DNA of 64,000 nt from Patescibacteria group bacterium (GCA_023380635.1 JAMCRP010000001.1:173305-237304), one strand, 5' to 3'; positions 1 through 64,000 are shown, numbered from the stretch's first letter. The notes: generated from the sequence alone by a model not told the origin. Numbers and translations are program-made.

Positions 1-639
1 TGGGCTGTCGACAACGGCTGGTCAGGACTGGAACACCTGGCTTATATTCCCGGAACGGTTGGCGGAGGTTTGGTTGGCAATATGGGAGCTTACGGACAGC
101 AGATTGCCGACATTTTCGTCTGTGCCAAGGCCGGTAAGGAAATTTTCACCAAAGAACAGTGCCGTTTTGGTTATCGGGAAAGCGCTTTTAAAGATATTTT
201 GAAAGATTATTTTCTTGAATCTGTCACTTTGAAACTTTCCCGCGACCCGAACGCCAAAAAAATTGCCGAAGAAACTACCACTTTACGCAAAACTAAATTG
301 CCCGACTGGATAACCTTGGGATCGGCCGGAAGTTTTTTCAAAAACCCCTTTATTGACCCGGAAAAGTTGAAAAATTTGCAAAAACTCCTGCCTGATGTCC
401 CCAACTTTCCCGTCCAAGGCGATCATCAGATTAAAGTTCCGGCGGCTTATTTACTGGAAAGCTTGGGTTGGAAAGGCAAAAGAATCGGCAATGTTGGAAC
501 CTATGAGAAGCATGCCCTGATCGTAGTCAATTACGGGGGCGCCACTGGGAAGGAAATCTTCGAATTCGCCCAAAAAATGCAGCAGGATGTTAAAGAGCAC
601 TATGGAATTGTCCTGGAACCGGAAGTTAACGTTGTTTAA
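1..639 (+). CDS. murB: UDP-N-acetylenolpyruvoylglucosamine reductase MurB, C-terminal part (5' end lies outside the window)
   Basis: The frame-1 ORF runs open from position 1 (WAVDNGWSGLEHLAYIPGTVGGGLVGNMGAYGQ...). The MurB C-terminal substrate-binding domain is recognisable (GSAGSFFKNP, LLESLGWKG). Confidence 0.85.
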   Translation, partial: WAVDNGWSGLEHLAYIPGTVGGGLVGNMGAYGQQIADIFVCAKAGKEIFTKEQCRFGYRESAFKDILKDYFLESVTLKLSRDPNAKKIAEETTTLRKTKLPDWITLGSAGSFFKNPFIDPEKLKNLQKLLPDVPNFPVQGDHQIKVPAAYLLESLGWKGKRIGNVGTYEKHALIVVNYGGATGKEIFEFAQKMQQDVKEHYGIVLEPEVNVV

Positions 640-856
640 GCTGCCAGCAACTTTTGGGAACTAACGACACTACTCCCAGTTGCAGACGAGCCGGAACAGT
701 GCACAGCCTATTTGCTTCAGATGACTGCATCCAACAACCACAAGTGACCCCCTCGGGAATAATCGGTTCCCACCTGGCTCTGACATCAGCAGGTAACTCA
801 TCAGTCAAAAGGAAATTTTTCGCGTTTTCCGGCAAAAGGTCTTCAATTTTGTTCAT
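626..856 (-). CDS. small hypothetical protein (76 aa), translationally coupled to murC
   Basis: Its ATG at 856-854 overlaps the murC TGA stop (853-855) as an ATGA overlap. It has no recognisable domain, carries a C-x-C motif, and its 3' end overlaps the convergent murB stop by 14 nt. Confidence 0.3.
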   Translation of the reverse strand: MNKIEDLLPENAKNFLLTDELPADVRARWEPIIPEGVTCGCWMQSSEANRLCTVPARLQLGVVSLVPKSCWQLKQR

Positions 857-2151
857 CGTAATAATAAGTTACTAACTTCATACACATCTCCGGCTCCCAT
901 GATTAAAACCACATCGTTTTTTGAAAGGTTGCGGGCAAGGAAGTTGGCGACATTAACTAGTTCGCCGCCCACATAAGTAGCTTTTGGGCCGCCGATGGCC
1001 AGGGCCAAATCTTTGCCGGAAGGCTTGGTAACGCCGCTTTCCCGGCGAGTATAGACATCAGTAACCACCACTTTATCGGCTTTCGCCAGTTCTTTTTTGA
1101 AATCTTCAAAAAGTTTTTCCAGTCGGGCATGCATATGGGGCTGGAAAACTACCCAAATTTTCTTTTTCGGATATATTTCCCGGGCCGCCGCAATATTTAC
1201 CGCCACCGCCGTCGGATGGTGAGCATAATCATCATAAATCTTAGCCCCTTCGACTTCGCCTCTATATTCAAACCTTCTCTCCAGGCCCCCAAAACTCTCG
1301 AGTCCCTCGCGAATTTTCTGGTCTTTTACCCCGAGTGTCTTAGCTACTATCCAGGCAGCTGCGGCATCGCTTCTCAAGTGTTCCCCCGGCAGTTTCAACT
1401 TCGCCTGGCTCTTGGTCAGCTTTTTGTACTTAATAATTTTTAACTTAAGATTCTTAAGCATCTTAAGTTTCTTAAGTAATTTATTACAACCTTCATCTTC
1501 AGCATTGACTACAAGAATTTGAGCTTTACTGGCAAACTTCACAAATGAAGCCATAATCTGGTTAAAATCTTTAAAGTACTCCGGATGATCCATTTCTATG
1601 GAAGTAATTACTGCTAGGTCCGGTTTGTAGATCAAAAATTTATCCCGGAATTCGTCGGCTTCAAAAACGAAATATTTGCTTTTTCCGATCCGATCGTTTT
1701 TCTTTTCCCAGTCCAAAAGATTTGCCCCGATTTCGCAAGTCGGATCTAATCCAGCTGTTTCCAGGACCCGGCAGATTAGGGCGGTTGTCGTTCCTTTTCC
1801 GTGAGTTCCGGCCACGGCAATTGTATATTTTCCTTTCTGCAGATATTTGGCCATGAATTCTTCCCAGGTTAAAGCAATCCCTTTTTCGTTGGCTTTAGTG
1901 TATTCCGGGTGAGTAAGACTTTGATAAAAAACCGCCGGAGTATGAACCAAAAGGCCAGTATTTTTTAAGTGAGAAACATCATGGCCGATGGCTACCGGTA
2001 TTCCTTCTTTGCGTAAGCGATAGGTAATGGAGCTTTCTTCCAGGTCGCAACCTGTTACTTTGTACCCGTACTCTTTGGCGATGCGCGCAACTGCACTGGC
2101 CCCGGAACCCCCAATGCCCATGAAGTGGACTTTAGTGGTTTTGCTTGTCAT
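853..2151 (-). CDS. murC: UDP-N-acetylmuramate--L-alanine ligase MurC, with a Lys/Leu-rich low-complexity insertion
   Basis: Mur ligase N-terminus (FMGIGGSGASAVARIA), P-loop (AVAGTHGKGTTTALI) and Mur C-terminal domain are present. An insertion LKKLKMLKNLKLKIIKYKKLTK lies between the central and C-terminal domains. Confidence 0.9.
   Translation of the reverse strand: MTSKTTKVHFMGIGGSGASAVARIAKEYGYKVTGCDLEESSITYRLRKEGIPVAIGHDVSHLKNTGLLVHTPAVFYQSLTHPEYTKANEKGIALTWEEFMAKYLQKGKYTIAVAGTHGKGTTTALICRVLETAGLDPTCEIGANLLDWEKKNDRIGKSKYFVFEADEFRDKFLIYKPDLAVITSIEMDHPEYFKDFNQIMASFVKFASKAQILVVNAEDEGCNKLLKKLKMLKNLKLKIIKYKKLTKSQAKLKLPGEHLRSDAAAAWIVAKTLGVKDQKIREGLESFGGLERRFEYRGEVEGAKIYDDYAHHPTAVAVNIAAAREIYPKKKIWVVFQPHMHARLEKLFEDFKKELAKADKVVVTDVYTRRESGVTKPSGKDLALAIGGPKATYVGGELVNVANFLARNLSKNDVVLIMGAGDVYEVSNLLLR
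1444..1476. repeat. imperfect 9-nt periodic repeat (CTTAAGNNN x4) inside murC, encoding the LK-rich insert
   Basis: The palindrome CTTAAG occurs at 1444, 1453, 1462 and 1471, a strict 9-nt spacing. It is in frame, so it creates the LK(x) tripeptide repeats. Confidence 0.7.
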
Positions 2152-3370
2152 TCAGATCCACGACGGCCTGCTTAAATTGCCGCCCTCTGTCTTTGTAGTT
2201 CTTAAACATGTCAAAGCTGGCACAGGCAGGAGAAAGAAGAACTACATCACCAGATATGGCTGTATTATACGCCGTTTTTACTATCTCGTCCATACTCTTT
2301 AATCCTTCAATAATCCTAATATCTCCGGCCTTTCCTACCGCCTCTTTTATCTTTTTTGCCTCTGTCCCGATTAAGATCAGAGCCTTAATGTTTTTAGCAC
2401 CCCGAATAATTTTCCCGAGTTCCGAGAAGTCAGAATTTTTTGAACTGCCTCCCAAAACCACAATTTCCGGTTCCTTAAAGGCCTTAATAGCCGCAATGGC
2501 TGTTTCCGGTGTTGTAGAGAAAGAATCGTTGTAATAGGTGACACCGTTGATTTTTGCAACCTCTTCCAACCGGTGTTCCAGGCCCCTAAAATTTTTAATT
2601 ACCCGCCGCATTGTCTCCTCATCGATTCCAATAATTTTTGCTACCGTGGCTGCCGCTACCACATTCTCCCGATTGTGGCTACCGCGCAAACCAATTTCCT
2701 CATCGGCCATGTTTTGGAGAGCGTCTTTACTTATCCAAACAACTTTTCCCGTCGCCGCTCTGCCAATTTCCGCGGAATTGGGATAGTCCTTATTAATCAC
2801 GGCATAGTCTGTTGGCTTCTGATGAGAAACAATACTTTTCTTGGCGTCAAGATATTCCTGCACCGTCGGATGCCAATCCTGATGCTCTTGAGTGACCATC
2901 AAAACCACGGCGATGTGAGGGGATTTATCCAAATCAATTAACTGAAAACTAGAAAGTTCCAGAATGACCCAGGAATTTTTTGTCAGTTTTAAATCAAACA
3001 CCCCGGTTCCGATATTGCCGCCAAGATAAACATCATATCCGGCCGCTTTCATAATTTCATAAATTAAGCTGGCCGTTGTTCCTTTTCCTTTCGTCCCCGT
3101 AACCCCGATAATTTTTCCCGGACACACGTCAAAAAAAAGTTTTGTTTTGGAAGTTATCGGCGTTTTGGTTTTGAGAAGTTCCGGCCGATATCTGTAGACA
3201 CCGGGGCTACGGACAATTAAATCGTATTTATCCAGGTTTTCAAACTTGTCGCCGTTTTTTTCGTCCAGAATGGTAACCTTATCTCCCCGACTTTTTAAAT
3301 AGGGAATTACATCCTGGGTGTCGATGCCTAAACCAAGAACGGCCACTTTCATAGTTTTATTTGTTCCCAT
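2132..3370 (-). CDS. murD: UDP-N-acetylmuramoylalanine--D-glutamate ligase MurD
   Basis: MurD N-terminal Rossmann region (KVAVLGLGIDTQDV) and P-loop (GVTGTKGKGTTASLIYEIM) are present. It overlaps murC by 20 nt. Confidence 0.9.
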   Translation of the reverse strand: MGTNKTMKVAVLGLGIDTQDVIPYLKSRGDKVTILDEKNGDKFENLDKYDLIVRSPGVYRYRPELLKTKTPITSKTKLFFDVCPGKIIGVTGTKGKGTTASLIYEIMKAAGYDVYLGGNIGTGVFDLKLTKNSWVILELSSFQLIDLDKSPHIAVVLMVTQEHQDWHPTVQEYLDAKKSIVSHQKPTDYAVINKDYPNSAEIGRAATGKVVWISKDALQNMADEEIGLRGSHNRENVVAAATVAKIIGIDEETMRRVIKNFRGLEHRLEEVAKINGVTYYNDSFSTTPETAIAAIKAFKEPEIVVLGGSSKNSDFSELGKIIRGAKNIKALILIGTEAKKIKEAVGKAGDIRIIEGLKSMDEIVKTAYNTAISGDVVLLSPACASFDMFKNYKDRGRQFKQAVVDLNDKQNH

Positions 3371-4065
3371 TTATATTTTAAGCTTTCCGGCCAGAAATTG
3401 CCCGCCACTTCCCGGGCTTTTTCCACGCTATCGGTAACTAAAAATTTTCTTTCCGCTTTACCGAAATTTGGTTCAATCGAATTTTTAATGGTCAGAGATA
3501 ATTCTTCAGCGGGATCAATCACAGTTACCTTTTCCCCAACCACTTTTTCGATGGTTTTTCTCATAATCGGAAAGTGGGTGCAGCCAAGTACGAGCGTTTC
3601 TACATTCTCCATAGGCATTAAATAATGTTTTGCGGCGGTTAGAGCTACCTCGCTGTCAGCAAAACCTTCTTCTACTAAGGGCACAAACAGCGGACAGGCC
3701 TTGCCGGGAATTGGATAGATACCACTATTAATGGTTGCTTTGGTACCAATAACGGCCGCCTTTTGCCCATCAAGTTTTCGTAAAACCGGACTAATAACAT
3801 CAAACACCGGTACCGGAGAAATCTTCTTAATGTCTTCCAGGGCGTTGGCGGATATAGAGTTGCAGGCAATTACCAGGCACTTTACTTTTTGTTTCAGAAG
3901 AAATCTGGCGAGTTCCAAAGCAAATTTTTTGATAGTCTCTTTTGATCGAGTACCATATGGCACTCTGGCCGTATCCCCGAGGTACAAAATACTTTCGTTT
4001 GGTAAAACCCGAGTAATTTCTTTCACCACCGTCAGCCCCCCCACCCCGGAATCAAAAACGCCAAT
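3349..4065 (-). CDS. murI: glutamate racemase MurI (start codon uncertain; possibly non-canonical)
   Basis: The conserved MurI N-terminus IGVFDSGVGGLTV is encoded in frame from 4086 downward, but no ATG precedes it (TAG at 4089-4087). Candidate starts are ATT at 4065-4063 or GTG at 4044-4042 (the ORF-track start). The GTG start would cut the conserved motif. Both MurI catalytic Cys regions (CNSISA, LGCTHFP) are present. Confidence 0.75.
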   Translation of the reverse strand: MGVFDSGVGGLTVVKEITRVLPNESILYLGDTARVPYGTRSKETIKKFALELARFLLKQKVKCLVIACNSISANALEDIKKISPVPVFDVISPVLRKLDGQKAAVIGTKATINSGIYPIPGKACPLFVPLVEEGFADSEVALTAAKHYLMPMENVETLVLGCTHFPIMRKTIEKVVGEKVTVIDPAEELSLTIKNSIEPNFGKAERKFLVTDSVEKAREVAGNFWPESLKYKWEQIKL

Positions 4066-4082
4066 AGGAAAATCGTTTACTT

Positions 4083-4574
4083 TTATCTAATTTCTCCTCC
4101 TTCCATGTATAAAACTTCGGTCTTATCAACTTTTGCTAAACACCTTTTTAAACGCTTTGGTAAGGAAGTATGTGTTTTCAAACTGGTAACCATAGGCACT
4201 GCTTTATTAATAGCTACAAAAACAAAATCGCTCAGTTCCTCTTTAGGCAATTTTATTTTTCTAATATCATTTTCTTTCAGGACCCCTCCGAAAAAATCAA
4301 ACATAATTGCTTCATCTTTTGGACCATATGGTAAAGTATAGTCAACCCCTATTAATTTGAGCTTCCTAATCGTAAGATTCAACTCCTCTTTAACCTCTCT
4401 TGTGGCTGCCTGTTTTGGAGATTCATCTTTTTCCACAACGCCGCCGGGAACGCCCCAACGGTCCTTGTAGGTTGGTTTTACCAGAAGAATCTCACCCTTT
4501 TTATTAATAAAAAACACCTCAGAGGCCATTCTTTTTCGCGGCAAGCTTTTATAATAGTCAACTCCTGTTAGCAT
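4083..4574 (-). CDS. Nudix hydrolase
   Basis: Nudix box GGVVEKDESPKQAATREVKEELNL (GX5EX7REUXEEXGU pattern). Confidence 0.8.
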   Translation of the reverse strand: MLTGVDYYKSLPRKRMASEVFFINKKGEILLVKPTYKDRWGVPGGVVEKDESPKQAATREVKEELNLTIRKLKLIGVDYTLPYGPKDEAIMFDFFGGVLKENDIRKIKLPKEELSDFVFVAINKAVPMVTSLKTHTSLPKRLKRCLAKVDKTEVLYMEGGEIR

Positions 4575-5622
4575 TTAGTAATTCTAACGCGATTTTTTGA
4601 TCACTCCAGGGCACTTCCTTACCGCCGAGGTTCATGGATTTCTGGTGGCCGACGCCGGTAAGAAGAACCACATCGCCTGGCTTGGCCAGCAGTAACGCTT
4701 TATGAATCGCTTCTTTTCTGTCGGCAATTTTGTAGTATTCCTTGCTGCTATTTGCGATTCCCTTTTCAATTTCATCTATGATCTTCTCCGGCTTTTCGTT
4801 GTAGGTATCCTCATGTGTCAGGAAAATGATATCGTCGTACTTGGCCGCAATCGTTCCCATGAGCGGCCGCTTACCCTTGTCACGATTGCCAGTGCAACCA
4901 AAGACATGAATTAATCTTTTACCCATTTTTTTGGCCACCGGCAAAACTTTTTCAAAAGCCTGCGGAGTATGAGCAAAATCGACGATCACGGTAAACGGTT
5001 TTTTAGCCACTACTTCCAATCTCCCAGGCAGCGGTTCAAAGTTGGCGACCGCTTCCCGAATATCTTTATCCTCTATTCCTAAGGCCTTAGCCACAGAAAT
5101 CGCCGCCAGACAGTTCTCCCGGTTAAAATCTCCGGCCAGTTGGGTTTTAAAGCGGTAGCCTTTAAATTTGGTCCAATCCGCCACCTGTTTACAGCTTTTT
5201 AGAAATTTTAGTTTGGTATTGCGGTAGTTTTCAAAGGTTTTGTGATAGTCGAGATGTTCGTTGTCGGCGATATTAGTCAAAACCCCGACGGCAAACGGAA
5301 TCCCCCAAATCCGGTTTTGGTCAATCGCGTGCGAGGATACTTCCAGGACGACATGAGTACATTTATTGCGCAAGCTTTGGACCAGAAATTTCTGCAACTT
5401 CCAGGTAGTAGGAGTCGTCGTGTGAGCAGAGGATAAAGTGGAAAGGACCGCTGTTTTGTGGCCCGCTTCTGTCAGAATGTGATAAACCAAATTAGTGGTG
5501 GTAGTCTTTCCGTCAGTCCCGGTTATTCCGATCACAGTTAATTTTTTTCCAGGAAAACCGTAATAAAAACAAGCCAAAACCGCTTCCAGCCAATGGCCAA
5601 AGTTTTTAAGCTTGCGCAGCAT
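4558..5622 (-). CDS. murE: MurE-like Mur ligase (UDP-MurNAc-tripeptide synthetase) lacking N-terminal domain 1
   Basis: P-loop ITGTDGKTTTT at residues 34-44. MurE-type motifs DFAHTPQAFEKVL and GCTGNRDKGKRPLMG match E. coli DYAHTPDALEK and GCGGDRDKGKRP. Only 354 aa, and ftsI ends 18 nt upstream, so there is no room for domain 1. Confidence 0.6.
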   Translation of the reverse strand: MLRKLKNFGHWLEAVLACFYYGFPGKKLTVIGITGTDGKTTTTNLVYHILTEAGHKTAVLSTLSSAHTTTPTTWKLQKFLVQSLRNKCTHVVLEVSSHAIDQNRIWGIPFAVGVLTNIADNEHLDYHKTFENYRNTKLKFLKSCKQVADWTKFKGYRFKTQLAGDFNRENCLAAISVAKALGIEDKDIREAVANFEPLPGRLEVVAKKPFTVIVDFAHTPQAFEKVLPVAKKMGKRLIHVFGCTGNRDKGKRPLMGTIAAKYDDIIFLTHEDTYNEKPEKIIDEIEKGIANSSKEYYKIADRKEAIHKALLLAKPGDVVLLTGVGHQKSMNLGGKEVPWSDQKIALELLNANRS

Positions 5623-5639
5623 ACTTGTATTTTAGCAGA

Positions 5640-7418
5640 TCACGGCGCGACGCTGTAGTAATAAAGCAAATCACGGGCAATTGCCGCAAAAACCGGGCCG
5701 GCTGTATCGCTTCCCCAAATCCGTACTTCCGGCTGGTCTAGTTTCACTATTACCAGAAACCGCGGATTATCGGCCGGATAGTAGCCCATGAGCGATGCGT
5801 TATAACCGGTATCAATGTATTTCCCCCCGGCGGCAATCTGAGCCGTACCGCTTTTAGCTGCAATTTTGAAATCAGCTAGAGCTTTTTCCCGGTCTATAGG
5901 AAAATGTTCCGGACTTTCCCGGGCAACATGGACCAGCATTTCCGTCACTGTTTTTGCCGTCGCTGGACTAATAATTTGCTCGCTTTGCGGCCAGCTAAGG
6001 TCGATAGTTTTATTGCCATCAATAATTTTTGAAACCAAATGAGGCGTACTCATGCGGCCGTTATTCGCCAGCACCGACCAGGCTTTCATCATCTGCATGG
6101 CGTTAACCCCGATTCCCTGACCGAAAGTTAAAGTGGCTTTATCAATCTCGTAATAATTAGCCTTGGGTCTTAAAAATCCCCCTTCTTCCTCCTGCAGATC
6201 AATGCCGGTTTTTTGTCCGAAACCATACTTTTGAATGTACGAGTATAATTTGTCAAAACCCAGTTTTTCACCGACAAAAGTCATACCGGTATTATCAGAA
6301 TTAACTAAAACATCAGTCATGGTTTCGTTAGGGTGATATTTGTCATCAAAAGTATGAATATAGTCAGTGCCAATTTTTCTTGGGCCGTCGCATTTGTCAC
6401 AAGTCGTGTTCGGTGTTAATTTATTTTCATTAATTGCCGCCGCCATCACTAACGGCTTAAAGATTGATCCCGGTTCGAAAAGATCGGCCACTGCCGGGTT
6501 TTTGTAAAGCTTGGCGGGGTAATAAGAAAAATTTGCCGGGTCATACTGAGGAAACGAAGCATCGGCCAAAATCGCGCCTGTCTTTGGGTCCATCACAATC
6601 GCCAGGCCTCCCGAAGCTTTCCAATCTTTAATCCCTTTCAATAGATCCGTTTCCACGAACCGCTGGACCGAGCGATCGATAGTGGTTACCAGGTCCCGGC
6701 CGTCCTGTTTATCCCGACGTGTTTCTGTTCCGACAGCAATCGGACGGCCGAAAGCGTCCTTTTCGATGCGCACTTCCCCAGCTTTGCCCGCCAGCTCCCG
6801 TTCGTAATAACCCTCCAAACCAAAATAGCCCTTCGGATTGCCTACAGCATCAAAACCTACAAAGCCCAAAAGATGAGCCGCCATTGAAGCTTCCGGATAG
6901 TCCCGGCTGGGTTCGGATTCAAAACCCAACCCGGCGATATTCAGCTTATTAATCTGGTCTTTCGTGTTCTGACCCACAAAATGGGATAAATTGACCCAGA
7001 TCGCGTTTTTAATGTTAAATTTTGCCAATAAATCTGAGGCGATGCTTTTCTGGGTATCTTTCAAAAAATTTTCCCGGTCCTGTGGGGTAATTTCTCCGCT
7101 ACCGGTGGGAATCAGAGGAACATCAGTGGCCAAGATTGCTGCCAGTTTATCGGCGACCAGCTCTTTGTTATCAGTAAACTTCGATAAGTTCACATAAAAA
7201 AGATAGTCGTCCTTGTTGGCTACCAAAGGAAAACCATCAGCACTTAGAATTTCTCCCCGCCCTGCCGGAATCTCCAGGGAATAAAAATGCTCGTCGTCAG
7301 CCGCCGCCGCCAAACTTTCCGCCGAGATTATCTGAATATAAGCTAATTTCAGAATAACCAGGGTAAAAGCAACGAGGAAGATTGTCCCCAGAAGCCGCAA
7401 TTTAGCCGCAAACCTCAT
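5640..7418 (-). CDS. ftsI: penicillin-binding protein 2 / FtsI-type transpeptidase
   Basis: N-terminal TM anchor, PBP dimerisation region and transpeptidase domain, with SxxK (SIFKP), SxN (SDN) and KTG (KSGTA) motifs. Confidence 0.85.
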   Translation of the reverse strand: MRFAAKLRLLGTIFLVAFTLVILKLAYIQIISAESLAAAADDEHFYSLEIPAGRGEILSADGFPLVANKDDYLFYVNLSKFTDNKELVADKLAAILATDVPLIPTGSGEITPQDRENFLKDTQKSIASDLLAKFNIKNAIWVNLSHFVGQNTKDQINKLNIAGLGFESEPSRDYPEASMAAHLLGFVGFDAVGNPKGYFGLEGYYERELAGKAGEVRIEKDAFGRPIAVGTETRRDKQDGRDLVTTIDRSVQRFVETDLLKGIKDWKASGGLAIVMDPKTGAILADASFPQYDPANFSYYPAKLYKNPAVADLFEPGSIFKPLVMAAAINENKLTPNTTCDKCDGPRKIGTDYIHTFDDKYHPNETMTDVLVNSDNTGMTFVGEKLGFDKLYSYIQKYGFGQKTGIDLQEEEGGFLRPKANYYEIDKATLTFGQGIGVNAMQMMKAWSVLANNGRMSTPHLVSKIIDGNKTIDLSWPQSEQIISPATAKTVTEMLVHVARESPEHFPIDREKALADFKIAAKSGTAQIAAGGKYIDTGYNASLMGYYPADNPRFLVIVKLDQPEVRIWGSDTAGPVFAAIARDLLYYYSVAP

Positions 7419-7759
7419 GGCATAACCTCGGTCCCGGCGTTTTTACCCATAGCCATTTCCGGCCGGGCGGAAAGATAGGCATATTTGTCAGTTTTGGTAA
7501 AGCCCAGAGTCTTGACCCGCTGTTCGACCGAAAGCATCGACTGCTGAGAACGGGTTTCCTCGGCGAGTTTTTGATTTTCCGTTTCCAGCTTGGAAATCTG
7601 CTGGTCCAGTCTTCGTAAGCTATCTGAGGTTTCTACCAGCCGGTTAGCCGCAAATACCCGCCCGGCCGAAAGCAGACCGACGATCACAAAAAGCACCAGG
7701 ACAACCAGTCCGGATACTTTTTCCTGCCTTAAATTTTGTTCCTGTTGTAATTTTTGCAC
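7415..7759 (-). CDS. ftsL: cell division protein FtsL-like (single TM plus coiled coil)
   Basis: 114 aa with a TM segment (LVVLVLFVIVGLLSAG) followed by a heptad-like coiled coil (ISKLETENQKLAEE). It sits between rsmH and ftsI as in canonical dcw clusters. Confidence 0.6.
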   Translation of the reverse strand: MQKLQQEQNLRQEKVSGLVVLVLFVIVGLLSAGRVFAANRLVETSDSLRRLDQQISKLETENQKLAEETRSQQSMLSVEQRVKTLGFTKTDKYAYLSARPEMAMGKNAGTEVMP

Positions 7760-7797
7760 TATTTTCCATCGCTGCCCCCGATGTTCATATTTATTGC

Positions 7798-8685
7798 TTA
7801 TATTTTTTCTGCTACTCTCAACTTCCCGCTTCTCGCCCTCGGATTCCTGTCAATTTCCTCTTTTGTCGGTGTTGTTGGTGTCTTAGTCATATCCCTCATT
7901 ACCCCTATATCCCCCATTTCCCTGATAAAATTCTTTACAATCCTGTCTTCCAGTGAATGAAAACTGATTATTGCCAGTTTTCCTCCCGGTTTCAGCAGTT
8001 TTACCGCCTGCGGCAAAGCTGCTTCTAAACTGGCCAGCTCGTCGTTTACCGCGATTCTTAGCGCCTGAAACACTCTTGTCGCCGGGTGTGTCCGATCCCT
8101 GTCGCTCCTGCCTCTTACAGAAAGTATCGCTTTGGCCAGCTGATCTGTTGTCTCGAATCTTTTATTTTTTCTCTCCTCAACAATTATTTTTGCAATCTGC
8201 CTGGCAAACCTTTCTTCTCCAAACTTCCAGAATAGGTTCGCCAGTTCCTTCTCTCCTCCGGCATTTATTAAATCCGCCGCTGTTACCGTTTGGGTTGCCG
8301 GATCCATTCGCATATCCAACTTAGCGTCCTTATTGAAAGAAAATCCCCGGTAATCAGTTTCGAGCTGATGACTGGAAACTCCCAAGTCCATAAGTATTCC
8401 GCTTACCTGCGAAAACCCGGCCTCTATGGCGATTTCTTTTAAATGTGCAAAGTTACTCTGTCGTAATACTAATTCTCCCCGATTCTCCCAATCTCCCAAA
8501 TTTCTCTTAGCGTTTTCTATTGCTTCACTATCCTGATCTATCCCCAAAACTTTTCCCCCTGCCTTAAGTATTCCTGTCGTATGCCCTGATCCTCCCAGTG
8601 TGCAATCGATGTATTTTTCTCCTGGCTTTATCTCAAGCGCTTCTAAAACCTCGTTTAAAAGTACCGGAATATGATACTCGTCCAT
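7798..8685 (-). CDS. rsmH: 16S rRNA (cytosine1402-N4)-methyltransferase RsmH/MraW
   Basis: HIPVLLNEVLEAL and DCTLGGSGHT motifs, and it follows mraZ. Confidence 0.9.
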   Translation of the reverse strand: MDEYHIPVLLNEVLEALEIKPGEKYIDCTLGGSGHTTGILKAGGKVLGIDQDSEAIENAKRNLGDWENRGELVLRQSNFAHLKEIAIEAGFSQVSGILMDLGVSSHQLETDYRGFSFNKDAKLDMRMDPATQTVTAADLINAGGEKELANLFWKFGEERFARQIAKIIVEERKNKRFETTDQLAKAILSVRGRSDRDRTHPATRVFQALRIAVNDELASLEAALPQAVKLLKPGGKLAIISFHSLEDRIVKNFIREMGDIGVMRDMTKTPTTPTKEEIDRNPRARSGKLRVAEKI

Positions 8686-8687
8686 CT

Positions 8688-9101
8688 CTAAAACGGTCCC
8701 GCCGGTAAAGTGCTCTTAACTTTCTCCCATTCCTTCTTTTCCCAAATTTCAAAATGATCTCCGGCCCCAACCACCACAACTTCCGGTTTCAACTCAGCAT
8801 ATTTACGCAATTCCACGGGTACAGTAATTCTTCCTTGGGCGTCATATTCAATAACTTCTGCTTCAGAAAAGAACTGGCGACGAACCAGTCTTCCGTCAGC
8901 AGTAAACACCGGCTTATCAAAACCCGCCTGGACCATCTTTTCCCATCCGTCGGGTGAAAAGCCGAATACACATTTGTCAAAGCCTGTAGAAAGAACCAGT
9001 TCTTCGCTTCCGAGAGCTTTGCGAATTTTAGAAGGTAAAGCCATTTGGCCATTTGACAAGAGTTTAACTTCATGTGTGCCTAAAAAATACTTTATATTCA
9101 C
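8688..9101 (-). CDS. mraZ: transcriptional regulator MraZ (GTG start)
   Basis: Two SpoVT/AbrB-like repeats (ALPSKIRKAL, GRITVPVELRKYA). It is the first gene of the dcw block. The start is GTG at 9101-9099. Confidence 0.8.
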   Translation of the reverse strand: MNIKYFLGTHEVKLLSNGQMALPSKIRKALGSEELVLSTGFDKCVFGFSPDGWEKMVQAGFDKPVFTADGRLVRRQFFSEAEVIEYDAQGRITVPVELRKYAELKPEVVVVGAGDHFEIWEKKEWEKVKSTLPAGPF

Positions 9102-9241
9102 GATATTTCACTCTATTTATCTATTCATAACTAGTCTGAACCTTTTTTCACGCCTTGTCAAGCACTATTTTCACTAAAATCTGGTAAGAAGACAGCAAAA
9201 GAAAACAATCCTATAAAAATGAAGCTTATTAGTGGAGTCCG
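9102..9241 (-). promoter_or_regulatory. putative dcw/mraZ promoter region with three GTGAAA(W) direct repeats
   Basis: This AT-rich 140-nt gap is the only sizeable intergenic gap in the left half of the window. GTGAAA occurs on the minus strand at about 9111, 9151 and 9174. Confidence 0.3.
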
Positions 9242-9715
9242 TTACAGAGAGATGGTTCCGGTCCAGATGGAGCCGTCGGAGAAGTCGAGCTCAATTTCCA
9301 CCGAAGTCACGCCGTCGTTACGCACACAAGACTTGGTGGAGCAGGTTCCCAGATCAATGACCTGAGTATAGGTTCCGTTAGTCACCTCTTGTGGTTTCAT
9401 GACCAGGGCGCCCTGGGTGCCTTTATTGCTGGTTTCGTATTGCACAACATAAGTGAGAGTTTTTACAGTGGGGTCGATGCCCTTGGCAGTTAGAGTAAAG
9501 TTATCCAGCCCATTAGCGCTGCGGCCTTTTTTGGCCGTTACCACCAGCTTCTGAACCCATTCCGGCTGAGTCGAAAGGTCCACTTTCTTAATCCCGGTTT
9601 CCGTCACTTCCGGTTTGGGCACAATTGCGGGCTTAGCTTGCGATTTTTGCCAGACGAGAAAACCGCCAACTACTACCAGAAGAAGAACTATTAAAACGGG
9701 CAGTTTATTTTTCAT
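9242..9715 (-). CDS. hypothetical secreted or membrane-anchored protein (157 aa)
   Basis: N-terminal signal/anchor (LPVLIVLLLVVVGGFLV) and a Thr/Ser-rich beta-type C-terminal region. No recognisable domain. Confidence 0.6.
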   Translation of the reverse strand: MKNKLPVLIVLLLVVVGGFLVWQKSQAKPAIVPKPEVTETGIKKVDLSTQPEWVQKLVVTAKKGRSANGLDNFTLTAKGIDPTVKTLTYVVQYETSNKGTQGALVMKPQEVTNGTYTQVIDLGTCSTKSCVRNDGVTSVEIELDFSDGSIWTGTISL

Positions 9716-11070
9716 CCGAGCCTGCTTTTTATCTCTTCAACCAGTGTATCAGCATTTATTCTCTCTTGTAAAGTGGTATCCCGGTCCCGGATGGTGACGG
9801 TATTGTCTTCAAGTGTCTGGTAGTCAACCGTTACGCACCATGGGGTTCCGATTTCGTCCTGGGCCAGATATCTTTTCCCGATATTTCCCCGCTCATCCCA
9901 GACTGCCGGAAAGTGCAGTTTCAGTTCATGGTAAATTTTTTCTGCTTTACCCACTAATTCCGGCTTGTTTTTGACCAACGGGAAGACGGCCACTTTGTAT
10001 GGCGCTAGCTTTGGAGAAAGCTTTAAGACTACCCGCTCTTTTTCCTGATCCTCGGTGTAGGCATCAGCCAAAACCATAAACATCAACCGGTTAATTCCCA
10101 CTGCCGGCTCAATGACATGCGGCACAATCGCTTCTCCCGTCTCAGGATCACGGTAGGTTAAGTCAGCTCCGGAAAACTTGGCGTGCTGGGAAAGATCATA
10201 ATTTGTCCTGTAAGCCACTCCCCATAGCTCTTTCCAGCCAAAGGGATAGTTATAATCCAAGTCGTAGGTATCTTTGCTGTAATGACTGCGCTCTTTGTCC
10301 GAATGCCTTCGCCAGCGCAAATTTGGCTCTTTTACGCCTAAAGTGTTAGTCACAAAATGCCACATGTTCTCTTTCCAGTCTGCCATTAATTTTTCCCAGT
10401 CGTTTTTATCCGGATTAAAGAAATACTCGATTTCCGCCTGTTCAAACTCCAAAGTTCGGAAGATAAACTGCCCCGTAGTTATTTCGTTACGGAAGCTTTT
10501 TCCGATCTGGCCAATTCCAAAAGGCAATTTAACCCTTGTCGAGTCGACAACATTACGGAAATTGGAGAAAATTCCCTGAGCGGTTTCCCCGCGTAAATAG
10601 GCCGCAGATTTATCATCTTCCACTACTCCGATGCTGGTTTCAAATAGCAAATTAAACTTCTTGGGTTCGGTTAATTCGTTTCCTTCGGGGCTTTTAATCC
10701 TGTTCTTAGCAATATATTCTGCCATTTCTTCAAAGGTCATATTGTCCGCTTCCGAACCAATCAAATGATCGGCACGATAGCGTTTGTGAGTTACTTTATC
10801 TTCTACGAGAGGATCGTTGAAGCTAGTCACATGCCCTGAAGCTTCCCAGGTTTTAGGATGAAGAATTATTTGAGAATCTAACCCCACCATGTCGTCTCTT
10901 TTACTGATGAATTCGCTCCACCAGAGATTACGAATATTGCGAAGCAATTCAGCTCCGGCCGGACCATAATCATAGGAGCTAACTAATCCCCCGTAAATTT
11001 CTGAAGTTTGATAGACAAACCCCCGCCTTTTACAAAGCGCCACAATTTTTTGCATCAAATCCTCAGCCAT
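9712..11070 (-). CDS. glyQS: glycyl-tRNA synthetase, alpha2 (class II, archaeal/eukaryal-type) form
   Basis: FVYQTSEIYGGLVSSYDYGPAGAELLRNI, a class II core and a C-terminal anticodon-binding domain; 452 aa. Confidence 0.85.
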   Translation of the reverse strand: MAEDLMQKIVALCKRRGFVYQTSEIYGGLVSSYDYGPAGAELLRNIRNLWWSEFISKRDDMVGLDSQIILHPKTWEASGHVTSFNDPLVEDKVTHKRYRADHLIGSEADNMTFEEMAEYIAKNRIKSPEGNELTEPKKFNLLFETSIGVVEDDKSAAYLRGETAQGIFSNFRNVVDSTRVKLPFGIGQIGKSFRNEITTGQFIFRTLEFEQAEIEYFFNPDKNDWEKLMADWKENMWHFVTNTLGVKEPNLRWRRHSDKERSHYSKDTYDLDYNYPFGWKELWGVAYRTNYDLSQHAKFSGADLTYRDPETGEAIVPHVIEPAVGINRLMFMVLADAYTEDQEKERVVLKLSPKLAPYKVAVFPLVKNKPELVGKAEKIYHELKLHFPAVWDERGNIGKRYLAQDEIGTPWCVTVDYQTLEDNTVTIRDRDTTLQERINADTLVEEIKSRLG

Positions 11071-11091
11071 AAGTAGAGTTTAGCAGGAGAA

Positions 11092-11616
11092 CTATAATTC
11101 CTCAATGATCTTCTTACTTTTGATGCGCCGTTCGGCAACGGATTCGACAAAAGAAGTCAGGCCTTCTTTGGGATAGTGACCGAATGGGAGAAAACCAAGC
11201 TGCCAAAGCAGCTTAGCCGTGAATTCCTTTATTTTATTTTCTTCCAGGTTCTTACCCTTCAGTAATTCCTCTAAAAGCCAGTAAACTTGTTCGTGCGGTT
11301 CATTTTCCGGCAGAAGTTTATCTATTACTTCCGCGGCGTAGAAAGCAAAACCAAGAGATTTAAAATTATTCTGCATTACAAATGGAGTTACTGTTTTGGC
11401 TTCGGTAATAATCTCAAAGTTTTTGCCCCGGTGAAGCATGAGTGCCACTTCGTTTAGCGGTTCCAGGTGCGGCGCCCGGCGGCTTTTTATTCTCCTAATA
11501 CCTTTAGCTACCACTGATAACTTGCCCCGTTCCTTGGTAAACAAGGTGATTACCTTATCGCTTTCCCCAAAATTTATGCGTTTGAGAACAATCCCGGTTA
11601 TTTTCGAAGTCTTCAC
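11092..11616 (-). CDS. recO: DNA repair protein RecO (short form)
   Basis: RecO N-terminal OB-fold signature (GIVLKRINFGESDKVITLFTKERGKLSVVAKG). At 174 aa it is shorter than typical RecO proteins. Confidence 0.55.
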   Translation of the reverse strand: MKTSKITGIVLKRINFGESDKVITLFTKERGKLSVVAKGIRRIKSRRAPHLEPLNEVALMLHRGKNFEIITEAKTVTPFVMQNNFKSLGFAFYAAEVIDKLLPENEPHEQVYWLLEELLKGKNLEENKIKEFTAKLLWQLGFLPFGHYPKEGLTSFVESVAERRIKSKKIIEEL

Positions 11617-11630
11617 GAGGAGATTATACC

Positions 11631-13541
11631 CTACAACTTGACGTTGATTTCCTTATCTTCCGTCAGCGCGAACTCCTGCGATTTATTGTTGACGATTACC
11701 TTGTAGTCAATGCCATCTGTCCCCGGTTGTTTTTGAATCAGGAGATTATAGTTGCCGTTCTTTTTGAAATTGCCGGCAACTTTATACTTAATCTGAATTT
11801 TAGCTAAGCCTTCCGGCACGACCGTAAAGAAGCCGTCAACAACCGTGTGGTCCAGATCATCAAAAGTCTGGCTTTTGCTCTCAAAACCCTTAACATCCGT
11901 AATTGTCGCCCCTTTTGGCAGGTAAACTCGCAGGTAGTCCCGGTATATTCCTGCCAGGCAGAGCCCGGAGACCCGTTCCAAAGAACAGTTATCCGCTGCG
12001 TGGGGATAACGGTATTCAAGATTAAGGGTTTCATCGGCGCCGCTGTCAGTTATCGAAACTTCCTTGGTCACTTTAGGAACAATGTAGAGGTTAGACTTGG
12101 CCCCGGCCAGATTGGCGTCATTGACATGAAGGTAGTCACCGTTATAAGTTTTAATCCGGCCGCCGAAATTCAGAGCCTCAATCCCCCGTTGGGCATCTTC
12201 ATTATGAACATAGAATAGAATGTGTTTTTGCAGAGCTTCGCTCATCGCCGCCTGGAAAAGTGGAGCATAAACCTGTTTACTTCCAGTCATGGCTTTTTTC
12301 ATTAAAGATTGCAGAAGAACCCCGATAATATCTTTGCGGCTGCCCCGTTCGTAGGCTTTTGGCTCATCAGCATATTTTTCCAGTTCATAAATTACCATCG
12401 GACAGTCACACTGCGGAACTTTTGTGGTCGTAAAAGTGGTGCCGTAAGTGTCCACCGGCCCCAAAACATTCATTAGACTCACTAGAACATGGGTGTCCAT
12501 GGCAATGATGCCATCAATGTTTTGCTTGGCATTTGAAGTGGCATACAGATCTTCAAAGGTTTTCATGGAAGAGTAATAATCCGGCGAGAAGTTGGCGTCG
12601 CGCATCCGCCAGCCATAAACATTAAGATATCGGGAAATGGGATCCGGAGGAGCAACATGTTTGGTCATCGTGTCATCAAGTTTGTAAATATCGTCGGAAG
12701 TCTGAAGAGAAATTTTGCCCTTGTCTACCTGAAAAATCGCATAGGCGGTAATAAAACCGCCGGTTGGACGCAGTTCCGCATCATTTTGGAACAAAACCAT
12801 GTACTTTTTTGGCTGCTGGGAACCGAGCATTTCCGGCAACTGCTTGACCATCGGCCGCGCTTCGGTCAAAAGATTGTCAGCCATATCAATTGCTTCTTTC
12901 GCCCCCACAATCTGGCTTCTAATCGGTTTTCCCTGAAAGCTTTCCGGGTAACGGTTCGGGTCGACCTGATCCAGAGCCTTGCGCATCGCACTGACTTTAA
13001 CCGCAATCTGGTCAATCTGAGGTTTAACCTTATCCAGGGTTTCCACCATCATCGCAATCCGTTCTTCAGTAGTTCCCCCGGTGAAGCTTCCCTGGCCTTT
13101 AAGACCCAACAAATCAGCGTATGGCTCAATGGCCGTCGCTGTTATCTGAGCGGCCTCCAAACCCTGCTTACCGGCATCCATGAAGGCAAAAGCATCGTTA
13201 GTGTAACCGCCCAGAAGGGGAATAAATCTAGTCCAGCCAATCAGGTTCAGATCCGATTGAACGACCGTTAACTGCTTTTGTGTCGCGACAACAGCGTCTC
13301 TGGTTTTGGCGATATCCTGAGATTTAGCCGCGTCTTTAATTCCCAGCGCCAACCGATAAGTTGTCTTGGCATCGGCGTAAAGGCGAAACAGCGGTAATCC
13401 TAACGCCAGAACTAAAACCACGACGGCAATTATTAATACTAAAAGCCCTTTTTTATGCGGCAGTTTCTTTTCCGTCATAACCGGTTCGGCTTTCGCCACA
13501 AAGGTTTCATCCGGTTTAATTTCTTTGATTTCTTCTTCCAT
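11631..13541 (-). CDS. large N-terminally membrane-anchored extracytoplasmic protein (DUF4012-like, family assignment unverified)
   Basis: 636 aa with one TM (LLVLIIAVVVLVLALGLPLF) and no catalytic motifs recognised. It lies directly upstream of the glycosylation locus. Confidence 0.5.
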   Translation of the reverse strand: MEEEIKEIKPDETFVAKAEPVMTEKKLPHKKGLLVLIIAVVVLVLALGLPLFRLYADAKTTYRLALGIKDAAKSQDIAKTRDAVVATQKQLTVVQSDLNLIGWTRFIPLLGGYTNDAFAFMDAGKQGLEAAQITATAIEPYADLLGLKGQGSFTGGTTEERIAMMVETLDKVKPQIDQIAVKVSAMRKALDQVDPNRYPESFQGKPIRSQIVGAKEAIDMADNLLTEARPMVKQLPEMLGSQQPKKYMVLFQNDAELRPTGGFITAYAIFQVDKGKISLQTSDDIYKLDDTMTKHVAPPDPISRYLNVYGWRMRDANFSPDYYSSMKTFEDLYATSNAKQNIDGIIAMDTHVLVSLMNVLGPVDTYGTTFTTTKVPQCDCPMVIYELEKYADEPKAYERGSRKDIIGVLLQSLMKKAMTGSKQVYAPLFQAAMSEALQKHILFYVHNEDAQRGIEALNFGGRIKTYNGDYLHVNDANLAGAKSNLYIVPKVTKEVSITDSGADETLNLEYRYPHAADNCSLERVSGLCLAGIYRDYLRVYLPKGATITDVKGFESKSQTFDDLDHTVVDGFFTVVPEGLAKIQIKYKVAGNFKKNGNYNLLIQKQPGTDGIDYKVIVNNKSQEFALTEDKEINVKL

Positions 13542-13555
13542 GAGTTTTCAGGATA

Positions 13556-14194
13556 TCACCATTTGTTAAACATTGCCAAGGGGGTTTTTAAAACGATCAC
13601 AAAGTCTCTCCAGATAGATTTGTTACGGGCATACGCAGCGTCAAGAGCTACCCGTCGATCCCAAGAAATGGCATTACGACCGCTTGTTTGCCAAGGACCA
13701 GTGAGCCCCGGTTTTACCGAAAGCGCTACATCCAATTCCTTTTTTAAGCCTGGAAAGAATTTTAGTTGCTGAGCAATTTCATCACCAAAAATATCATCAT
13801 TTCGATATGCTCTCGGACCAACCATACTCATGTCGCCCGCAAGAATATTCCAAAGATTAGGTAATTCGTCGAGGCTATATTTTCTAATAAATCTTCCCAC
13901 TCTGGTAATCCTGGGATCCTGGTTCGCCGGGAGTTTCCAACCCTCTTTTTTCTTAAAATTCTTCATGAACTCTCTATCTTTGGCCAGCATCTTGTCAACA
14001 TTGTCAAACATAGATCGGAATTTCCAGATAAAAAATATTTTTCCGTCCTTGCCCACTCGCCTCTGTTTATAAATACATGGACCTGGCGAGTCTAATTTAA
14101 TTGCCAAGGCAATTAGAAGAAGTAAAGGAGAAAACAGGGTAATTACAAACAGTGCCGACAGAATATCCGTGGTTCTTTTAAGAATGTCGTACAT
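13556..14194 (-). CDS. small monotopic phosphoglycosyl transferase (bacterial sugar transferase family, PglC/WbaP C-terminal-like): initiating enzyme
   Basis: Membrane re-entrant helix, then KFRSM...DELPNLWNILAGDMSMVGPRA, the hallmark of PF02397 polyprenyl-phosphate hexose-1-P transferases. Confidence 0.85.
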   Translation of the reverse strand: MYDILKRTTDILSALFVITLFSPLLLLIALAIKLDSPGPCIYKQRRVGKDGKIFFIWKFRSMFDNVDKMLAKDREFMKNFKKKEGWKLPANQDPRITRVGRFIRKYSLDELPNLWNILAGDMSMVGPRAYRNDDIFGDEIAQQLKFFPGLKKELDVALSVKPGLTGPWQTSGRNAISWDRRVALDAAYARNKSIWRDFVIVLKTPLAMFNKW

Positions 14195-15293
14195 ATTCGC
14201 GATATTTTCTTTCGGCAGTTTCCTTAAATTCTTTTTTAAACCTTTCTTTCGAAAACCTCTGTGCGTTAGTATTGCAATCTTCTCTGATTACTCTTACTTC
14301 TCTAATTTCTCGGATTTTCGCGGCCAAGCTCTCCGGTTTCGGCTCGTCAAAAAACCAGCCGGTTTTCCCTTCAACTACCGTTTCCGTCACCCCTCCTTTT
14401 TTATATGCAATTACCGGTTTACCATGGGCCTGGGCCTCCACCGCGACAATGTTAAAATCCTCTTCTCCGGGAATTACGACCGCCCGGCAGTTTTCATAAT
14501 ACCGGTTCAGCTCTTCGTCTGTCAAATAGCCCAAAAACTCTATATTCTTTTTTGCCCTCCCCTTCAATCTGTTTTCTTCTTTCCCTGTCCCGATTATTTT
14601 TAGCGGCAACCCCAGCTGGTTAAACGCGCTAACGGCAATATCCAGCCTTTTTTGCGGCGCCAACCGCGAAACAATTAAATAATATTCCCCGGCGTTTGAG
14701 GCTTGAGATTTGCTTGGGATTTGGGATTTGGGATTTGGGATTTCTACTGGTGGATAGATTACTTCGCTCTCCCGATTGTAGATTCGTTTTATCCTTTCCT
14801 GTACTGCCCGAGAAATAGTCAAGTACTGGTCCGGCCTGGCAGCCACAATCCTGTCGTACCAGCGCAAATACTTCACTAACGGATTACTGACGGCCCGAAA
14901 CCAACCCGGCTTGGCAGAAAAATAATCGTCATGACTATCCCAAAGATAACCGACCGGGTTCAGGCAGTAGCAAAGATGGAAAGTTTCGGGCTTAGTAATG
15001 ATCGCCTTTGCAAATTCATGAGTGACGGAAATTACCAAATCATATTTATCAAAATTGAAGCTTTCAAAGGCTAAACCCATTAAATATGGGTACATTTCGT
15101 GTGCATTTTTAGGAAGCGGTAATTTTTGAAGAAAAGATGTCCTCACATCAAAGCTATCAGCCCATGGCGTCAATCTCTTATCATAGACAGAGGTATAGAG
15201 CGGAGCCTCTGGCCAAATCTCATGCAGGGCCAAAAGTAATCTCTCTGCCCCGCCAAACTTATTTATCCGATCGTAAACTAGAGCTACTTTCAT
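14178..15293 (-). CDS. GT4 glycosyltransferase carrying an internal heptanucleotide repeat
   Basis: N-terminal GGAERLL and C-terminal GT4 motifs. A 7-nt x 4 repeat lies at the inter-domain linker. Confidence 0.8.
   Translation of the reverse strand: MKVALVYDRINKFGGAERLLLALHEIWPEAPLYTSVYDKRLTPWADSFDVRTSFLQKLPLPKNAHEMYPYLMGLAFESFNFDKYDLVISVTHEFAKAIITKPETFHLCYCLNPVGYLWDSHDDYFSAKPGWFRAVSNPLVKYLRWYDRIVAARPDQYLTISRAVQERIKRIYNRESEVIYPPVEIPNPKSQIPSKSQASNAGEYYLIVSRLAPQKRLDIAVSAFNQLGLPLKIIGTGKEENRLKGRAKKNIEFLGYLTDEELNRYYENCRAVVIPGEEDFNIVAVEAQAHGKPVIAYKKGGVTETVVEGKTGWFFDEPKPESLAAKIREIREVRVIREDCNTNAQRFSKERFKKEFKETAERKYREYVRHS
14714..14741. repeat. perfect tandem repeat (TTGGGAT)x4 inside a GT4 CDS (coding strand ATCCCAA x4)
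   Basis: Read directly from the sequence: four perfect 7-nt units, in frame at four copies, encoding IPNPKSQIP. One unit more or less would shift the frame. Confidence 0.9.
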
Positions 15294-16338
15294 AAATTTT
15301 ACGAGTTTCCTTTACGCAGCGTTCCCAACTATATGATTTGGCTCTTTTATATCCACGATCTGTTAGTTCTTTCAATTTTTCCTTATCCTTTAGTGTCTCC
15401 TTTATTACTCTGGCAATATCTTTAGGATCATTTTGATTAAAGTAGACCGCTGCGTCGCCATACACTTCATGAAACACAGGAATATCCGAAACGATTGCCG
15501 GGCAGCCAACACTCATGGCTTCCAATGGAGGGATGCCAAAGCCTTCCATTTTCGAAGAGGTGACAAAAGCTGAGGCGTGGCGATACCAGTCAGCTAGCCG
15601 GCTATTGGGCACTTCACCAATAACTTCGACATATTTTGATTTTGGTAGCCGGGGATAGAAAAATTTATCATTCCCTACCAGAACAAGTTTCATTTTTAAA
15701 ATTTCCGCAGCTTTGATCAAGGTCTCAACATTCTTATGCGGATGGGCATTGCCCACATACAGGAGATAGGGTTTGACCGTTAATGGTTTGCCGGGCTTTG
15801 AAGTGCCTTCCAAAGCTCCTGATTCATAAATCACGGAAATCTTATCGGGATCAGCCTTGTAATGTTTTACTATCTCACTTTTAGCGTCATTGGACAGGGT
15901 AAAAATCCTTTCCGCCCGGAAGACACTAACCCAATTAACCAGATGGTAACCGGTTTTTTTAATGACATACAACCAACCGGGCAGCGTCGACCATTTGCCG
16001 GTTTTATAGTGATCAAATATCAAGTCGTGAATAGTAATGACAAATTTGCCGGGATAAAGAATCGGGAAGGAAAAATAGGGGAAATGTAACAGATCCAATT
16101 TTTCCCGGGAGAATATCCAGGGAAGAAGCAGCTGCTCTCTTAGCGTATGCCAGTGGACATCCGCCAGAACTTTTTTCCATTTCGGGCTGGGCATTTCAAC
16201 CGCCTCGAATTCTTTTTTGGAAAAAAACCAGACATATTCGTTTTCTTTATCGATTTCAGGAAGATATTTAAAAATTGAACGAATGTAGCGACCAACACCA
16301 GTTTCGTTCCACAGCCGGGCGTCAATGCCGATCCTCAT
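15259..16338 (-). CDS. GT4 glycosyltransferase
   Basis: N-terminal MRIGIDARLW...GVGRY and a C-terminal E-x7-E-type GT4 domain (EGFGIPPLEAMSVGCP). Confidence 0.8.
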   Translation of the reverse strand: MRIGIDARLWNETGVGRYIRSIFKYLPEIDKENEYVWFFSKKEFEAVEMPSPKWKKVLADVHWHTLREQLLLPWIFSREKLDLLHFPYFSFPILYPGKFVITIHDLIFDHYKTGKWSTLPGWLYVIKKTGYHLVNWVSVFRAERIFTLSNDAKSEIVKHYKADPDKISVIYESGALEGTSKPGKPLTVKPYLLYVGNAHPHKNVETLIKAAEILKMKLVLVGNDKFFYPRLPKSKYVEVIGEVPNSRLADWYRHASAFVTSSKMEGFGIPPLEAMSVGCPAIVSDIPVFHEVYGDAAVYFNQNDPKDIARVIKETLKDKEKLKELTDRGYKRAKSYSWERCVKETRKIYESSSSLRSDK

Positions 16339-17276
16339 TAGTCCCTCCCCCGCCGTAAATAATTGACCAAACCGATTCCGCCAAGCACCGCGCTGCGAAA
16401 CAGTTCTGGGTACTTTTTGCGATAATGTTTATCGTAAAAAATGCGCATCGCGTCATAACGGGCTTGGTTCCACCTTGCCTGATTGTCAGGATCAACTTTG
16501 GCTACGGATTTTGAAGTAGATTTTAAACCCGAACTGGCTCCCCAATAGTGCATAATTTTAACATCCGGAACAAAATAAACTTTGTAGCCCAGCTCCTTTA
16601 CCCGGTAGCACATCTCGATATCTTCGCCATAGGAAAAATAATCCTCGTCAAACCAACCAATCTTGTCTAATAATTTCTTTCGAATTAGTAAAAATGTCCC
16701 GGACACGGCATCAACCTCATGAACTTTGTCTAAAGGTAAATAGGTAGCCGTATAGCCGGAAAACATTTTGCTTTTGGGAAACAGTTTTGCCAGGCCTGTA
16801 AAATAGGCTAATGAGTTCCAAGGTGTGGGAAACCCCCGGTGAGAAGCATAGTATTGACCACCGTTGGGTAATAGCGTCAGGCAGGTGGAAATGCCGGCAT
16901 CAAGAGTATAGTCCATAAACTGAACCATTCGCTCCAGAGTTCCGGGGTATACTTGCGTGTCGGAATTAAGAAACAGAACATACTCCCCTTTTGCCTTTTC
17001 CCTAGCGCAATTATTACCTCGTGTGAATCCGCAATTTTCTTTGTTTTTTATTAACTCCACTTCCGGAAACTCTTTCTGAACCATTATTACTGAGTTGTCC
17101 GTACTGGCGTTATCGATCACTATCACCTGATAGTCCGGACGCGAGGGTATGGAAGCCAAGCACTGCCGCAACAACGCTTCAGTATTGTAGTTGAGAATAA
17201 TAATTGACAATTTAACTTTTGCCGGCAGTTTCTTCATAGATTTTTTCCAGACTGGTAGAAATTTTTCCCCAGTCAT
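16338..17276 (-). CDS. GT2 glycosyltransferase (GT-A fold)
   Basis: LSIIILNYNTEALLRQCLASI...VIVIDNASTDNS and DxD. Confidence 0.8.
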   Translation of the reverse strand: MTGEKFLPVWKKSMKKLPAKVKLSIIILNYNTEALLRQCLASIPSRPDYQVIVIDNASTDNSVIMVQKEFPEVELIKNKENCGFTRGNNCAREKAKGEYVLFLNSDTQVYPGTLERMVQFMDYTLDAGISTCLTLLPNGGQYYASHRGFPTPWNSLAYFTGLAKLFPKSKMFSGYTATYLPLDKVHEVDAVSGTFLLIRKKLLDKIGWFDEDYFSYGEDIEMCYRVKELGYKVYFVPDVKIMHYWGASSGLKSTSKSVAKVDPDNQARWNQARYDAMRIFYDKHYRKKYPELFRSAVLGGIGLVNYLRRGRD

Positions 17277-18405
17277 AATTATCAGCCACTAACTTTTTAG
17301 CGTTGGTGGACAGACTTTTTGCCAGAGGTTTATTCAGCACTGCTTCTACCGCCAGTTTTGCCAGTTCATTTTTGTTATTACTAATCAGGGCATGCTTCCG
17401 GTCAATCGCCCCAATCCCTTCAATGCCGATTTCCGTGGAGACCACCGGCAAATCTGAGGCCATCGCTTCCAGAATTTTGTATCTGGTCCCCCCGCCGCCA
17501 AAAAGCGGTGCCAGAAGAACTGCTGAGCCCTGATAAGCTGTCCTTATGTCTTCGACATCGTCGGATACGACAATGCTGTCACCAGCCAGATTTTTAATGG
17601 CTTCCGTGGGACTTCGTCCCACAATCCACAAGGTTGCCTCGGGAAGCTTCTTTTTTATTTCGGGCCAGATTTCTCTTACCAGAATTTCCACCGCCTCCCG
17701 GTTCTGTAACCAGTTAAAATTTCCTACAAACAGGAATTTTGTGCCCGTTGATTTACCGTTAAGGATTTTTTTAGTGAAGAAATCCATGTCCACGCCGTTA
17801 GGAACAATACCAACATCCAGTCCCGGCGCCAGTTCTTTCATTTTTTCCTTGTCCGCTTCCGACATGGCCACTACTTTTTTAGCCTTTTGCCAAAAATATT
17901 TTTCCCAATATTTATGTTTAGCGACATCGACATACAACAACGGTTTTACCGGCCAAAGCCGGGAAGTTTGCGTGAAATGTTGGTAGACAAGATATTCAAT
18001 CGTCTGCTCGGCAAGAAGAACCGGAACCGTAGTGGAGGCAATGTTGGGCATAATGTAATAAGTTTCCACATGGATTAGATCATACTTTTCCTTTGCCAGT
18101 TCGGCGGAAATCGCCTCAGTCACCCGGCCGCTACGATACATGTTCACCAAATAGGGATAAGGGGATACCGCGGTTACCAAAAGCTTTTCCGGCGAAGCCC
18201 AGGCTTTTTTCCGGCCAAAGATTTCCACTTTACGGCAATATTTTCGCAATTGGGTTAAATCCGGTTCCGGTTGATCTGTCCGCAAAAAAGAAAACGAAGT
18301 GATTTCATGTTTTCGGGAAAGATTCTTAATTAGATTGAAAGTTCTCGTCTGGCCACCAGAATTTGGTGGATACGGCACGTATGGCGTAAACATCAAAATT
18401 TTCAT
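17212..18405 (-). CDS. GT4 glycosyltransferase
   Basis: MKILMFTPYVPYPPNSGGQTR N-terminus and a GT4 C-terminal domain. Confidence 0.8.
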   Translation of the reverse strand: MKILMFTPYVPYPPNSGGQTRTFNLIKNLSRKHEITSFSFLRTDQPEPDLTQLRKYCRKVEIFGRKKAWASPEKLLVTAVSPYPYLVNMYRSGRVTEAISAELAKEKYDLIHVETYYIMPNIASTTVPVLLAEQTIEYLVYQHFTQTSRLWPVKPLLYVDVAKHKYWEKYFWQKAKKVVAMSEADKEKMKELAPGLDVGIVPNGVDMDFFTKKILNGKSTGTKFLFVGNFNWLQNREAVEILVREIWPEIKKKLPEATLWIVGRSPTEAIKNLAGDSIVVSDDVEDIRTAYQGSAVLLAPLFGGGGTRYKILEAMASDLPVVSTEIGIEGIGAIDRKHALISNNKNELAKLAVEAVLNKPLAKSLSTNAKKLVADNYDWGKISTSLEKIYEETAGKS

Positions 18406-18408
18406 AAC

Positions 18409-21400
18409 TTACTTGGGAAGCTCGCTGTCGGGGACCAGCTGGATAATTACATACTTGTCCGTTTGAGCCAGAAGCTTGTAAGGGTAGAACTTTTTATTGG
18501 TGACGGGTTTGATTTCCCAAACCGGCCACGCGTCAGCCATGATCTTTTTAGTCTGGTCGTCCAAATTAACGCTGACATAATACTGTGCTCCTTCATTTAT
18601 CAATTTATCAAGGCTCCCGTCCATGATCGGCCAACCTTTGCGGTCAGTTTGGTAAAGAAAGGCGGTATCGCCGTCATAGGGCGCAATTACTTTGGCCCGC
18701 CAATCCGTCAGCTCCCGAACTCTCTGCCCGGCTTCGACAATTTCCGGATGATTGATGTTGTAATAGTCTTTGATAAAGTACCAGCCGAAAGCCAGCATGA
18801 ACAAAACAGTAATGACTGCCAGAATTTTGCTCCGGAAATTTTGTGATAGCAGAAAGTCCAGTCCCATGGCAGCCAAAATTACCAGCGAGGGGATAATTAA
18901 AATCTGGTAGTAATCATGCCGGACATTGCCAGTCGCAAAAATAGTTAAATATAAAAGACTGCCGGCAAACAAAACCAGAGGGAAATATTTGTACTTGCCG
19001 GCGGTATTTCTTACCAACCCAAGACCAAGTAAGATCAACCCCCAGTATCCCAAAATTTCCCGTCCGATCCGGTCAGCAAAGATCCAATACCAGAAAGCTC
19101 CTTTAAATCTGATCCCGTCACCGTTAAGCAGCCAGTCGTTGGCCGGTATGCCAGCCGGATACTGCTGCATCCACCAGCGCCAGAGAAGTAATGGCACCAA
19201 TGAAATGATCCCGAAAAGACCTAAAATCGCCCATTGTCGCCAGTTTAAGCCGAATCCCACTAACCAAAAGTAGGCCAAGGGAATCAACAGAAAAGCTGCA
19301 TAAGGTTTAATTAGCAAGGCGACAATCGCCAAAATCAGAGCCAGAACAAGATATCTTTTCCTTTGGGAGAAAACATAGGAACTGGCAAACCACAAGGCCC
19401 CAAGCGAGGCGGCTACCATCGAAGGATCAGGCAAAACGGTCCTGCCGAAATAGATATTGTACGGTAAAACGGCAAATAGACCGGCGGCCAGGTAGGCGAT
19501 CCGCCGGGACAAAAACCGCCGACAGAGCAGAAAAATAAATACTGCTCCAATTGCCGTCGCCAAAGCTGAGGTAAGCCGCCCAGCCGCCTCTACGGTCCAG
19601 TCGGCTAGTATCCGGTCAACAAAAAGTGACGCGGCATTATATATGGGGAACTCCACAAATCTTATACCCAGCGGATTGGGTTTTCCCGAAGCCATGGAAG
19701 AAAGGTCGTCGTATGTCGGATACAGCCAATTAATGGTTTTGTTGCGCAAGAAATCCCGGGTCACGGCCGAAGTATCCGCCTGGCGCCAGGAATGCCAGTC
19801 GGCAATCGGCGAATTAATTTTGTAAGTCCGGATCGACAACGCAACAACTGCGATAACCGCCACCCAGAGAAAATCGGACAACAGAAACTTTTTCACCCGG
19901 GCGAGGAAATTTTTGAAAGAAAATTCAATTCGTAGCGGTTCCATATTCGTCTTAATTTTTTCCCGGGTTAAATAAAGTGACCCAAGAGTCATCCCGGACA
20001 CCCCCCAGAAGACATAAGCAACCTTACTGGATTCGAAAATATCGATCATAGTAGCGTTTACCAAAAGCCCGCCGATCAGGCCGATGAAGCCGGCAACCAG
20101 CGAATATAAGAGCGGATCCCGTATCCCTCCAAGGCTGCGAAATGCGATCCAGGCCATCACTAATAAAGTTCCAAAAAAGGCCGCGAAACCTAAGAATCCG
20201 GTTTCTCCCAAAGCCCGCAGATAGTCATTGTCCGTCGATTCTCCTTCAGTATAGTCATATTTGTTTGCCTGGCTAAGGGTTGCATAGCCTTTTCCCAAAA
20301 GCGGATCCATCTCAAAACCGGCAATCGCCCGGGGCCAGGTCGTATCAAACCTGATACCGGTAGACAAGTCGAACATTAAAGCGTTTTGTGAATAAGTCCT
20401 TTGTGTCGGCACTAAAACCGTAGCTCCACTGGCAGTCTTTTTCGGCATTAAAAGGGGGATTTCGTTTCCGGTGACATCACTGGGCTTCATTGGTGTTGGC
20501 GGCTGGTCAGAAGGAGTCGTTACCGCCGCGATATTATTTTCCAAAAACGTGGCGTTTTGGGTCGGGGCATTGCCGGCAGGCCTTAACAAAATTTCCCGCA
20601 CAGCAGAGAACCTGTCAGCAAACTTAAAAAGAGTCAGAAATCTTGAAGACAGGTCTCCGAACGAGAGCATTAATAAGATACTTAAAAATGCCGCCGCTGC
20701 CCAACGGCTTACCCCCCAACCCAACCCTTTTTTAAAGGTCCAAAGAAAGATAACCACCGACAGCCCCAGCATATATCCAGCAAAGGAAATCCGCGAAGCC
20801 GTAAGAATTAACAGCCAAAAACCTCCGGCCAGAAGCAAGACAATCCCCAATTTTGCCAGCTTATTCTTTAAACCAAAAAGGAAACTCCAGCAAAGCGTCA
20901 GGGCAATCACCAGATACCCGGCCAGGTCGTAGTGCCCGCCGAAAGTCGAAAGAACCCGGGCGTGAGCCGTGAGATATAACCACCAGCCTTTGGCAAATTC
21001 CCGATTCATTGTGGAGAAAGCCGGCCAATACAGATATTTTTGTCCGTAGCCATAGATAATCACGCCCAACAGGGTCAGAAAAAATAGTCCCAGGTATATT
21101 TTCAGCGCCTTCATAGATCTTATTGAAGCAAAGAAAACGAAAAATAAGGAAAAGTACTCGGCCCGGCGCAGCCAGTGCAGGAAGGTTTTTCCGGCAAAAA
21201 GATATTGCAAGGGGACCGTCTGGATAATAAATATTGCCGTGATTACCGAGAGCAATCCGATGACTAAATATCCGATCAGCCCAAGTGAAACGGCGTTAAA
21301 AACAAGTTTGATTTTCCGGCGCAATATCCAGAGCAGAAAAATCACAATGGTCGCCGCCACAAAGAAATCTTCAAGCCTGACTCGAACATTGTAACCGTAC

Positions 21401-21510
21401 AAAATGTCAAACAGCGGCCACTTCGGGTAAAGAGGAATAAAAACCAGCAAGAATCCGGCTAAAACCGCCAGAATATTATTGTCCAGCCAATGCAGCCATT
21501 TGGCTATCAT
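18409..21510 (-). CDS. 1033-aa fusion: O-antigen ligase/polymerase-like (Wzy_C/WaaL) polytopic domain + GT-C (PMT/ArnT-like) polytopic domain + C-terminal soluble domain
   Basis: The N-terminal half carries Wzy_C hallmarks (SRISFAGYMLGL loop; TDNDYLRALGETGFLGF). The second half is a new TM bundle with the periplasmic acidic motif WHSWRQADTSAVTRDF typical of GT-C enzymes. Confidence 0.6.
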   Translation of the reverse strand: MIAKWLHWLDNNILAVLAGFLLVFIPLYPKWPLFDILYGYNVRVRLEDFFVAATIVIFLLWILRRKIKLVFNAVSLGLIGYLVIGLLSVITAIFIIQTVPLQYLFAGKTFLHWLRRAEYFSLFFVFFASIRSMKALKIYLGLFFLTLLGVIIYGYGQKYLYWPAFSTMNREFAKGWWLYLTAHARVLSTFGGHYDLAGYLVIALTLCWSFLFGLKNKLAKLGIVLLLAGGFWLLILTASRISFAGYMLGLSVVIFLWTFKKGLGWGVSRWAAAAFLSILLMLSFGDLSSRFLTLFKFADRFSAVREILLRPAGNAPTQNATFLENNIAAVTTPSDQPPTPMKPSDVTGNEIPLLMPKKTASGATVLVPTQRTYSQNALMFDLSTGIRFDTTWPRAIAGFEMDPLLGKGYATLSQANKYDYTEGESTDNDYLRALGETGFLGFAAFFGTLLVMAWIAFRSLGGIRDPLLYSLVAGFIGLIGGLLVNATMIDIFESSKVAYVFWGVSGMTLGSLYLTREKIKTNMEPLRIEFSFKNFLARVKKFLLSDFLWVAVIAVVALSIRTYKINSPIADWHSWRQADTSAVTRDFLRNKTINWLYPTYDDLSSMASGKPNPLGIRFVEFPIYNAASLFVDRILADWTVEAAGRLTSALATAIGAVFIFLLCRRFLSRRIAYLAAGLFAVLPYNIYFGRTVLPDPSMVAASLGALWFASSYVFSQRKRYLVLALILAIVALLIKPYAAFLLIPLAYFWLVGFGLNWRQWAILGLFGIISLVPLLLWRWWMQQYPAGIPANDWLLNGDGIRFKGAFWYWIFADRIGREILGYWGLILLGLGLVRNTAGKYKYFPLVLFAGSLLYLTIFATGNVRHDYYQILIIPSLVILAAMGLDFLLSQNFRSKILAVITVLFMLAFGWYFIKDYYNINHPEIVEAGQRVRELTDWRAKVIAPYDGDTAFLYQTDRKGWPIMDGSLDKLINEGAQYYVSVNLDDQTKKIMADAWPVWEIKPVTNKKFYPYKLLAQTDKYVIIQLVPDSELPK

Positions 21511-21515
21511 TTTAT

Positions 21516-22112
21516 TTATTGAAATAAGCGGGCCCGGCCCAGTTTGTAGTGTAAGTCTTTATTTTTTCGCTCTCCTATTTTAACAGCCGGCACCCCTCCG
21601 ACAACAGTCAGTTCCGGCACATCTTTGGTCACCACAGCTCCGGCAGCAATTATCGCTCCGTTACCCACTTTAACTCCAGGCAAAATAATGACGCGCGGGC
21701 CGATAAAAACATAATCGCCGATTTCGACAGGCGCTTCGATTGGGTCAAAGCCCTCGGAAGTAGTATCATGCTCAGAGTTGTAAATCATTACCTGGGAAGC
21801 GATATCGGTATGATTGCCAACAGTTAGTTTGTCCCGACCGTCAAGAAAAGCATGATCGCCAACAATTGAATCTTGCCCAATAGTGATATTTTTTGGTTGG
21901 AAGAATCTGGCCCAGGTATGAATGGTGCTCCCTTCGCCGATTTTTATGCCGGCCAGAGCATAGAAGAAATGCCGAACAAACCTGCAAGGAACCTGACCGA
22001 CACAATTTAAAACCATCAGCTCAAAATCCAGACAATAATTGTAGAAGCGGGTCACAATCTTCGGCCAAGCCTGGCTAAAACTTAAGTTTTTTCCGTATTT
22101 GTCTTTAAACAT
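21516..22112 (-). CDS. hexapeptide-repeat (left-handed beta-helix) acetyltransferase, sugar O-acetyltransferase-like (WcaF/WbbJ type)
   Basis: Tandem hexapeptide repeats (IGDYVFIGPRVIILPGVKVGNGAIIAAGAVV). Confidence 0.75.
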   Translation of the reverse strand: MFKDKYGKNLSFSQAWPKIVTRFYNYCLDFELMVLNCVGQVPCRFVRHFFYALAGIKIGEGSTIHTWARFFQPKNITIGQDSIVGDHAFLDGRDKLTVGNHTDIASQVMIYNSEHDTTSEGFDPIEAPVEIGDYVFIGPRVIILPGVKVGNGAIIAAGAVVTKDVPELTVVGGVPAVKIGERKNKDLHYKLGRARLFQ

Positions 22113-23178
22113 TTTTAAGCACTTCCAGCGTTTGTTTTGCTGTGTCTTCCCAATTATACCGTTTTACCAGTTTTAAACCAGCTTTGATCTGGTTTTTGCG
22201 CTCAGAATCGCCCATTTCCAGAACTTTCTCCAAGGCCGAGCGGATACTTTCAACCTCATATGGATTCTCGATATAAATGGTACACTCTCCGCACACTTCC
22301 GGAAGCGAAGACACTCGGGAAACCACCACCGGAACCCCTGTCGCCATTGCTTCCACCGCCGGAATACCAAAGCCTTCATACAAGCTAGGTAGGACATAAG
22401 CAGCCGCCCCTTTCATCAAACCAGCCACTTCGGTATCAGGAATATATCCTGTGAATTCCACTCTATCACCGAGCTTGCTGGCTATTTCGAAGACATCCTG
22501 ATACATCCACCCGCCTCGGCCTTCGTTTTTCATGCCGCCGATCACCAGTTTAATATCCTTATCTTCCAGCTGACCAAAAGCTTCAATTAAGCGGACCAGG
22601 TTTTTGCGCGGCTGAAGAGTTCCCAGATAGAAAAAATACTTATCCTTCCTGGCCGGTTTTACTTTTTCATTAAAGCGAGCCTGATCATACCCTAGATGGG
22701 TAACCACAATTTTCTCCGGCGGCAGGTGGTAAAGCTGGACAAGGTCGCCTTTGGTCGCTTCGGAAATGGCGATAACTTTTTTAGCCTGCATCGCCGAAAG
22801 CCGCGTCCAGTACTTAAGTTGGTACAAATCTTTTTTCTTGAAGTACTGGGGGAATTTTTCAAAAGCCAGGTCCATCACGGAAATCACTGACGGACACGAT
22901 AGATATAGCGGGGCATAGTGTGTCGGAGTAAAGAGAACATCCGGAGGATTAGCTAGTAACCTCTTTTGTAAACCCGTCAGCGTCCAGAGGTTTTTGGGCC
23001 CAAAAACCTCATAAGGCAAATCCGGCATCTCCGGCAAGGGCGGATTTTCTAAATACACTTGGAATTTGGTGCTTGGAGTTTGGAATTTTACGAACTGCTT
23101 AAGCAGTTCGTAAGCATACTGCCCCACCCCGACCCGGTGGGAGACATTGGCTTCGTTGCCGTTTATGCCAATAGTCAT
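22105..23178 (-). CDS. GT4 glycosyltransferase
   Basis: C-terminal EGFGIPAVEAMATGVPVV. Paralogous to the GT4 genes at 24282, 15259 and 57308. Confidence 0.8.
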   Translation of the reverse strand: MTIGINGNEANVSHRVGVGQYAYELLKQFVKFQTPSTKFQVYLENPPLPEMPDLPYEVFGPKNLWTLTGLQKRLLANPPDVLFTPTHYAPLYLSCPSVISVMDLAFEKFPQYFKKKDLYQLKYWTRLSAMQAKKVIAISEATKGDLVQLYHLPPEKIVVTHLGYDQARFNEKVKPARKDKYFFYLGTLQPRKNLVRLIEAFGQLEDKDIKLVIGGMKNEGRGGWMYQDVFEIASKLGDRVEFTGYIPDTEVAGLMKGAAAYVLPSLYEGFGIPAVEAMATGVPVVVSRVSSLPEVCGECTIYIENPYEVESIRSALEKVLEMGDSERKNQIKAGLKLVKRYNWEDTAKQTLEVLKNV

Positions 23179-23197
23179 ATTTCTTTAATTCTACAAC

Positions 23198-24298
23198 TTA
23201 AAACTTTCCAATCGGACCGGTATTTTTCAGAATTATCCAGTGGGTTCGAGACAAGAATTCCAGTCCAACAATTGTCAACCATAAGTATACCGGCAGAACC
23301 GTGGCTCTCAGCCAACTTTCGCTAACTATTTCTCCCACAAAAAGCGCCGGACCAAAAAGTGCCATCGTCAGATAATAGGACGACATGTGATTGGGCAAAA
23401 AATAAAACGGCGCAGCCGCAACTATAAACCAGACCCCGGATAAGAGGAGAATTCTCGCGTGCGGCTGTCTGAGCGAAAAATAACGCATTAAGCCGATTGT
23501 CATCAGGAAAATCAGGACCAAAAATAGCCAGAGAATGACATTGCCAGCTTCGAACCGAACACCCTCAGGCAAATTTAGCCCGCGGAAAAGATACCATCTG
23601 GCTGTCACCAACACCCGGCCACTTAAGGAATAACTATAATCTGAAACCCGCGGCAACCCAATAATCTTCAGTTTGGCCACAAAATAGAACCCGGCCAGAA
23701 CAAAACTGCCAACAAGTCTTTTCGACCAGGAACCGAAATGCCAGCTCAGGACCAGGAAAATAAAGGGTAGGGTCAATGCCAGCTCATTTGAAAAGATCGC
23801 TAAAATCGTTACCAGAAATGTCGCCACAGTTGCGGCAATTCCGGGTTTCAAATAGAGATATGCAGCCAGAAAATAAAACAGGGCACCTAAACTGAAATAC
23901 GAGGTCGCAATCCAAAAAAAGTTCCCAAAAAGTGAAACGTTTAGAGCATAGACAAACGTTCCCGTCATGGCTTTTTCGCGACTTTTTAGAATCTTTTTAA
24001 GGAGCAAATAAACGACGACCACCGTCAAACTATACGCGGCAAATTCAGCAAGATGATAACCAATCGGATTTAGACCAAATAAGTTGCGAGAGAGACCATA
24101 AAAAAGCTGGATGCTTACCGGCCGGTAATGATAAACATCCGGAACGGTGGCCAACCAGTTGCCGGAGCCGGCCATGTCCATGGCAATCCGGTCATCCTGA
24201 AAAAAACGGGCGTTAAAAGAGTCCCGGTAAACAAAGGCCGACAAAAGGATAATGCCACTAAGCAAATAGACTTCCCACTGGTTAAGAAAGTGTTTCAT
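23198..24298 (-). CDS. polytopic membrane protein (about 10 TM) of unknown function, possibly polymerase- or GT-C-like
   Basis: Highly hydrophobic throughout. The start was moved to ATG 24298 (MKHFLNQ) because the longer ORF overlaps the upstream GT4 by 95 nt. Confidence 0.5.
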   Translation of the reverse strand: MKHFLNQWEVYLLSGIILLSAFVYRDSFNARFFQDDRIAMDMAGSGNWLATVPDVYHYRPVSIQLFYGLSRNLFGLNPIGYHLAEFAAYSLTVVVVYLLLKKILKSREKAMTGTFVYALNVSLFGNFFWIATSYFSLGALFYFLAAYLYLKPGIAATVATFLVTILAIFSNELALTLPFIFLVLSWHFGSWSKRLVGSFVLAGFYFVAKLKIIGLPRVSDYSYSLSGRVLVTARWYLFRGLNLPEGVRFEAGNVILWLFLVLIFLMTIGLMRYFSLRQPHARILLLSGVWFIVAAAPFYFLPNHMSSYYLTMALFGPALFVGEIVSESWLRATVLPVYLWLTIVGLEFLSRTHWIILKNTGPIGKF

Positions 24299-25322
24299 AG
24301 GCTTTTGCCGTTTGCCGGGCGGTCTCTTCCCAAGAGAACTTACTGGCCTGGCCGCGGCCCTTCTTAATAAGGGCATCTTTTTTAGATTTGTTCATTTCCA
24401 ATACCGTCTCAATCTTTTCCGCAAGATCGTTTGCATCGAGAGGGTCAATATAAATAGCCGCGTCGCCGCCCACTTCGGGCATGCTGGAAACATTGCTGGT
24501 AATTACCGGACAATCGCAATTGAAGGCTTCTAATATCGGAATTCCGAACCCTTCATAAAGGCTCGGGTACACAAACACCGCGGCGTTAGTGTACAAGTCA
24601 GCCAGCTGATCGTTGGGGACATATCCTAAAAGTTTGACGCCGTTTACTGTTTCTTCTTTCTCGCCCCAACCATATTTTCCGGCAATTACGAGATCGACAT
24701 CCTTAGTTTTTAAGAGTTGATAAGCCTGGATTAGCCGGCCCAGGTTCTTACGTGGTTCTCTGGTTCCGACGGCTAAAATATAAGGCCGCTCGCTTTTTTT
24801 GACTTGCCCCTTCTTCATCGTTGTAGCTTCGTAAATTACTTTAATTTTCTCCTGCGGAATATTGAGAGTTTTCACAATATCTTTTTTGGTCGACTGGGAG
24901 ATAGCAATAACCGCATCCACTTCCTTTTTCACCCATTCGAGTCTTCTTTTTTGCGCGGCGACTATTTTTGGATGTGATGATTGCGGATATTTATAAACGA
25001 CCAGGTCATGAATTGTCGTAATTTTCTTGGCCGTCGTCGGTGGTTGAGTCCAATCAGAAGAATGAAAAACGTCGACCTTTCCGATTAAACTTTCCACCGG
25101 CAGCGTGTGCAGTTGGTTCCATAATATTTCTAGCAGTGTCGGCGGGATCGGAAAAACTTTTGTTTGCGGAAAAACTTTAAATTCTTTCTGCTTGCGAAGA
25201 CTTGCTCCAAACAAAACTAAATCATTATTTGTCTTTAACAGGCTCGTTACGAGGTTTCGGGTATAAATCCCCACCCCCGTTCCGGGAAACGCCATTTGGC
25301 TGATATCTATTCCGACTTTCAT
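24282..25322 (-). CDS. GT4 glycosyltransferase
   Basis: MKVGIDISQMAFPGTGVGIY...EGFGIPILEAF. Confidence 0.8.
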   Translation of the reverse strand: MKVGIDISQMAFPGTGVGIYTRNLVTSLLKTNNDLVLFGASLRKQKEFKVFPQTKVFPIPPTLLEILWNQLHTLPVESLIGKVDVFHSSDWTQPPTTAKKITTIHDLVVYKYPQSSHPKIVAAQKRRLEWVKKEVDAVIAISQSTKKDIVKTLNIPQEKIKVIYEATTMKKGQVKKSERPYILAVGTREPRKNLGRLIQAYQLLKTKDVDLVIAGKYGWGEKEETVNGVKLLGYVPNDQLADLYTNAAVFVYPSLYEGFGIPILEAFNCDCPVITSNVSSMPEVGGDAAIYIDPLDANDLAEKIETVLEMNKSKKDALIKKGRGQASKFSWEETARQTAKAYETLS

Positions 25323-26596
25323 AAAGAGTATTTCCAGATTAACAGATTATTAAAACTTTTTTGCTCTACCAGTTTATACCCGTTAGCCTCAATTATTTGC
25401 CTTTCCAGATCCTTTGGATCGAAAATTTCTTGGACATAACGAACCAAATAGACCGTCTGGGCGCCGTTTAGATTAAAATTAGATTGGTCCATAATTTGCA
25501 AATCCGGTTTGTAGTAAAGAAGCGGGGCGGATTGAGCCAGGTTGGGCATAACGACCCTACTATTAATAGTATCCGCATACTGCGCTGCCGATCGCCAGTC
25601 CTCCCGCCAGAATTTGGGATTAAAGTTGAAATAGACCAAACTTAAAAGACTGACAATAACGACTAATCCGGCAGCGATCTTTCCCGCTCTGGAAAGCAAC
25701 AGAACAAAAGCGGGCAAAACAAATAGGAATCGGAAATATGTAAAGACAGGAACCTTAAAAGAAATTACAGCGGCTAAAAACAGCGGAGTCAAAAACCACA
25801 GCCAAAGTCTTTTTTCCTGATTTCTGGCAAGTGTCAAGAAATAACCTATTCCCACACCGCCGGTGATTAGACCATAGAGATATTTATTCTCGACACTCAC
25901 CCGGCCAAAAATAAATTTTACCGGCAGTAAGGCCAAGGTTTTTAAATTTGTCCGACCCAAAGTATCGCCCCAGGAAGTCCCTGCCGCGCTTAGCCCGTTG
26001 CCCAATTGGTTAAGTAGAAGGGGGACAGCCGGCAGCATGAACAAAATGATGACGGAAAAATATTTCAGAAAAGTTTTTTTATAGCGGGTAATGAAAAAAT
26101 ATACCGGCAGCATCAAGGCCGGAAGATAATCCGTGTACAAAGATAAAACCACAGCGGCAGCAAATGCCAGCCACTTTTTCTCCAGTAAAAAGTAGATAGC
26201 CGACGCCACCAGCATCATCGCCAAAGAATACATCCGGGCTTCTTGGGAATAATAAACCGCGAGGGGATTAACGGCTAAAAATAATGCCGCCAAAATCCCC
26301 GCCCGACGGGAAAAGAGTTTCTCGCCGATTTTGAATACCAGAAACACCGTCACTATTCCAAACAAAACCGATGGAATTCGGCTGGCAATTTCGCTGTAAC
26401 CAAATATTCCGTCCCACCATTTCAGGAACAAATAGTACAGCGGTGGATGGAAATCGCCGGGAGCAAATTTTGAAACCAACTCGCCAAACGTATTGCTTTT
26501 AATCGCCTGAAGGGTTATCGCCTCATCCAGCCAAAGCGACTGGTTCAGGTTGATCAGCCGGACAGCAAATCCCAGTAGTAAAATAACGTAAATCAC
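25319..26596 (-). CDS. GT-C fold glycosyltransferase (PMT_2/ArnT-like, GT39/GT83-type)
   Basis: N-terminal TM, then LWLDEAITL (the DE motif of polyprenyl-P-sugar-dependent GT-C enzymes), then about 10 further TM segments. Confidence 0.65.
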   Translation of the reverse strand: MIYVILLLGFAVRLINLNQSLWLDEAITLQAIKSNTFGELVSKFAPGDFHPPLYYLFLKWWDGIFGYSEIASRIPSVLFGIVTVFLVFKIGEKLFSRRAGILAALFLAVNPLAVYYSQEARMYSLAMMLVASAIYFLLEKKWLAFAAAVVLSLYTDYLPALMLPVYFFITRYKKTFLKYFSVIILFMLPAVPLLLNQLGNGLSAAGTSWGDTLGRTNLKTLALLPVKFIFGRVSVENKYLYGLITGGVGIGYFLTLARNQEKRLWLWFLTPLFLAAVISFKVPVFTYFRFLFVLPAFVLLLSRAGKIAAGLVVIVSLLSLVYFNFNPKFWREDWRSAAQYADTINSRVVMPNLAQSAPLLYYKPDLQIMDQSNFNLNGAQTVYLVRYVQEIFDPKDLERQIIEANGYKLVEQKSFNNLLIWKYSL

Positions 26597-27453
26597 TTGT
26601 ATTTTTTTTCTCCAAAAAATGACAGCAGGACGCTGGTTTCAACAGCGCCGTTAAAAACAAGTTTAAAAATAAAAAACTGCCAGTCGGGTAATTTAAGAAC
26701 CGCCCAAAAGGGACAATAGCGGAAAAGGTTGTAAATCCGGCGGATTATGTTCTTTGTCAAAAATTCATTTTTTCCGAACCACCGGGCCTGTTTCCAAATC
26801 TCTGGCAAAGTATCCGGGCTTCGGTGATAATAAACAGCGCCTTTGGCAGCTACCGGATACGCGTTCAGTTTTTCCGCAATAGTCCAGTCATCCGTATAGC
26901 CGACATTGGTATCAAAACCGCCCATGGAAAGAAATTTTTCCCTAAGAATCGCGCGAAAAACTTTGTTCCTTTCTTCATCGGCCTTTTCGCCTTCCAGTTT
27001 CTCCAGTAAAGTTTTCCCGAATTTATATAAACCAGTGGCTTTTGCAGCATATCCCCGCGGATCCATTTTATCGACGCTTCGACCAAAGTTCAGATTCCAA
27101 TACCTGGCCAAGGGTTTATCTTTATTAAGAAGATATTCATCTTCACTGTATGTCCCGATAGCCTTCCCGCTCACTATCGGAGCGATCAGCTTTTCCACGA
27201 AATCCGGCGCAAACTCCATATCCGCGTCTACAAAAACCAGAATATCTCCTTTTGCTTTGCTGGCCCCAAAATTTCTGGCCGCTCCCGGTCCCTTGTGGCT
27301 TTGTTTGTAGGTTGCGTATTTTACTGAGCCATCCGTAGAGCCATCATCGACAACAATTATTTCCAAAGGGATGGTTTGCTTGGCAAGGCTGGCCAGGCAA
27401 TTTCCGATAACCTCTTCCTCATTAAATATTGGTATAATAACCGATACTGTCAT
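26593..27453 (-). CDS. GT2 glycosyltransferase
   Basis: VSVIIPIFNEEEVIGNCLASL...IIVVDDGSTDGS...VFVDADME. Confidence 0.8.
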   Translation of the reverse strand: MTVSVIIPIFNEEEVIGNCLASLAKQTIPLEIIVVDDGSTDGSVKYATYKQSHKGPGAARNFGASKAKGDILVFVDADMEFAPDFVEKLIAPIVSGKAIGTYSEDEYLLNKDKPLARYWNLNFGRSVDKMDPRGYAAKATGLYKFGKTLLEKLEGEKADEERNKVFRAILREKFLSMGGFDTNVGYTDDWTIAEKLNAYPVAAKGAVYYHRSPDTLPEIWKQARWFGKNEFLTKNIIRRIYNLFRYCPFWAVLKLPDWQFFIFKLVFNGAVETSVLLSFFGEKKYK

Positions 27454-27474
27454 CTATCTAGATTGTAGCATTCT

Positions 27475-28395
27475 ATGAATTGTTTAGTCACCGGAGGAGC
27501 AGGATTCATTGGCAGTCATCTTGTTGACCGATTATTATCCGACGGTCATGAAGTTACAGTTATTGATAACTTCTCAACGGGCAGACCGGAAAACCTCGCC
27601 GGAAAAAAAGTTGAAATAATTAAGAGAAGCATTTGCGATAATCTGGATCAAATTTTCGAAAATGAGAAATTTGAGGTAGTTTTTCACCTGGCTGCTATTC
27701 CGCGGGTTCAGCTCTCCATAAATGACCCCGTCAATACCCACGAAACTAATATCAACGGCACTTTTAATCTTTTGCTCACCTGTCGGAAGTTTAATGTAAA
27801 GCGGTTTGTCTTTTCCTCCAGCTCATCAGTTTATGGTGACCAGGACCGTTTACCGCTTGTCGAAACAATGACCCCGAACCCAAGTTCACCTTATGCCTTG
27901 CATAAGCTTGTTGGCGAGCATTATTGCCGCTTGTTCCGGGAGCTTTATGGCCTGGAAACTATCAGTTTGCGTTATTTTAATGTCTATGGTCCCCGTCAGA
28001 ATCCAGATGGCGGTTACGCTAATCTTATTCCCAAATTCTTCCGGATGCTCAAAGACGGCAACAGTCCCGTAATTAATGGCACCGGGAAACAAACCAGAGA
28101 CTTTACCTATGTTGGTGATGTTGTCGAAGCCAACCTTCTGGCCGCAAACACAACAAACCCCGATTGTTTTGGCCAAACTTTTAATGTTGGTGCCGGAAAG
28201 AATTACTCTGTTAACGAAGTGGCCGAAATAATTATTAAACTGACAGGCTCAAAATCCAAGGTTAGCTATGGGCCAAAAGTGGTCGAGCCTCAGAACACTC
28301 TGGCAGATATCTCTAAATCAACAAAACTGCTTGGCTGGTCGCCAAAAACCAATTTTACCGAGGGGATGAAAATAGTCTTTCGTACTCTGAAATAA
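27475..28395 (+). CDS. NAD-dependent sugar epimerase/dehydratase (SDR, GalE/WbpP-like)
   Basis: TGGAGFIGSHLVDRLL Rossmann motif; catalytic YALHK (YxxxK). Confidence 0.85.
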   Translation: MNCLVTGGAGFIGSHLVDRLLSDGHEVTVIDNFSTGRPENLAGKKVEIIKRSICDNLDQIFENEKFEVVFHLAAIPRVQLSINDPVNTHETNINGTFNLLLTCRKFNVKRFVFSSSSSVYGDQDRLPLVETMTPNPSSPYALHKLVGEHYCRLFRELYGLETISLRYFNVYGPRQNPDGGYANLIPKFFRMLKDGNSPVINGTGKQTRDFTYVGDVVEANLLAANTTNPDCFGQTFNVGAGKNYSVNEVAEIIIKLTGSKSKVSYGPKVVEPQNTLADISKSTKLLGWSPKTNFTEGMKIVFRTLK

Positions 28396-29386
28396 TTTTC
28401 GGCCAGGAAAATCTTTCTGCTTCTCTCATAGCAACCGTTTTACCTGCAGCAAACTCCAGGGCCTTTGCATACTGATCGCTGTCCGTCGGGTCAACAAAAA
28501 TTCCGGCATCACCTAAAATCCAGCGTGGCCGGGGCGCATCGGTCGCCACGCAAACTTTTCCCGCGGCCAAACTTTCCAGAAAAACCATCGGCGAATTCTC
28601 CTGAGGGCTCGATGGCAGAGTGATAATATCTGCGGCGGCATAGTAGCCCGGTATATCCTTATAATCTACAACCAAACTCAAAAACCGCTTCTTTCCCAAC
28701 AGCTTCTCACCTGTTTCTTTAATTTCATCCAATAATTCTCCCTGGCCCAAATGCAACAAACTTCCTCTCTCCATTTTCGCGACGGCTTTTATGGCTAAAT
28801 CAACTCTTTTGTAAGGTACAGCGGCAGCCGGACAAAGAATAATTGGTCGTTCCAGATCTAGCTTTACGGGTTTTGCTTTCCTAAAAGTTTCGCAATCGAT
28901 ACCATAGGGAATTGTTTCCACTCTTGTCCACGGACTGACTTTCTTAGCCCACTGGGCAGTCGGCTCTGTCGTGGCCACAAACACATCCGGCTTCAGCCAC
29001 AAATTCCACCTTTCATCCCAATATGGCCCCGAGTGGCCGGTAATAAGAATTTTGCTTCTTAGAAAAAACTTACAAAGAATGACCTGCCAAAAACCGTTCA
29101 AGGGAATTATCCAATCGTATTTTTCTTTTTGCAATTGCGGCAATATCTGCTTGGTAAACTGAAGTACAGAAATAGCTGCCGGATCCAGGAACAGTCTCTT
29201 GCGTAGCATTAAAAAGAAATTATTTGGCTGCTGGTGTTCCGGCTGAGTAATTTTTACGGTCGTATCTCTGCCTGAAAAAAATCTGACTTCATATTTCCCG
29301 TCCAGGCGGCGGGCCAGTTCTTCTGTAAAGCTTTCCGCTCCCCGATTATTAATTCCGCTGTAAAGATTTAAAAATGCTATTTTCAT
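28355..29386 (-). CDS. GT4-like glycosyltransferase
   Basis: The C-terminal domain has MVFLESLAAGKVCVATD (an E-x7-E variant). Confidence 0.65.
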   Translation of the reverse strand: MKIAFLNLYSGINNRGAESFTEELARRLDGKYEVRFFSGRDTTVKITQPEHQQPNNFFLMLRKRLFLDPAAISVLQFTKQILPQLQKEKYDWIIPLNGFWQVILCKFFLRSKILITGHSGPYWDERWNLWLKPDVFVATTEPTAQWAKKVSPWTRVETIPYGIDCETFRKAKPVKLDLERPIILCPAAAVPYKRVDLAIKAVAKMERGSLLHLGQGELLDEIKETGEKLLGKKRFLSLVVDYKDIPGYYAAADIITLPSSPQENSPMVFLESLAAGKVCVATDAPRPRWILGDAGIFVDPTDSDQYAKALEFAAGKTVAMREAERFSWPKIISEYERLFSSPR

Positions 29387-30090
29387 AGTTTACCTTGAGC
29401 CCCGTCGAAGGGTTTTTCTGCCACGACAAACAGGTGCGGTCCCCAATATTTAAATATTCGGAAAACCTTCTGCCATGGTTTAGCATTTGGGAGTTCCATC
29501 TCCCAAAAAGAGTCGGCTTCAACTATTTTAAGTTTTTTATCCCGTAAAAAGCGAGCCACATCTCCCAGATATGGTTCTAACGTCGTGTCAAAATCACTTT
29601 CAAAGGTGTCCACGGTGTCAGTTTGCGGCTGAACCCGGTTCCAGCTTCGGTTAAATAATAGTTTCAATATTCGCGATCCCTTAAAATTTGGCGAGGCGCG
29701 ATTCGGTGCGCCGTAGTTCGGCGCAAGAATTATTAATAATCCACCGGGCCGGAGAACCCTGACCATTTCCGCCAACAACTCTTTTGGTTTTTCCGTGTGC
29801 TCCAAAACAAAAAAACTGACTACCCGGTCGAAACAGTTGTCTTTATATGGCAGTTTTATTCCGTCAAACTTATCAAAACCAAACTTTTCGGCCAAATCAC
29901 TGACATCGCAGCCCTTACGCTTGGTTGTTTTCCCGCCTAATTTTTTGAGCTTACTGCCGTCGCCGCAACCGACATCAAGGATTGCTTTAGCGTCTTTACA
30001 ATACTCGACCGCCCTGAGAAAACCGGGGTGATCAAACTTTTCTCTCCGGGCGATTCTCTCGTAATACTTTTTGTCCGACCAGATTTTCAT
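29383..30090 (-). CDS. class I SAM-dependent methyltransferase
   Basis: ILDVGCGDGSKL motif I and post-I/II motifs (Methyltransf_11-like). Confidence 0.8.
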   Translation of the reverse strand: MKIWSDKKYYERIARREKFDHPGFLRAVEYCKDAKAILDVGCGDGSKLKKLGGKTTKRKGCDVSDLAEKFGFDKFDGIKLPYKDNCFDRVVSFFVLEHTEKPKELLAEMVRVLRPGGLLIILAPNYGAPNRASPNFKGSRILKLLFNRSWNRVQPQTDTVDTFESDFDTTLEPYLGDVARFLRDKKLKIVEADSFWEMELPNAKPWQKVFRIFKYWGPHLFVVAEKPFDGAQGKL

Positions 30091-30869
30091 ATTCGGAAAC
30101 TCCTCTTAATATTTTTGGCAGGAGTAACTATACTCGCAGCGACTTCATACAGTACCGATCTTCTTGGGAAATCTAATTCTGCAAATACCTCGGGCAATTC
30201 TTGCGATTGAAAAACCAATCCTTTTTCCAACTTTTGAGAACGAATCCCGGCCACTTTCAGATTACTTGAGGATCGTTTCAAATGAGTAGCGTGCAGATAC
30301 CAACTGTCAGAAAACTGCAATTTCTCGTCCCAACCATTTAGAGATTTCCCTTGATATTCATACATCTCTAAGGGATAAACTCCCCCAACAGTCAGGCCGG
30401 GAATGTTTCGGAAACCCCGCATATTAAAATTTCCCCTTCTCCCCTGAAATTGATATTTGCCCGCGTTTTCCGGAAGATAGTGATAGATGTCACCAACCGC
30501 ATTGCGGCTCCGACAATAAACGGCAATCTTTTCCTTAGGCATTGTTTCCAGGTCATGAAGAAACTTTTTAATATTGGTACTAGACCAAACTTCGTCGCCG
30601 TCCAAAAGCATAAAAAAGTCGGTTTTTGTCCGGTCGATCATTTCCTGACGAAACGAGACCAACTTTTCCGGCGAAACCGGACCTTTTTCTTCGAAAAAAA
30701 TTTTTTTATCGTGGATACTATTTATAATGTCCTTTGTCTTATCTGTGGAACCGGTATCATACAAAAGTATCTTATCAACTAAAGGAAGCACCGATTGAAG
30801 AGCAAATCCCACGAATTGGTCTTCGTTTCGAACCAGGCTATGAACGGTGACGGACATATTGCCAAACAA
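30087..30869 (-). CDS. putative GT-A fold glycosyltransferase (GT2-like)
   Basis: LLYDTGSTDKT and the DxD-like LLDGDEVW. Weaker match than the other GT2 genes. Confidence 0.45.
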   Translation of the reverse strand: MFGNMSVTVHSLVRNEDQFVGFALQSVLPLVDKILLYDTGSTDKTKDIINSIHDKKIFFEEKGPVSPEKLVSFRQEMIDRTKTDFFMLLDGDEVWSSTNIKKFLHDLETMPKEKIAVYCRSRNAVGDIYHYLPENAGKYQFQGRRGNFNMRGFRNIPGLTVGGVYPLEMYEYQGKSLNGWDEKLQFSDSWYLHATHLKRSSSNLKVAGIRSQKLEKGLVFQSQELPEVFAELDFPRRSVLYEVAASIVTPAKNIKRSFRI

Positions 30870-32052
30870 CTAAATAATAGGAAAAGTTAAAAATCTGCCC
30901 CAAAATGTAAGCTGTTACCGCTCCCCAAATTCCAAATCGGGGTATTAGCCCGAAATAAAGTGCGATACTCACAATCAGCTGCATCGCCGAACCGGTCAGA
31001 TGCCAAACCGATTTTCCTTTCTGGTACAAGACCACTGCAGTGAAAGGCCCGGAAAGAAAGAAAAAAACCATGCCGACCAGCATCCAATTAAAGGCCGGAA
31101 TTGCTTCCAGATATTTATTGCCAAAAACCAGCGGAATAACGATTCCGGAAACAATAATCGTTGCCAACATTCCCAAACTGGCCAGAAAAGATATCAGAAT
31201 ATAATCCCTAAAAGCCTTCGTCTGTTGGGAAATTGTCGAAAGTTTTGGTGAAAAAACTCCCTCCAGAGCCGCGGCCACCTGGGCGAAAACCGAAAGGAGT
31301 TTTTGGGCCGAACTGTAAATACCCGTCACGGCAGCTCCGCCCAAAAGATAAAGTATGGGGATATCAATCTTTGCGGTTAGCGAGGCGATACCATAAGACA
31401 ACGCCAACCAGCGGCAATAATTAACAACTTCTCTAAGGATTCGGCGGGCACTCGTAAAGTCTAGCAGCTGCCAGCGAAAGTTTATCCACAGTATAGCTAT
31501 CCCCATAATAAAAGCGGCAGCGTTTGCCAGACTAAAAACTGTCAGGGCTGACACTGTCTTCAATAACCCTAAAACAACCAGATAATAGGTCAACGCCAAT
31601 CGGATGGTATTGCCAAAAATGTTGACAAAGACATAGCTCATATATTTCTGTCTGGCCAAAAAACTCTGGGTAACCAAACTGACAAAAAGGAGCGAGACAC
31701 CGACGGCCGCGCCGTAAATTTGCAGATGATCTCCCAAAACTATTGAAGCAACAAAAAAGACCGCTGTAATAATTACTCCGACGGCAATTCTCTGAAGCGT
31801 TGCCAGGGAAAAAATAGCCGGAAACCGCTCCTGCGCCCCGAACTTTACTAAAGCGCTGCCCAGCCCCAGATCTCCCAGTTCTGAAGCCAGGAGCCCCAGG
31901 CCAAGCAGATAGGAAAAATAACCAAAGCCCGAAAGCCCCAAAATCCGGGCGACCAGAATATAGAAAACAAACCCCAGGAGGGAGTTAAAAACCGTCCCCG
32001 CGCTTAAACCGGCACTTTGAAAAAAATTCTGTCTATTGGTTAACCGCCACAT
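30838..32052 (-). CDS. Wzx-type polysaccharide flippase (MOP/PST family)
   Basis: About 12 TM, and the N-terminal pattern AGTVFNSLLGFVFYILVARILGLSGFGYFS typical of Polysacc_synt proteins. Confidence 0.75.
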   Translation of the reverse strand: MWRLTNRQNFFQSAGLSAGTVFNSLLGFVFYILVARILGLSGFGYFSYLLGLGLLASELGDLGLGSALVKFGAQERFPAIFSLATLQRIAVGVIITAVFFVASIVLGDHLQIYGAAVGVSLLFVSLVTQSFLARQKYMSYVFVNIFGNTIRLALTYYLVVLGLLKTVSALTVFSLANAAAFIMGIAILWINFRWQLLDFTSARRILREVVNYCRWLALSYGIASLTAKIDIPILYLLGGAAVTGIYSSAQKLLSVFAQVAAALEGVFSPKLSTISQQTKAFRDYILISFLASLGMLATIIVSGIVIPLVFGNKYLEAIPAFNWMLVGMVFFFLSGPFTAVVLYQKGKSVWHLTGSAMQLIVSIALYFGLIPRFGIWGAVTAYILGQIFNFSYYLVVWQYVRHRS

Positions 32053-33343
32053 AATCAGCCTCTATTTTAGCGCCGCCAGGGTTAATTATTCTAATATTAA
32101 CTCCCGGGTCATGAGAAAAATAATAGCGCACAAATTCCCCGACACCATAGTTTTCTGTAGCAACCACAATTTTTTTACCAGCTGCCAAAATCCTGATCGC
32201 TTCTATTTGTTTTGCTGCTTTTAGCCCTGAAGGCCAACCGGTAAAGAATTGCCACTGCTCCACAGCCGGTAGCGGCGCTGTTGCCGGCGATACCTCTATT
32301 TGCATAAACAGAATTAACGGCTGAATTAAAAAAGCAACCAGGATCACTAAACGCAACATTCCCAATTTTAGACTACCGATTAAATAAGCATCCAACAGAA
32401 ACCCTGGTACCAATAAAATTAGTAAATACCGAGGGAAAAAAATCTTTGCCAAAAAAGCTTCAGCCAGCAGTGGCAGAAAAAAAGTTATCGCCAAAAATGC
32501 CGCCGATTTGTTTTTGTGAACCAGGTTATAAACCCCGGCGATTAAAACGCCAACCAGTGGCAGCACCCCTAAATAAACAGCCAGCCAATCTTTCAAACTC
32601 ATTTTTAAATTAGTCAGGAGTACCTCCCGAATGTGTTTGGCGGCAAAAAACGGCGAATAAACAAAGGTCTGGTTTTTATCGGCAATGGCCGCAAAGCCGG
32701 GAGCAAACAAAATTGGCAAATATATCGCTCCTGCAATGATAATAACTAGCAATAGTAATTTATTCTTTTTAATTATCAGCATTGTCAGCGGCACCAAAAA
32801 AACAAACATCTGGGCAATCGTCTTGGTGACCAGGGCCAGCCCGTAAAAAACACCGGATATCAGCACCCACCGAAGACTCTTTAGCCTTGATGCCTTTACT
32901 AAACCAAAAAGAAATCCGGTCAAAAGAAAAACCAGAAGCCCGTCCAGAAGGCTGAGTCGGTTATAAACCAGGGCAAACGGTGAAAAGACATAAAATAGCA
33001 TCGCGATTTGACCGGTCCTCTGATCAAACAATTCTTTTCCTAAAAAATAGACCAGCGTTGCTGTCCCCAGTCCCGCCAGAAGCGACATAACTCTTCCGGC
33101 CAGAATCGGGTCGGGTAATCTGGAAAGGGCAGTCAGCAGCCAGAAAAACAGCGGTTCTTTCCCGTCAGCAAAAGAAATCCAGAGCGGGTTACTTATCCCT
33201 TCCCGAACCAAACGAAGATAATAAACCTCATCGGTAAAAAGCGGCCAGGAAACCAGTCCCCAAGCTCGTGTTATCAAATAAATGACAACCAGAGTCAGAA
33301 AAAACCAGTTAGGTTTTATTTGCTTTAAGATCAATTTTCCCAT
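32033..33343 (-). CDS. GT-C fold glycosyltransferase (PMT_2/ArnT-like)
   Basis: LFTDEVYYL acidic motif after TM1; polytopic. Confidence 0.6.
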   Translation of the reverse strand: MGKLILKQIKPNWFFLTLVVIYLITRAWGLVSWPLFTDEVYYLRLVREGISNPLWISFADGKEPLFFWLLTALSRLPDPILAGRVMSLLAGLGTATLVYFLGKELFDQRTGQIAMLFYVFSPFALVYNRLSLLDGLLVFLLTGFLFGLVKASRLKSLRWVLISGVFYGLALVTKTIAQMFVFLVPLTMLIIKKNKLLLLVIIIAGAIYLPILFAPGFAAIADKNQTFVYSPFFAAKHIREVLLTNLKMSLKDWLAVYLGVLPLVGVLIAGVYNLVHKNKSAAFLAITFFLPLLAEAFLAKIFFPRYLLILLVPGFLLDAYLIGSLKLGMLRLVILVAFLIQPLILFMQIEVSPATAPLPAVEQWQFFTGWPSGLKAAKQIEAIRILAAGKKIVVATENYGVGEFVRYYFSHDPGVNIRIINPGGAKIEADYVAVNQ

Positions 33344-34718
33344 CTTTAATTATGAAATTAACCTCATAAAAAGGTGCAGATTTCGGTAATCGATCAGTGT
33401 ACAGCCAGGATAAATATAAGTCCATATAAGATTTTACCGGCTCATGGCCCAAATAGGTAAAAAGATAGCGAAAACCATACGGTTGACAATGGCCCAGACA
33501 GGTAACATCAAAAGAAAACGGCTGATTACCCACGACCTGAATAGCTTTTTGCACCGCCTGCAACTTTTCCGGATAGGATTCGCTGTGATAGGCGGCCAGC
33601 ATTTTTGTCATATTAAGCCAGAGAAAAATCCCGATTAAGACTACACCAAACATTTTCCCGAGGTTGTTTTGCCAAATCCGATCAAAGCTGGTCCCGGCAA
33701 GAAAAAACAAAGGAATTGCTATCGGAGTGTAATAATAGCCGGAAATTGGGCTGCGGAAAATCAACAATCCTAAAACCGTCGCCCCAACTTGCAACCACAA
33801 CAGCTGGTATGCCCGATCTTTCTTCGCCAATTTTAACGAAACTATCACCAGGAAAAGCATCAATACTGAAACAATTTGCATCTGTCCTCGGTCCAGAGTA
33901 TTGTCTCCCAAAGTAAGCTGACTACTAACATCATTGTTATCCTGATAAGCAAACAACTTTCCGGAAGTATTTAATAATTCTGTCGTTACCGCTACTGTCC
34001 TATTAGGAAAAGTTTGAGTATTGGCTTTTGGGGCCGTAAAGTATGTCGCCAAGGCTCGCAGTTCCAAAAAATTGTGCCGGGCTTCAAAAAGAAAAACCGG
34101 AGAAAAAGACAGGAGAAAAATTATTGCCGCCAAAACCGTAGTTTTAATATTCAATTTTTGGTAGCCCATTACCAAGGCCAAAACCGCAAATAAGAAAAGC
34201 GACATCCCTGTTCCGTGAGCGCTGACGGCTAAGGCCAAAGTTAGTGCCAGGAGTATTAATTTTCGTTTATAGACGAAATAGAACACTAGTAAACTTAAAA
34301 TTGGGGTAAGCGAGGCATTCCAATAATGCCGGTCCCACAGGCTCATCAGCATCGAGCCGGAATATAATATGGCGGCAAAAAAAGCCGCCCGTTCGCCAAA
34401 CATTTTTTTGCCCAGGAAATATACCAATAGAGCTGTAATCGCTCCCAAAGATGAAACAAAAATTCCAAAAACCACTGGATCCCCCCGGCCGATAAAAGCC
34501 ACGATCGCCATTAAATAGACAAACCAGGGCGTGGTGTAAATCCCGGTGTCGGCCATACTGCCGCCGATCAGGGGAAAATGATAACCGGTGGCAATGTTAA
34601 GCGGGATGTAACTCCAATATTCTTCATCCATTGTCCAATGCAAAAGCTGCGGCAAATGATAGAAGCGCATGAAAACCGCCAAAACCAAAATAGTCAGCAA
34701 AAAAATTTTAGTCTTCAC
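33309..34718 (-). CDS. GT-C fold glycosyltransferase (PMT_2/ArnT-like)
   Basis: HWTMDEEYWS motif after TM1; polytopic. Confidence 0.6.
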   Translation of the reverse strand: MKTKIFLLTILVLAVFMRFYHLPQLLHWTMDEEYWSYIPLNIATGYHFPLIGGSMADTGIYTTPWFVYLMAIVAFIGRGDPVVFGIFVSSLGAITALLVYFLGKKMFGERAAFFAAILYSGSMLMSLWDRHYWNASLTPILSLLVFYFVYKRKLILLALTLALAVSAHGTGMSLFLFAVLALVMGYQKLNIKTTVLAAIIFLLSFSPVFLFEARHNFLELRALATYFTAPKANTQTFPNRTVAVTTELLNTSGKLFAYQDNNDVSSQLTLGDNTLDRGQMQIVSVLMLFLVIVSLKLAKKDRAYQLLWLQVGATVLGLLIFRSPISGYYYTPIAIPLFFLAGTSFDRIWQNNLGKMFGVVLIGIFLWLNMTKMLAAYHSESYPEKLQAVQKAIQVVGNQPFSFDVTCLGHCQPYGFRYLFTYLGHEPVKSYMDLYLSWLYTDRLPKSAPFYEVNFIIKDGKIDLKANKT

Positions 34719-35422
34719 TTTTTGGCCACGATTAATATCGACACTCCAAACGGCATGTTGATAAAACGCAGGAGAAACCTTTCGACAGCCGCGGCAAAGA
34801 GAAGAAAATTATTAACTGCCGGCGGCAGCTCCACAAAATCCGACTCCTGGCGGCCGCCCAGCCGGCTTTTAATTAAACGGATAATAAAAGCCGGGGAATG
34901 GGGACAAAAAAAATAGGTTGCCTTTTCCACCCGCAGACCACTGTTAGCCACGAGCTTTCGCGCCTGCCCCAGAGTGTAGCGGCGTTTGTGGCCAAGCATT
35001 TCGTCCCAATAGGTCCACAAAAACTGATAGGCCGGGACAGTGAGAATTAATCTGCCGCCGTCTTGCAGGAGTTCGTATATGCCGGAAAGCAACTTGTCGT
35101 CATGCTCCACATGTTCCAAAACATCCAAACATAAGACAGTATCAAAAGTTCCCGCAGGATAGGGCAGGGGTTTTTCAAAGTCCGCGGCTTTAACTTTTTC
35201 CAGTCCCCGCTTTCGGCAAAACACCAAAGCCTCTCTTGAACCGTCCAGCCCATACGCGTCATACCCGGATTCTTTCAGTTCTGATAGCATTGACCCGGTC
35301 CCGCAGCCGACATCCAGAATCTTTTTCCCTTGCAAAAACCTTTTAACTAGTTGCCTTTTGGCGACATGCCACCAGTAAGTTTTCTCCTGGCGGTACATCT
35401 CCGGATAAAGGTCTTCCCTCAT
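34715..35422 (-). CDS. class I SAM-dependent methyltransferase
   Basis: ILDVGCGTGSML. Paralogous to the MTases at 29383 and 43332. Confidence 0.8.
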   Translation of the reverse strand: MREDLYPEMYRQEKTYWWHVAKRQLVKRFLQGKKILDVGCGTGSMLSELKESGYDAYGLDGSREALVFCRKRGLEKVKAADFEKPLPYPAGTFDTVLCLDVLEHVEHDDKLLSGIYELLQDGGRLILTVPAYQFLWTYWDEMLGHKRRYTLGQARKLVANSGLRVEKATYFFCPHSPAFIIRLIKSRLGGRQESDFVELPPAVNNFLLFAAAVERFLLRFINMPFGVSILIVAKK

Positions 35423-35426
35423 TTTA

Positions 35427-36776
35427 TTAGTGATAAATATTAAAGACTAACTGCATTGCAATAACATTTAAAGCCACCATGGCTGTGGCCGAAAGAATTG
35501 CCCCAATTTTTTTCCAGCGCCCGAAAAGAGCTGTGATACCTGCCAAAAGGAGGGCCATCTGGGGAATGATATTGGGAAAAAGATATCTTCCCTGAAGCCC
35601 CAGGGAGAATCCGGTTGACTGCATCAGCCGCCAGTCCCAAAAGACCAGATAAATAAGATAGAAGGCGGAAGAAAGAAGAAAAAAAATTAACGCCTTTAAC
35701 TCAAAAGTAATTTTCCAGTTTTTAGCTGCTAACAATATTTTTATCACTAATCCAAGTGCGGCCAGAACTGCCACCCGGGTGATTATTTTCATAACCATCG
35801 GCGGCAAGGTAACTCCCAGCCATTTGAAAACTCCCCAATACCACGGCCACATTTCAAACGCCAGTTTTCCAACTCGGAAATGCAAATAATCCAAAAAGCT
35901 AATTGCTCCGGCGGGACCAACCCCGGGCATGTAAGGGATTGGTATACGCAAAAGAAAAGCCGCAATCGGCGAAAGCAGGACTCCCGCCGCCAATATGATT
36001 CCCAAAAGCTTTCTTTTGAAAAAGAGATAGACAAAAACCGCCACCGCAACGGGCAGGAAAAAAATCATAAACTGTTTCGTCTGCATTCCCAAGAACAAGG
36101 TGGCGGCTGATACCACTGCCAGTTTCCAGGAAAACCCCTTCTTTAAGGCAAAAAGCAAAATCAGTATTCCCAGAGAATATAAAAGATTAAGCAGATTATC
36201 TGGATGGATGCCGGCTGAAACATAGGAAATCATCGGCTGAAAGGAGACTATTATTCCCAGGGAAAAAGCGAAAAGATTATCTTCCCAGATCAGTTTTCCG
36301 ATTTTGAAAGCGACTGCCGCCAAAAGCAAATTTAAAATTACCGGTAGGATTCTGGCGGCCATTACCCGGTTGACAAGATTTTGAGAATAGACAGCGTTAT
36401 AAAAAGGCACCGAAAGGTCATAATAAAGCGGTGGATAGACGGCAGCTTCCTGACCGACATAAGTAGTCCTGGCCACGATAGGCATAACCGGAACGGGAGA
36501 ATTGTTTTTATATTCCGGATGGTAGGTATACTTATTATTTCCCCGCTCATCCCGGCGCGTCCCCAGAATATCTTCGGCAGTCGCTTCCTCTAACGAAAGA
36601 TTATTTACCGGATCGATTTGAGTGGTCTTCTTTTCCGCGTACCACTGCAACTGAGCAAAATGTGCCTGTTCATCCGGGGTCTGAAAAATCGGCACCAGAT
36701 TTATCCAAAGCAGGCTTTTAAGTAAAACTGCCGCCAGCAATAAAACCAAAAAATAATTACTCCGCAGCCACTTCAT
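35427..36776 (-). CDS. GT-C-like polytopic membrane protein
   Basis: QTPDEQAHF motif after TM1; about 12 TM. Confidence 0.55.
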   Translation of the reverse strand: MKWLRSNYFLVLLLAAVLLKSLLWINLVPIFQTPDEQAHFAQLQWYAEKKTTQIDPVNNLSLEEATAEDILGTRRDERGNNKYTYHPEYKNNSPVPVMPIVARTTYVGQEAAVYPPLYYDLSVPFYNAVYSQNLVNRVMAARILPVILNLLLAAVAFKIGKLIWEDNLFAFSLGIIVSFQPMISYVSAGIHPDNLLNLLYSLGILILLFALKKGFSWKLAVVSAATLFLGMQTKQFMIFFLPVAVAVFVYLFFKRKLLGIILAAGVLLSPIAAFLLRIPIPYMPGVGPAGAISFLDYLHFRVGKLAFEMWPWYWGVFKWLGVTLPPMVMKIITRVAVLAALGLVIKILLAAKNWKITFELKALIFFLLSSAFYLIYLVFWDWRLMQSTGFSLGLQGRYLFPNIIPQMALLLAGITALFGRWKKIGAILSATAMVALNVIAMQLVFNIYH

Positions 36777-37884
36777 ATAACAATTTCTTCAATTTTGTCA
36801 GATTATTATCCCATGTATAGCTTCTCTTTGTCAGGGCCAGGGCGTGATTGGCCAGTTCCCGGCGTTGGCGGGTGTCAGACAAGATCTTCTCCAGTACCCG
36901 GGCTAGTTCGTCCGTATTGTTCGGCGTCACCAATAGTCCGGTTTCGCCATCTTTAACAACCTCACTTGTGCCGGCAATATTAGAAGCCACGACCACGGTT
37001 TTAGAGGCAAAAGACTCCAATGCCACATGCGGCAACCCTTCATAATCTGAAAAAAGGACTAAGATCTCAGATTTGTCTATCACCTCATGGCTTTGATCCG
37101 GCAAAACATCTCCTAGAAAACAAATTCTCGCCGACAGCCCAAATTTTTTAACCAGACTTTCCAGTCTTTGTCTTTCTTCCCCGTCACCGACGATTTTCAG
37201 GGAGAACTTTACCTCTTTTTTGACTAATTTATTAGCGGCTTCAATGATCAGGTCAACATTTTTCCATGGCGCCAGACGACCCACCACCACAATCTGCTCG
37301 GCAACTTTTTGAGGTTGGCTAGAAAGTATTTCTACGGAATTGGGAATTACCAGGAGTTGTTTAGCGGGGACTTGATAGTACTTTTCCAGTAATCTTGCCA
37401 GATAGAAAGCCGGAGTGATGACTTTGTCGCTTCGTCGCAAAACCAGTTTAGTAATTTTATACAAAAGACCCTGATGTTTCTGCTCGGTCTGTAAAAACAT
37501 CTCTAAAGTCGAACTTACCAAAATTTTCCCCCGGCGCCGGCCCTCTTCCCAGGCGGGATCACCAACATACTTGGTAATTATTTTCTTCCCCAGAATTTTT
37601 CCGGCCGTCAAGGCTACCAAACCAACCACTGCCGGTTCCTGGATATAAATTAAATCCGCCCAAAGTCCCTGTCGCAAGCAGGCAAAAAACAAATTCAGCT
37701 GTCTTGTCAGGGTATTTCCGGATTTAGAAATAATCGTCGCCCTGTTGTCGGAAACAGACTTGGCCCCAAAACTGATTACCCGAACATCAAATTCGGGGAT
37801 TAAACGGTTTAGAAGTTCCCGGCTATATGTTGCCGGCCCGCCAATCTCAGGAGAGTAAATTGGAGAGACAATCAGCAGCTTCAT
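36757..37884 (-). CDS. GT4 glycosyltransferase
   Basis: MKLLIVSPIYSPEIGGPATY...EGLPHVALESFASKTVVV. Confidence 0.8.
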   Translation of the reverse strand: MKLLIVSPIYSPEIGGPATYSRELLNRLIPEFDVRVISFGAKSVSDNRATIISKSGNTLTRQLNLFFACLRQGLWADLIYIQEPAVVGLVALTAGKILGKKIITKYVGDPAWEEGRRRGKILVSSTLEMFLQTEQKHQGLLYKITKLVLRRSDKVITPAFYLARLLEKYYQVPAKQLLVIPNSVEILSSQPQKVAEQIVVVGRLAPWKNVDLIIEAANKLVKKEVKFSLKIVGDGEERQRLESLVKKFGLSARICFLGDVLPDQSHEVIDKSEILVLFSDYEGLPHVALESFASKTVVVASNIAGTSEVVKDGETGLLVTPNNTDELARVLEKILSDTRQRRELANHALALTKRSYTWDNNLTKLKKLLYEVAAE

Positions 37885-39020
37885 TCTTTAAAGAGTCCGA
37901 TAAAAAGGCTGGCCGCTTTTTCTAAATCGTACTTTTGGACTTGTTTTGTTCCTTCATAAATAAGTTCCTGCCTTCTTTGCAAACTCTTTAACAATTGTAC
38001 GGCAAAACTGGAAAAAGTTTTCAGATCTCCCGGCTCGGCAACATATTTTTTTTGTTTTGGTGTCAGTATATCCCGAACTCCGCCGACATTAAAAGCCACA
38101 AACGGCACTTTCATGGCCATGGATTCCAGAAGAACCCGGGGAAAGCCCTCCTGTCGTGACGGCATGATTAAAAGATCCGCCAAGGAAAAGTACTTAGAGA
38201 TTTCCTTATTGGGAATTGCCCCCAAAACCCGAACCGACTTTTTTTGACCGGCTAATTCCGTCTTAAGTTTTTTTTCATCAGGTCCCCCGCCGATAATAAC
38301 AAACCGTGCCTCCGGCACTTCGGAGATAACATTTTGTATTAATTCCGGCAGGTACCCTGTTCCTTTTCTGGGTACCAGCCGATGAACAAATAGAACCACC
38401 TTATCTTCGGGAAGAAACTTTAGCTTTCGTCTTAATCTTATTTGTTCAGTCTTACTTATTGTCATAAAACGCTGCAAATTAACCCAGTTCGGCAAAATTT
38501 TTATCTTATCGTGAGGAACTCCAAAAGTTTTTTCATAAAAATCACCCACTGTTTCCGTTCCGGTGACCAGATAGTTTACCAGCCGCAAAGTCAATAGCAT
38601 TGGCCAATGATCAGTTAGCCGTCTTCTTAAACCAGTAAAATCGTTGGTCAAATGAGCATGGTAGTTCTCAAAAGTTTCACAGTGCCAAAAATAAACTTTC
38701 CCACCGGTCGGTCGAAAGATCAGACTGGCAATAATCGCGCTCCAGTAAGAATAATGTACATAGGCAGTTCTATATCCTTGTGATCGAAATCCGAGAAAAA
38801 TAAAAAATCTTTCTAATAGACCAAATGGCGGCAGAGTAAGCTGCTGTCTATAAATTTTTACTTTTTGCTCTAAAAAACCCGGGTTTTCACCTTTTTCGAT
38901 AAACAAGGCGATTTTGACAATATTAGAGTTTCTCTCAAGCAATTCGGACAAGTTATAATAATGAGATGATGAATTGCTGGAATATTCCGGCAAAATGTAG
39001 AGAAGTTTTCCTTTGTTCAT
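37881..39020 (-). CDS. GT4 glycosyltransferase
   Basis: C-terminal QEGFPRVLLESMAMKVPFV. Confidence 0.75.
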   Translation of the reverse strand: MNKGKLLYILPEYSSNSSSHYYNLSELLERNSNIVKIALFIEKGENPGFLEQKVKIYRQQLTLPPFGLLERFFIFLGFRSQGYRTAYVHYSYWSAIIASLIFRPTGGKVYFWHCETFENYHAHLTNDFTGLRRRLTDHWPMLLTLRLVNYLVTGTETVGDFYEKTFGVPHDKIKILPNWVNLQRFMTISKTEQIRLRRKLKFLPEDKVVLFVHRLVPRKGTGYLPELIQNVISEVPEARFVIIGGGPDEKKLKTELAGQKKSVRVLGAIPNKEISKYFSLADLLIMPSRQEGFPRVLLESMAMKVPFVAFNVGGVRDILTPKQKKYVAEPGDLKTFSSFAVQLLKSLQRRQELIYEGTKQVQKYDLEKAASLFIGLFKE

Positions 39021-39029
39021 CAGGTCCTG

Positions 39030-40130
39030 TTAAAATTGCTGAATGTTTTCCCGATACCCTAAAAGAACTTTAGCAACTTTATTACTCCAGTTTGGAACCA
39101 AGTACTCTTCTGGAATTGTCCAGTTAACCCTTTGACTTAATACTGTTTCGACACTAAGTAATACTGAATCCGCATTTGCTCCCGAAAGGATATTACTTCC
39201 CGCCTCAATTGCTTCCGGTCGTTCGTTTGTATCACGTAATGCGACGTTAGGAACACCAAATAATGTACATTCCTCTGGTTCGGTTCCGCTATCACTCAAG
39301 ACACAGTAAGCATTCTTTTCCAATTTAACAAAGTCAAAAAAACCCATTGCCTCAACAATCGTAATACCTTTATCGAGTTTAATCCCGGATGTTAATTTAG
39401 ACAACTTATCCTTAGTCCTAGGATGGACACTCCAAACAAACGGAAGTCTGTATCTTCTTACGATCGAATTAAATGCTGAAACAAAGTTTGCGAGCCGTTT
39501 TAAATCGTTAGTATTCTCAGTTCTATGCAGAGTAGCAAGAAAATATTTTTTTTCTTTTACCTGCAACTCTTCAAGTTTTTGACTTGAGTTTATTTTCTCT
39601 GCATAGCGATCAAGAACTTCTTTAATAGGATTACCAACCACATATATGCGACTCGCGTGGTAACCTTCGTGAATCAAAAGATCTCTAGCCCTCTCGGTAT
39701 TCGCCATGAGAAGAGCACTGCAAGTATCAATAATTCTTCTATTCGACTCCTCAGGTACGCGGTCATCAAAGCATCGGTTACCTGCTTCCAAGTGAAAAAC
39801 TGGAATTCCCATCTTTTTAGCCACTATTGCAGATAGACCGCTATTAGTATCTCCGAAAATCACAATGCGGTCAGGCCTGAATGAGTTAATTACTTTTTCT
39901 GCTCCAACCATAATTTTGCCTATACTCTTAAATGGACTACTTGATTGTGATTCGAAAGAATAATCGGGAGCTCGTAATCCTAATTCCTTAAAAAAAATAT
40001 CTTTTAGGTTCGCGGTGTAGTTTTGCCCAGTATGGAGGATTTTGTGATCACACAATTGGTCCAAAAGGGGCATTAATACACTTAGCTTAATAATTTCAGG
40101 CCTAGTTCCAATAATAGTTAAAATCTTCAT
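39030..40130 (-). CDS. UDP-N-acetylglucosamine 2-epimerase (WecB/FnlC/Cap5G-like)
   Basis: MKILTIIGTRPEIIKLSVL...HTGQNY...D(S)GTEPEE; Epimerase_2 family. Confidence 0.85.
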   Translation of the reverse strand: MKILTIIGTRPEIIKLSVLMPLLDQLCDHKILHTGQNYTANLKDIFFKELGLRAPDYSFESQSSSPFKSIGKIMVGAEKVINSFRPDRIVIFGDTNSGLSAIVAKKMGIPVFHLEAGNRCFDDRVPEESNRRIIDTCSALLMANTERARDLLIHEGYHASRIYVVGNPIKEVLDRYAEKINSSQKLEELQVKEKKYFLATLHRTENTNDLKRLANFVSAFNSIVRRYRLPFVWSVHPRTKDKLSKLTSGIKLDKGITIVEAMGFFDFVKLEKNAYCVLSDSGTEPEECTLFGVPNVALRDTNERPEAIEAGSNILSGANADSVLLSVETVLSQRVNWTIPEEYLVPNWSNKVAKVLLGYRENIQQF

Positions 40131-41191
40131 CTTAACAATTCGCCCTCATATTTTAATTCCTTATCAAGAAGTAAATCATTTTTGCTGAGAAGTTCTCGGG
40201 TGTTCGACAGGGACATAATATTGTCAGTAGAACTATAGGATTTTTTAATTGGTTGACCGTCTTTGTGATGATTAGGAAAATGAGAAAGAACTGGTTTAAT
40301 AACGTAATAATCTCCGCGTTTATAAGTACGATGAGATTCTTCTTCTGAAACAAGCTCCTCGTAAATCTTCTCACCGGGTCTTATTCCAGTATAAGAAATG
40401 CTAATCTTTTTATTACCAATTAATGCCTTAGCTACATTATTAATATTTGAAGAAGGAATGATCGGAATATATATTTCACCAGGAAGGGCAGAGCCTAAAG
40501 CAGCAAGAATTGTATCTACTGCCTTTTCTAGAGTGAGCAAAAATCGAGTCATATCCTTAGTGGTAACTGTCACTGGCCCCCCATTCTTAATCTGATCATG
40601 AAAAAGAGGGATTACCGAACCCCGGGAAGCAAGGACATTCCCATAGCGCACACAAATGAACCTTGTATAAGGCAAATTTAGATTTGCAGTAATGAATAAC
40701 CTTTCTTGTAAAGCTTTTGTCATACCCATAACGTTGACAGGGCGACAAGCCTTATCTGTTGAAACTCCTACTACTGCACTAATTTTCAGCCCACCCTCCT
40801 CAATAGCGCGAATTATGTTTTGTGGACCCAAGATGTTAGTCTGAACGGCCTCAAAGGGAAAGTACTCGCAGGAAGGAACTTGTTTTAAAGCAGCTGCATT
40901 AATTACAATGTCGGCATCTCGTAATACAGATCGGACAGAATGATAATCTCTTATATCTCCAATGCGGAAATCGAGGATTCTCTGATAGTCATCGTAGATA
41001 ATTTCTTCGGTCGCGTTCCTTTTCTTGAGGTATTCCAGACGCATATAATATTGTTTGGCCTCATCTCTTGAAAAGATTATAATTTTTTTTGGACGGCCGT
41101 GATTTCCAGTAAGTAAACGTTTAGTCAAAACCTTCCCCAATGATCCAGTTCCACCTGTAATTACAATAGTTTTATTTTCAAAAAGAATCAT
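40127..41191 (-). CDS. UDP-GlcNAc 4,6-dehydratase(/5-epimerase), CapD/FnlA/PseB family
   Basis: ITGGTGSLGKVL...IIIFSRDEAKQ; Polysacc_synt_2 family. An A9 tract lies in codons for KKI. Confidence 0.8.
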   Translation of the reverse strand: MILFENKTIVITGGTGSLGKVLTKRLLTGNHGRPKKIIIFSRDEAKQYYMRLEYLKKRNATEEIIYDDYQRILDFRIGDIRDYHSVRSVLRDADIVINAAALKQVPSCEYFPFEAVQTNILGPQNIIRAIEEGGLKISAVVGVSTDKACRPVNVMGMTKALQERLFITANLNLPYTRFICVRYGNVLASRGSVIPLFHDQIKNGGPVTVTTKDMTRFLLTLEKAVDTILAALGSALPGEIYIPIIPSSNINNVAKALIGNKKISISYTGIRPGEKIYEELVSEEESHRTYKRGDYYVIKPVLSHFPNHHKDGQPIKKSYSSTDNIMSLSNTRELLSKNDLLLDKELKYEGELLR

Positions 41192-42093
41192 GCTGATATT
41201 GATTTCTTTTTAAGCAAGTTAATATTTTGGACATACATATCCTCGATCATTTTGGGCCAATCCGGAGGAATATATTTGCTTAATTTTCTGAACTTGTCTG
41301 AATTTAATGATCTATCACAGATAAAATTATCATCGATCTCAATTCTAGTAGATTTATTATATCTTTTTGCTATTAATTGCAAGAGATCAAATTTAGAAAT
41401 TGGTTTTGACGAAATATTATAAATGCCTGTAAGCTCGTCATTTGGAATTATATATTTACTAAAAACTTTGGTAAGTTCGATTAATGTCAATCCACTATAA
41501 ATAGCTCTTCGAAATCCTTTAACTGTAACCCGCTGTGACAGAAACCATTCCAATAGTTCGTATTTAGTTCCTAGTTCATGGCCGATATATGAAGATCTGA
41601 TTGTCAAAGAATGCGAATTAGCGACTTCGCCCAGCCCTTTTGTTTTACCATACATATCTAATGCATCTGGAGTATCATTATCGTCATAATTTCCCTTCCG
41701 TCCGCTAAATACGCAGTCTGTGCTTAGATGAATTAATCTAGCATTATTCTTTTTACAAATACCTGATAACAGATGTGGGAAAAGCGCATTAACATAAATG
41801 GCTTGTTCAGGCACTTGGCATTCTGGTAATTGTTTAATTATTCCAATGCAGTTAATCACTTCTTGTGGTCGTAGTTGATAAATTATATTTTCAAACTTTT
41901 TGATGTTCCATGCGTTTAATTCATCAAGTATGTGCTCACGCTCTTTAGCGTTGAATATCTGTTTTGTCTTAATCGAGCTTCTCGAGGTTCCCCAAACTTC
42001 ATAACCTTTAGTGCTAGATAAGCCGAGAAAGAGAAGGCGACCAATTTTCCCCGTTGCGCCCAGCACTAGAATCCTCTTTTTTGTCATAATCAT
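41188..42093 (-). CDS. RmlD-like reductase (dTDP-4-dehydrorhamnose reductase family; FnlB/Cap5F-like)
   Basis: ILVLGATGKIGRLL Rossmann motif and the RmlD substrate-binding architecture. It lies between CapD-like and GT genes, as in FucNAc loci. Confidence 0.65.
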   Translation of the reverse strand: MIMTKKRILVLGATGKIGRLLFLGLSSTKGYEVWGTSRSSIKTKQIFNAKEREHILDELNAWNIKKFENIIYQLRPQEVINCIGIIKQLPECQVPEQAIYVNALFPHLLSGICKKNNARLIHLSTDCVFSGRKGNYDDNDTPDALDMYGKTKGLGEVANSHSLTIRSSYIGHELGTKYELLEWFLSQRVTVKGFRRAIYSGLTLIELTKVFSKYIIPNDELTGIYNISSKPISKFDLLQLIAKRYNKSTRIEIDDNFICDRSLNSDKFRKLSKYIPPDWPKMIEDMYVQNINLLKKKSISA

Positions 42094-42108
42094 TAAAAAA
42101 ATTTAAAT

Positions 42109-43335
42109 TTATAGCTCTCTAACTATTTTAAGAAATTTGAGAGAATTCATTTTGGCGTTATGGTTCGCCAGAAATGTGTCTTTAGCCTTCGATAACAAAG
42201 CACGGCGTATTTTTTTATTTGTGAGAAGAGTTTTGATTGCTTTTGCCAGCTCAGCCGAATTTTGCTCGGTGACAGTTAACGCGGTCCCCGTTTCTTTAGC
42301 GTAAGAAACAACCGCCGAGTATTTTGGTGCATATACAAGAATTGGTACTCCAGAAGCTAAGTATTCTGTATATTTTGCAGGAGTAGCTGTTCTTATTATA
42401 TCTATATTTTTTGACCCGAATGACATGGGAACAAAAGCAATACCAGACGATCGGATAGTTTCCTGGACATGAGATGGTGCTACTTCGTTAAAGGTTACAT
42501 TCATTGATAAAGTGATGCCTAACCGATTTAAGTCGTCTTTACAATTCGGAGAAATAATTGCTACTTTAACGTGTAATATTTTTAAGATATTTATGGCATC
42601 AAGAAGATCAATTATTCCTTGAACTTGAGCCCAATAAATTGATCCCACAAACACAATTGTTGAATTGTGTTTTATCTTTTCTCTATTATTTGCTTGAACA
42701 GCTCTATCAACTTCTACCGAGTTATAAATTAACTTTGAGTTAATTCCGTATCTTTTTTTGAAGTGGTCGCGCGTAGGTTTATTGTTTACAATTACATGTC
42801 TAGCACTTTTAAAGATCATGCCTTCAAGCGCCCATGCGAGAACAGAATCAAGTAATGATCGGGAGTTCCCTCGCCAAAGGTCAAATATCAGGATTAGGTA
42901 AGGCTTCCTGGTTAAAAAATGCAAAATGAATGTTGCCATTAGTTGTTCCCCGTTGGCGGTACCAACAAGCAGTTCTATATTCTCGGATTTAATCAGTCTA
43001 ATGCCAGTTATTACTATTAATGTTGTTTCCCATATTATGTTTAATTGCTTGTTCGTAAATCTCTTTATTTTTGCTACAAGAGTATATTTTAAAGTAAATT
43101 GCTTGGTTCCGAGCTTTTTTTGTTCGGGAATTGGAAGGTAATAATAGTATTTTGCCGGAAGCCATTTCTCATCGGAAGAATTAATGTCTACAAATCCCGA
43201 TCCGTTAGTTAAAAAACAATATGATCCTTGTGGGAATGTCTTAAAAAGATTATATAGCATTAAGGGGCCACCTTTTCTTTGCGGCGGAGCCCACGCAGAG
43301 AGAATCAAGGTCTTTTTTATCCTAGAGGCAATCAT
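42109..43335 (-). CDS. GT4-like glycosyltransferase
   Basis: C-terminal Glycos_transf_1-like region (IVFVGSIYWAQ...PAKYTEYLASGVPILV). Confidence 0.5.
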   Translation of the reverse strand: MIASRIKKTLILSAWAPPQRKGGPLMLYNLFKTFPQGSYCFLTNGSGFVDINSSDEKWLPAKYYYYLPIPEQKKLGTKQFTLKYTLVAKIKRFTNKQLNIIWETTLIVITGIRLIKSENIELLVGTANGEQLMATFILHFLTRKPYLILIFDLWRGNSRSLLDSVLAWALEGMIFKSARHVIVNNKPTRDHFKKRYGINSKLIYNSVEVDRAVQANNREKIKHNSTIVFVGSIYWAQVQGIIDLLDAINILKILHVKVAIISPNCKDDLNRLGITLSMNVTFNEVAPSHVQETIRSSGIAFVPMSFGSKNIDIIRTATPAKYTEYLASGVPILVYAPKYSAVVSYAKETGTALTVTEQNSAELAKAIKTLLTNKKIRRALLSKAKDTFLANHNAKMNSLKFLKIVREL

Positions 43336-43997
43336 AGTGTTGATTTAACCGCAAGCAAATGAAAGCTTAAGGCAGGCATTCTTGAAAAAAAGAACTGGGA
43401 GACGTTGGCGACCACGAGCCAAATTGTTTTGGGTGAAAAACGGATGTAACCCTCTTCTCGACGAAGGAACTTAAGGCCGCCAGCACCAATGCATGCAAAT
43501 CCGGCAGCGTTAAAATCTTTAGCAAACCACCCCGAACGGTGTTTATTCCATGGGTTTATTTCTGTATGTTTGTCGTCTTGAGAGATATACCCGTTAGGCG
43601 TAAGAATAATTACTTTTCTGCGAGCGATTCGCTGTGCTTGTTTAATCAATTCCCAGCCTTGCGTTTTATCTAAATGCTCGATAACATCAAAAGAAACTAC
43701 AGCATCGAAGGAATTATCTTTAAATTTCTTCCACAATTTAGAAATATCCCCAACAATAACTTTGTGATACGCTTTAGATTCAAGTGCCTTCTTTGCGGCT
43801 GGAATATACGCTTCAACTCCCGTAATTCTTCCCAAAAACCGTACGTCCCTTAAAAAGGACTCTCTCCCATCACTGCAGCCGACATCTAAGATAGTAGTCG
43901 TTCCCATTAACTCTTCTCGCACCCTTTTCGAGATAAACTCTCTTTCGGGATAAAAAAATCTGTCTATTTTCCATCCGACACGACTCAATATTATCAC
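43332..43997 (-). CDS. class I SAM-dependent methyltransferase
   Basis: ILDVGCSDGRE. Confidence 0.75.
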   Translation of the reverse strand: MIILSRVGWKIDRFFYPEREFISKRVREELMGTTTILDVGCSDGRESFLRDVRFLGRITGVEAYIPAAKKALESKAYHKVIVGDISKLWKKFKDNSFDAVVSFDVIEHLDKTQGWELIKQAQRIARRKVIILTPNGYISQDDKHTEINPWNKHRSGWFAKDFNAAGFACIGAGGLKFLRREEGYIRFSPKTIWLVVANVSQFFFSRMPALSFHLLAVKSTL

Positions 43998-45247
43998 TTG
44001 TAAACTAATAAAAAATAATTCTCAATTATTATAAAAACCTGTGTAGCTATTCTTGCCAGAATCAGACCTACTAAGCCAAGATAATACCCGAACCCGAAAG
44101 TTAATGCAATTTGTACGATAGGAGTAGTTACTCCCGATATTCCCATACGTCGATGCCTTTGCTTTGCCACCAATGCGGTTCCCATAACTCCAGGAACTAT
44201 TGAAATCATATTCAAACCAGCTAATTGGGTTAATGGGATAGCTTGATTATATTTTGGGAAGAATAAATGAAAAAGCGTGGGGGCCAAAAAGTAGTAACCA
44301 ACAATTCCCAAAACAATAACTAACGAAAAATACAAAACCTTGCGGGGCAAAAAGGAATTAATTTCGTCTACAGACAGGTGAACTAACTTTGGCATTGCTA
44401 AAGAAGGTATAAACTTAAAAAATATCCGAGCTTGCTCGGGGATAGAAATAGCTAGCGAATACATCGCTAGGCTCTCTGATCCCAGGAAATGCCACACTAA
44501 AATAGAGTCGAGATATTGGGCAACAGTATTTAAACAGTTAAGGATACTTTGGTATATACCCGTTTTAATAATGCTCTGATCTTGAGCCAAACTAGTTGGA
44601 AATTTTTGGATAATTAATTTATAAATAAAAATATTAAATAGCAAGGTTGAAATAAAATAACTACTTATAACAGCGAAAAGCCCTAATCTTAAAATTAGTG
44701 CAACTATTGAAACCAACATGGGAATAAAAAATACAACAAATGTAATTACTGAATAATGTTTGAAGTCCTTCCTTCCTAAAAATAACGCCGAATAGGTGTT
44801 AAATGCATTAGAGACGGGTATTACTAAACTAAGTAAGAGGACTGTTGACCCAAGAAATAAATTTTGAGAAATAAAGTAAAACAAGCTTAAGGAAATACCA
44901 ACTAGTAATGGTAGCGTTCCGAATATTATTTGAACCCGCACTGCTTCTTTAAGTATGGCTTCTTTCTCCTTTGCTACAGCTAAAGTGACTGCGGTGTTCA
45001 TTCCAGTTAATGTCAGAGCTCCAAGTAAAGAGGCGATGACAAAAACAAATTTGTAAAGTCCATATTCTTGAGGAGTAAACACACGGGTAAAAATTACTAC
45101 TGAGATTAATGAAATTGCAGCGGTTAGTAGGTTAAGAATAGACAACCAAGCTGTGGAATAGGCAGCATAGTTCAAATCTAACCCCACGAGTAGTGATATT
45201 TTTTGAATTAAATTATTTGTTGGAGAGAAAGATTCAAGTATTTTCAT
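43994..45247 (-). CDS. Wzx-type polysaccharide flippase (MOP/PST family)
   Basis: 12-14 TM and Polysacc_synt-like N-terminus. It is the second flippase in the locus. Confidence 0.7.
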   Translation of the reverse strand: MKILESFSPTNNLIQKISLLVGLDLNYAAYSTAWLSILNLLTAAISLISVVIFTRVFTPQEYGLYKFVFVIASLLGALTLTGMNTAVTLAVAKEKEAILKEAVRVQIIFGTLPLLVGISLSLFYFISQNLFLGSTVLLLSLVIPVSNAFNTYSALFLGRKDFKHYSVITFVVFFIPMLVSIVALILRLGLFAVISSYFISTLLFNIFIYKLIIQKFPTSLAQDQSIIKTGIYQSILNCLNTVAQYLDSILVWHFLGSESLAMYSLAISIPEQARIFFKFIPSLAMPKLVHLSVDEINSFLPRKVLYFSLVIVLGIVGYYFLAPTLFHLFFPKYNQAIPLTQLAGLNMISIVPGVMGTALVAKQRHRRMGISGVTTPIVQIALTFGFGYYLGLVGLILARIATQVFIIIENYFLLVYK

Positions 45248-45280
45248 TTATTATTTAATCCTGACTATACAAATTTACTT

Positions 45281-46288
45281 TTGTTAGTTATCATATCAAA
45301 CATGAGAATTTTAATCACTGGTGGGGCCGGTTTTCAGGGAAGCCATATCGTGAATTATCTAGTTCAAAATGGTCACGAGATCACTATTCTTAATACCTTC
45401 TCGGAGTCTTCGCAAGAACGCCTTCTAACTCTAAAGGACAAGGTGACTACTGTGTGGGGAAGTGTTACTGATAAGGAGTTGGTTGACAAGACGGTCCGCG
45501 AACACGATCTGATTACCCATCTTGCCGCAAGAATAAATGTAGATGAGTCAGTTACGGACCCAAGATCTTATTTAGATGTTAATATTTATGGCACCTACAA
45601 CATTTTAGAAGCCATCCGAAAGTTGACAAACAGGCCACGACTAATTTATTGGAGCACTTGTGAAGTTTACGGTGAACCCAAAAGAGGTATTACCTTAAAT
45701 GAAGAATCAGAACTTCGCCCTCAAAGTCCATATGCCGCATCAAAAGCTGGAGCCGATCGCCTATGTTATTCTTATTATCAAACTTACGGTTTAAACATTG
45801 TCATAAGCCGTTTTTTTAATATTTTTGGAGAGGGACAAAAGTCAGGGCAACATGGCGCATTAATTCCCATAATGGTAGAAAGGGCAATACACGGAGAACC
45901 ATTGACAGTATCCGGGACAGGCAAACAAACACGAGACTATACTTATATTTCTGATGTTATAAAAGCTTTCGGACTTCTTATGAACCACAAGGAATTATCC
46001 GGGCAAGCAGTTAACTTTGCTTCTGGAGTTAATACTTCTGTTATAGATATTGCTCAATACATCGCGAATAAACTAAAGGCGAAAGTCGTGCATACGCCAG
46101 CCCGCCCCGGCGAAGTAATGAAGTTTCCGGCAGACATTTCCAAGGCGAAAACACTTGGATTTAAGCCTACGGTAACTATTTGGGAAGGGATTGATCGGTA
46201 TATTGACTGGCGGTTATCAAAGAAAGAACCCTCTTCGCCCGGTGCCTCCAAGTATATTTCTGCGAGACTGTTTGAAAAGCCTGAGTAG
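45281..46288 (+). CDS. NAD-dependent sugar 4,6-dehydratase/epimerase (SDR, RfbB/UXS-like)
   Basis: ITGGAGFQGSHIVNYL; catalytic STCEVYG and YAASK. Confidence 0.85.
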   Translation: MLVIISNMRILITGGAGFQGSHIVNYLVQNGHEITILNTFSESSQERLLTLKDKVTTVWGSVTDKELVDKTVREHDLITHLAARINVDESVTDPRSYLDVNIYGTYNILEAIRKLTNRPRLIYWSTCEVYGEPKRGITLNEESELRPQSPYAASKAGADRLCYSYYQTYGLNIVISRFFNIFGEGQKSGQHGALIPIMVERAIHGEPLTVSGTGKQTRDYTYISDVIKAFGLLMNHKELSGQAVNFASGVNTSVIDIAQYIANKLKAKVVHTPARPGEVMKFPADISKAKTLGFKPTVTIWEGIDRYIDWRLSKKEPSSPGASKYISARLFEKPE

Positions 46289-47408
46289 CAATTGTTTCGG
46301 CTAACTTTTTGTTAGTAATCAACTCCTTAATTCCTAGTGCTAAACTTTCTGGGCTACCCGGCTCAGCCAACAACGCAGTTTCCCGGTCAATCAACACTTC
46401 TTTTACGGAGGGGAGATCAGTAGCAATAATTGGATTTTTGGTAGCCATGTATTCAAACATCTTGAGTGGTGCCATTATATAAGCGTAGTGTTCTGTCCAA
46501 GGAAAGGGCATGGCACAAACATCAAAAGCGCGCATGTATTTGTAAAGAGTCTTTGGAGGGACGTGACCGATAAAATAATAATCGTCTTTAGCCAGATTGT
46601 TCTCTTTCGCTAGGCGGCGATATTTTTCTATCTGTTCCTCTGGTCCGCCAACACATACCAAAAATAATTTCTTATTTTCCTTCTTTAAAATTCCCATAGC
46701 AGAGATAAGCTCTGGTATACCCTTTTCCATGTTATTGGTCAAAAACCTGCCTCCATATCCGACAATAATTTTTTCAGAAGGTAGTTTTAATCCCTTTCGT
46801 AGCTCAGATTTGGAAGTTTGATAATCAAAATCCTGCAAGTTTATACTATTTGGGAGAACTTCTATTTTCCCTGCAAAATTCTTCTTTGTGTAATATTCTG
46901 CCATTTTATGAGTAGTGGTAACTATAATATCTACCCTGCTAAGTGCAATCTTTTCCAGTAACCGTTCATAGAAATTACCAGGCAAAATATGCACTTCATA
47001 AACAACTGTAGGGCTATATATTAGTTTGATCAGCTTAAGTAAAACTAAAATTTCTTTACATTCAGTAAACAAGTGCACATATTTTCTCTTGTTGGTGAAG
47101 AGATACAGGACCAGTCCAAGACTATATGACCAGCTCATAACAAAATAGCGTAAATGTGAGAAAAACCGCTCCGTTAACAAAGTCTCCGGTAATATCAGGC
47201 AAGGCAAACTTTTTAAGACATACCTGTTTGGTGCTAGCTGATAATAATCCCAAAAATTTTCTTTAATTGTTTTTACCGGCGGAATTCTGGGTTGTAACAA
47301 CTCTAATTTGTGACCATTATCAAAAAAAGCCTGGCACATAACAGCAATCATTCGGGAGACACCACGCTGCTCTGGCATCCTAATTTTGGTAACAAAAGAA
47401 ATTAGCAT
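46176..47408 (-). CDS. GT4 glycosyltransferase
   Basis: C-terminal Glycos_transf_1 region. Its 3' end overlaps the convergent + strand gene by 113 nt. Confidence 0.7.
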   Translation of the reverse strand: MLISFVTKIRMPEQRGVSRMIAVMCQAFFDNGHKLELLQPRIPPVKTIKENFWDYYQLAPNRYVLKSLPCLILPETLLTERFFSHLRYFVMSWSYSLGLVLYLFTNKRKYVHLFTECKEILVLLKLIKLIYSPTVVYEVHILPGNFYERLLEKIALSRVDIIVTTTHKMAEYYTKKNFAGKIEVLPNSINLQDFDYQTSKSELRKGLKLPSEKIIVGYGGRFLTNNMEKGIPELISAMGILKKENKKLFLVCVGGPEEQIEKYRRLAKENNLAKDDYYFIGHVPPKTLYKYMRAFDVCAMPFPWTEHYAYIMAPLKMFEYMATKNPIIATDLPSVKEVLIDRETALLAEPGSPESLALGIKELITNKKLAETIATQAFQTVSQKYTWRHRAKRVLSLITASQYTDQSLPK

Positions 47409-48190
47409 GTTAGGCGAACTAAACTACGTACACCGTTTAAAGGAACTATTTTTTGTTTATATCCAGGAAACAAAGACAAAAACCGTCTTAAAGATGCTTT
47501 CATTAAATCCGGGTGCACCTCACCTATAAGATAATCAGTACCATGCTTATTCTTAAATGAACGAAATACCTTATATTCTTCACCTTCAATATCAAACTTT
47601 ACAAGATCTATTTTCCTGATCCCAAGTTCTTTAACGATAGAATCAAGTGAACGACACTGGACATCAATACTCATCTGTTTAGGATATCTTTGAAAAAGTG
47701 AAGAAGACATACTACCGTCGCTAATGTATAACTTATTTGTTTGGTTAACATCGGACAAGGCGAAATTGTAGGCTTTCACTCCATCGAAAGACGCAATATT
47801 TCTCTTAAGGATTAAGTAGTTATCGGGGTTCGGCTCGAAACAGAATATTTTTGATTTCGGGTAAAGTAGTTTAAAGTATATAACTGATGTGCCGATATGA
47901 GAACCCAGGTCCAGAATAACGGGATTATTCTGATTTAGGCTTACTTTATAAGTCTCATTGATAAAAATGTCTTCTATGGCTACCGTATCAATATTGTCCC
48001 GGACCGTTAACACGAACTGAGTTCCAAACTTTTGAAATGATAGCTTAAATTGAGTATCGGGAAATATCCCCAGTTTTTGCCTTATCGGGGACCAGACAAA
48101 GATAATTAGCAATTTTATTCTTGTTAAATTATCTGCGGACAAGGAAAAAAGGTGAAACCTGAATAAATTTCTAATTGTAGTTAGTGTCAT
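47402..48190 (-). CDS. FkbM-family methyltransferase
   Basis: ILDLGSHIGTSVIYF...FEPNPDNY...KFDIEGEE. Confidence 0.75.
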   Translation of the reverse strand: MTLTTIRNLFRFHLFSLSADNLTRIKLLIIFVWSPIRQKLGIFPDTQFKLSFQKFGTQFVLTVRDNIDTVAIEDIFINETYKVSLNQNNPVILDLGSHIGTSVIYFKLLYPKSKIFCFEPNPDNYLILKRNIASFDGVKAYNFALSDVNQTNKLYISDGSMSSSLFQRYPKQMSIDVQCRSLDSIVKELGIRKIDLVKFDIEGEEYKVFRSFKNKHGTDYLIGEVHPDLMKASLRRFLSLFPGYKQKIVPLNGVRSLVRLTC

Positions 48191-49289
48191 GAATCGTCAA
48201 CTTATACATTGAGAGCATGTCTTTTTTGATTTTTTCTAATTCACCATCAATTAAGACAAGTTTTCTTCCCGCTAACGCCATTTTTTGATATTTTTGCGGG
48301 TGACGCAAAATTTCCACGATTCCTTCAGCCATTTTTTTAACATTACCCACCGGAACCACATAGCCGGTTTTGTTCTGAATCACAATCTCGCCGGCGCAAC
48401 CGGTATTGGTCATTATTACCGGCGTTCCCCGGGCCAGAGCCTCTAAACAAACCAACGCCCAGCCTTCATGATTACTGGAAAGAGCAAATAAAGAAGCTTT
48501 CTCCACTATTTTTTTAATTTCATCCGGCTTCTTCCAGCCTAAGACATTTGCCCCATCTCCGATATTTTTCCGCTCTTCTCCATCCCCCACAATCCATAAT
48601 TCTATATTAGGTATTTGCTTTCTGGCTATATTGACCGCCTCTACTAATGACGGAAAATTTTTCTGTTTAGCTATCCGGCCAACTGTAACAATTAGATCTT
48701 TCTGGCGTTTAGCTTTTTTTACCGGTCTGAGAAACTCTTCGTTGATTCTTACGCCAACATAGCCAATCTTATTCTTCAAACCCGGATACCTGCGTTTAAT
48801 ATCATCGCGAATGTGGTTGTTCCTTGCTCTGACGCTGTCTGCCTGAGTCAAAACCAGTAATCCCAAATAATAGAGAAAGCGGTTAAACAGCGACTCTTCC
48901 CTAAAATACCGGCTGTTAAAAAACTCGCTATGGATTTGAATATTCAAAGGATACTTGAGAAACCGTTTAACTAAAATCCCGGCAACCCCGGTAGCAAACG
49001 GATCCTGGGCGCTGATTAAATCAAATTTTGTATCGATATCCCGGACAATTTTTAGGGTATCCAGAACATAACTAAATTTATTTGTACTGTTTGTGGGGAT
49101 TATTTTTAAATTCCTCCGGCTAACGGCTCTTTTATTTTCTTTCTCCAAAGTAAAAACAATGACCGTTAAACCGGAAAGAGCGGAAGCATAAAATTGGTGC
49201 CGTCGGAAGACATCAGAGGTGGGGTCAAATAAACATTTATCCAGACTAATTGTTAGAACGTTCATAGTTAACACTAAGATCAGAAACAA
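48171..49289 (-). CDS. GT4 glycosyltransferase
   Basis: C-terminal HEGWALVCLEALARGTPVI. Confidence 0.8.
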   Translation of the reverse strand: MFLILVLTMNVLTISLDKCLFDPTSDVFRRHQFYASALSGLTVIVFTLEKENKRAVSRRNLKIIPTNSTNKFSYVLDTLKIVRDIDTKFDLISAQDPFATGVAGILVKRFLKYPLNIQIHSEFFNSRYFREESLFNRFLYYLGLLVLTQADSVRARNNHIRDDIKRRYPGLKNKIGYVGVRINEEFLRPVKKAKRQKDLIVTVGRIAKQKNFPSLVEAVNIARKQIPNIELWIVGDGEERKNIGDGANVLGWKKPDEIKKIVEKASLFALSSNHEGWALVCLEALARGTPVIMTNTGCAGEIVIQNKTGYVVPVGNVKKMAEGIVEILRHPQKYQKMALAGRKLVLIDGELEKIKKDMLSMYKLTIHDTNYN

Positions 49290-50913
49290 CTATCCGCCAT
49301 TGATCCGTTACCCCCGGACGGGCGGAACATAAGCTATACTTTGACTTATATGCTGTCCCTAAATAGAACTCCTTGATTTTATCATTTAGTCCAAGATAAC
49401 GCCGGAGTTGTAAGGGGTGATTGTTTAAATCCACGTTAAGGCAGCTTCGGTTCGTATAAGCCGCTGTCAAATTGGCTTGCAAACTTTTCCAGCCCCGATC
49501 TTCAAGAAAGCCCCTGGTTGTTAGGGAAAAATTCCGCCTAAGATTAGCCAACGGGGGAGGATAAGTTTCTGTAAAGCGTTCACTAACTTTAAAACTAGTG
49601 TTAAAGAATGTAGAGCCGGTATAAATTGCTGAATAACAAATTAAAACAGCAAGCAATAGCCAAAATCTTTTGAAACTAAAAACCAGAGTTACAATTAACG
49701 GAACAGTTAAAAAATAAAGATAATAAACCCTTATACCGTTGGAGAGAAAAAAAGCCGTAGTTACAAATATTAACGTGAGAATAAATTTGTTTGGTTTCAA
49801 AACTAGACTTACAGCAAAGGCTAAAAACAGAATGAGCCCATACTGGTCAGTAAGAATCGACAAAAAATTATAAACATTCTGCAATGGTGAGAATTGCACC
49901 ATCGAAGCTCCTGGATTCGTTGGCGTGTGAAAGATCCTTGAAAAAAATATATCCATGTAACCTGTAGAAAGATAAGCGCCAAGATTGTAAACAATTACTG
50001 GAAGAAACATCAGTAAAAAAATTGTCAGAAACCTTGCCCGAAACTTGGTAAAAAGCAGAGCAACCGGAACAAAAATAACCGCCACTGCCTTTACTAACAT
50101 TGCTCCTCCCAAAAAAATTGAACTTAAAATAAGATACTCATTTTTCTTTGTTTTTAAATGCCGGGTATAGAAGTAAAGAAACAAAACTAGATAAAAACCT
50201 AAAAACATTTCCCGTTGGAAAATTCTGCTTAGAAAAACGTGATAATTGTTTACGGCTAACAAAAGTGCACCTAAAAATGCTAATTTTTGGTCTTCTGCAA
50301 TCTCTAAAATTAAATAATAAGTTACTCCAACAGTAATGACCCCTAACATTGCCGGGGCAGCACGATACATCCAGTCAGATAAAAGATCCAATCCATGTGG
50401 TTCTAGAATTTGCATAGTAAAGTGCTGGATATACATTGTTAAGGGTGGATGAGCTGAAAAAGATAAAACATACGCTTTCCTCCCGGCAAAAATACCGTCT
50501 ACAAGGTTATAAGCTTGATAACCGAGATCGTACTCATCACTATTTAAATCCGCACGGTTAAGCTGGTAAAAAGAAAAGAAAACCGAAACTAAAATTGGAA
50601 TAACTACTAGCCAGTTAATCTTTAAGTTCAGTTTGAGAGTCTCTTTCTTTTTAACGAAGAAAACTAACAACCAGGCTAAAAGATGTAAGCCAACAAGCAT
50701 CATCAGATCTCCTGACAAATGTGGACCAAAAATCGCTGCCGCACTCTGGCCCTCCCGTAAGACATTTAAAAATCCTGCCGGATAAGTCAAAAGAAGACTT
50801 AGACCAATAGAGCTGAAAATCCTTTCCGCCCAAGATTTGGGGTTATCTAAAAGTAAAAGACTTAACGGGTAGCCGGAAAATAAGTAAACAAAAAATAAAA
50901 GTATCGGTGTCAT
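49246..50913 (-). CDS. GT-C fold glycosyltransferase (PMT_2/ArnT-like)
   Basis: Polytopic, with NSDEYDLGYQ acidic motif. The start is set at ATG 50913-50911, which overlaps the upstream TGA (ATGA). Confidence 0.6.
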   Translation of the reverse strand: MTPILLFFVYLFSGYPLSLLLLDNPKSWAERIFSSIGLSLLLTYPAGFLNVLREGQSAAAIFGPHLSGDLMMLVGLHLLAWLLVFFVKKKETLKLNLKINWLVVIPILVSVFFSFYQLNRADLNSDEYDLGYQAYNLVDGIFAGRKAYVLSFSAHPPLTMYIQHFTMQILEPHGLDLLSDWMYRAAPAMLGVITVGVTYYLILEIAEDQKLAFLGALLLAVNNYHVFLSRIFQREMFLGFYLVLFLYFYTRHLKTKKNEYLILSSIFLGGAMLVKAVAVIFVPVALLFTKFRARFLTIFLLMFLPVIVYNLGAYLSTGYMDIFFSRIFHTPTNPGASMVQFSPLQNVYNFLSILTDQYGLILFLAFAVSLVLKPNKFILTLIFVTTAFFLSNGIRVYYLYFLTVPLIVTLVFSFKRFWLLLAVLICYSAIYTGSTFFNTSFKVSERFTETYPPPLANLRRNFSLTTRGFLEDRGWKSLQANLTAAYTNRSCLNVDLNNHPLQLRRYLGLNDKIKEFYLGTAYKSKYSLCSARPGVTDQWRIVVSDLSVNYERSNN

Positions 50914-51986
50914 CAGGCTAGTTGTATTAAATGCTCTTCGACTTTCCGGGAGATGTTGCCCCAATCGTATTTTTCTGCTACCAGCATTCTGGCGTTTCTG
51001 ACTAATTTCTCGCGTAACTTGGAGTCTTTATATATTTTCTCTATTGCTTGGGCCAACCCAGTGGGATCGTCGGGAGTTACCAATAAACCAGTCTTATTGT
51101 TATCAAGGAAATCGATTATCCCTCCAACCGGGGTGCCGATTACCGGTATCCCGGCCGCCATCGCTTCAATAAAAGAATTCCCGAAACCCTCAAAACGGGA
51201 TGGTCGAACAAACAAATCACTCTTAGCCAATAATTGCGGGATCTTCTCCGAATCAACGCGGCCCAGAAAAACTATTTTATCGGTTAGGCCTAGTTTAGTT
51301 ACTAAATTTTCCAGCTCCCGTCTTTGCGGTCCTTCGCCGGCAACAGTTAATTCAAAAGGTATATCCAGGTCCCCGCAGGCTTCAATCAGGGTGTCAATGC
51401 CATTACGCGGTATCAATGATGACGTTGTAATAATTTTGATTTTTGAATTTTTTTGAGATTGGGAATTTTGAACTTGAAACTTGGCAGTGTCTACACCATT
51501 AGGTATTATCACCACTTTTTTGGCACCGTATTTTTTTGCTAAACCGGCGCTATAGCTGCTGACCGCAGCGACAGTATCCATGTATCTTAGCGGAAACATC
51601 AGCACGGTATTAAACATCGGGCCTAAATATTTCTGAAAGACTTGGGCCGCCCGCCCTTTGCCCACCCATTCTTCCGTGGCCAGGTTTGGGTTCTGGCAGG
51701 TGACATAGACCGGTTTTCGCGTTAAAAGTTTTAGAAATAAACCGGCCCAACACAAATATTCCTGTTTTAACCAGATGATGTCAAACTTTTCCTTTAAAAC
51801 CTCGGGGATAACAAAAATTGAGTACGTCAGCCAGCTAAGATTGGGAATTTTCGGGTAAGAGATTTCGTTTATTAGTGTTACCTTCTCAAAACTTGGAGCT
51901 ATCCGTTTTAAAACTTCAACGAAATGCGCCTCGGCGCCGCCAATTTTTTTTGGATCGAAACCTCCGCCAATTGCCAGAAGCTTCAT
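50913..51986 (-). CDS. GT4 glycosyltransferase
   Basis: GGAEAHFVEV...FEGFGNSFIEAMAAGIPVI. An A8 tract lies in codons 12-14. Confidence 0.8.
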   Translation of the reverse strand: MKLLAIGGGFDPKKIGGAEAHFVEVLKRIAPSFEKVTLINEISYPKIPNLSWLTYSIFVIPEVLKEKFDIIWLKQEYLCWAGLFLKLLTRKPVYVTCQNPNLATEEWVGKGRAAQVFQKYLGPMFNTVLMFPLRYMDTVAAVSSYSAGLAKKYGAKKVVIIPNGVDTAKFQVQNSQSQKNSKIKIITTSSLIPRNGIDTLIEACGDLDIPFELTVAGEGPQRRELENLVTKLGLTDKIVFLGRVDSEKIPQLLAKSDLFVRPSRFEGFGNSFIEAMAAGIPVIGTPVGGIIDFLDNNKTGLLVTPDDPTGLAQAIEKIYKDSKLREKLVRNARMLVAEKYDWGNISRKVEEHLIQLA

Positions 51987-53305
51987 TTGTTTTCTCCTTT
52001 TAGGGAAATTCTTCCTCCGGGATAGTAATAGATGGTCTTATACGACGGATTTATCTCGCTTGGGTCAAGAGTATAAATCACCGGCCGGTTGGCGTAATAG
52101 GAGGCAAACCAGCCGTCGAAGGGAACGCTGGGGTCAAAACTGACAACTTGCACTTTGTCCGTCGGCATTGTGTTGGCTCCGGCATATTCCCCAATCCTCG
52201 CGCTCTCGCGGTATAAACTGCTGTCTTCCAAGGCCATAATAAAATTCCAACGCGCGGCAATCATCACCACCACAAGCAAAGCGACAAGCCAATAAGGCCG
52301 GATAACCAGGGCCGTAGACAAGGCTAGAAAAGGCCAAAAATAGATCAGCAGATAATCATGTCGGGAAGCCGCGTCGCGAAAAACCAGGGGATAAATTACC
52401 GCGTACATCAAAAATAAGATAGTAATTCTATTTCTTTTCCAAACCAAGCCAATAGCAGCCAGAGGCACCAACAAAAAGTAATAAGCCCACGACCAGCTGG
52501 CCAAAGTTCTTACATACCAGACCATATTAACCCCGGATGTTCTTAACAGAAATATTTCCCGCAAGCCTCCGCCAAAAAAATCGTTGGTCACAAAGTGGTC
52601 ATGGAGTAAGTGGATGCCAAACAGGGCCGGGGCGGTAATAAAAAGCAGCAGATATTTTTTATTCCAGGATTTTGTCAAAAAAGCATGGAGGGCAATCGCC
52701 GGCACGAGGAAAAATCCCGGCCAGGTTAAAAGTTCAGCCGCGGTAATGGCCGCAAACATGGGCCAGAATTTTTTGTTCAGATAAAACCAGAAGGAGAGCA
52801 GAACAAAAAACATCAAAGGAATCTCGTGGACGGGCATTTTTCCAAAATAGATAAACATTGGAGTTACCAGCCAGAAAAAAGAAGCGATGATTGCCGTTTT
52901 TCGATCTAAGAATTTCTCGGCAATTTTATAAAAGACAGCTATTGCCCCCAGCGAGAAAACCATGGCCATCAGCCGCGAAACCCAGTTGGCTATCCCGAAG
53001 ACTTTAAAAAAGAGGGCCCACAACAAAGCGAAGGCAGGCAGGAAATGGAAATTATAATCGTATTCTAATAGGTTGTTTACCGGTCCCGCGTTGAGGGTCA
53101 TGGCGAAAGAGGTTTTAAACGGACCGTTGACAGCGAAATTTTTGGCCACCTGTCCCCAATACACCCCATTCCAGTCATGATGTCCCCAGAAAGGTTTATT
53201 GAGGTTGTAGCTTAGAATAAGCGTGGCTGTAAGAAGAATAATAAACAGCGGCGACCTTATCCCAGGAATAGTTTTTCTTAACAAATTCGTAACCGTTTTC
53301 ACCAT
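51983..53305 (-). CDS. polytopic membrane protein, GT-C-like
   Basis: About 11 TM, with GHHDWNGVYW after TM1. Confidence 0.5.
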   Translation of the reverse strand: MVKTVTNLLRKTIPGIRSPLFIILLTATLILSYNLNKPFWGHHDWNGVYWGQVAKNFAVNGPFKTSFAMTLNAGPVNNLLEYDYNFHFLPAFALLWALFFKVFGIANWVSRLMAMVFSLGAIAVFYKIAEKFLDRKTAIIASFFWLVTPMFIYFGKMPVHEIPLMFFVLLSFWFYLNKKFWPMFAAITAAELLTWPGFFLVPAIALHAFLTKSWNKKYLLLFITAPALFGIHLLHDHFVTNDFFGGGLREIFLLRTSGVNMVWYVRTLASWSWAYYFLLVPLAAIGLVWKRNRITILFLMYAVIYPLVFRDAASRHDYLLIYFWPFLALSTALVIRPYWLVALLVVVMIAARWNFIMALEDSSLYRESARIGEYAGANTMPTDKVQVVSFDPSVPFDGWFASYYANRPVIYTLDPSEINPSYKTIYYYPGGRISLKGENK

Positions 53306-54164
53306 AATTCTTCTTATCCTTAATTATAACCCGAATAGCGTCCGCCAACTGGACGGCATTCCCGGGCGCCACTATTAATCCACATTTTGCTGTCTCAATC
53401 AATTTTTTACAATCCCCGACATCAGTGGCCACTATGGGCAGCTTGCTGGCCATAGCTTCCAGAAGAACTATTGGCAGTCCTTCAGACAGTGACGGCAAGA
53501 CAAAAAGATCCGCCTGTTTGAAGCGTTGTATCTTCTCCCGGCCGTAAATCCCGTCGGCCAGATCCAGCTCAACTTTGGGATTATCAATCTTTTTAACGGC
53601 TTCCTCCAGAAATCTGACTCCTTTTACCGGATCGTATTTCCGCCCGATCCAAAATATCCTGAACTTAGCCGGGTCCTTCTTTGCTTTGACAGCATCGAAT
53701 TCTTTGATATTAATCCCATTGCTCACAGTCAAATAACCATCCAGGTTGCCAGCAGAAAAACGATAATCAAACGGCCAAACCCGAAGGACCAGCCATAACC
53801 ACAATCGGCCAATTCCCAGACTGTCCAGTAGTCCTCCGCCAACCATTTTTTTCCCCAGTCCGTGGACAGTAACCGCTGTTTTTTTGTCCCGCAATTTTAC
53901 AATCGGCAGAAAGGCACTTGTGGAAAAATTATGGCTATGATAAATATCGTAGTCAGAGGTAAATAAGAATCTTAAAACCCAAAAGGCGAACCAGACCCGG
54001 TGGAAAAAATTAGAAAACTTAAACTTTGGATTAATAAGCGTCGGGGCGATAATATCAACCTGATACTCATATTTTTCTTTCAGGATTTTTGCAACCTGCT
54101 TAACATGTTCCTGACCGCCGCCCCAAACCGGCAGCCAGGCATCGGTCAGCATGCAAATTTTCAT
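53196..54164 (-). CDS. GT4-like glycosyltransferase
   Basis: SEGLPIVLLEAMASKLPIV. Confidence 0.7.
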   Translation of the reverse strand: MKICMLTDAWLPVWGGGQEHVKQVAKILKEKYEYQVDIIAPTLINPKFKFSNFFHRVWFAFWVLRFLFTSDYDIYHSHNFSTSAFLPIVKLRDKKTAVTVHGLGKKMVGGGLLDSLGIGRLWLWLVLRVWPFDYRFSAGNLDGYLTVSNGINIKEFDAVKAKKDPAKFRIFWIGRKYDPVKGVRFLEEAVKKIDNPKVELDLADGIYGREKIQRFKQADLFVLPSLSEGLPIVLLEAMASKLPIVATDVGDCKKLIETAKCGLIVAPGNAVQLADAIRVIIKDKKNYGENGYEFVKKNYSWDKVAAVYYSSYSHAYSKLQPQ

Positions 54165-55294
54165 ATTTCTTTAGCGTATACCCGCAAAGTTTCTCCGGCG
54201 GCAGTTTCCAGAGTATTTGCGCCGGCAAACCGTGTGGCTCTTTCCTTTAATTTCTGGTATTTATTTTTATCTTTAACCAACTCTTCCAACTTATCAGCTA
54301 AGTCCCGCGGATCGCCGGTTTTAAAAAGCAGCCCAGCCTGGCTTTTTTGGGCGATTTCCTGATTAACGGGGATATCACTATTCACAAACGGCAAACCGCA
54401 GCCGGCCGCTTCCAGAGTTACGATTCCGAAGCCTTCAATGGCCGACGGCAAGCAAAAAATTTGGCTTTGCGCCATTTGTTTTAACACCTCTTCATGAGGA
54501 AGGTTTCCCAAAAACCGCACCTGGTTTTTGACCCCCAGGTTTTCTGCTAGTTTTTCCAGCTTACTCTTCTGTGGCCCGTCGCCAACAATTTTGTATGCCA
54601 AAATAATTCCCCGTTTTTTAAGTTCCGAAATTGCTTTAATAACCGTGTCGTTATGCTTATATCCGACCAGACGATTGACCGAGATTATCTCTTTTATTGG
54701 ATTCAATTTTTTGTTATTGGAAATTACTTCAATCCCAGGATAAATAACAGAAATCTTTGAAGCTTTTATCCCTTTTTTCTCCAGTTTTTCCCGGGTCATT
54801 TCACTTAGGGCAATGTAATTATCGGCCCTGATAGTAAAACCCAGCCATTCGTTAACAAAATTAACAGAACCATTTATCAAACCCAAGGCCTTAACCCAGC
54901 CCCGAAAGCCCAAAATATCCGGAACCCAATAGACCAATTTCTTTCTTTTCAATCTGGCAATTAAAAAAGAGGCCACATAAACTGCGGTGTTGTTGGCGTC
55001 AACTACCTCAAAATCAGTTTTGAGGCCGTTAGGAATTAAACTTAAAGCAAAAAGGAGTCGGGAAAGATCAGAACCGGATTGAACATAACTATATTTCGGG
55101 CCGATTCTTATAACTTTGATTCCGCTCCAATTATCGTTCCTGCCAGTTCCCGGTAAATTGGCCGTTAACACTGTTACCTCATGCCCGCTCTTTGCCAATT
55201 GTTTAGCCAGATAATAAGTCCGCGTTTCGCAGCCGCCGGTAATTTCGCCCCCGTCTTCAACCGGAAAAAACTCGGAAAGCAGAAGAATCTTCAT
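54161..55294 (-). CDS. GT4 glycosyltransferase
   Basis: MKILLLSEFFPVEDGGEITGG...IEGFGIVTLEAAGCGLPFV. Confidence 0.8.
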   Translation of the reverse strand: MKILLLSEFFPVEDGGEITGGCETRTYYLAKQLAKSGHEVTVLTANLPGTGRNDNWSGIKVIRIGPKYSYVQSGSDLSRLLFALSLIPNGLKTDFEVVDANNTAVYVASFLIARLKRKKLVYWVPDILGFRGWVKALGLINGSVNFVNEWLGFTIRADNYIALSEMTREKLEKKGIKASKISVIYPGIEVISNNKKLNPIKEIISVNRLVGYKHNDTVIKAISELKKRGIILAYKIVGDGPQKSKLEKLAENLGVKNQVRFLGNLPHEEVLKQMAQSQIFCLPSAIEGFGIVTLEAAGCGLPFVNSDIPVNQEIAQKSQAGLLFKTGDPRDLADKLEELVKDKNKYQKLKERATRFAGANTLETAAGETLRVYAKEI

Positions 55295-55298
55295 AGGG

Positions 55299-55625
55299 CT
55301 ATTTCTTGTCCTGAAGCGCGATCTTGCGAACCAGTTCCGTGATTTCGTGGCGAATATCTTCCATGAGAACGTATGCCCGGAACATGAGATAGAAAAGAGT
55401 AACTATCGACGCATAAACAATTAAGTCCACTCCCCGACCGATTCCCAAAAACTGGGCAAAGTGAGTAGTTTCGTTGGGAAAAACTACTACTGTGATCGCC
55501 CCGCTGAAAAGGATAGCCCAAAACCCAAATTCAGCCACCGACACCTTGTGGTCACGTAAACGGAGAAACACCCGGCTAAGGGCAAACAGCAGAGAGACGA
55601 TTAAGATGATCTGAATTATATTCAT
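55299..55625 (-). CDS. small 3-TM membrane protein associated with the DPM1-like GT2 (DUF2304-like or GtrA-like role inferred)
   Basis: 108 aa. Its ATG overlaps the GT2 TGA stop (ATGA). Confidence 0.45.
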   Translation of the reverse strand: MNIIQIILIVSLLFALSRVFLRLRDHKVSVAEFGFWAILFSGAITVVVFPNETTHFAQFLGIGRGVDLIVYASIVTLFYLMFRAYVLMEDIRHEITELVRKIALQDKK

Positions 55626-56299
55626 CGAAATAATCTTAAGAGCATGCCTTTGCCCACGCTTACAGCCTGCCAAAGCGACGGGTCGTTATGCGAATGGTTC
55701 TGGCTGTATTCAGTATAAATCGGTTTAATGGAAATTTCCTTTAACCTTAAATTATTGCGCCTGATTTCCATAAAAAACTCGTTGCTGACTTCCATTCTAT
55801 CAGTTTTAATGGCTATTTTTTCAATCGCTTGTCGGTTGAAAGCCCTAAGCCCAGAAGTCGTATCGGTTGTCCAGATGTGGTACAGCAGTAAAGTCGCAAG
55901 GTTGCTGGCATAATTGACTGCTGTCCGGGCCAACGGCATACCCCGGGGATTAATCAGCCGGCTGCCGATAACGACATCCGCTTGTTCGTTTTTAATTGGT
56001 AATATCAGCTTTTCCAAATCTTTAGCCTTATGTTGCCCGTCTCCATCGAAAGTAATCAATAATTCGTGGCCCTTGCGCCGGGCATACTCAAACCCGGTTC
56101 CCAGCGCCGCCCCCAGACCTCGGTTGACCACATGCCGCAAAACCGTTGCTTTTTTCTCCGCCGCAACCTTACTGGTCTGATCCGTGGAGCCATCGTCTAC
56201 AACCAGAATATCTCTATAACCATAAGATTGGAGATCACCAATCACTTCGCCAATTTTCTTTTCTTCATTATGAGCCGGAACCACAATTAAAGTTTTCAT
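55622..56299 (-). CDS. GT2 polyprenyl-phosphate sugar synthase (DPM1/GtrB-like)
   Basis: LIVVPAHNEEKKIGEVI...ILVVDDGSTDQT...ITFDGDGQH. A soluble GT2 of the dolichyl-P-mannose synthase type. Confidence 0.75.
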   Translation of the reverse strand: MKTLIVVPAHNEEKKIGEVIGDLQSYGYRDILVVDDGSTDQTSKVAAEKKATVLRHVVNRGLGAALGTGFEYARRKGHELLITFDGDGQHKAKDLEKLILPIKNEQADVVIGSRLINPRGMPLARTAVNYASNLATLLLYHIWTTDTTSGLRAFNRQAIEKIAIKTDRMEVSNEFFMEIRRNNLRLKEISIKPIYTEYSQNHSHNDPSLWQAVSVGKGMLLRLFR

Positions 56300-57336
56300 C
56301 AGCTAACCCAATAGCCACGGGTAAAAAGCGCGGTAAGTATCCCCAATAGTACAACAAAAAAAGACAAAATTGCCAGCTTAAGGCGGGTATTTTTTATTGC
56401 AGCCAGGCCGATATAGATCGGAAAAATTGTTAACAGGTATCGTGGCATGGAAGAAAGCGTCCCCGAAAACGATGGTAATAAAAAGGCCGCCCAGGAGAAA
56501 ATTGCCCAGGAAACGGGTATTTTCCTTCGCGCGGATAACCAAAACAGGACTGCGGCTCCAAAAAGAAAAGCAACGAATTCCAGACCGGCGATCCAATAAT
56601 CATAATGGGCGGGGTTGGCCGTAAAAAATATTTTCAAATAGCGAAACAGGACCTGTAAAGGATTAACGAGGGTTGAAAACGAGTCCGCGCGGCCGTTTTG
56701 GAAAGCACTTTGGGCTGATAGGAAAAACAGCGGTTTCCCAAAGCGAATTCCCAGGTACAATGAATATGCCGCCAATCCCAACCAGGCAAACGGATGGAGA
56801 AAAGATCCGACCAGCCGCGTCGCCCCGGCGGGGATGCTGAAAAATTTTGAATAGGAATAGGTCAGCAAAACCAGGAGGAGAAAAAACGATTCCGTATAGA
56901 TTGCGCCGAAGAAAAATGATGTCGGGAAAGCAAACAAAAAAGCCACCGCCCATTTATTTTTTGTGAGGCTATACAACACTATGGCTGCCAAAAGAATCGA
57001 AAGATTGGAAATGAGCAGACCGGCAACAAGAGGATTTAGAAAATTGGAGAAGAGGTTCATCAGCATCGGGTATAAAGGAAAAAAGACTTGAGTCCCAAAA
57101 CCGTCATAGCCGTTTTTCGCCAGCATAAGGTAATGGACACCATCAAAACTCCCCCACTGCCACAGCCACTGTGGCAGCCCGCTGCCTTTAAGAATGGTAT
57201 CAAAATAAGGAAAGCTGCCTTTAAATGGCAAATACCTTATCCCCAGGTACTCAAAAAACAGCAAACCAAACCGCCAAACTGCAAATATGACAAGAATAAA
57301 GGCATTATCACGCCAGAATTTTTTCATAGACTTCAT
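56299..57336 (-). CDS. GT-C mannosyltransferase-like membrane protein (PIG-V/GT76-like; family unverified)
   Basis: WGSFDGVHYLMLAKNGY...FFPLYP resembles Mannosyl_trans2. Polytopic. Start is uncertain because the longer ORF overlaps the upstream GT4. Confidence 0.45.
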   Translation of the reverse strand: MKSMKKFWRDNAFILVIFAVWRFGLLFFEYLGIRYLPFKGSFPYFDTILKGSGLPQWLWQWGSFDGVHYLMLAKNGYDGFGTQVFFPLYPMLMNLFSNFLNPLVAGLLISNLSILLAAIVLYSLTKNKWAVAFLFAFPTSFFFGAIYTESFFLLLVLLTYSYSKFFSIPAGATRLVGSFLHPFAWLGLAAYSLYLGIRFGKPLFFLSAQSAFQNGRADSFSTLVNPLQVLFRYLKIFFTANPAHYDYWIAGLEFVAFLFGAAVLFWLSARRKIPVSWAIFSWAAFLLPSFSGTLSSMPRYLLTIFPIYIGLAAIKNTRLKLAILSFFVVLLGILTALFTRGYWVS

Positions 57337-58264
57337 AGGTTTGTTTTGCCGTTTTCGTCCAGGAAAACTTGGCCGCCTGAGCCAACTCTTTTCCAGATGG
57401 TTTAACCGCAACTATCTTATCAGCCATATCGTCAACATCTGTTACATCAGTATAGGTAGCCGCGTCGCCGGCAATTTCCGGCAGACTGCCATTTTTACCG
57501 CAAATGACCGGTGTCCCGCAGGCCATCGCTTCCAGAACCGGCAGTCCAAAACCCTCATAGATTGACGGTTGAACATAGACTTTTGCCCGGTTATAAAGTT
57601 TAACCAGCTCTGAAGTTTCCACAAATCCCCTGGCGATGACATTTTTACCGTCAATAAAAGACTGTACTTCTTTCAATGACCGGGCTTCGATATTGTTTCC
57701 CGCCGTCTGGGTAAACTCCTTTCCTACCAGCACGAGAGGAATATTAACCTTCCGGCAGGCCTCTACCAGAGGAACAACATTTTTATTCCAATTGCCACCG
57801 CCAACGTAAAGAACAAAGTTTTCTCTTTTTATTTTTAGCGGTTTAAAGGCTTCATCGGGGGCTAGATAAGTTACTTGTGACTGTAAACCTATTATTTGTT
57901 GAATATCTTTTTTCGAGCAAACAGAATCTGTGAGGATAGCGTCTACTTTACTTAAAAGAAACCGTTGCCAAGGCCAAACGATCTTTGCCCGCAACCCAAA
58001 TGGATAATGCTCAGGAAATTTTAGAGGGGTTACATCATGCAGTGTCACCACCGTTTTAGCAGTAGTAATTGGTGAAAGCGTCGGCCAGGAAAAATCAAAA
58101 TAGGGATAATGGACAATGTCAAATCCTGTAGTGGGTACATACGGTACATCAATCCAACGAACATCAACCAAAGGTTGCAAAGCTTCAAAGAGCCGCTTGG
58201 CATAAAAGCCAACACCCCTCACGGAGTGCCCCACTATCGGAGGTTTTACCATGGCAACTCTCAT
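57308..58264 (-). CDS. GT4 glycosyltransferase
   Basis: EGFGLPVLEAMACGTPVI. Confidence 0.8.
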   Translation of the reverse strand: MRVAMVKPPIVGHSVRGVGFYAKRLFEALQPLVDVRWIDVPYVPTTGFDIVHYPYFDFSWPTLSPITTAKTVVTLHDVTPLKFPEHYPFGLRAKIVWPWQRFLLSKVDAILTDSVCSKKDIQQIIGLQSQVTYLAPDEAFKPLKIKRENFVLYVGGGNWNKNVVPLVEACRKVNIPLVLVGKEFTQTAGNNIEARSLKEVQSFIDGKNVIARGFVETSELVKLYNRAKVYVQPSIYEGFGLPVLEAMACGTPVICGKNGSLPEIAGDAATYTDVTDVDDMADKIVAVKPSGKELAQAAKFSWTKTAKQTYEVYEKILA

Positions 58265-59013
58265 ATCTTTTTTTCTATGCTTTTAAAATATGCTACGGGA
58301 AATAGTAACGCCTGAAACAGGGCCCAAACAAAACCTGGAAAACCGTCAAGAAAACCCAGGTGGCGAAAATACACAATTACAAACCCCTGCAAAGGGTCAA
58401 AGAGGGGCCGCCAGAAAAGATATTGGAACCAGCCGCCGTTAACTTCTTTTGCCATAATGTCTGAATACCGGTTAAAGCGCCGGTCCAGATAGACGCCAAA
58501 AGTCGGGTTATTGTAGTGGAGCAAATCATTTTTCAAGTAGCCTGTTTTTCCTTCAACCACTGCTTGTTCATGAACGCTTTTTGCCGGAAGATTACCCTTA
58601 CCCCGGCGGTATAATCGCATAGTATAGTCTGGGTAAGTTCCGCCTTTTTTTAAAAAACGGCCGAGGAAAAAATTTGCCCGGGGAATCCAGAAACCGTTTT
58701 CTTCCGGGATACTCTCAAGAGTATCTGCAATTTCCTTCTTCAGCGCCGGACTGACGACTTCATCGGCATCCAGTTGCAAAATCCATTCGCCGGTGGCCGC
58801 GTCATTGGCCATTCTTTTGTTAATGTGGAAATTAGGCTTGTTAGTAGTGGATATTACTTTAGCTTTATATTTTTTAGCGATTTCGACTGTTCTATCCAGA
58901 GATTTTCCATCTGCAATTACGATTTCATCAGCGATGTCCTTTACTGAATCCAGACAACGGGGCAAAAATTTTTCCTCATTAAAAGTGGCCAAGGTGACCG
59001 AAAGTTTAGTCAT
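58261..59013 (-). CDS. GT2 glycosyltransferase
   Basis: LSVTLATFNEEKFLPRCLDSV...LQLDADEVV. Confidence 0.75.
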   Translation of the reverse strand: MTKLSVTLATFNEEKFLPRCLDSVKDIADEIVIADGKSLDRTVEIAKKYKAKVISTTNKPNFHINKRMANDAATGEWILQLDADEVVSPALKKEIADTLESIPEENGFWIPRANFFLGRFLKKGGTYPDYTMRLYRRGKGNLPAKSVHEQAVVEGKTGYLKNDLLHYNNPTFGVYLDRRFNRYSDIMAKEVNGGWFQYLFWRPLFDPLQGFVIVYFRHLGFLDGFPGFVWALFQALLFPVAYFKSIEKKI

Positions 59014-59014
59014 A

Positions 59015-59746
59015 CTAGTCAGCGAAGCGGTATTTAAAAATACACCAAAGAGCCTGCGTTCCGTCTTTAAAAGTATTAAATTTTTTTCCCTGGTCGAAGC
59101 TGCGAGGTTTGGTAGTAATTGCTACTTCCCTAATTTTAAAACCACTTTTTAACAGTTTAGCCGTAACTTCCGGTTCCATCTCAAAACCATTCGCCTTTAA
59201 ATTAATCTTTTTTATGGCTTCCCGGGGAATTAATTTATACCCGGTTTCCATATCGGTTAACCAGGTACCGTAGAGAAGACTATTGACTAAACTGAATACC
59301 CTATTGGCAAAATAATGCATCACCAGGACCGTTCGGTGTCTACCGAAAAGCACCGGAGGAGAAGTTAATCGCGAACCATAAACTACTGTCCCGGGAAATT
59401 TTTCCGCTTTAGCCAAAAGCCGCGGAATTTGCTCCGGATCGTACTCTAAATCGGCATCCTGAATAATGGCGTAATCTCCGGTGACTTTAGAAAATCCGGT
59501 TCGCACTGCCGCGCCTTTCCCCTGATTCGCCTCGTGTTCAAAATATTTAACTTCAGGGTGTTTTTTGGCGAACGCTTGGATAATTTTTCCGGAATTGTCT
59601 TTAGAAGCATCATTAACCACAATAATTTCTTTTTTCCACGGCAACTTAACCGCTACCACCTTTTGCAGAATTGATTTTAGCGTTGCTTCTTCGTTGTAGA
59701 CCGGCATCACTATCGATAATCTTGTCATATGCCTTTCCTCCACCAA
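59015..59746 (-). CDS. GT2 polyprenyl-phosphate sugar synthase (DPM1/GtrB-like)
   Basis: LSIVMPVYNEEATL...IIVVNDASKDNS...IIQDADLEYDPEQIP. Confidence 0.8.
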   Translation of the reverse strand: MVEERHMTRLSIVMPVYNEEATLKSILQKVVAVKLPWKKEIIVVNDASKDNSGKIIQAFAKKHPEVKYFEHEANQGKGAAVRTGFSKVTGDYAIIQDADLEYDPEQIPRLLAKAEKFPGTVVYGSRLTSPPVLFGRHRTVLVMHYFANRVFSLVNSLLYGTWLTDMETGYKLIPREAIKKINLKANGFEMEPEVTAKLLKSGFKIREVAITTKPRSFDQGKKFNTFKDGTQALWCIFKYRFAD

Positions 59747-61221
59747 TTCTGGACATCGTCATATACAGCCAACACCGAAAAGGGATACCAGCCATTTTGT
59801 TTGGTAAGTAAATTCCAATTTTCAGAGAGGTCCACAACACTGAATTCCTGCCCTTGAAATTCACCTTTGGCCGACTCAGTGGCATTAGCTAGTCCGCAAT
59901 TTTCGCTGGAGTAAAGGCAAATCCCTACCGGGCGGCCAAAATCGCTTTCGTCACCCGACGCTTCCAAAGCCAAGGAAAAAGAATAGCTCACATTTGAAGT
60001 GGCTAAGCCTTTGCCGTAAACCGCCAGCTTCTCACCGGGAAATTTTTTCTCCAACTGATCTCTCACAATCGCAAGCCTCTGGAAATTATTGTTATAATTC
60101 ATAGTATCTTTTGAAAAATAAAGACCAGAAACGATAAGAGAAAATGAAGCTAGAAGACCCAAGATCTTGTTAATTCGCAAAATTTGATTCAATACCCAGC
60201 CTACCAGAAGAATCAAACCGGCATGAAAATAGATCAGGTATCCGTCCAGCCGCTCGCTGCGAAGATAGCGTAGCCAGATAATTTGGATTCCGATAGCTGC
60301 AAGGAAATACAAAAATGTTAAGGAAACTTTTCTGCGGATGACGGAAACAGATATAACCACAAGGGACGACAAACCGAATAACATTCCGGCAACAAACGGT
60401 CCGCCGGCAATTTTTCCCAAAAACGTCGGCCAGAATGATCCCACATACAATAGCCAGCGGTCGCTAACCCAGAAACGATATTGTCCTACCCGAAAGTAAT
60501 AGATCAATTGTTCAAGATTGCGGAAATTTCGACTGGAATCCCACAAAAGCATGGGCCAAAGAAGAAGAACCAATCCCAACCCACTCGCAACGGCGAATTT
60601 AAACGCGGACTTAATATCTCGAATTTTGACGAAAAACATAATCGGGAAATATACCAACAGGTAAACTCCCTGATAGTGCAAGGATACAGCAGCTCCCGCA
60701 CCCAAGCCGGTCAAAAAGACAAAGCGCATTTTGCCGGATTTTAGATATGCCAGGAAACCAACCAGAGCAACGGCAGCGCAAATTTCCACTAATCCATGTT
60801 GTGTCAGATAGGATGATATGCCAATAACTGCCGGCGACACAGCCGCAATTAAAGCGGCTATTAAGCCTAACCTTTTTCCGCCCAGGATTTTTCCCGCCAA
60901 GGCTAATAGCCAAACAAAACCGAGCGAAATTACAAGCATGAACAACCATGGGGAAAGAAAAACATTAGGCAACAGAATGATTGGGAGCATCAAAAACCAA
61001 TACCAATTTGGTCCAAAAACGAATGGCCCGGCAGAGCTGAAAGAACCCACCCAAGGAAGCTGGTTAAGTTTGATCGCTCCGCGCGCCACTAGTAAATCTC
61101 TGGCGGTATCGCTGCTAAATAGGAAACGCAAATCAAAACCGCGTAACCTGATAACAAAAGCAAGAAGTAGAATTATCGCCAGTATTAACTGGTATCTATC
61201 AATTTTTAACCTTTGCCGCAT
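59725..61221 (-). CDS. GT-C-like polytopic membrane protein
   Basis: About 12 TM, with FSSDTARDL after TM1. Confidence 0.5.
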   Translation of the reverse strand: MRQRLKIDRYQLILAIILLLAFVIRLRGFDLRFLFSSDTARDLLVARGAIKLNQLPWVGSFSSAGPFVFGPNWYWFLMLPIILLPNVFLSPWLFMLVISLGFVWLLALAGKILGGKRLGLIAALIAAVSPAVIGISSYLTQHGLVEICAAVALVGFLAYLKSGKMRFVFLTGLGAGAAVSLHYQGVYLLVYFPIMFFVKIRDIKSAFKFAVASGLGLVLLLWPMLLWDSSRNFRNLEQLIYYFRVGQYRFWVSDRWLLYVGSFWPTFLGKIAGGPFVAGMLFGLSSLVVISVSVIRRKVSLTFLYFLAAIGIQIIWLRYLRSERLDGYLIYFHAGLILLVGWVLNQILRINKILGLLASFSLIVSGLYFSKDTMNYNNNFQRLAIVRDQLEKKFPGEKLAVYGKGLATSNVSYSFSLALEASGDESDFGRPVGICLYSSENCGLANATESAKGEFQGQEFSVVDLSENWNLLTKQNGWYPFSVLAVYDDVQNWWRKGI

Positions 61222-62854
61222 ATCCGCTCCTGAATAACAGTAAGATTATACAGGCAAAGGAGATCAAAGATAAACTGTCTGCCGCTCTATCAAGAGGTGT
61301 TTCTTCAAGCCGAAGCGAATAGGATCCGGGCTTCGGTCCGGATAACAGCATTAAGCCTGTGTCGTCGAATTTCAAGTCCTTCTGGGTCGTAATGACATTC
61401 CAATCTTTCCCTTTGGCCAGATTAAATCCATTATATTTAATTGTTGTTTGCGGAAAATAAAAACGATTGACGCGCAGAATTGCGGATCCGCTCGTGTTAT
61501 CTACTCGCCAATTCAAGCCCGAAGCATTTTCGCTTACTTCGGAAATACTCCCGTCGCCATAGAGAAAATCAAACCGGCTTGGCCGACCGGGCATCCGCAT
61601 GTTTACGCGCCAAACCGGAACATATTCATCACTGGTTGCTGTCGCTGTGCCTATATAACCAGAGAAAGTTTTATCCGAGTAGTTTAGTGGCTGGTTAATC
61701 CTAATGTGATTACGGTTTGCAATAAAAACTATTAGTAACAGCACGATTGCTAATAATTTCTGCCAGCGAAAATTGGCCACCAGATAAGCACCAAAAAACG
61801 CAAAAGAGATGGTTGTTATTCCGAGAAACCTCCAGGGAAAATCAACAATTGTTTTAATAATCGGAAGAATCTGCCAGATGTTACGAATAATCGGTGATTC
61901 TGTCATCAAAAAGACACTGGCGGCTAAAACCAAAAAGAAAAACAAAACCTCTTTTTCAAATTTACGCCGGATCATAATCAGTCCGCCGGTCAATATTGCT
62001 ACCATGATCTGTGTCAAGCCCAACTGAAAAGACATTTCGTCTCTAATTGTTCCCGGAAAATCAAAACCGTAACCCCAGGGACTGCGGATAAGCTGCCAGA
62101 AAGCCACGAAGTGGTCCCGAAAATATGTCATGTTCTGATCGAAATGAATAAATTGACGTTCGAAAAGATCAGGAACATAGATAAAAGCGCTGAGAGCAAA
62201 CGCTAAAGCGGTGGACAAAATAAAACGGCGAAAACTACGATGCAGTAACGCCCAACCCAGAAAGAGCGGCAGGGTCAATGCCGCTACCTCATTCTGGGAT
62301 AATAAGACGGCAGCCAACAATACCGCGGTGACTGTCCACCATTTTTTCTCGATACTCCAAAACACCAGCGGGACAAAACCATATGCCAGGTTCTCGGCCA
62401 AAGCTGCCCGGACATAAACATTGAGAAAATGGTACGGCACCCACATGTAAAAAACAGCGCCTACCAGAGCCCCCGTAGTTTTGAACTTATTTCTTAGCCA
62501 AAGAAAACAACTTAATCCGGAAAGGACGAAGCCCGCAGCCATCACCATGCGAAAGCTATTTTGATAGGAAATTGCCGCCATGTGAAGCAAGGCGCCAAGC
62601 AAATATGGAAGCGGGTAACTATAGACAAAAATCGGAGAGCCAAAATTGGAATTAAAATTAGTTGCCCATCTTGGAGGAAATTGGCCATCACTCAGATCTT
62701 GAAAATAGGCAGCAATCCTGGCAGTATGGGTAAAACCATCATGAGAGGTATAGAAAGGATTAGAGATAAGCGACCAAAGACCAATCACGCTGAAAATCGC
62801 AAGTATTATTAGAGCAAGAAGATTAGCTCTGTTTTTTTTGAAAAATCGGTGCAT
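61199..62854 (-). CDS. GT-C-like polytopic membrane protein (possibly YfhO-like)
   Basis: FYTSHDGFTHTARIAAYFQ...PPRW N-terminal loop, then many TM segments. Start set at MHRFF (62854). Confidence 0.5.
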   Translation of the reverse strand: MHRFFKKNRANLLALIILAIFSVIGLWSLISNPFYTSHDGFTHTARIAAYFQDLSDGQFPPRWATNFNSNFGSPIFVYSYPLPYLLGALLHMAAISYQNSFRMVMAAGFVLSGLSCFLWLRNKFKTTGALVGAVFYMWVPYHFLNVYVRAALAENLAYGFVPLVFWSIEKKWWTVTAVLLAAVLLSQNEVAALTLPLFLGWALLHRSFRRFILSTALAFALSAFIYVPDLFERQFIHFDQNMTYFRDHFVAFWQLIRSPWGYGFDFPGTIRDEMSFQLGLTQIMVAILTGGLIMIRRKFEKEVLFFFLVLAASVFLMTESPIIRNIWQILPIIKTIVDFPWRFLGITTISFAFFGAYLVANFRWQKLLAIVLLLIVFIANRNHIRINQPLNYSDKTFSGYIGTATATSDEYVPVWRVNMRMPGRPSRFDFLYGDGSISEVSENASGLNWRVDNTSGSAILRVNRFYFPQTTIKYNGFNLAKGKDWNVITTQKDLKFDDTGLMLLSGPKPGSYSLRLEETPLDRAADSLSLISFACIILLLFRSGYAAKVKN

Positions 62855-63572
62855 GGTAAATTCCCCACGAATTAAATATAAAGAGCGCGGCTTCCCAACA
62901 GCTTTCCCAGCCAAACTTCATTCCCCGCCAGACATTAATGGTATGTTGCTGATCGTGGTATCTGGTCGGAATCGGAATCTCTCCGATTTGCAAACCGGCG
63001 GCAATGGCTGAAAAAGTGAATTGCTGGTCAAAGGCATAATCATTGGAAAATCTTTGAAACGGAACAGTTTCCAGGGCTTTGCGGCTGTAGGCCCGCAGGC
63101 CACTCATATATTCAGAAAGGTTTTCGCCGGTAATGATGTTGGCAAAAAAGGTATACAAGCGGTTAAAAAAATATTTGTATTTGGGCATTCCACCAGTCAA
63201 TGCCATTCCCCGGTTTTTAATCCGGCTGCCAAACATTATGTCGTAATCTCCGTTAATAATCGGGTCGACCAGCCCCTTGATTTTTGAGCCATCATACTGA
63301 TAATCCGGGTGCAGCATGACGACTACATCGGGACCATCTTTTAAGGCTTCCCAATAGCAAGTCTTCTGGTTACCGCCATAGCCGAGATTATTCGGATGGC
63401 GAAAAACTGTTAATCCCAATTGTTCTGCTACCTCTGCCGTCTTGTCTTTGCTTGCGTCATCAACCAAAATAATTTTATCCACAACCCCGACAGGAATTTC
63501 TTTTATTGTTTTTTCGATTGTTTTCTCGGCAAAAAATGCCGGCAGAACGACAATAATTTTTGATTTTTTCAT
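62823..63572 (-). CDS. GT2 polyprenyl-phosphate sugar synthase (DPM1/GtrB-like)
   Basis: IIVVLPAFFAEKTIEKTI...IILVDDASKDKT...DYDIMFGSR. Confidence 0.75.
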   Translation of the reverse strand: MKKSKIIVVLPAFFAEKTIEKTIKEIPVGVVDKIILVDDASKDKTAEVAEQLGLTVFRHPNNLGYGGNQKTCYWEALKDGPDVVVMLHPDYQYDGSKIKGLVDPIINGDYDIMFGSRIKNRGMALTGGMPKYKYFFNRLYTFFANIITGENLSEYMSGLRAYSRKALETVPFQRFSNDYAFDQQFTFSAIAAGLQIGEIPIPTRYHDQQHTINVWRGMKFGWESCWEAALFIFNSWGIYHAPIFQKKQS

Positions 63573-64000
63573 GGTTCGATTTTATATAATTTCAGGGAGT
63601 CTTTTCCATAGCCATCAAAGTACTGGGCTATCAGGCGTACCTTCCATCCGGCCGGAGCCGCGGGCCGCTGATAAACAATAAAGTAATCCAGGCCAGCGGG
63701 TAAAATTTCCGGTGCCGGCCAATACGGTTTAATCGTTAAATTCGGATGGTCCTTTTGATAAAGTTCCAAAGCATAGGGCATTAGACCAAAGGTTCCTTCC
63801 ACTCCGACAGTAGTGTTCTTACCCGCAAAAAAGCTATTTATTTCGCGAAGCCCCCAGCCGGCTGACCAACTGTTAAGATATTGTGCCGAATCGGTATCGG
63901 CAATTGGCGCCTGGACCGGATCGGTTAAAAGTTTATAGTTGGTATATATGGGTAATATCAAGGCAAGGATTAAAACCACTGGGGCCAGTTTTTTAAATTC
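63569..64000 (-). CDS. hypothetical protein with N-terminal hydrophobic anchor; 5' end probably beyond the window
   Basis: The frame stays open to the window edge (EFKKLAPVVLILALILPIY...). Pro/Trp/Tyr-rich and possibly exported. No domain recognised. Confidence 0.4.
   Translation of the reverse strand, partial: EFKKLAPVVLILALILPIYTNYKLLTDPVQAPIADTDSAQYLNSWSAGWGLREINSFFAGKNTTVGVEGTFGLMPYALELYQKDHPNLTIKPYWPAPEILPAGLDYFIVYQRPAAPAGWKVRLIAQYFDGYGKDSLKLYKIEP

Follow-up and report, generated by a model that had tools for sequence, protein, structure and literature searches.

The closest described relatives of the locus analysed here are GacI/GacJ/GacK/GacL of Streptococcus pyogenes and EpaI/EpaJ of Enterococcus (addition of GlcNAc side chains to rhamnan), PpgS (Rv3631)/Rv3632/Rv3779 of Mycobacterium tuberculosis (GalN substituent of arabinogalactan), CsbB/GtcA/YfhO of Bacillus and Listeria together with GtrB/GtrA/GtrX, the lipid A aminoarabinose system ArnC/ArnE-ArnF/ArnT, and DPM1(-DPM2/3) with PIG-V (GT76) as well as mycobacterial Ppm1 with PimE/Mpt. 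In the M. tuberculosis pathway, an epimerase step supplies UDP-GalNAc. Proteins of the GacJ/Rv3632 family (DUF2304) form complexes with the synthase and stimulate it kinetically, and flipping is attributed to other proteins (10.1101/180810, PMC3485146). So far, DUF2304 has been characterised only alongside polyprenyl-phosphate-sugar synthases, and DUF2304-GT2 fusions exist (10.1101/180810).

The window studied here (the whole stretch of DNA that was analysed, 64,000 nucleotides long) comes from a tiny uncultured Patescibacteria/CPR bacterium of the Microgenomates type. The span at positions 55299-63572 (NCBI MAG proteins MCL4397648-54) is a slice of a glycan locus of about 52 kb (at least 55 kb on the contig), and the whole locus is a very large cell-surface or envelope-glycan gene cluster. 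It holds at least 31 glycosyltransferase genes in total and at least 11 GT-C genes, most of them matching PMT/PMT_2, yet only 3 genes for DPM1-like synthases; the remainder comprises Bac_transf, Wzy_C, two Wzx, 15 GT4 genes and sugar-nucleotide enzymes. All genes of the span lie on the minus strand (Table 1), including a GT2 gene (GT2c) and a GT4 gene that the original prediction had omitted.

Table 1. Features of the span and its surroundings, in window positions.
Feature	Position	Strand	Evidence
Further GT-C gene, 3' end (472 aa, PMT/PMT_2; PF02366/PF13231)	63569-64000	-	profile match; full gene at window 64987-63569, starting outside the window
GT2a, TM-less GT2 of the polyprenyl-phosphate glycosyltransferase class	62823-63572	-	PF00535 1e-20
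GT-C of the YfhO/PTPS_related type, 551 aa	61199-62854	-	PF10131 45.5 bits (cut-off 26.4)
GTC_498, GT-C with ArnT/PMT_2-like fold, 498 aa, C-terminal alpha/beta domain	59725-61221	-	predicted fold, homologues
GT2b, TM-less DPM1-like GT2	59015-59728	-	PF00535 7e-36
GT2c, GT2 of another type, not DPM1-like	58261-59013	-	Pfam and NCBIfam matches, N-terminal part only
GT4, GT-B fold, cytoplasmic	57308-58264	-	PF00534 6e-29
PIG-V-like small GT-C, 345 aa	56299-57336	-	PF04188 matches of homologues, predicted fold
GT2d, PpgS/GacI-like TM-less putative polyprenyl-phosphate sugar synthase	55622-56299	-	NCBIfam PpgS 2e-43
DUF2304 three-TM protein, GacJ/Rv3632 family	55299-55625	-	PF10066 85.5 bits (cut-off 25.5); 3 TM; ATGA with GT2d
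Two GT4 genes, end of conserved core block	53196-55294	-	profile match and synteny
Wzx-type (MOP) flippase gene, candidate	43994-45247	-	PF01943 6e-16
Second Wzx-type flippase gene, candidate	30838-32052	-	PF01943 4e-18

The system is of a known kind, here in an unstudied lineage, and we hold with a probability of about three in four that the span is the lipid-linked-monosaccharide branch of the locus, working as follows. At the cytoplasmic face, GT2a, GT2b and GT2d would charge polyprenyl (undecaprenyl) phosphate with a sugar taken from a nucleotide sugar, and GT2d would do this while complexed with the DUF2304 membrane protein, in the manner of GacI/GacJ and PpgS/Rv3632. The polyprenyl-phosphate sugars would then be flipped by a protein encoded outside the region, with the window's two Wzx-type genes or a gene elsewhere in the genome as candidates. 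The GT-Cs, of which there are a YfhO-like, an ArnT-like, a PIG-V-like and, nearby, many PMT_2-type ones, would pass them to an extracytoplasmic acceptor, most likely the glycan for whose assembly the rest of the locus has phosphoglycosyltransferase, GT4, Wzx and Wzy genes. The families and folds, the operon-like coupling and the conserved synteny are what the analysis shows; from these we infer the enzymatic activities, the pairing of synthases with GT-Cs, and which sugars, acceptor and flippase take part.

Three soluble GT2 proteins with a likeness to dolichyl-phosphate-mannose synthases had been predicted, and this description holds. GT2a, GT2b and GT2d have no predicted TM segments, are paralogues that resemble one another along their entire length, and find their best matches among the polyprenyl-phosphate glycosyltransferases PpgS, AglJ, Pyrococcus DPMS and ArnC, with full-length NCBIfam matches to PpgS, AglJ and Dol-P-hexose transferase. 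The four other GT2 proteins of the window, an internal control, show no such full-length relatedness, and only 3 of the 7 resemble the polyprenyl-phosphate glycosyltransferase class over their full length. The gene coordinates, the ATGA overlap and each of the four motifs that had been cited are real, and minus-strand translations show GDYDIMFGSR in GT2a, AIIQDADLEYDPEQIP in GT2b (ORF 59015-59746), LLITFDGDGQH in GT2d and WGSFDGVHYL...FFPLYP in the PIG-V-like protein. GT2b itself begins with the ATG at 59728, which is preceded by GGAGG.

The DxDxQ and GSR motifs align to PfDPMS, and GSR is present in all three proteins. DGDGQ of GT2d keeps the DxD, as does QDADLEY of GT2b (DADLE, Gln replaced by Glu), while GT2a has HPDYQY where DxDxQ is expected, its first Asp of DxD replaced by His in a form that is invariant in 20 orthologues. 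GT2d matches AglJ (3e-33) and, with DxDxQ aligned, DPMS 5mlz (1.6e-10); GT2b matches AglJ over its full length (3e-28) and, among PDB entries, ArnC (8e-18), DPMS (9e-15) and GtrB (2e-11). For GT2a, the top NCBIfam matches are AglJ, PpgS and Dol-P-hexose transferase (1e-17 to 1e-14), and the sole PDB match, again Pyrococcus DPMS 5mlz, is weak (3e-4 alone, 1.9e-7 with a family profile); this match and the HPDYQY motif were counted against the best explanation. No sugar specificity can be assigned because all NCBIfam matches fall far under equivalog cut-offs: even GT2d against its best model, PpgS NF058614, scores 148 bits against a cut-off of 370 and is not an equivalog. Profile matches and PDB sequence matches support placing the three in the DPM1/PpgS/GtrB class, and most likely they load sugars onto a membrane lipid.

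It seems quite improbable that they are instead ordinary nucleotide-sugar-dependent transferases acting on a growing lipid-PP-linked glycan, next to GT-C genes through dense packing only. Such a view could draw on the matches under equivalog cut-offs, the breadth of AglJ-type models, the atypical HPD motif of GT2a and a locus of at least 31 glycosyltransferase genes in which neighbours are glycosyltransferases by default, but it sits poorly with a full-length class likeness confined to 3 of 7 GT2s, with the DUF2304 partner of GT2d (a family so far characterised only with polyprenyl-phosphate-sugar synthases), with GT2a-YfhO-like and GT2d-DUF2304 pairs that are kept across species, and with the ArnF-like genes in the same block of relatives.

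Gene order shows operon-like coupling. Every junction from GT2a to the DUF2304 gene is overlapping or 1 nt apart: GT2a and the gene after it share 32 nt, the GTC_498 and GT2b genes have an ATGA in common, the PIG-V-like gene and GT2d overlap by 1 nt, and the stop of GT2d and the start of the small 3-TM gene again share an ATGA. Each of the three synthase genes adjoins a gene for a multi-pass membrane protein. At the other end, the ORF at 63569-63979, which the original prediction had likewise omitted, is the 3' part of the 472-aa GT-C gene, and the source contig carries another two PMT-type GT-C genes upstream of that one.

The small protein coupled to GT2d, correctly foreseen as a three-TM protein, had been called flippase-like and turns out to be DUF2304, a member of the synthase-stimulating GacJ/Rv3632 family; its gene lies directly 3' of GT2d in 34 of the 34 loci where it was detected. 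By analogy, we presume that it is the membrane partner and activator of GT2d. A role as the flippase is not supported, and we consider it very improbable: three TM segments, the ATGA coupling, a faint NCBIfam match (20 bits, E 3e-4) with a model for DMT transporters and a region devoid of any other flippase would speak for it, but GacJ/Rv3632 proteins complex with and stimulate their synthase with flipping ascribed to others (10.1101/180810, PMC3485146), DUF2304-GT2 fusions occur, and 11 related loci hold an ArnF-like gene in addition to DUF2304. No ORF for a GtrA-type or ArnE/F-type flippase is present in the region or the 64-kb window, an observation also counted against the best explanation. 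By analogy with GacK, the two Wzx-type genes may be candidates for flipping the lipid-linked sugars.

Each synthase gene adjoins or overlaps genes for GT-C-like membrane proteins, as had been proposed: PF10131 is matched above its cut-off by the gene overlapping GT2a, and Foldseek places GTC_498 and the PIG-V-like protein among GT-C folds. The three membrane neighbours are thus supported as GT-Cs of differing families, YfhO/PTPS_related, ArnT/PMT_2-like and PIG-V-like, and most likely they move lipid-linked sugars onto the cell surface. GT2a followed by the YfhO/PTPS_related GT-C recurs as a pair in many loci. Of the five Pfam families suggested for the region, DUF2304 scored above its cut-off and YfhO (PF09586) was matched by the L008 orthologue of the YfhO/PTPS_related GT-C; PMT_2 (PF13231) stayed under its cut-off for GTC_498 (20.5 against 26.1 bits), Mannosyl_trans2 gave no match with the PIG-V-like protein of the window, and no GtrA-like ORF is present in the window. 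Homologues of GTC_498 at 27-32% identity do carry PF13231, and one is annotated as GT39. The AF2 model of GTC_498 (pLDDT 91.6) resembles ArnT 5ezm/5f15 (TMq 0.62-0.63, E 1e-6), ALG12 (0.62), Pmt4, AglB and PglB in Foldseek searches, and an Asp in external loop 1 (D42) is invariant. GTC_498 is therefore ArnT-like in its predicted fold, with a membership in the ArnT/PMT_2 family that is only transitive. That neither GTC_498 nor the PIG-V-like protein passes Pfam thresholds on its own was counted against the best explanation.

The same chemistry could serve protein acceptors, with the GT-Cs as PMT/ArnT-like O-glycosyltransferases on surface proteins of an episymbiont (pilins, S-layer, adhesins) rather than on a polysaccharide. 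We regard this as unlikely. The PMT/PMT_2 matches of most GT-Cs in the locus, the GT39 annotation and the resemblance of GTC_498 to Pmt4, PglB and AglB as well as ArnT would fit it, as would the best solved relatives of GT2c, GmaR (2e-16) and then SunS, which are protein or peptide glycosyltransferases. On the other hand, the PMT_2 model is generic for GT-Cs and takes in ArnT-type modifiers of lipids and glycans too, the cluster contains no gene for a candidate acceptor protein, and with Bac_transf, Wzy_C, two Wzx and 15 GT4 genes the locus is fully equipped for a Wzx/Wzy-type polysaccharide.

The proposed PIG-V (GT76) likeness stands for the family and fails for the window protein itself, which has no NCBIfam match and no Pfam match, including PF04188, even at E<=10. 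Of 56 homologues, 37 match PF04188 with 25-35 bits, solely at profile positions ~4-207 of 443, a likeness confined to the generic N-terminal GT-C core, and some family members match GT87/PimE. The AF2 model (pLDDT 95) shows a minimal GT-C that lacks any soluble domain for acceptor binding; its top 13 Foldseek matches are all GT-C, with probabilities up to 1.0, weak E-values (4.7e-3) and TMq ~0.43. Among its matches are STT3, ALG9, EmbC, AglB, ALG3, ArnT and PimE, that to PimE being weak (rank 50, E 2.1). Asp65 in the first external loop (FDGVHY) is invariant. This evidence partly supports a GT-C of a Patescibacteria-wide family closest to PIG-V/PF04188, with the PIG-V label applying at the family level only.

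Across Microgenomates-type genomes, the conserved unit is GT2c-GT4-PIG-V-like-GT2d-DUF2304-GT4-GT4, and the arrangement is not due to chance: dozens of genomes at the species level have their genes in this order too. The PIG-V-like gene is followed by GT2d in 44 of 59 species loci, a figure that rises to 51 of 59 when any DPM1-like GT2 is counted, but its tightest syntenic partners are the GT4, upstream in 57 of 62 loci and its most constant neighbour, and GT2c, conserved two genes upstream (55 of 62). Related loci have an extra gene between the PIG-V-like gene and the DPM1-like GT2. In 11 of them it codes for a small membrane protein of ArnF/ArnE-like type, and in 23 for a GalE-like 4-epimerase immediately 5' of the GT2d-type gene (not adjacent in the window itself); both are accessory genes that a lipid-linked sugar system needs. 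Both this closeness to GT4 and GT2c and one natural fusion (P0153) of the non-DPM1 GT2c to a GTC_498-type GT-C were counted against the best explanation.

The three repeats of synthase, flippase and GT-C envisaged by the original prediction are not supported as a clean series: the tightest partners of the PIG-V-like gene are GT4 and GT2c, and adjacency does not define synthase/GT-C pairs because 3 synthases face at least 11 GT-C genes. What survives of the three-component system are GT2 synthases at the sequence level, GT-Cs with an external-loop Asp (D65, D42) and conserved linkage, and no GtrA/ArnF-like gene accompanies them in the window.

The core block might alternatively make a membrane-anchored glycolipid or lipoglycan comparable to mycobacterial PIM/LM or the GPI core, with GT4s starting on a lipid inside and the PIG-V-like GT-C extending it outside with the sugar from GT2d/DUF2304. 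The linkage of the PIG-V-like gene to cytoplasmic GT4 and GT2 genes, its nearest Pfam model, the GT87/PimE matches of some members and the minimal fold without a soluble acceptor-binding domain agree with this idea, which we nevertheless find improbable given the generic nature of the PF04188 likeness, the weak PimE match and a window in which no inositol- or phospholipid-related gene was seen; Patescibacteria also generally lack lipid synthesis. Improbable, too, is a conserved two-stage glycoconjugate line of Microgenomates-type Patescibacteria like the ER dolichol/GPI or mycobacterial PIM/LM pathways, in which cytoplasmic GT4/GT2 steps would precede at least 11 GT-Cs fed by three lipid-linked donors around a core of the minimal 345-aa PIG-V-related GT-C extending a membrane-anchored glycolipid. 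If true, this GT-C would represent a relative, in bacteria, of the step catalysed by the GPI mannosyltransferase.

Returning to our preferred reading of a lipid-linked-monosaccharide branch, it resembles the known systems in some points and differs from them in others. DPM1/PIG-V and Ppm1/PimE/Mpt share a TM-less DPM1-type synthase relying on small membrane partners, one lipid-linked donor for many GT-Cs and PIG-V as nearest Pfam model; unlike them, the protein here is 345 aa long where the PF04188 profile has 443 positions, resembles that profile in the N-terminal core only, and a GPI or PI acceptor is without support. ArnC structures are the best PDB relatives of GT2b, ArnT is the nearest match for the GTC_498 model (TM 0.62) and related loci have genes for small membrane proteins that are ArnF/ArnE-like, but ArnA/B/D genes and, in the window, an ArnF-like gene are absent, and the Patescibacteria lineage has no lipid A. 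As in the CsbB and GtrB systems, a GT2 polyprenyl-phosphate-sugar synthase forms a pair with a YfhO-type GT-C, here GT2a with the overlapping PF10131/YfhO-like gene, whereas CsbB and GtrB carry C-terminal TM helices that GT2a lacks, GT2a has HPDYQY in place of DxDxQ, and the window has no GtrA/GtcA gene. From the PpgS system the locus differs in the 148 bits of GT2d against a cut-off of 370, the non-adjacent epimerase of the window and a GT-C of another family; in common are PpgS as the top NCBIfam model of GT2d (2e-43), a co-transcribed DUF2304-type small membrane gene, a GT-C that would use the product, and the GalE-like epimerase upstream of GT2d-type genes in related loci, which resembles the M. 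tuberculosis epimerase step. Compared to Gac/Epa, the adjacent GT-C here is small and PIG-V-like rather than of the GacL type, the lineage is Patescibacteria, the Wzx genes lie 10-25 kb away with a role only as candidates, and two further synthase paralogues have no DUF2304 partner; alike are the Wzx-type genes in a locus without a GtrA-type flippase, a GT-C in the same locus, and a TM-less GT2 followed directly by its DUF2304 three-TM partner.

From about 11.6 kb onward, every gene of the window lies on the minus strand, and from GT2a through the small membrane-protein gene neighbouring genes overlap or sit 1 nt apart at every junction (see table). The original prediction had read this span as three tandem modules of a DPM1-like synthase, a small flippase-like protein and a GT-C transferase, and the observations underneath it are confirmed: all four peptide strings that it quoted were found in the translations, the small protein has the claimed 3 predicted transmembrane segments whereas none is predicted in the GT4 or in any of the four GT2 proteins, and GT2d and the small gene share the described ATGA overlap. 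A second ATGA overlap was found at the GTC_498/GT2b junction, and the true start of GT2b is likely ATG 59728 with an upstream GGAGG rather than TTG 59746.

Genes of the flagged span and selected other genes of the surrounding glycan locus (window positions)
Feature	Position	Strand	Length
GT-C gene, 3' end, start beyond window	63569-64000	-	partial
GT2a	63572-62823	-	249 aa
GT-C, YfhO/PTPS_related type	62854-61199	-	551 aa
GTC_498 (GT-C)	61221-59725	-	498 aa
GT2b	59728-59015	-	237 aa
GT2c	59013-58261	-	250 aa
GT4	58264-57308	-	318 aa
PIG-V-like protein	57336-56299	-	345 aa
GT2d	56299-55622	-	225 aa
Small membrane protein (DUF2304)	55625-55299	-	108 aa
Protein without Pfam/NCBIfam match	35427-36776	-	449 aa
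Protein without Pfam/NCBIfam match	33309-34718	-	469 aa
Protein without Pfam/NCBIfam match	23198-24376	-	392 aa
Wzy_C/PMT_2 fusion	18409-21510	-	1033 aa

The DPM1-type signature proposed for three of the GT2 proteins held up well. GT2a, GT2b and GT2d all match PF00535 in Pfam and, over their full length, NCBIfam models of polyprenyl- or dolichyl-phosphate glycosylating enzymes (GT2d: PpgS 2e-43, AglJ 3e-33; GT2b: AglJ 3e-28, ArnC 1e-20; GT2a: AglJ and PpgS, each about 1e-17). Since none of these matches reaches an equivalog cut-off, the transferred sugars cannot be named. Their best solved relatives are the Pyrococcus dolichol-phosphate mannose synthase (DPMS), ArnC and GtrB, and the match of GT2a to DPMS improves to 1.9e-7 with a family profile. 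The MDADLQH motif of DPMS aligns with FDGDGQH in GT2d and LHPDYQY in GT2a, the corresponding region of GT2b contains QDADLEY, and all three keep the GSR motif. In GT2a, residues 88-93 (HPDYQY, invariant in 20 orthologues) carry a histidine in place of the first aspartate of the DxDxQ found there in DPMS-type enzymes. As an internal control, GT2c and three other GT2 proteins of the window resemble this trio only in the N-terminal nucleotide-binding part, with best matches to EpsD, MftF-like proteins, GmaR and SunS, and these four were therefore rejected as lipid-sugar synthases. That GT2a, GT2b and GT2d might themselves be something other than lipid-sugar synthases has to be set against their full-length matches and solved relatives, and beside the substitution in GT2a; we consider it very unlikely. 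Pairwise identities of only 22-30% over about 220 residues rule out a recent tandem duplication and mark the three, as judged by sequence, as old paralogues.

The neighbouring membrane proteins are GT-C enzymes, as had been proposed. The 551-aa protein matches PF10131 above threshold, and an orthologue from a different genome hits YfhO. GTC_498 scores 20.5 bits to PMT_2, which is under threshold, and homologues at 27-32% identity pass that threshold, one of them being annotated as GT39; its AlphaFold model (pLDDT 91.6) superposes on ArnT (TMq 0.62-0.63, E 1e-6) and also on ALG12, AglB, Pmt4 and PglB. For the 345-aa protein, the likeness to PIG-V stands for the family but not for the window protein, which has no Pfam or NCBIfam match, even at E<=10 or with a longer TTG start, and whose family profile (A1) found only noise among PDB sequences. 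Among 56 sampled family members, PF04188 (PIG-V) is hit by 37, PMT_2 by eight and GT87 by five; the alignments to PF04188 score 25-35 bits and are confined to profile positions ~4-207 of 443. The top Foldseek matches of its model (pLDDT 95) are all GT-C enzymes (STT3, ALG9, EmbC, AglB, ALG3 and ArnT), at modest scores (best E 4.7e-3, TMq ~0.43). GT-C enzymes are defined by an acidic motif in the first external loop (PMC6801728), and it is there that the family has an invariant aspartate, D65 of FDGVHY. On these sequence comparisons, "PIG-V-like" is a fair description at the family level, and membership in GT76 would go beyond the evidence. The public gene call of this protein (321 aa, TTG 57264, minus strand) leaves little of the first transmembrane helix; a start at ATG 57336 (or 57327) is favoured by homologues aligning over all 345 aa.

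The PIG-V-like family is large (1,320 matches in a protein search; at least 428 species genomes), and its gene neighbourhoods were compared using homologue look-ups and a survey that took a single genome from each species, analysed by tblastn. The nearest relatives belong to Microgenomates, Gottesmanbacteria, Curtissbacteria, Woesebacteria and WWE3, and the compared loci show a conserved block of GT2c, GT4, PIG-V-like gene, an optional insert, GT2d, DUF2304, GT4 and GT4. Where enough upstream sequence was available, the PIG-V-like gene is preceded by GT4 in 57 and by GT2c in 55 of 62 loci; among the 59 loci with enough downstream sequence, it is followed by a GT2d-type gene in 44 and by any DPM1-like GT2 in 51, and DUF2304 is detectable in 34, each time immediately downstream of GT2d. 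Another recurrent pair is GT2a with the YfhO-like GT-C behind it; GT2b is more mobile. The insert between the PIG-V-like and GT2d-type genes (e.g., locus L005, 8155-8523; locus L029, between 7116 and 8099) is an ArnF/ArnE-like membrane protein of 122-138 aa in 11 loci (NCBIfam ArnF 4e-13), a GalE-like 4-epimerase in 23 loci and a 10-TM DMT transporter in 2 loci. The window has no insert at this position, and its GalE-like genes lie elsewhere (27475-28395 and 45281-46288, plus strand). These inserts support reading the conserved block as a lipid-linked-sugar system, and the GalE-like ones give a hint, no more, that the GT2d sugar is 4-epimerised, e.g., Gal or GalNAc. Many of the loci, including L010-L017, come from TPA_asm MAGs labelled "uncultured Gammaproteobacteria" or "uncultured Pseudomonadales" that carry the Patescibacteria-type locus at 45-59% identity, and these taxonomic labels look wrong.

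The small protein, which the original prediction took for flippase-like, turned out to be a DUF2304 protein (85.5 bits against a Pfam cut-off of 25.5), a family that includes GacJ of S. pyogenes, EpaJ and Rv3632 of M. tuberculosis. The GT2 enzyme GacI co-purifies with GacJ, in whose presence its Km for undecaprenyl phosphate falls from 18.7 to 1.1 µM, PpgS is stimulated by Rv3632, DUF2304-GT2 fusions exist in some bacteria, and flipping is credited to the Wzx-type GacK (10.1101/180810; PMC8035078; PMC3485146). By analogy with these systems, where GacJ and Rv3632 act on the synthase, the window protein is more aptly seen as a membrane partner to its synthase. A DUF2304 flippase would account for this step within the window, where neither an ArnF- nor a GtrA-like ORF was found, but runs against the work on GacJ and Rv3632, and the ArnF/ArnE-like inserts point to a separate flippase candidate in relatives; of all alternatives weighed here, it is the least probable.

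The claim of three synthase/GT-C modules side by side did not survive a view of the whole glycan locus, which runs uninterrupted over ~52 kb of the window (11631-64000, minus strand) and at least 55 kb on the contig, continuing to about 67.3 kb (source contig L001, 1-3265; sequence beyond the window was read from Logan contig SRR10278331_18262, 67,332 bp long, which includes the window). Its glycosyltransferase genes number at least 31; the window contains 15 of GT4, 7 of GT2 and at least 9 of GT-C type. Directly upstream of GT2a lie three further PMT/PMT_2 GT-C genes, and downstream of the flagged span follow two GT4, a PMT_2 GT-C, a GT4, a PMT GT-C, and onward. Strict one-to-one pairing was rejected on the ratio of 3 lipid-sugar synthases to at least 11 GT-C genes on the contig, on varying gene order (GT2b moves) and on a natural fusion, P0153 (L089, 8001-10289; GCA_964616095.1), which joins a GT2c-type domain (57% identical to window 58261-59013) to a GTC_498-type GT-C (29% to 59725-61221) after five tandem GT-C genes. 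This fusion also warns that GT2c, besides the DPM1-like enzymes, may work with GT-C. It is probable that several transferases draw on each lipid-linked donor, as is the case for Dol-P-Man and polyprenyl-P-Man.

The locus further encodes DUF4012, a Bac_transf phosphoglycosyltransferase (the initiating enzyme), two Wzx proteins, methyltransferases, an acetyltransferase, FnlA/B/C-like and GalE-like sugar-nucleotide enzymes, and a fusion of a Wzy_C O-antigen ligase/polymerase domain (residues 227-446) with a PMT_2 GT-C (641-777). No intergenic gap of the locus exceeds 120 nt, and a search of the window found no small GtrA-like ORFs; the only gaps of the window lie at positions 7.4-9.2 kb and are occupied by FtsL- and MraZ-like ORFs. 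We propose that GT2a, GT2b and GT2d/DUF2304 would make polyprenyl-P-sugars on the cytoplasmic side, that some further protein would flip them, and that the GT-C enzymes would transfer the sugars onto an extracytoplasmic acceptor, most likely the polysaccharide built by the rest of the locus. Proteins as acceptors, to be weighed with the superpositions on Pmt4, AglB and PglB on one side and the Wzx, Wzy_C and initiating genes on the other, are unlikely, if the most credible alternative; a glycolipid or lipoglycan as acceptor is less likely again.

Several features of this region deserve mention in their own right. The segment at ~38000-50000 has a G+C content of 0.36-0.39 against 0.43-0.47 elsewhere, contains FnlA/FnlB/FnlC-like genes (39030-42093), a Wzx gene, GT4 genes and methyltransferases, and may belong to a variable portion of the locus or have been acquired horizontally. 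Of the three proteins lacking domain matches, that of 469 aa is weakly similar to adjoining PMT_2 GT-C proteins and that of 392 aa shares 28% identity with a 485-aa protein whose gene separates the PIG-V-like gene from GT2d in loci L007/L014. Directly abutting the locus, window 1-11616 is an ordinary cell-wall/division (mur/dcw) cluster (MurB C-terminus, three Mur ligases, racemase, NUDIX, class B PBP, FtsL-like, MraW, MraZ-like) with a class II aminoacyl-tRNA synthetase and RecO. The locus takes up a large share of the genome, which is probably ~1 Mb.

Patescibacteria are ultrasmall epibionts whose surface likely mediates host attachment, and we know of no experimental work on their envelope glycans; a literature search on Patescibacteria and GT-C found no paper. 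Given its ~52 kb, its at least 31 glycosyltransferase genes and a core retained by many Microgenomates-type species, the locus is probably responsible for a major surface structure. It offers testable parts in the GacI/GacJ-like synthase pair, the minimal PIG-V-like GT-C and the YfhO-like pair, and better names for NCBI proteins from a 559-kb contig of this "Patescibacteria group bacterium" MAG that are now "hypothetical protein" (MCL4397654), "glycosyltransferase family 2 protein" (MCL4397649) or "DUF2304 family protein" (MCL4397648). Systems of the same kind are already known as GacIJKL, PpgS/Rv3632/Rv3779, CsbB/YfhO, ArnC/ArnT and Gtr, and their mechanism is firmly documented for Firmicutes, Actinobacteria and Gram-negative bacteria, so that finding it here will not surprise the specialist. 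The novelty lies in the lineage, in a minimal PIG-V-related GT-C being paired with a GacI/GacJ-like synthase, and in how large the locus is.
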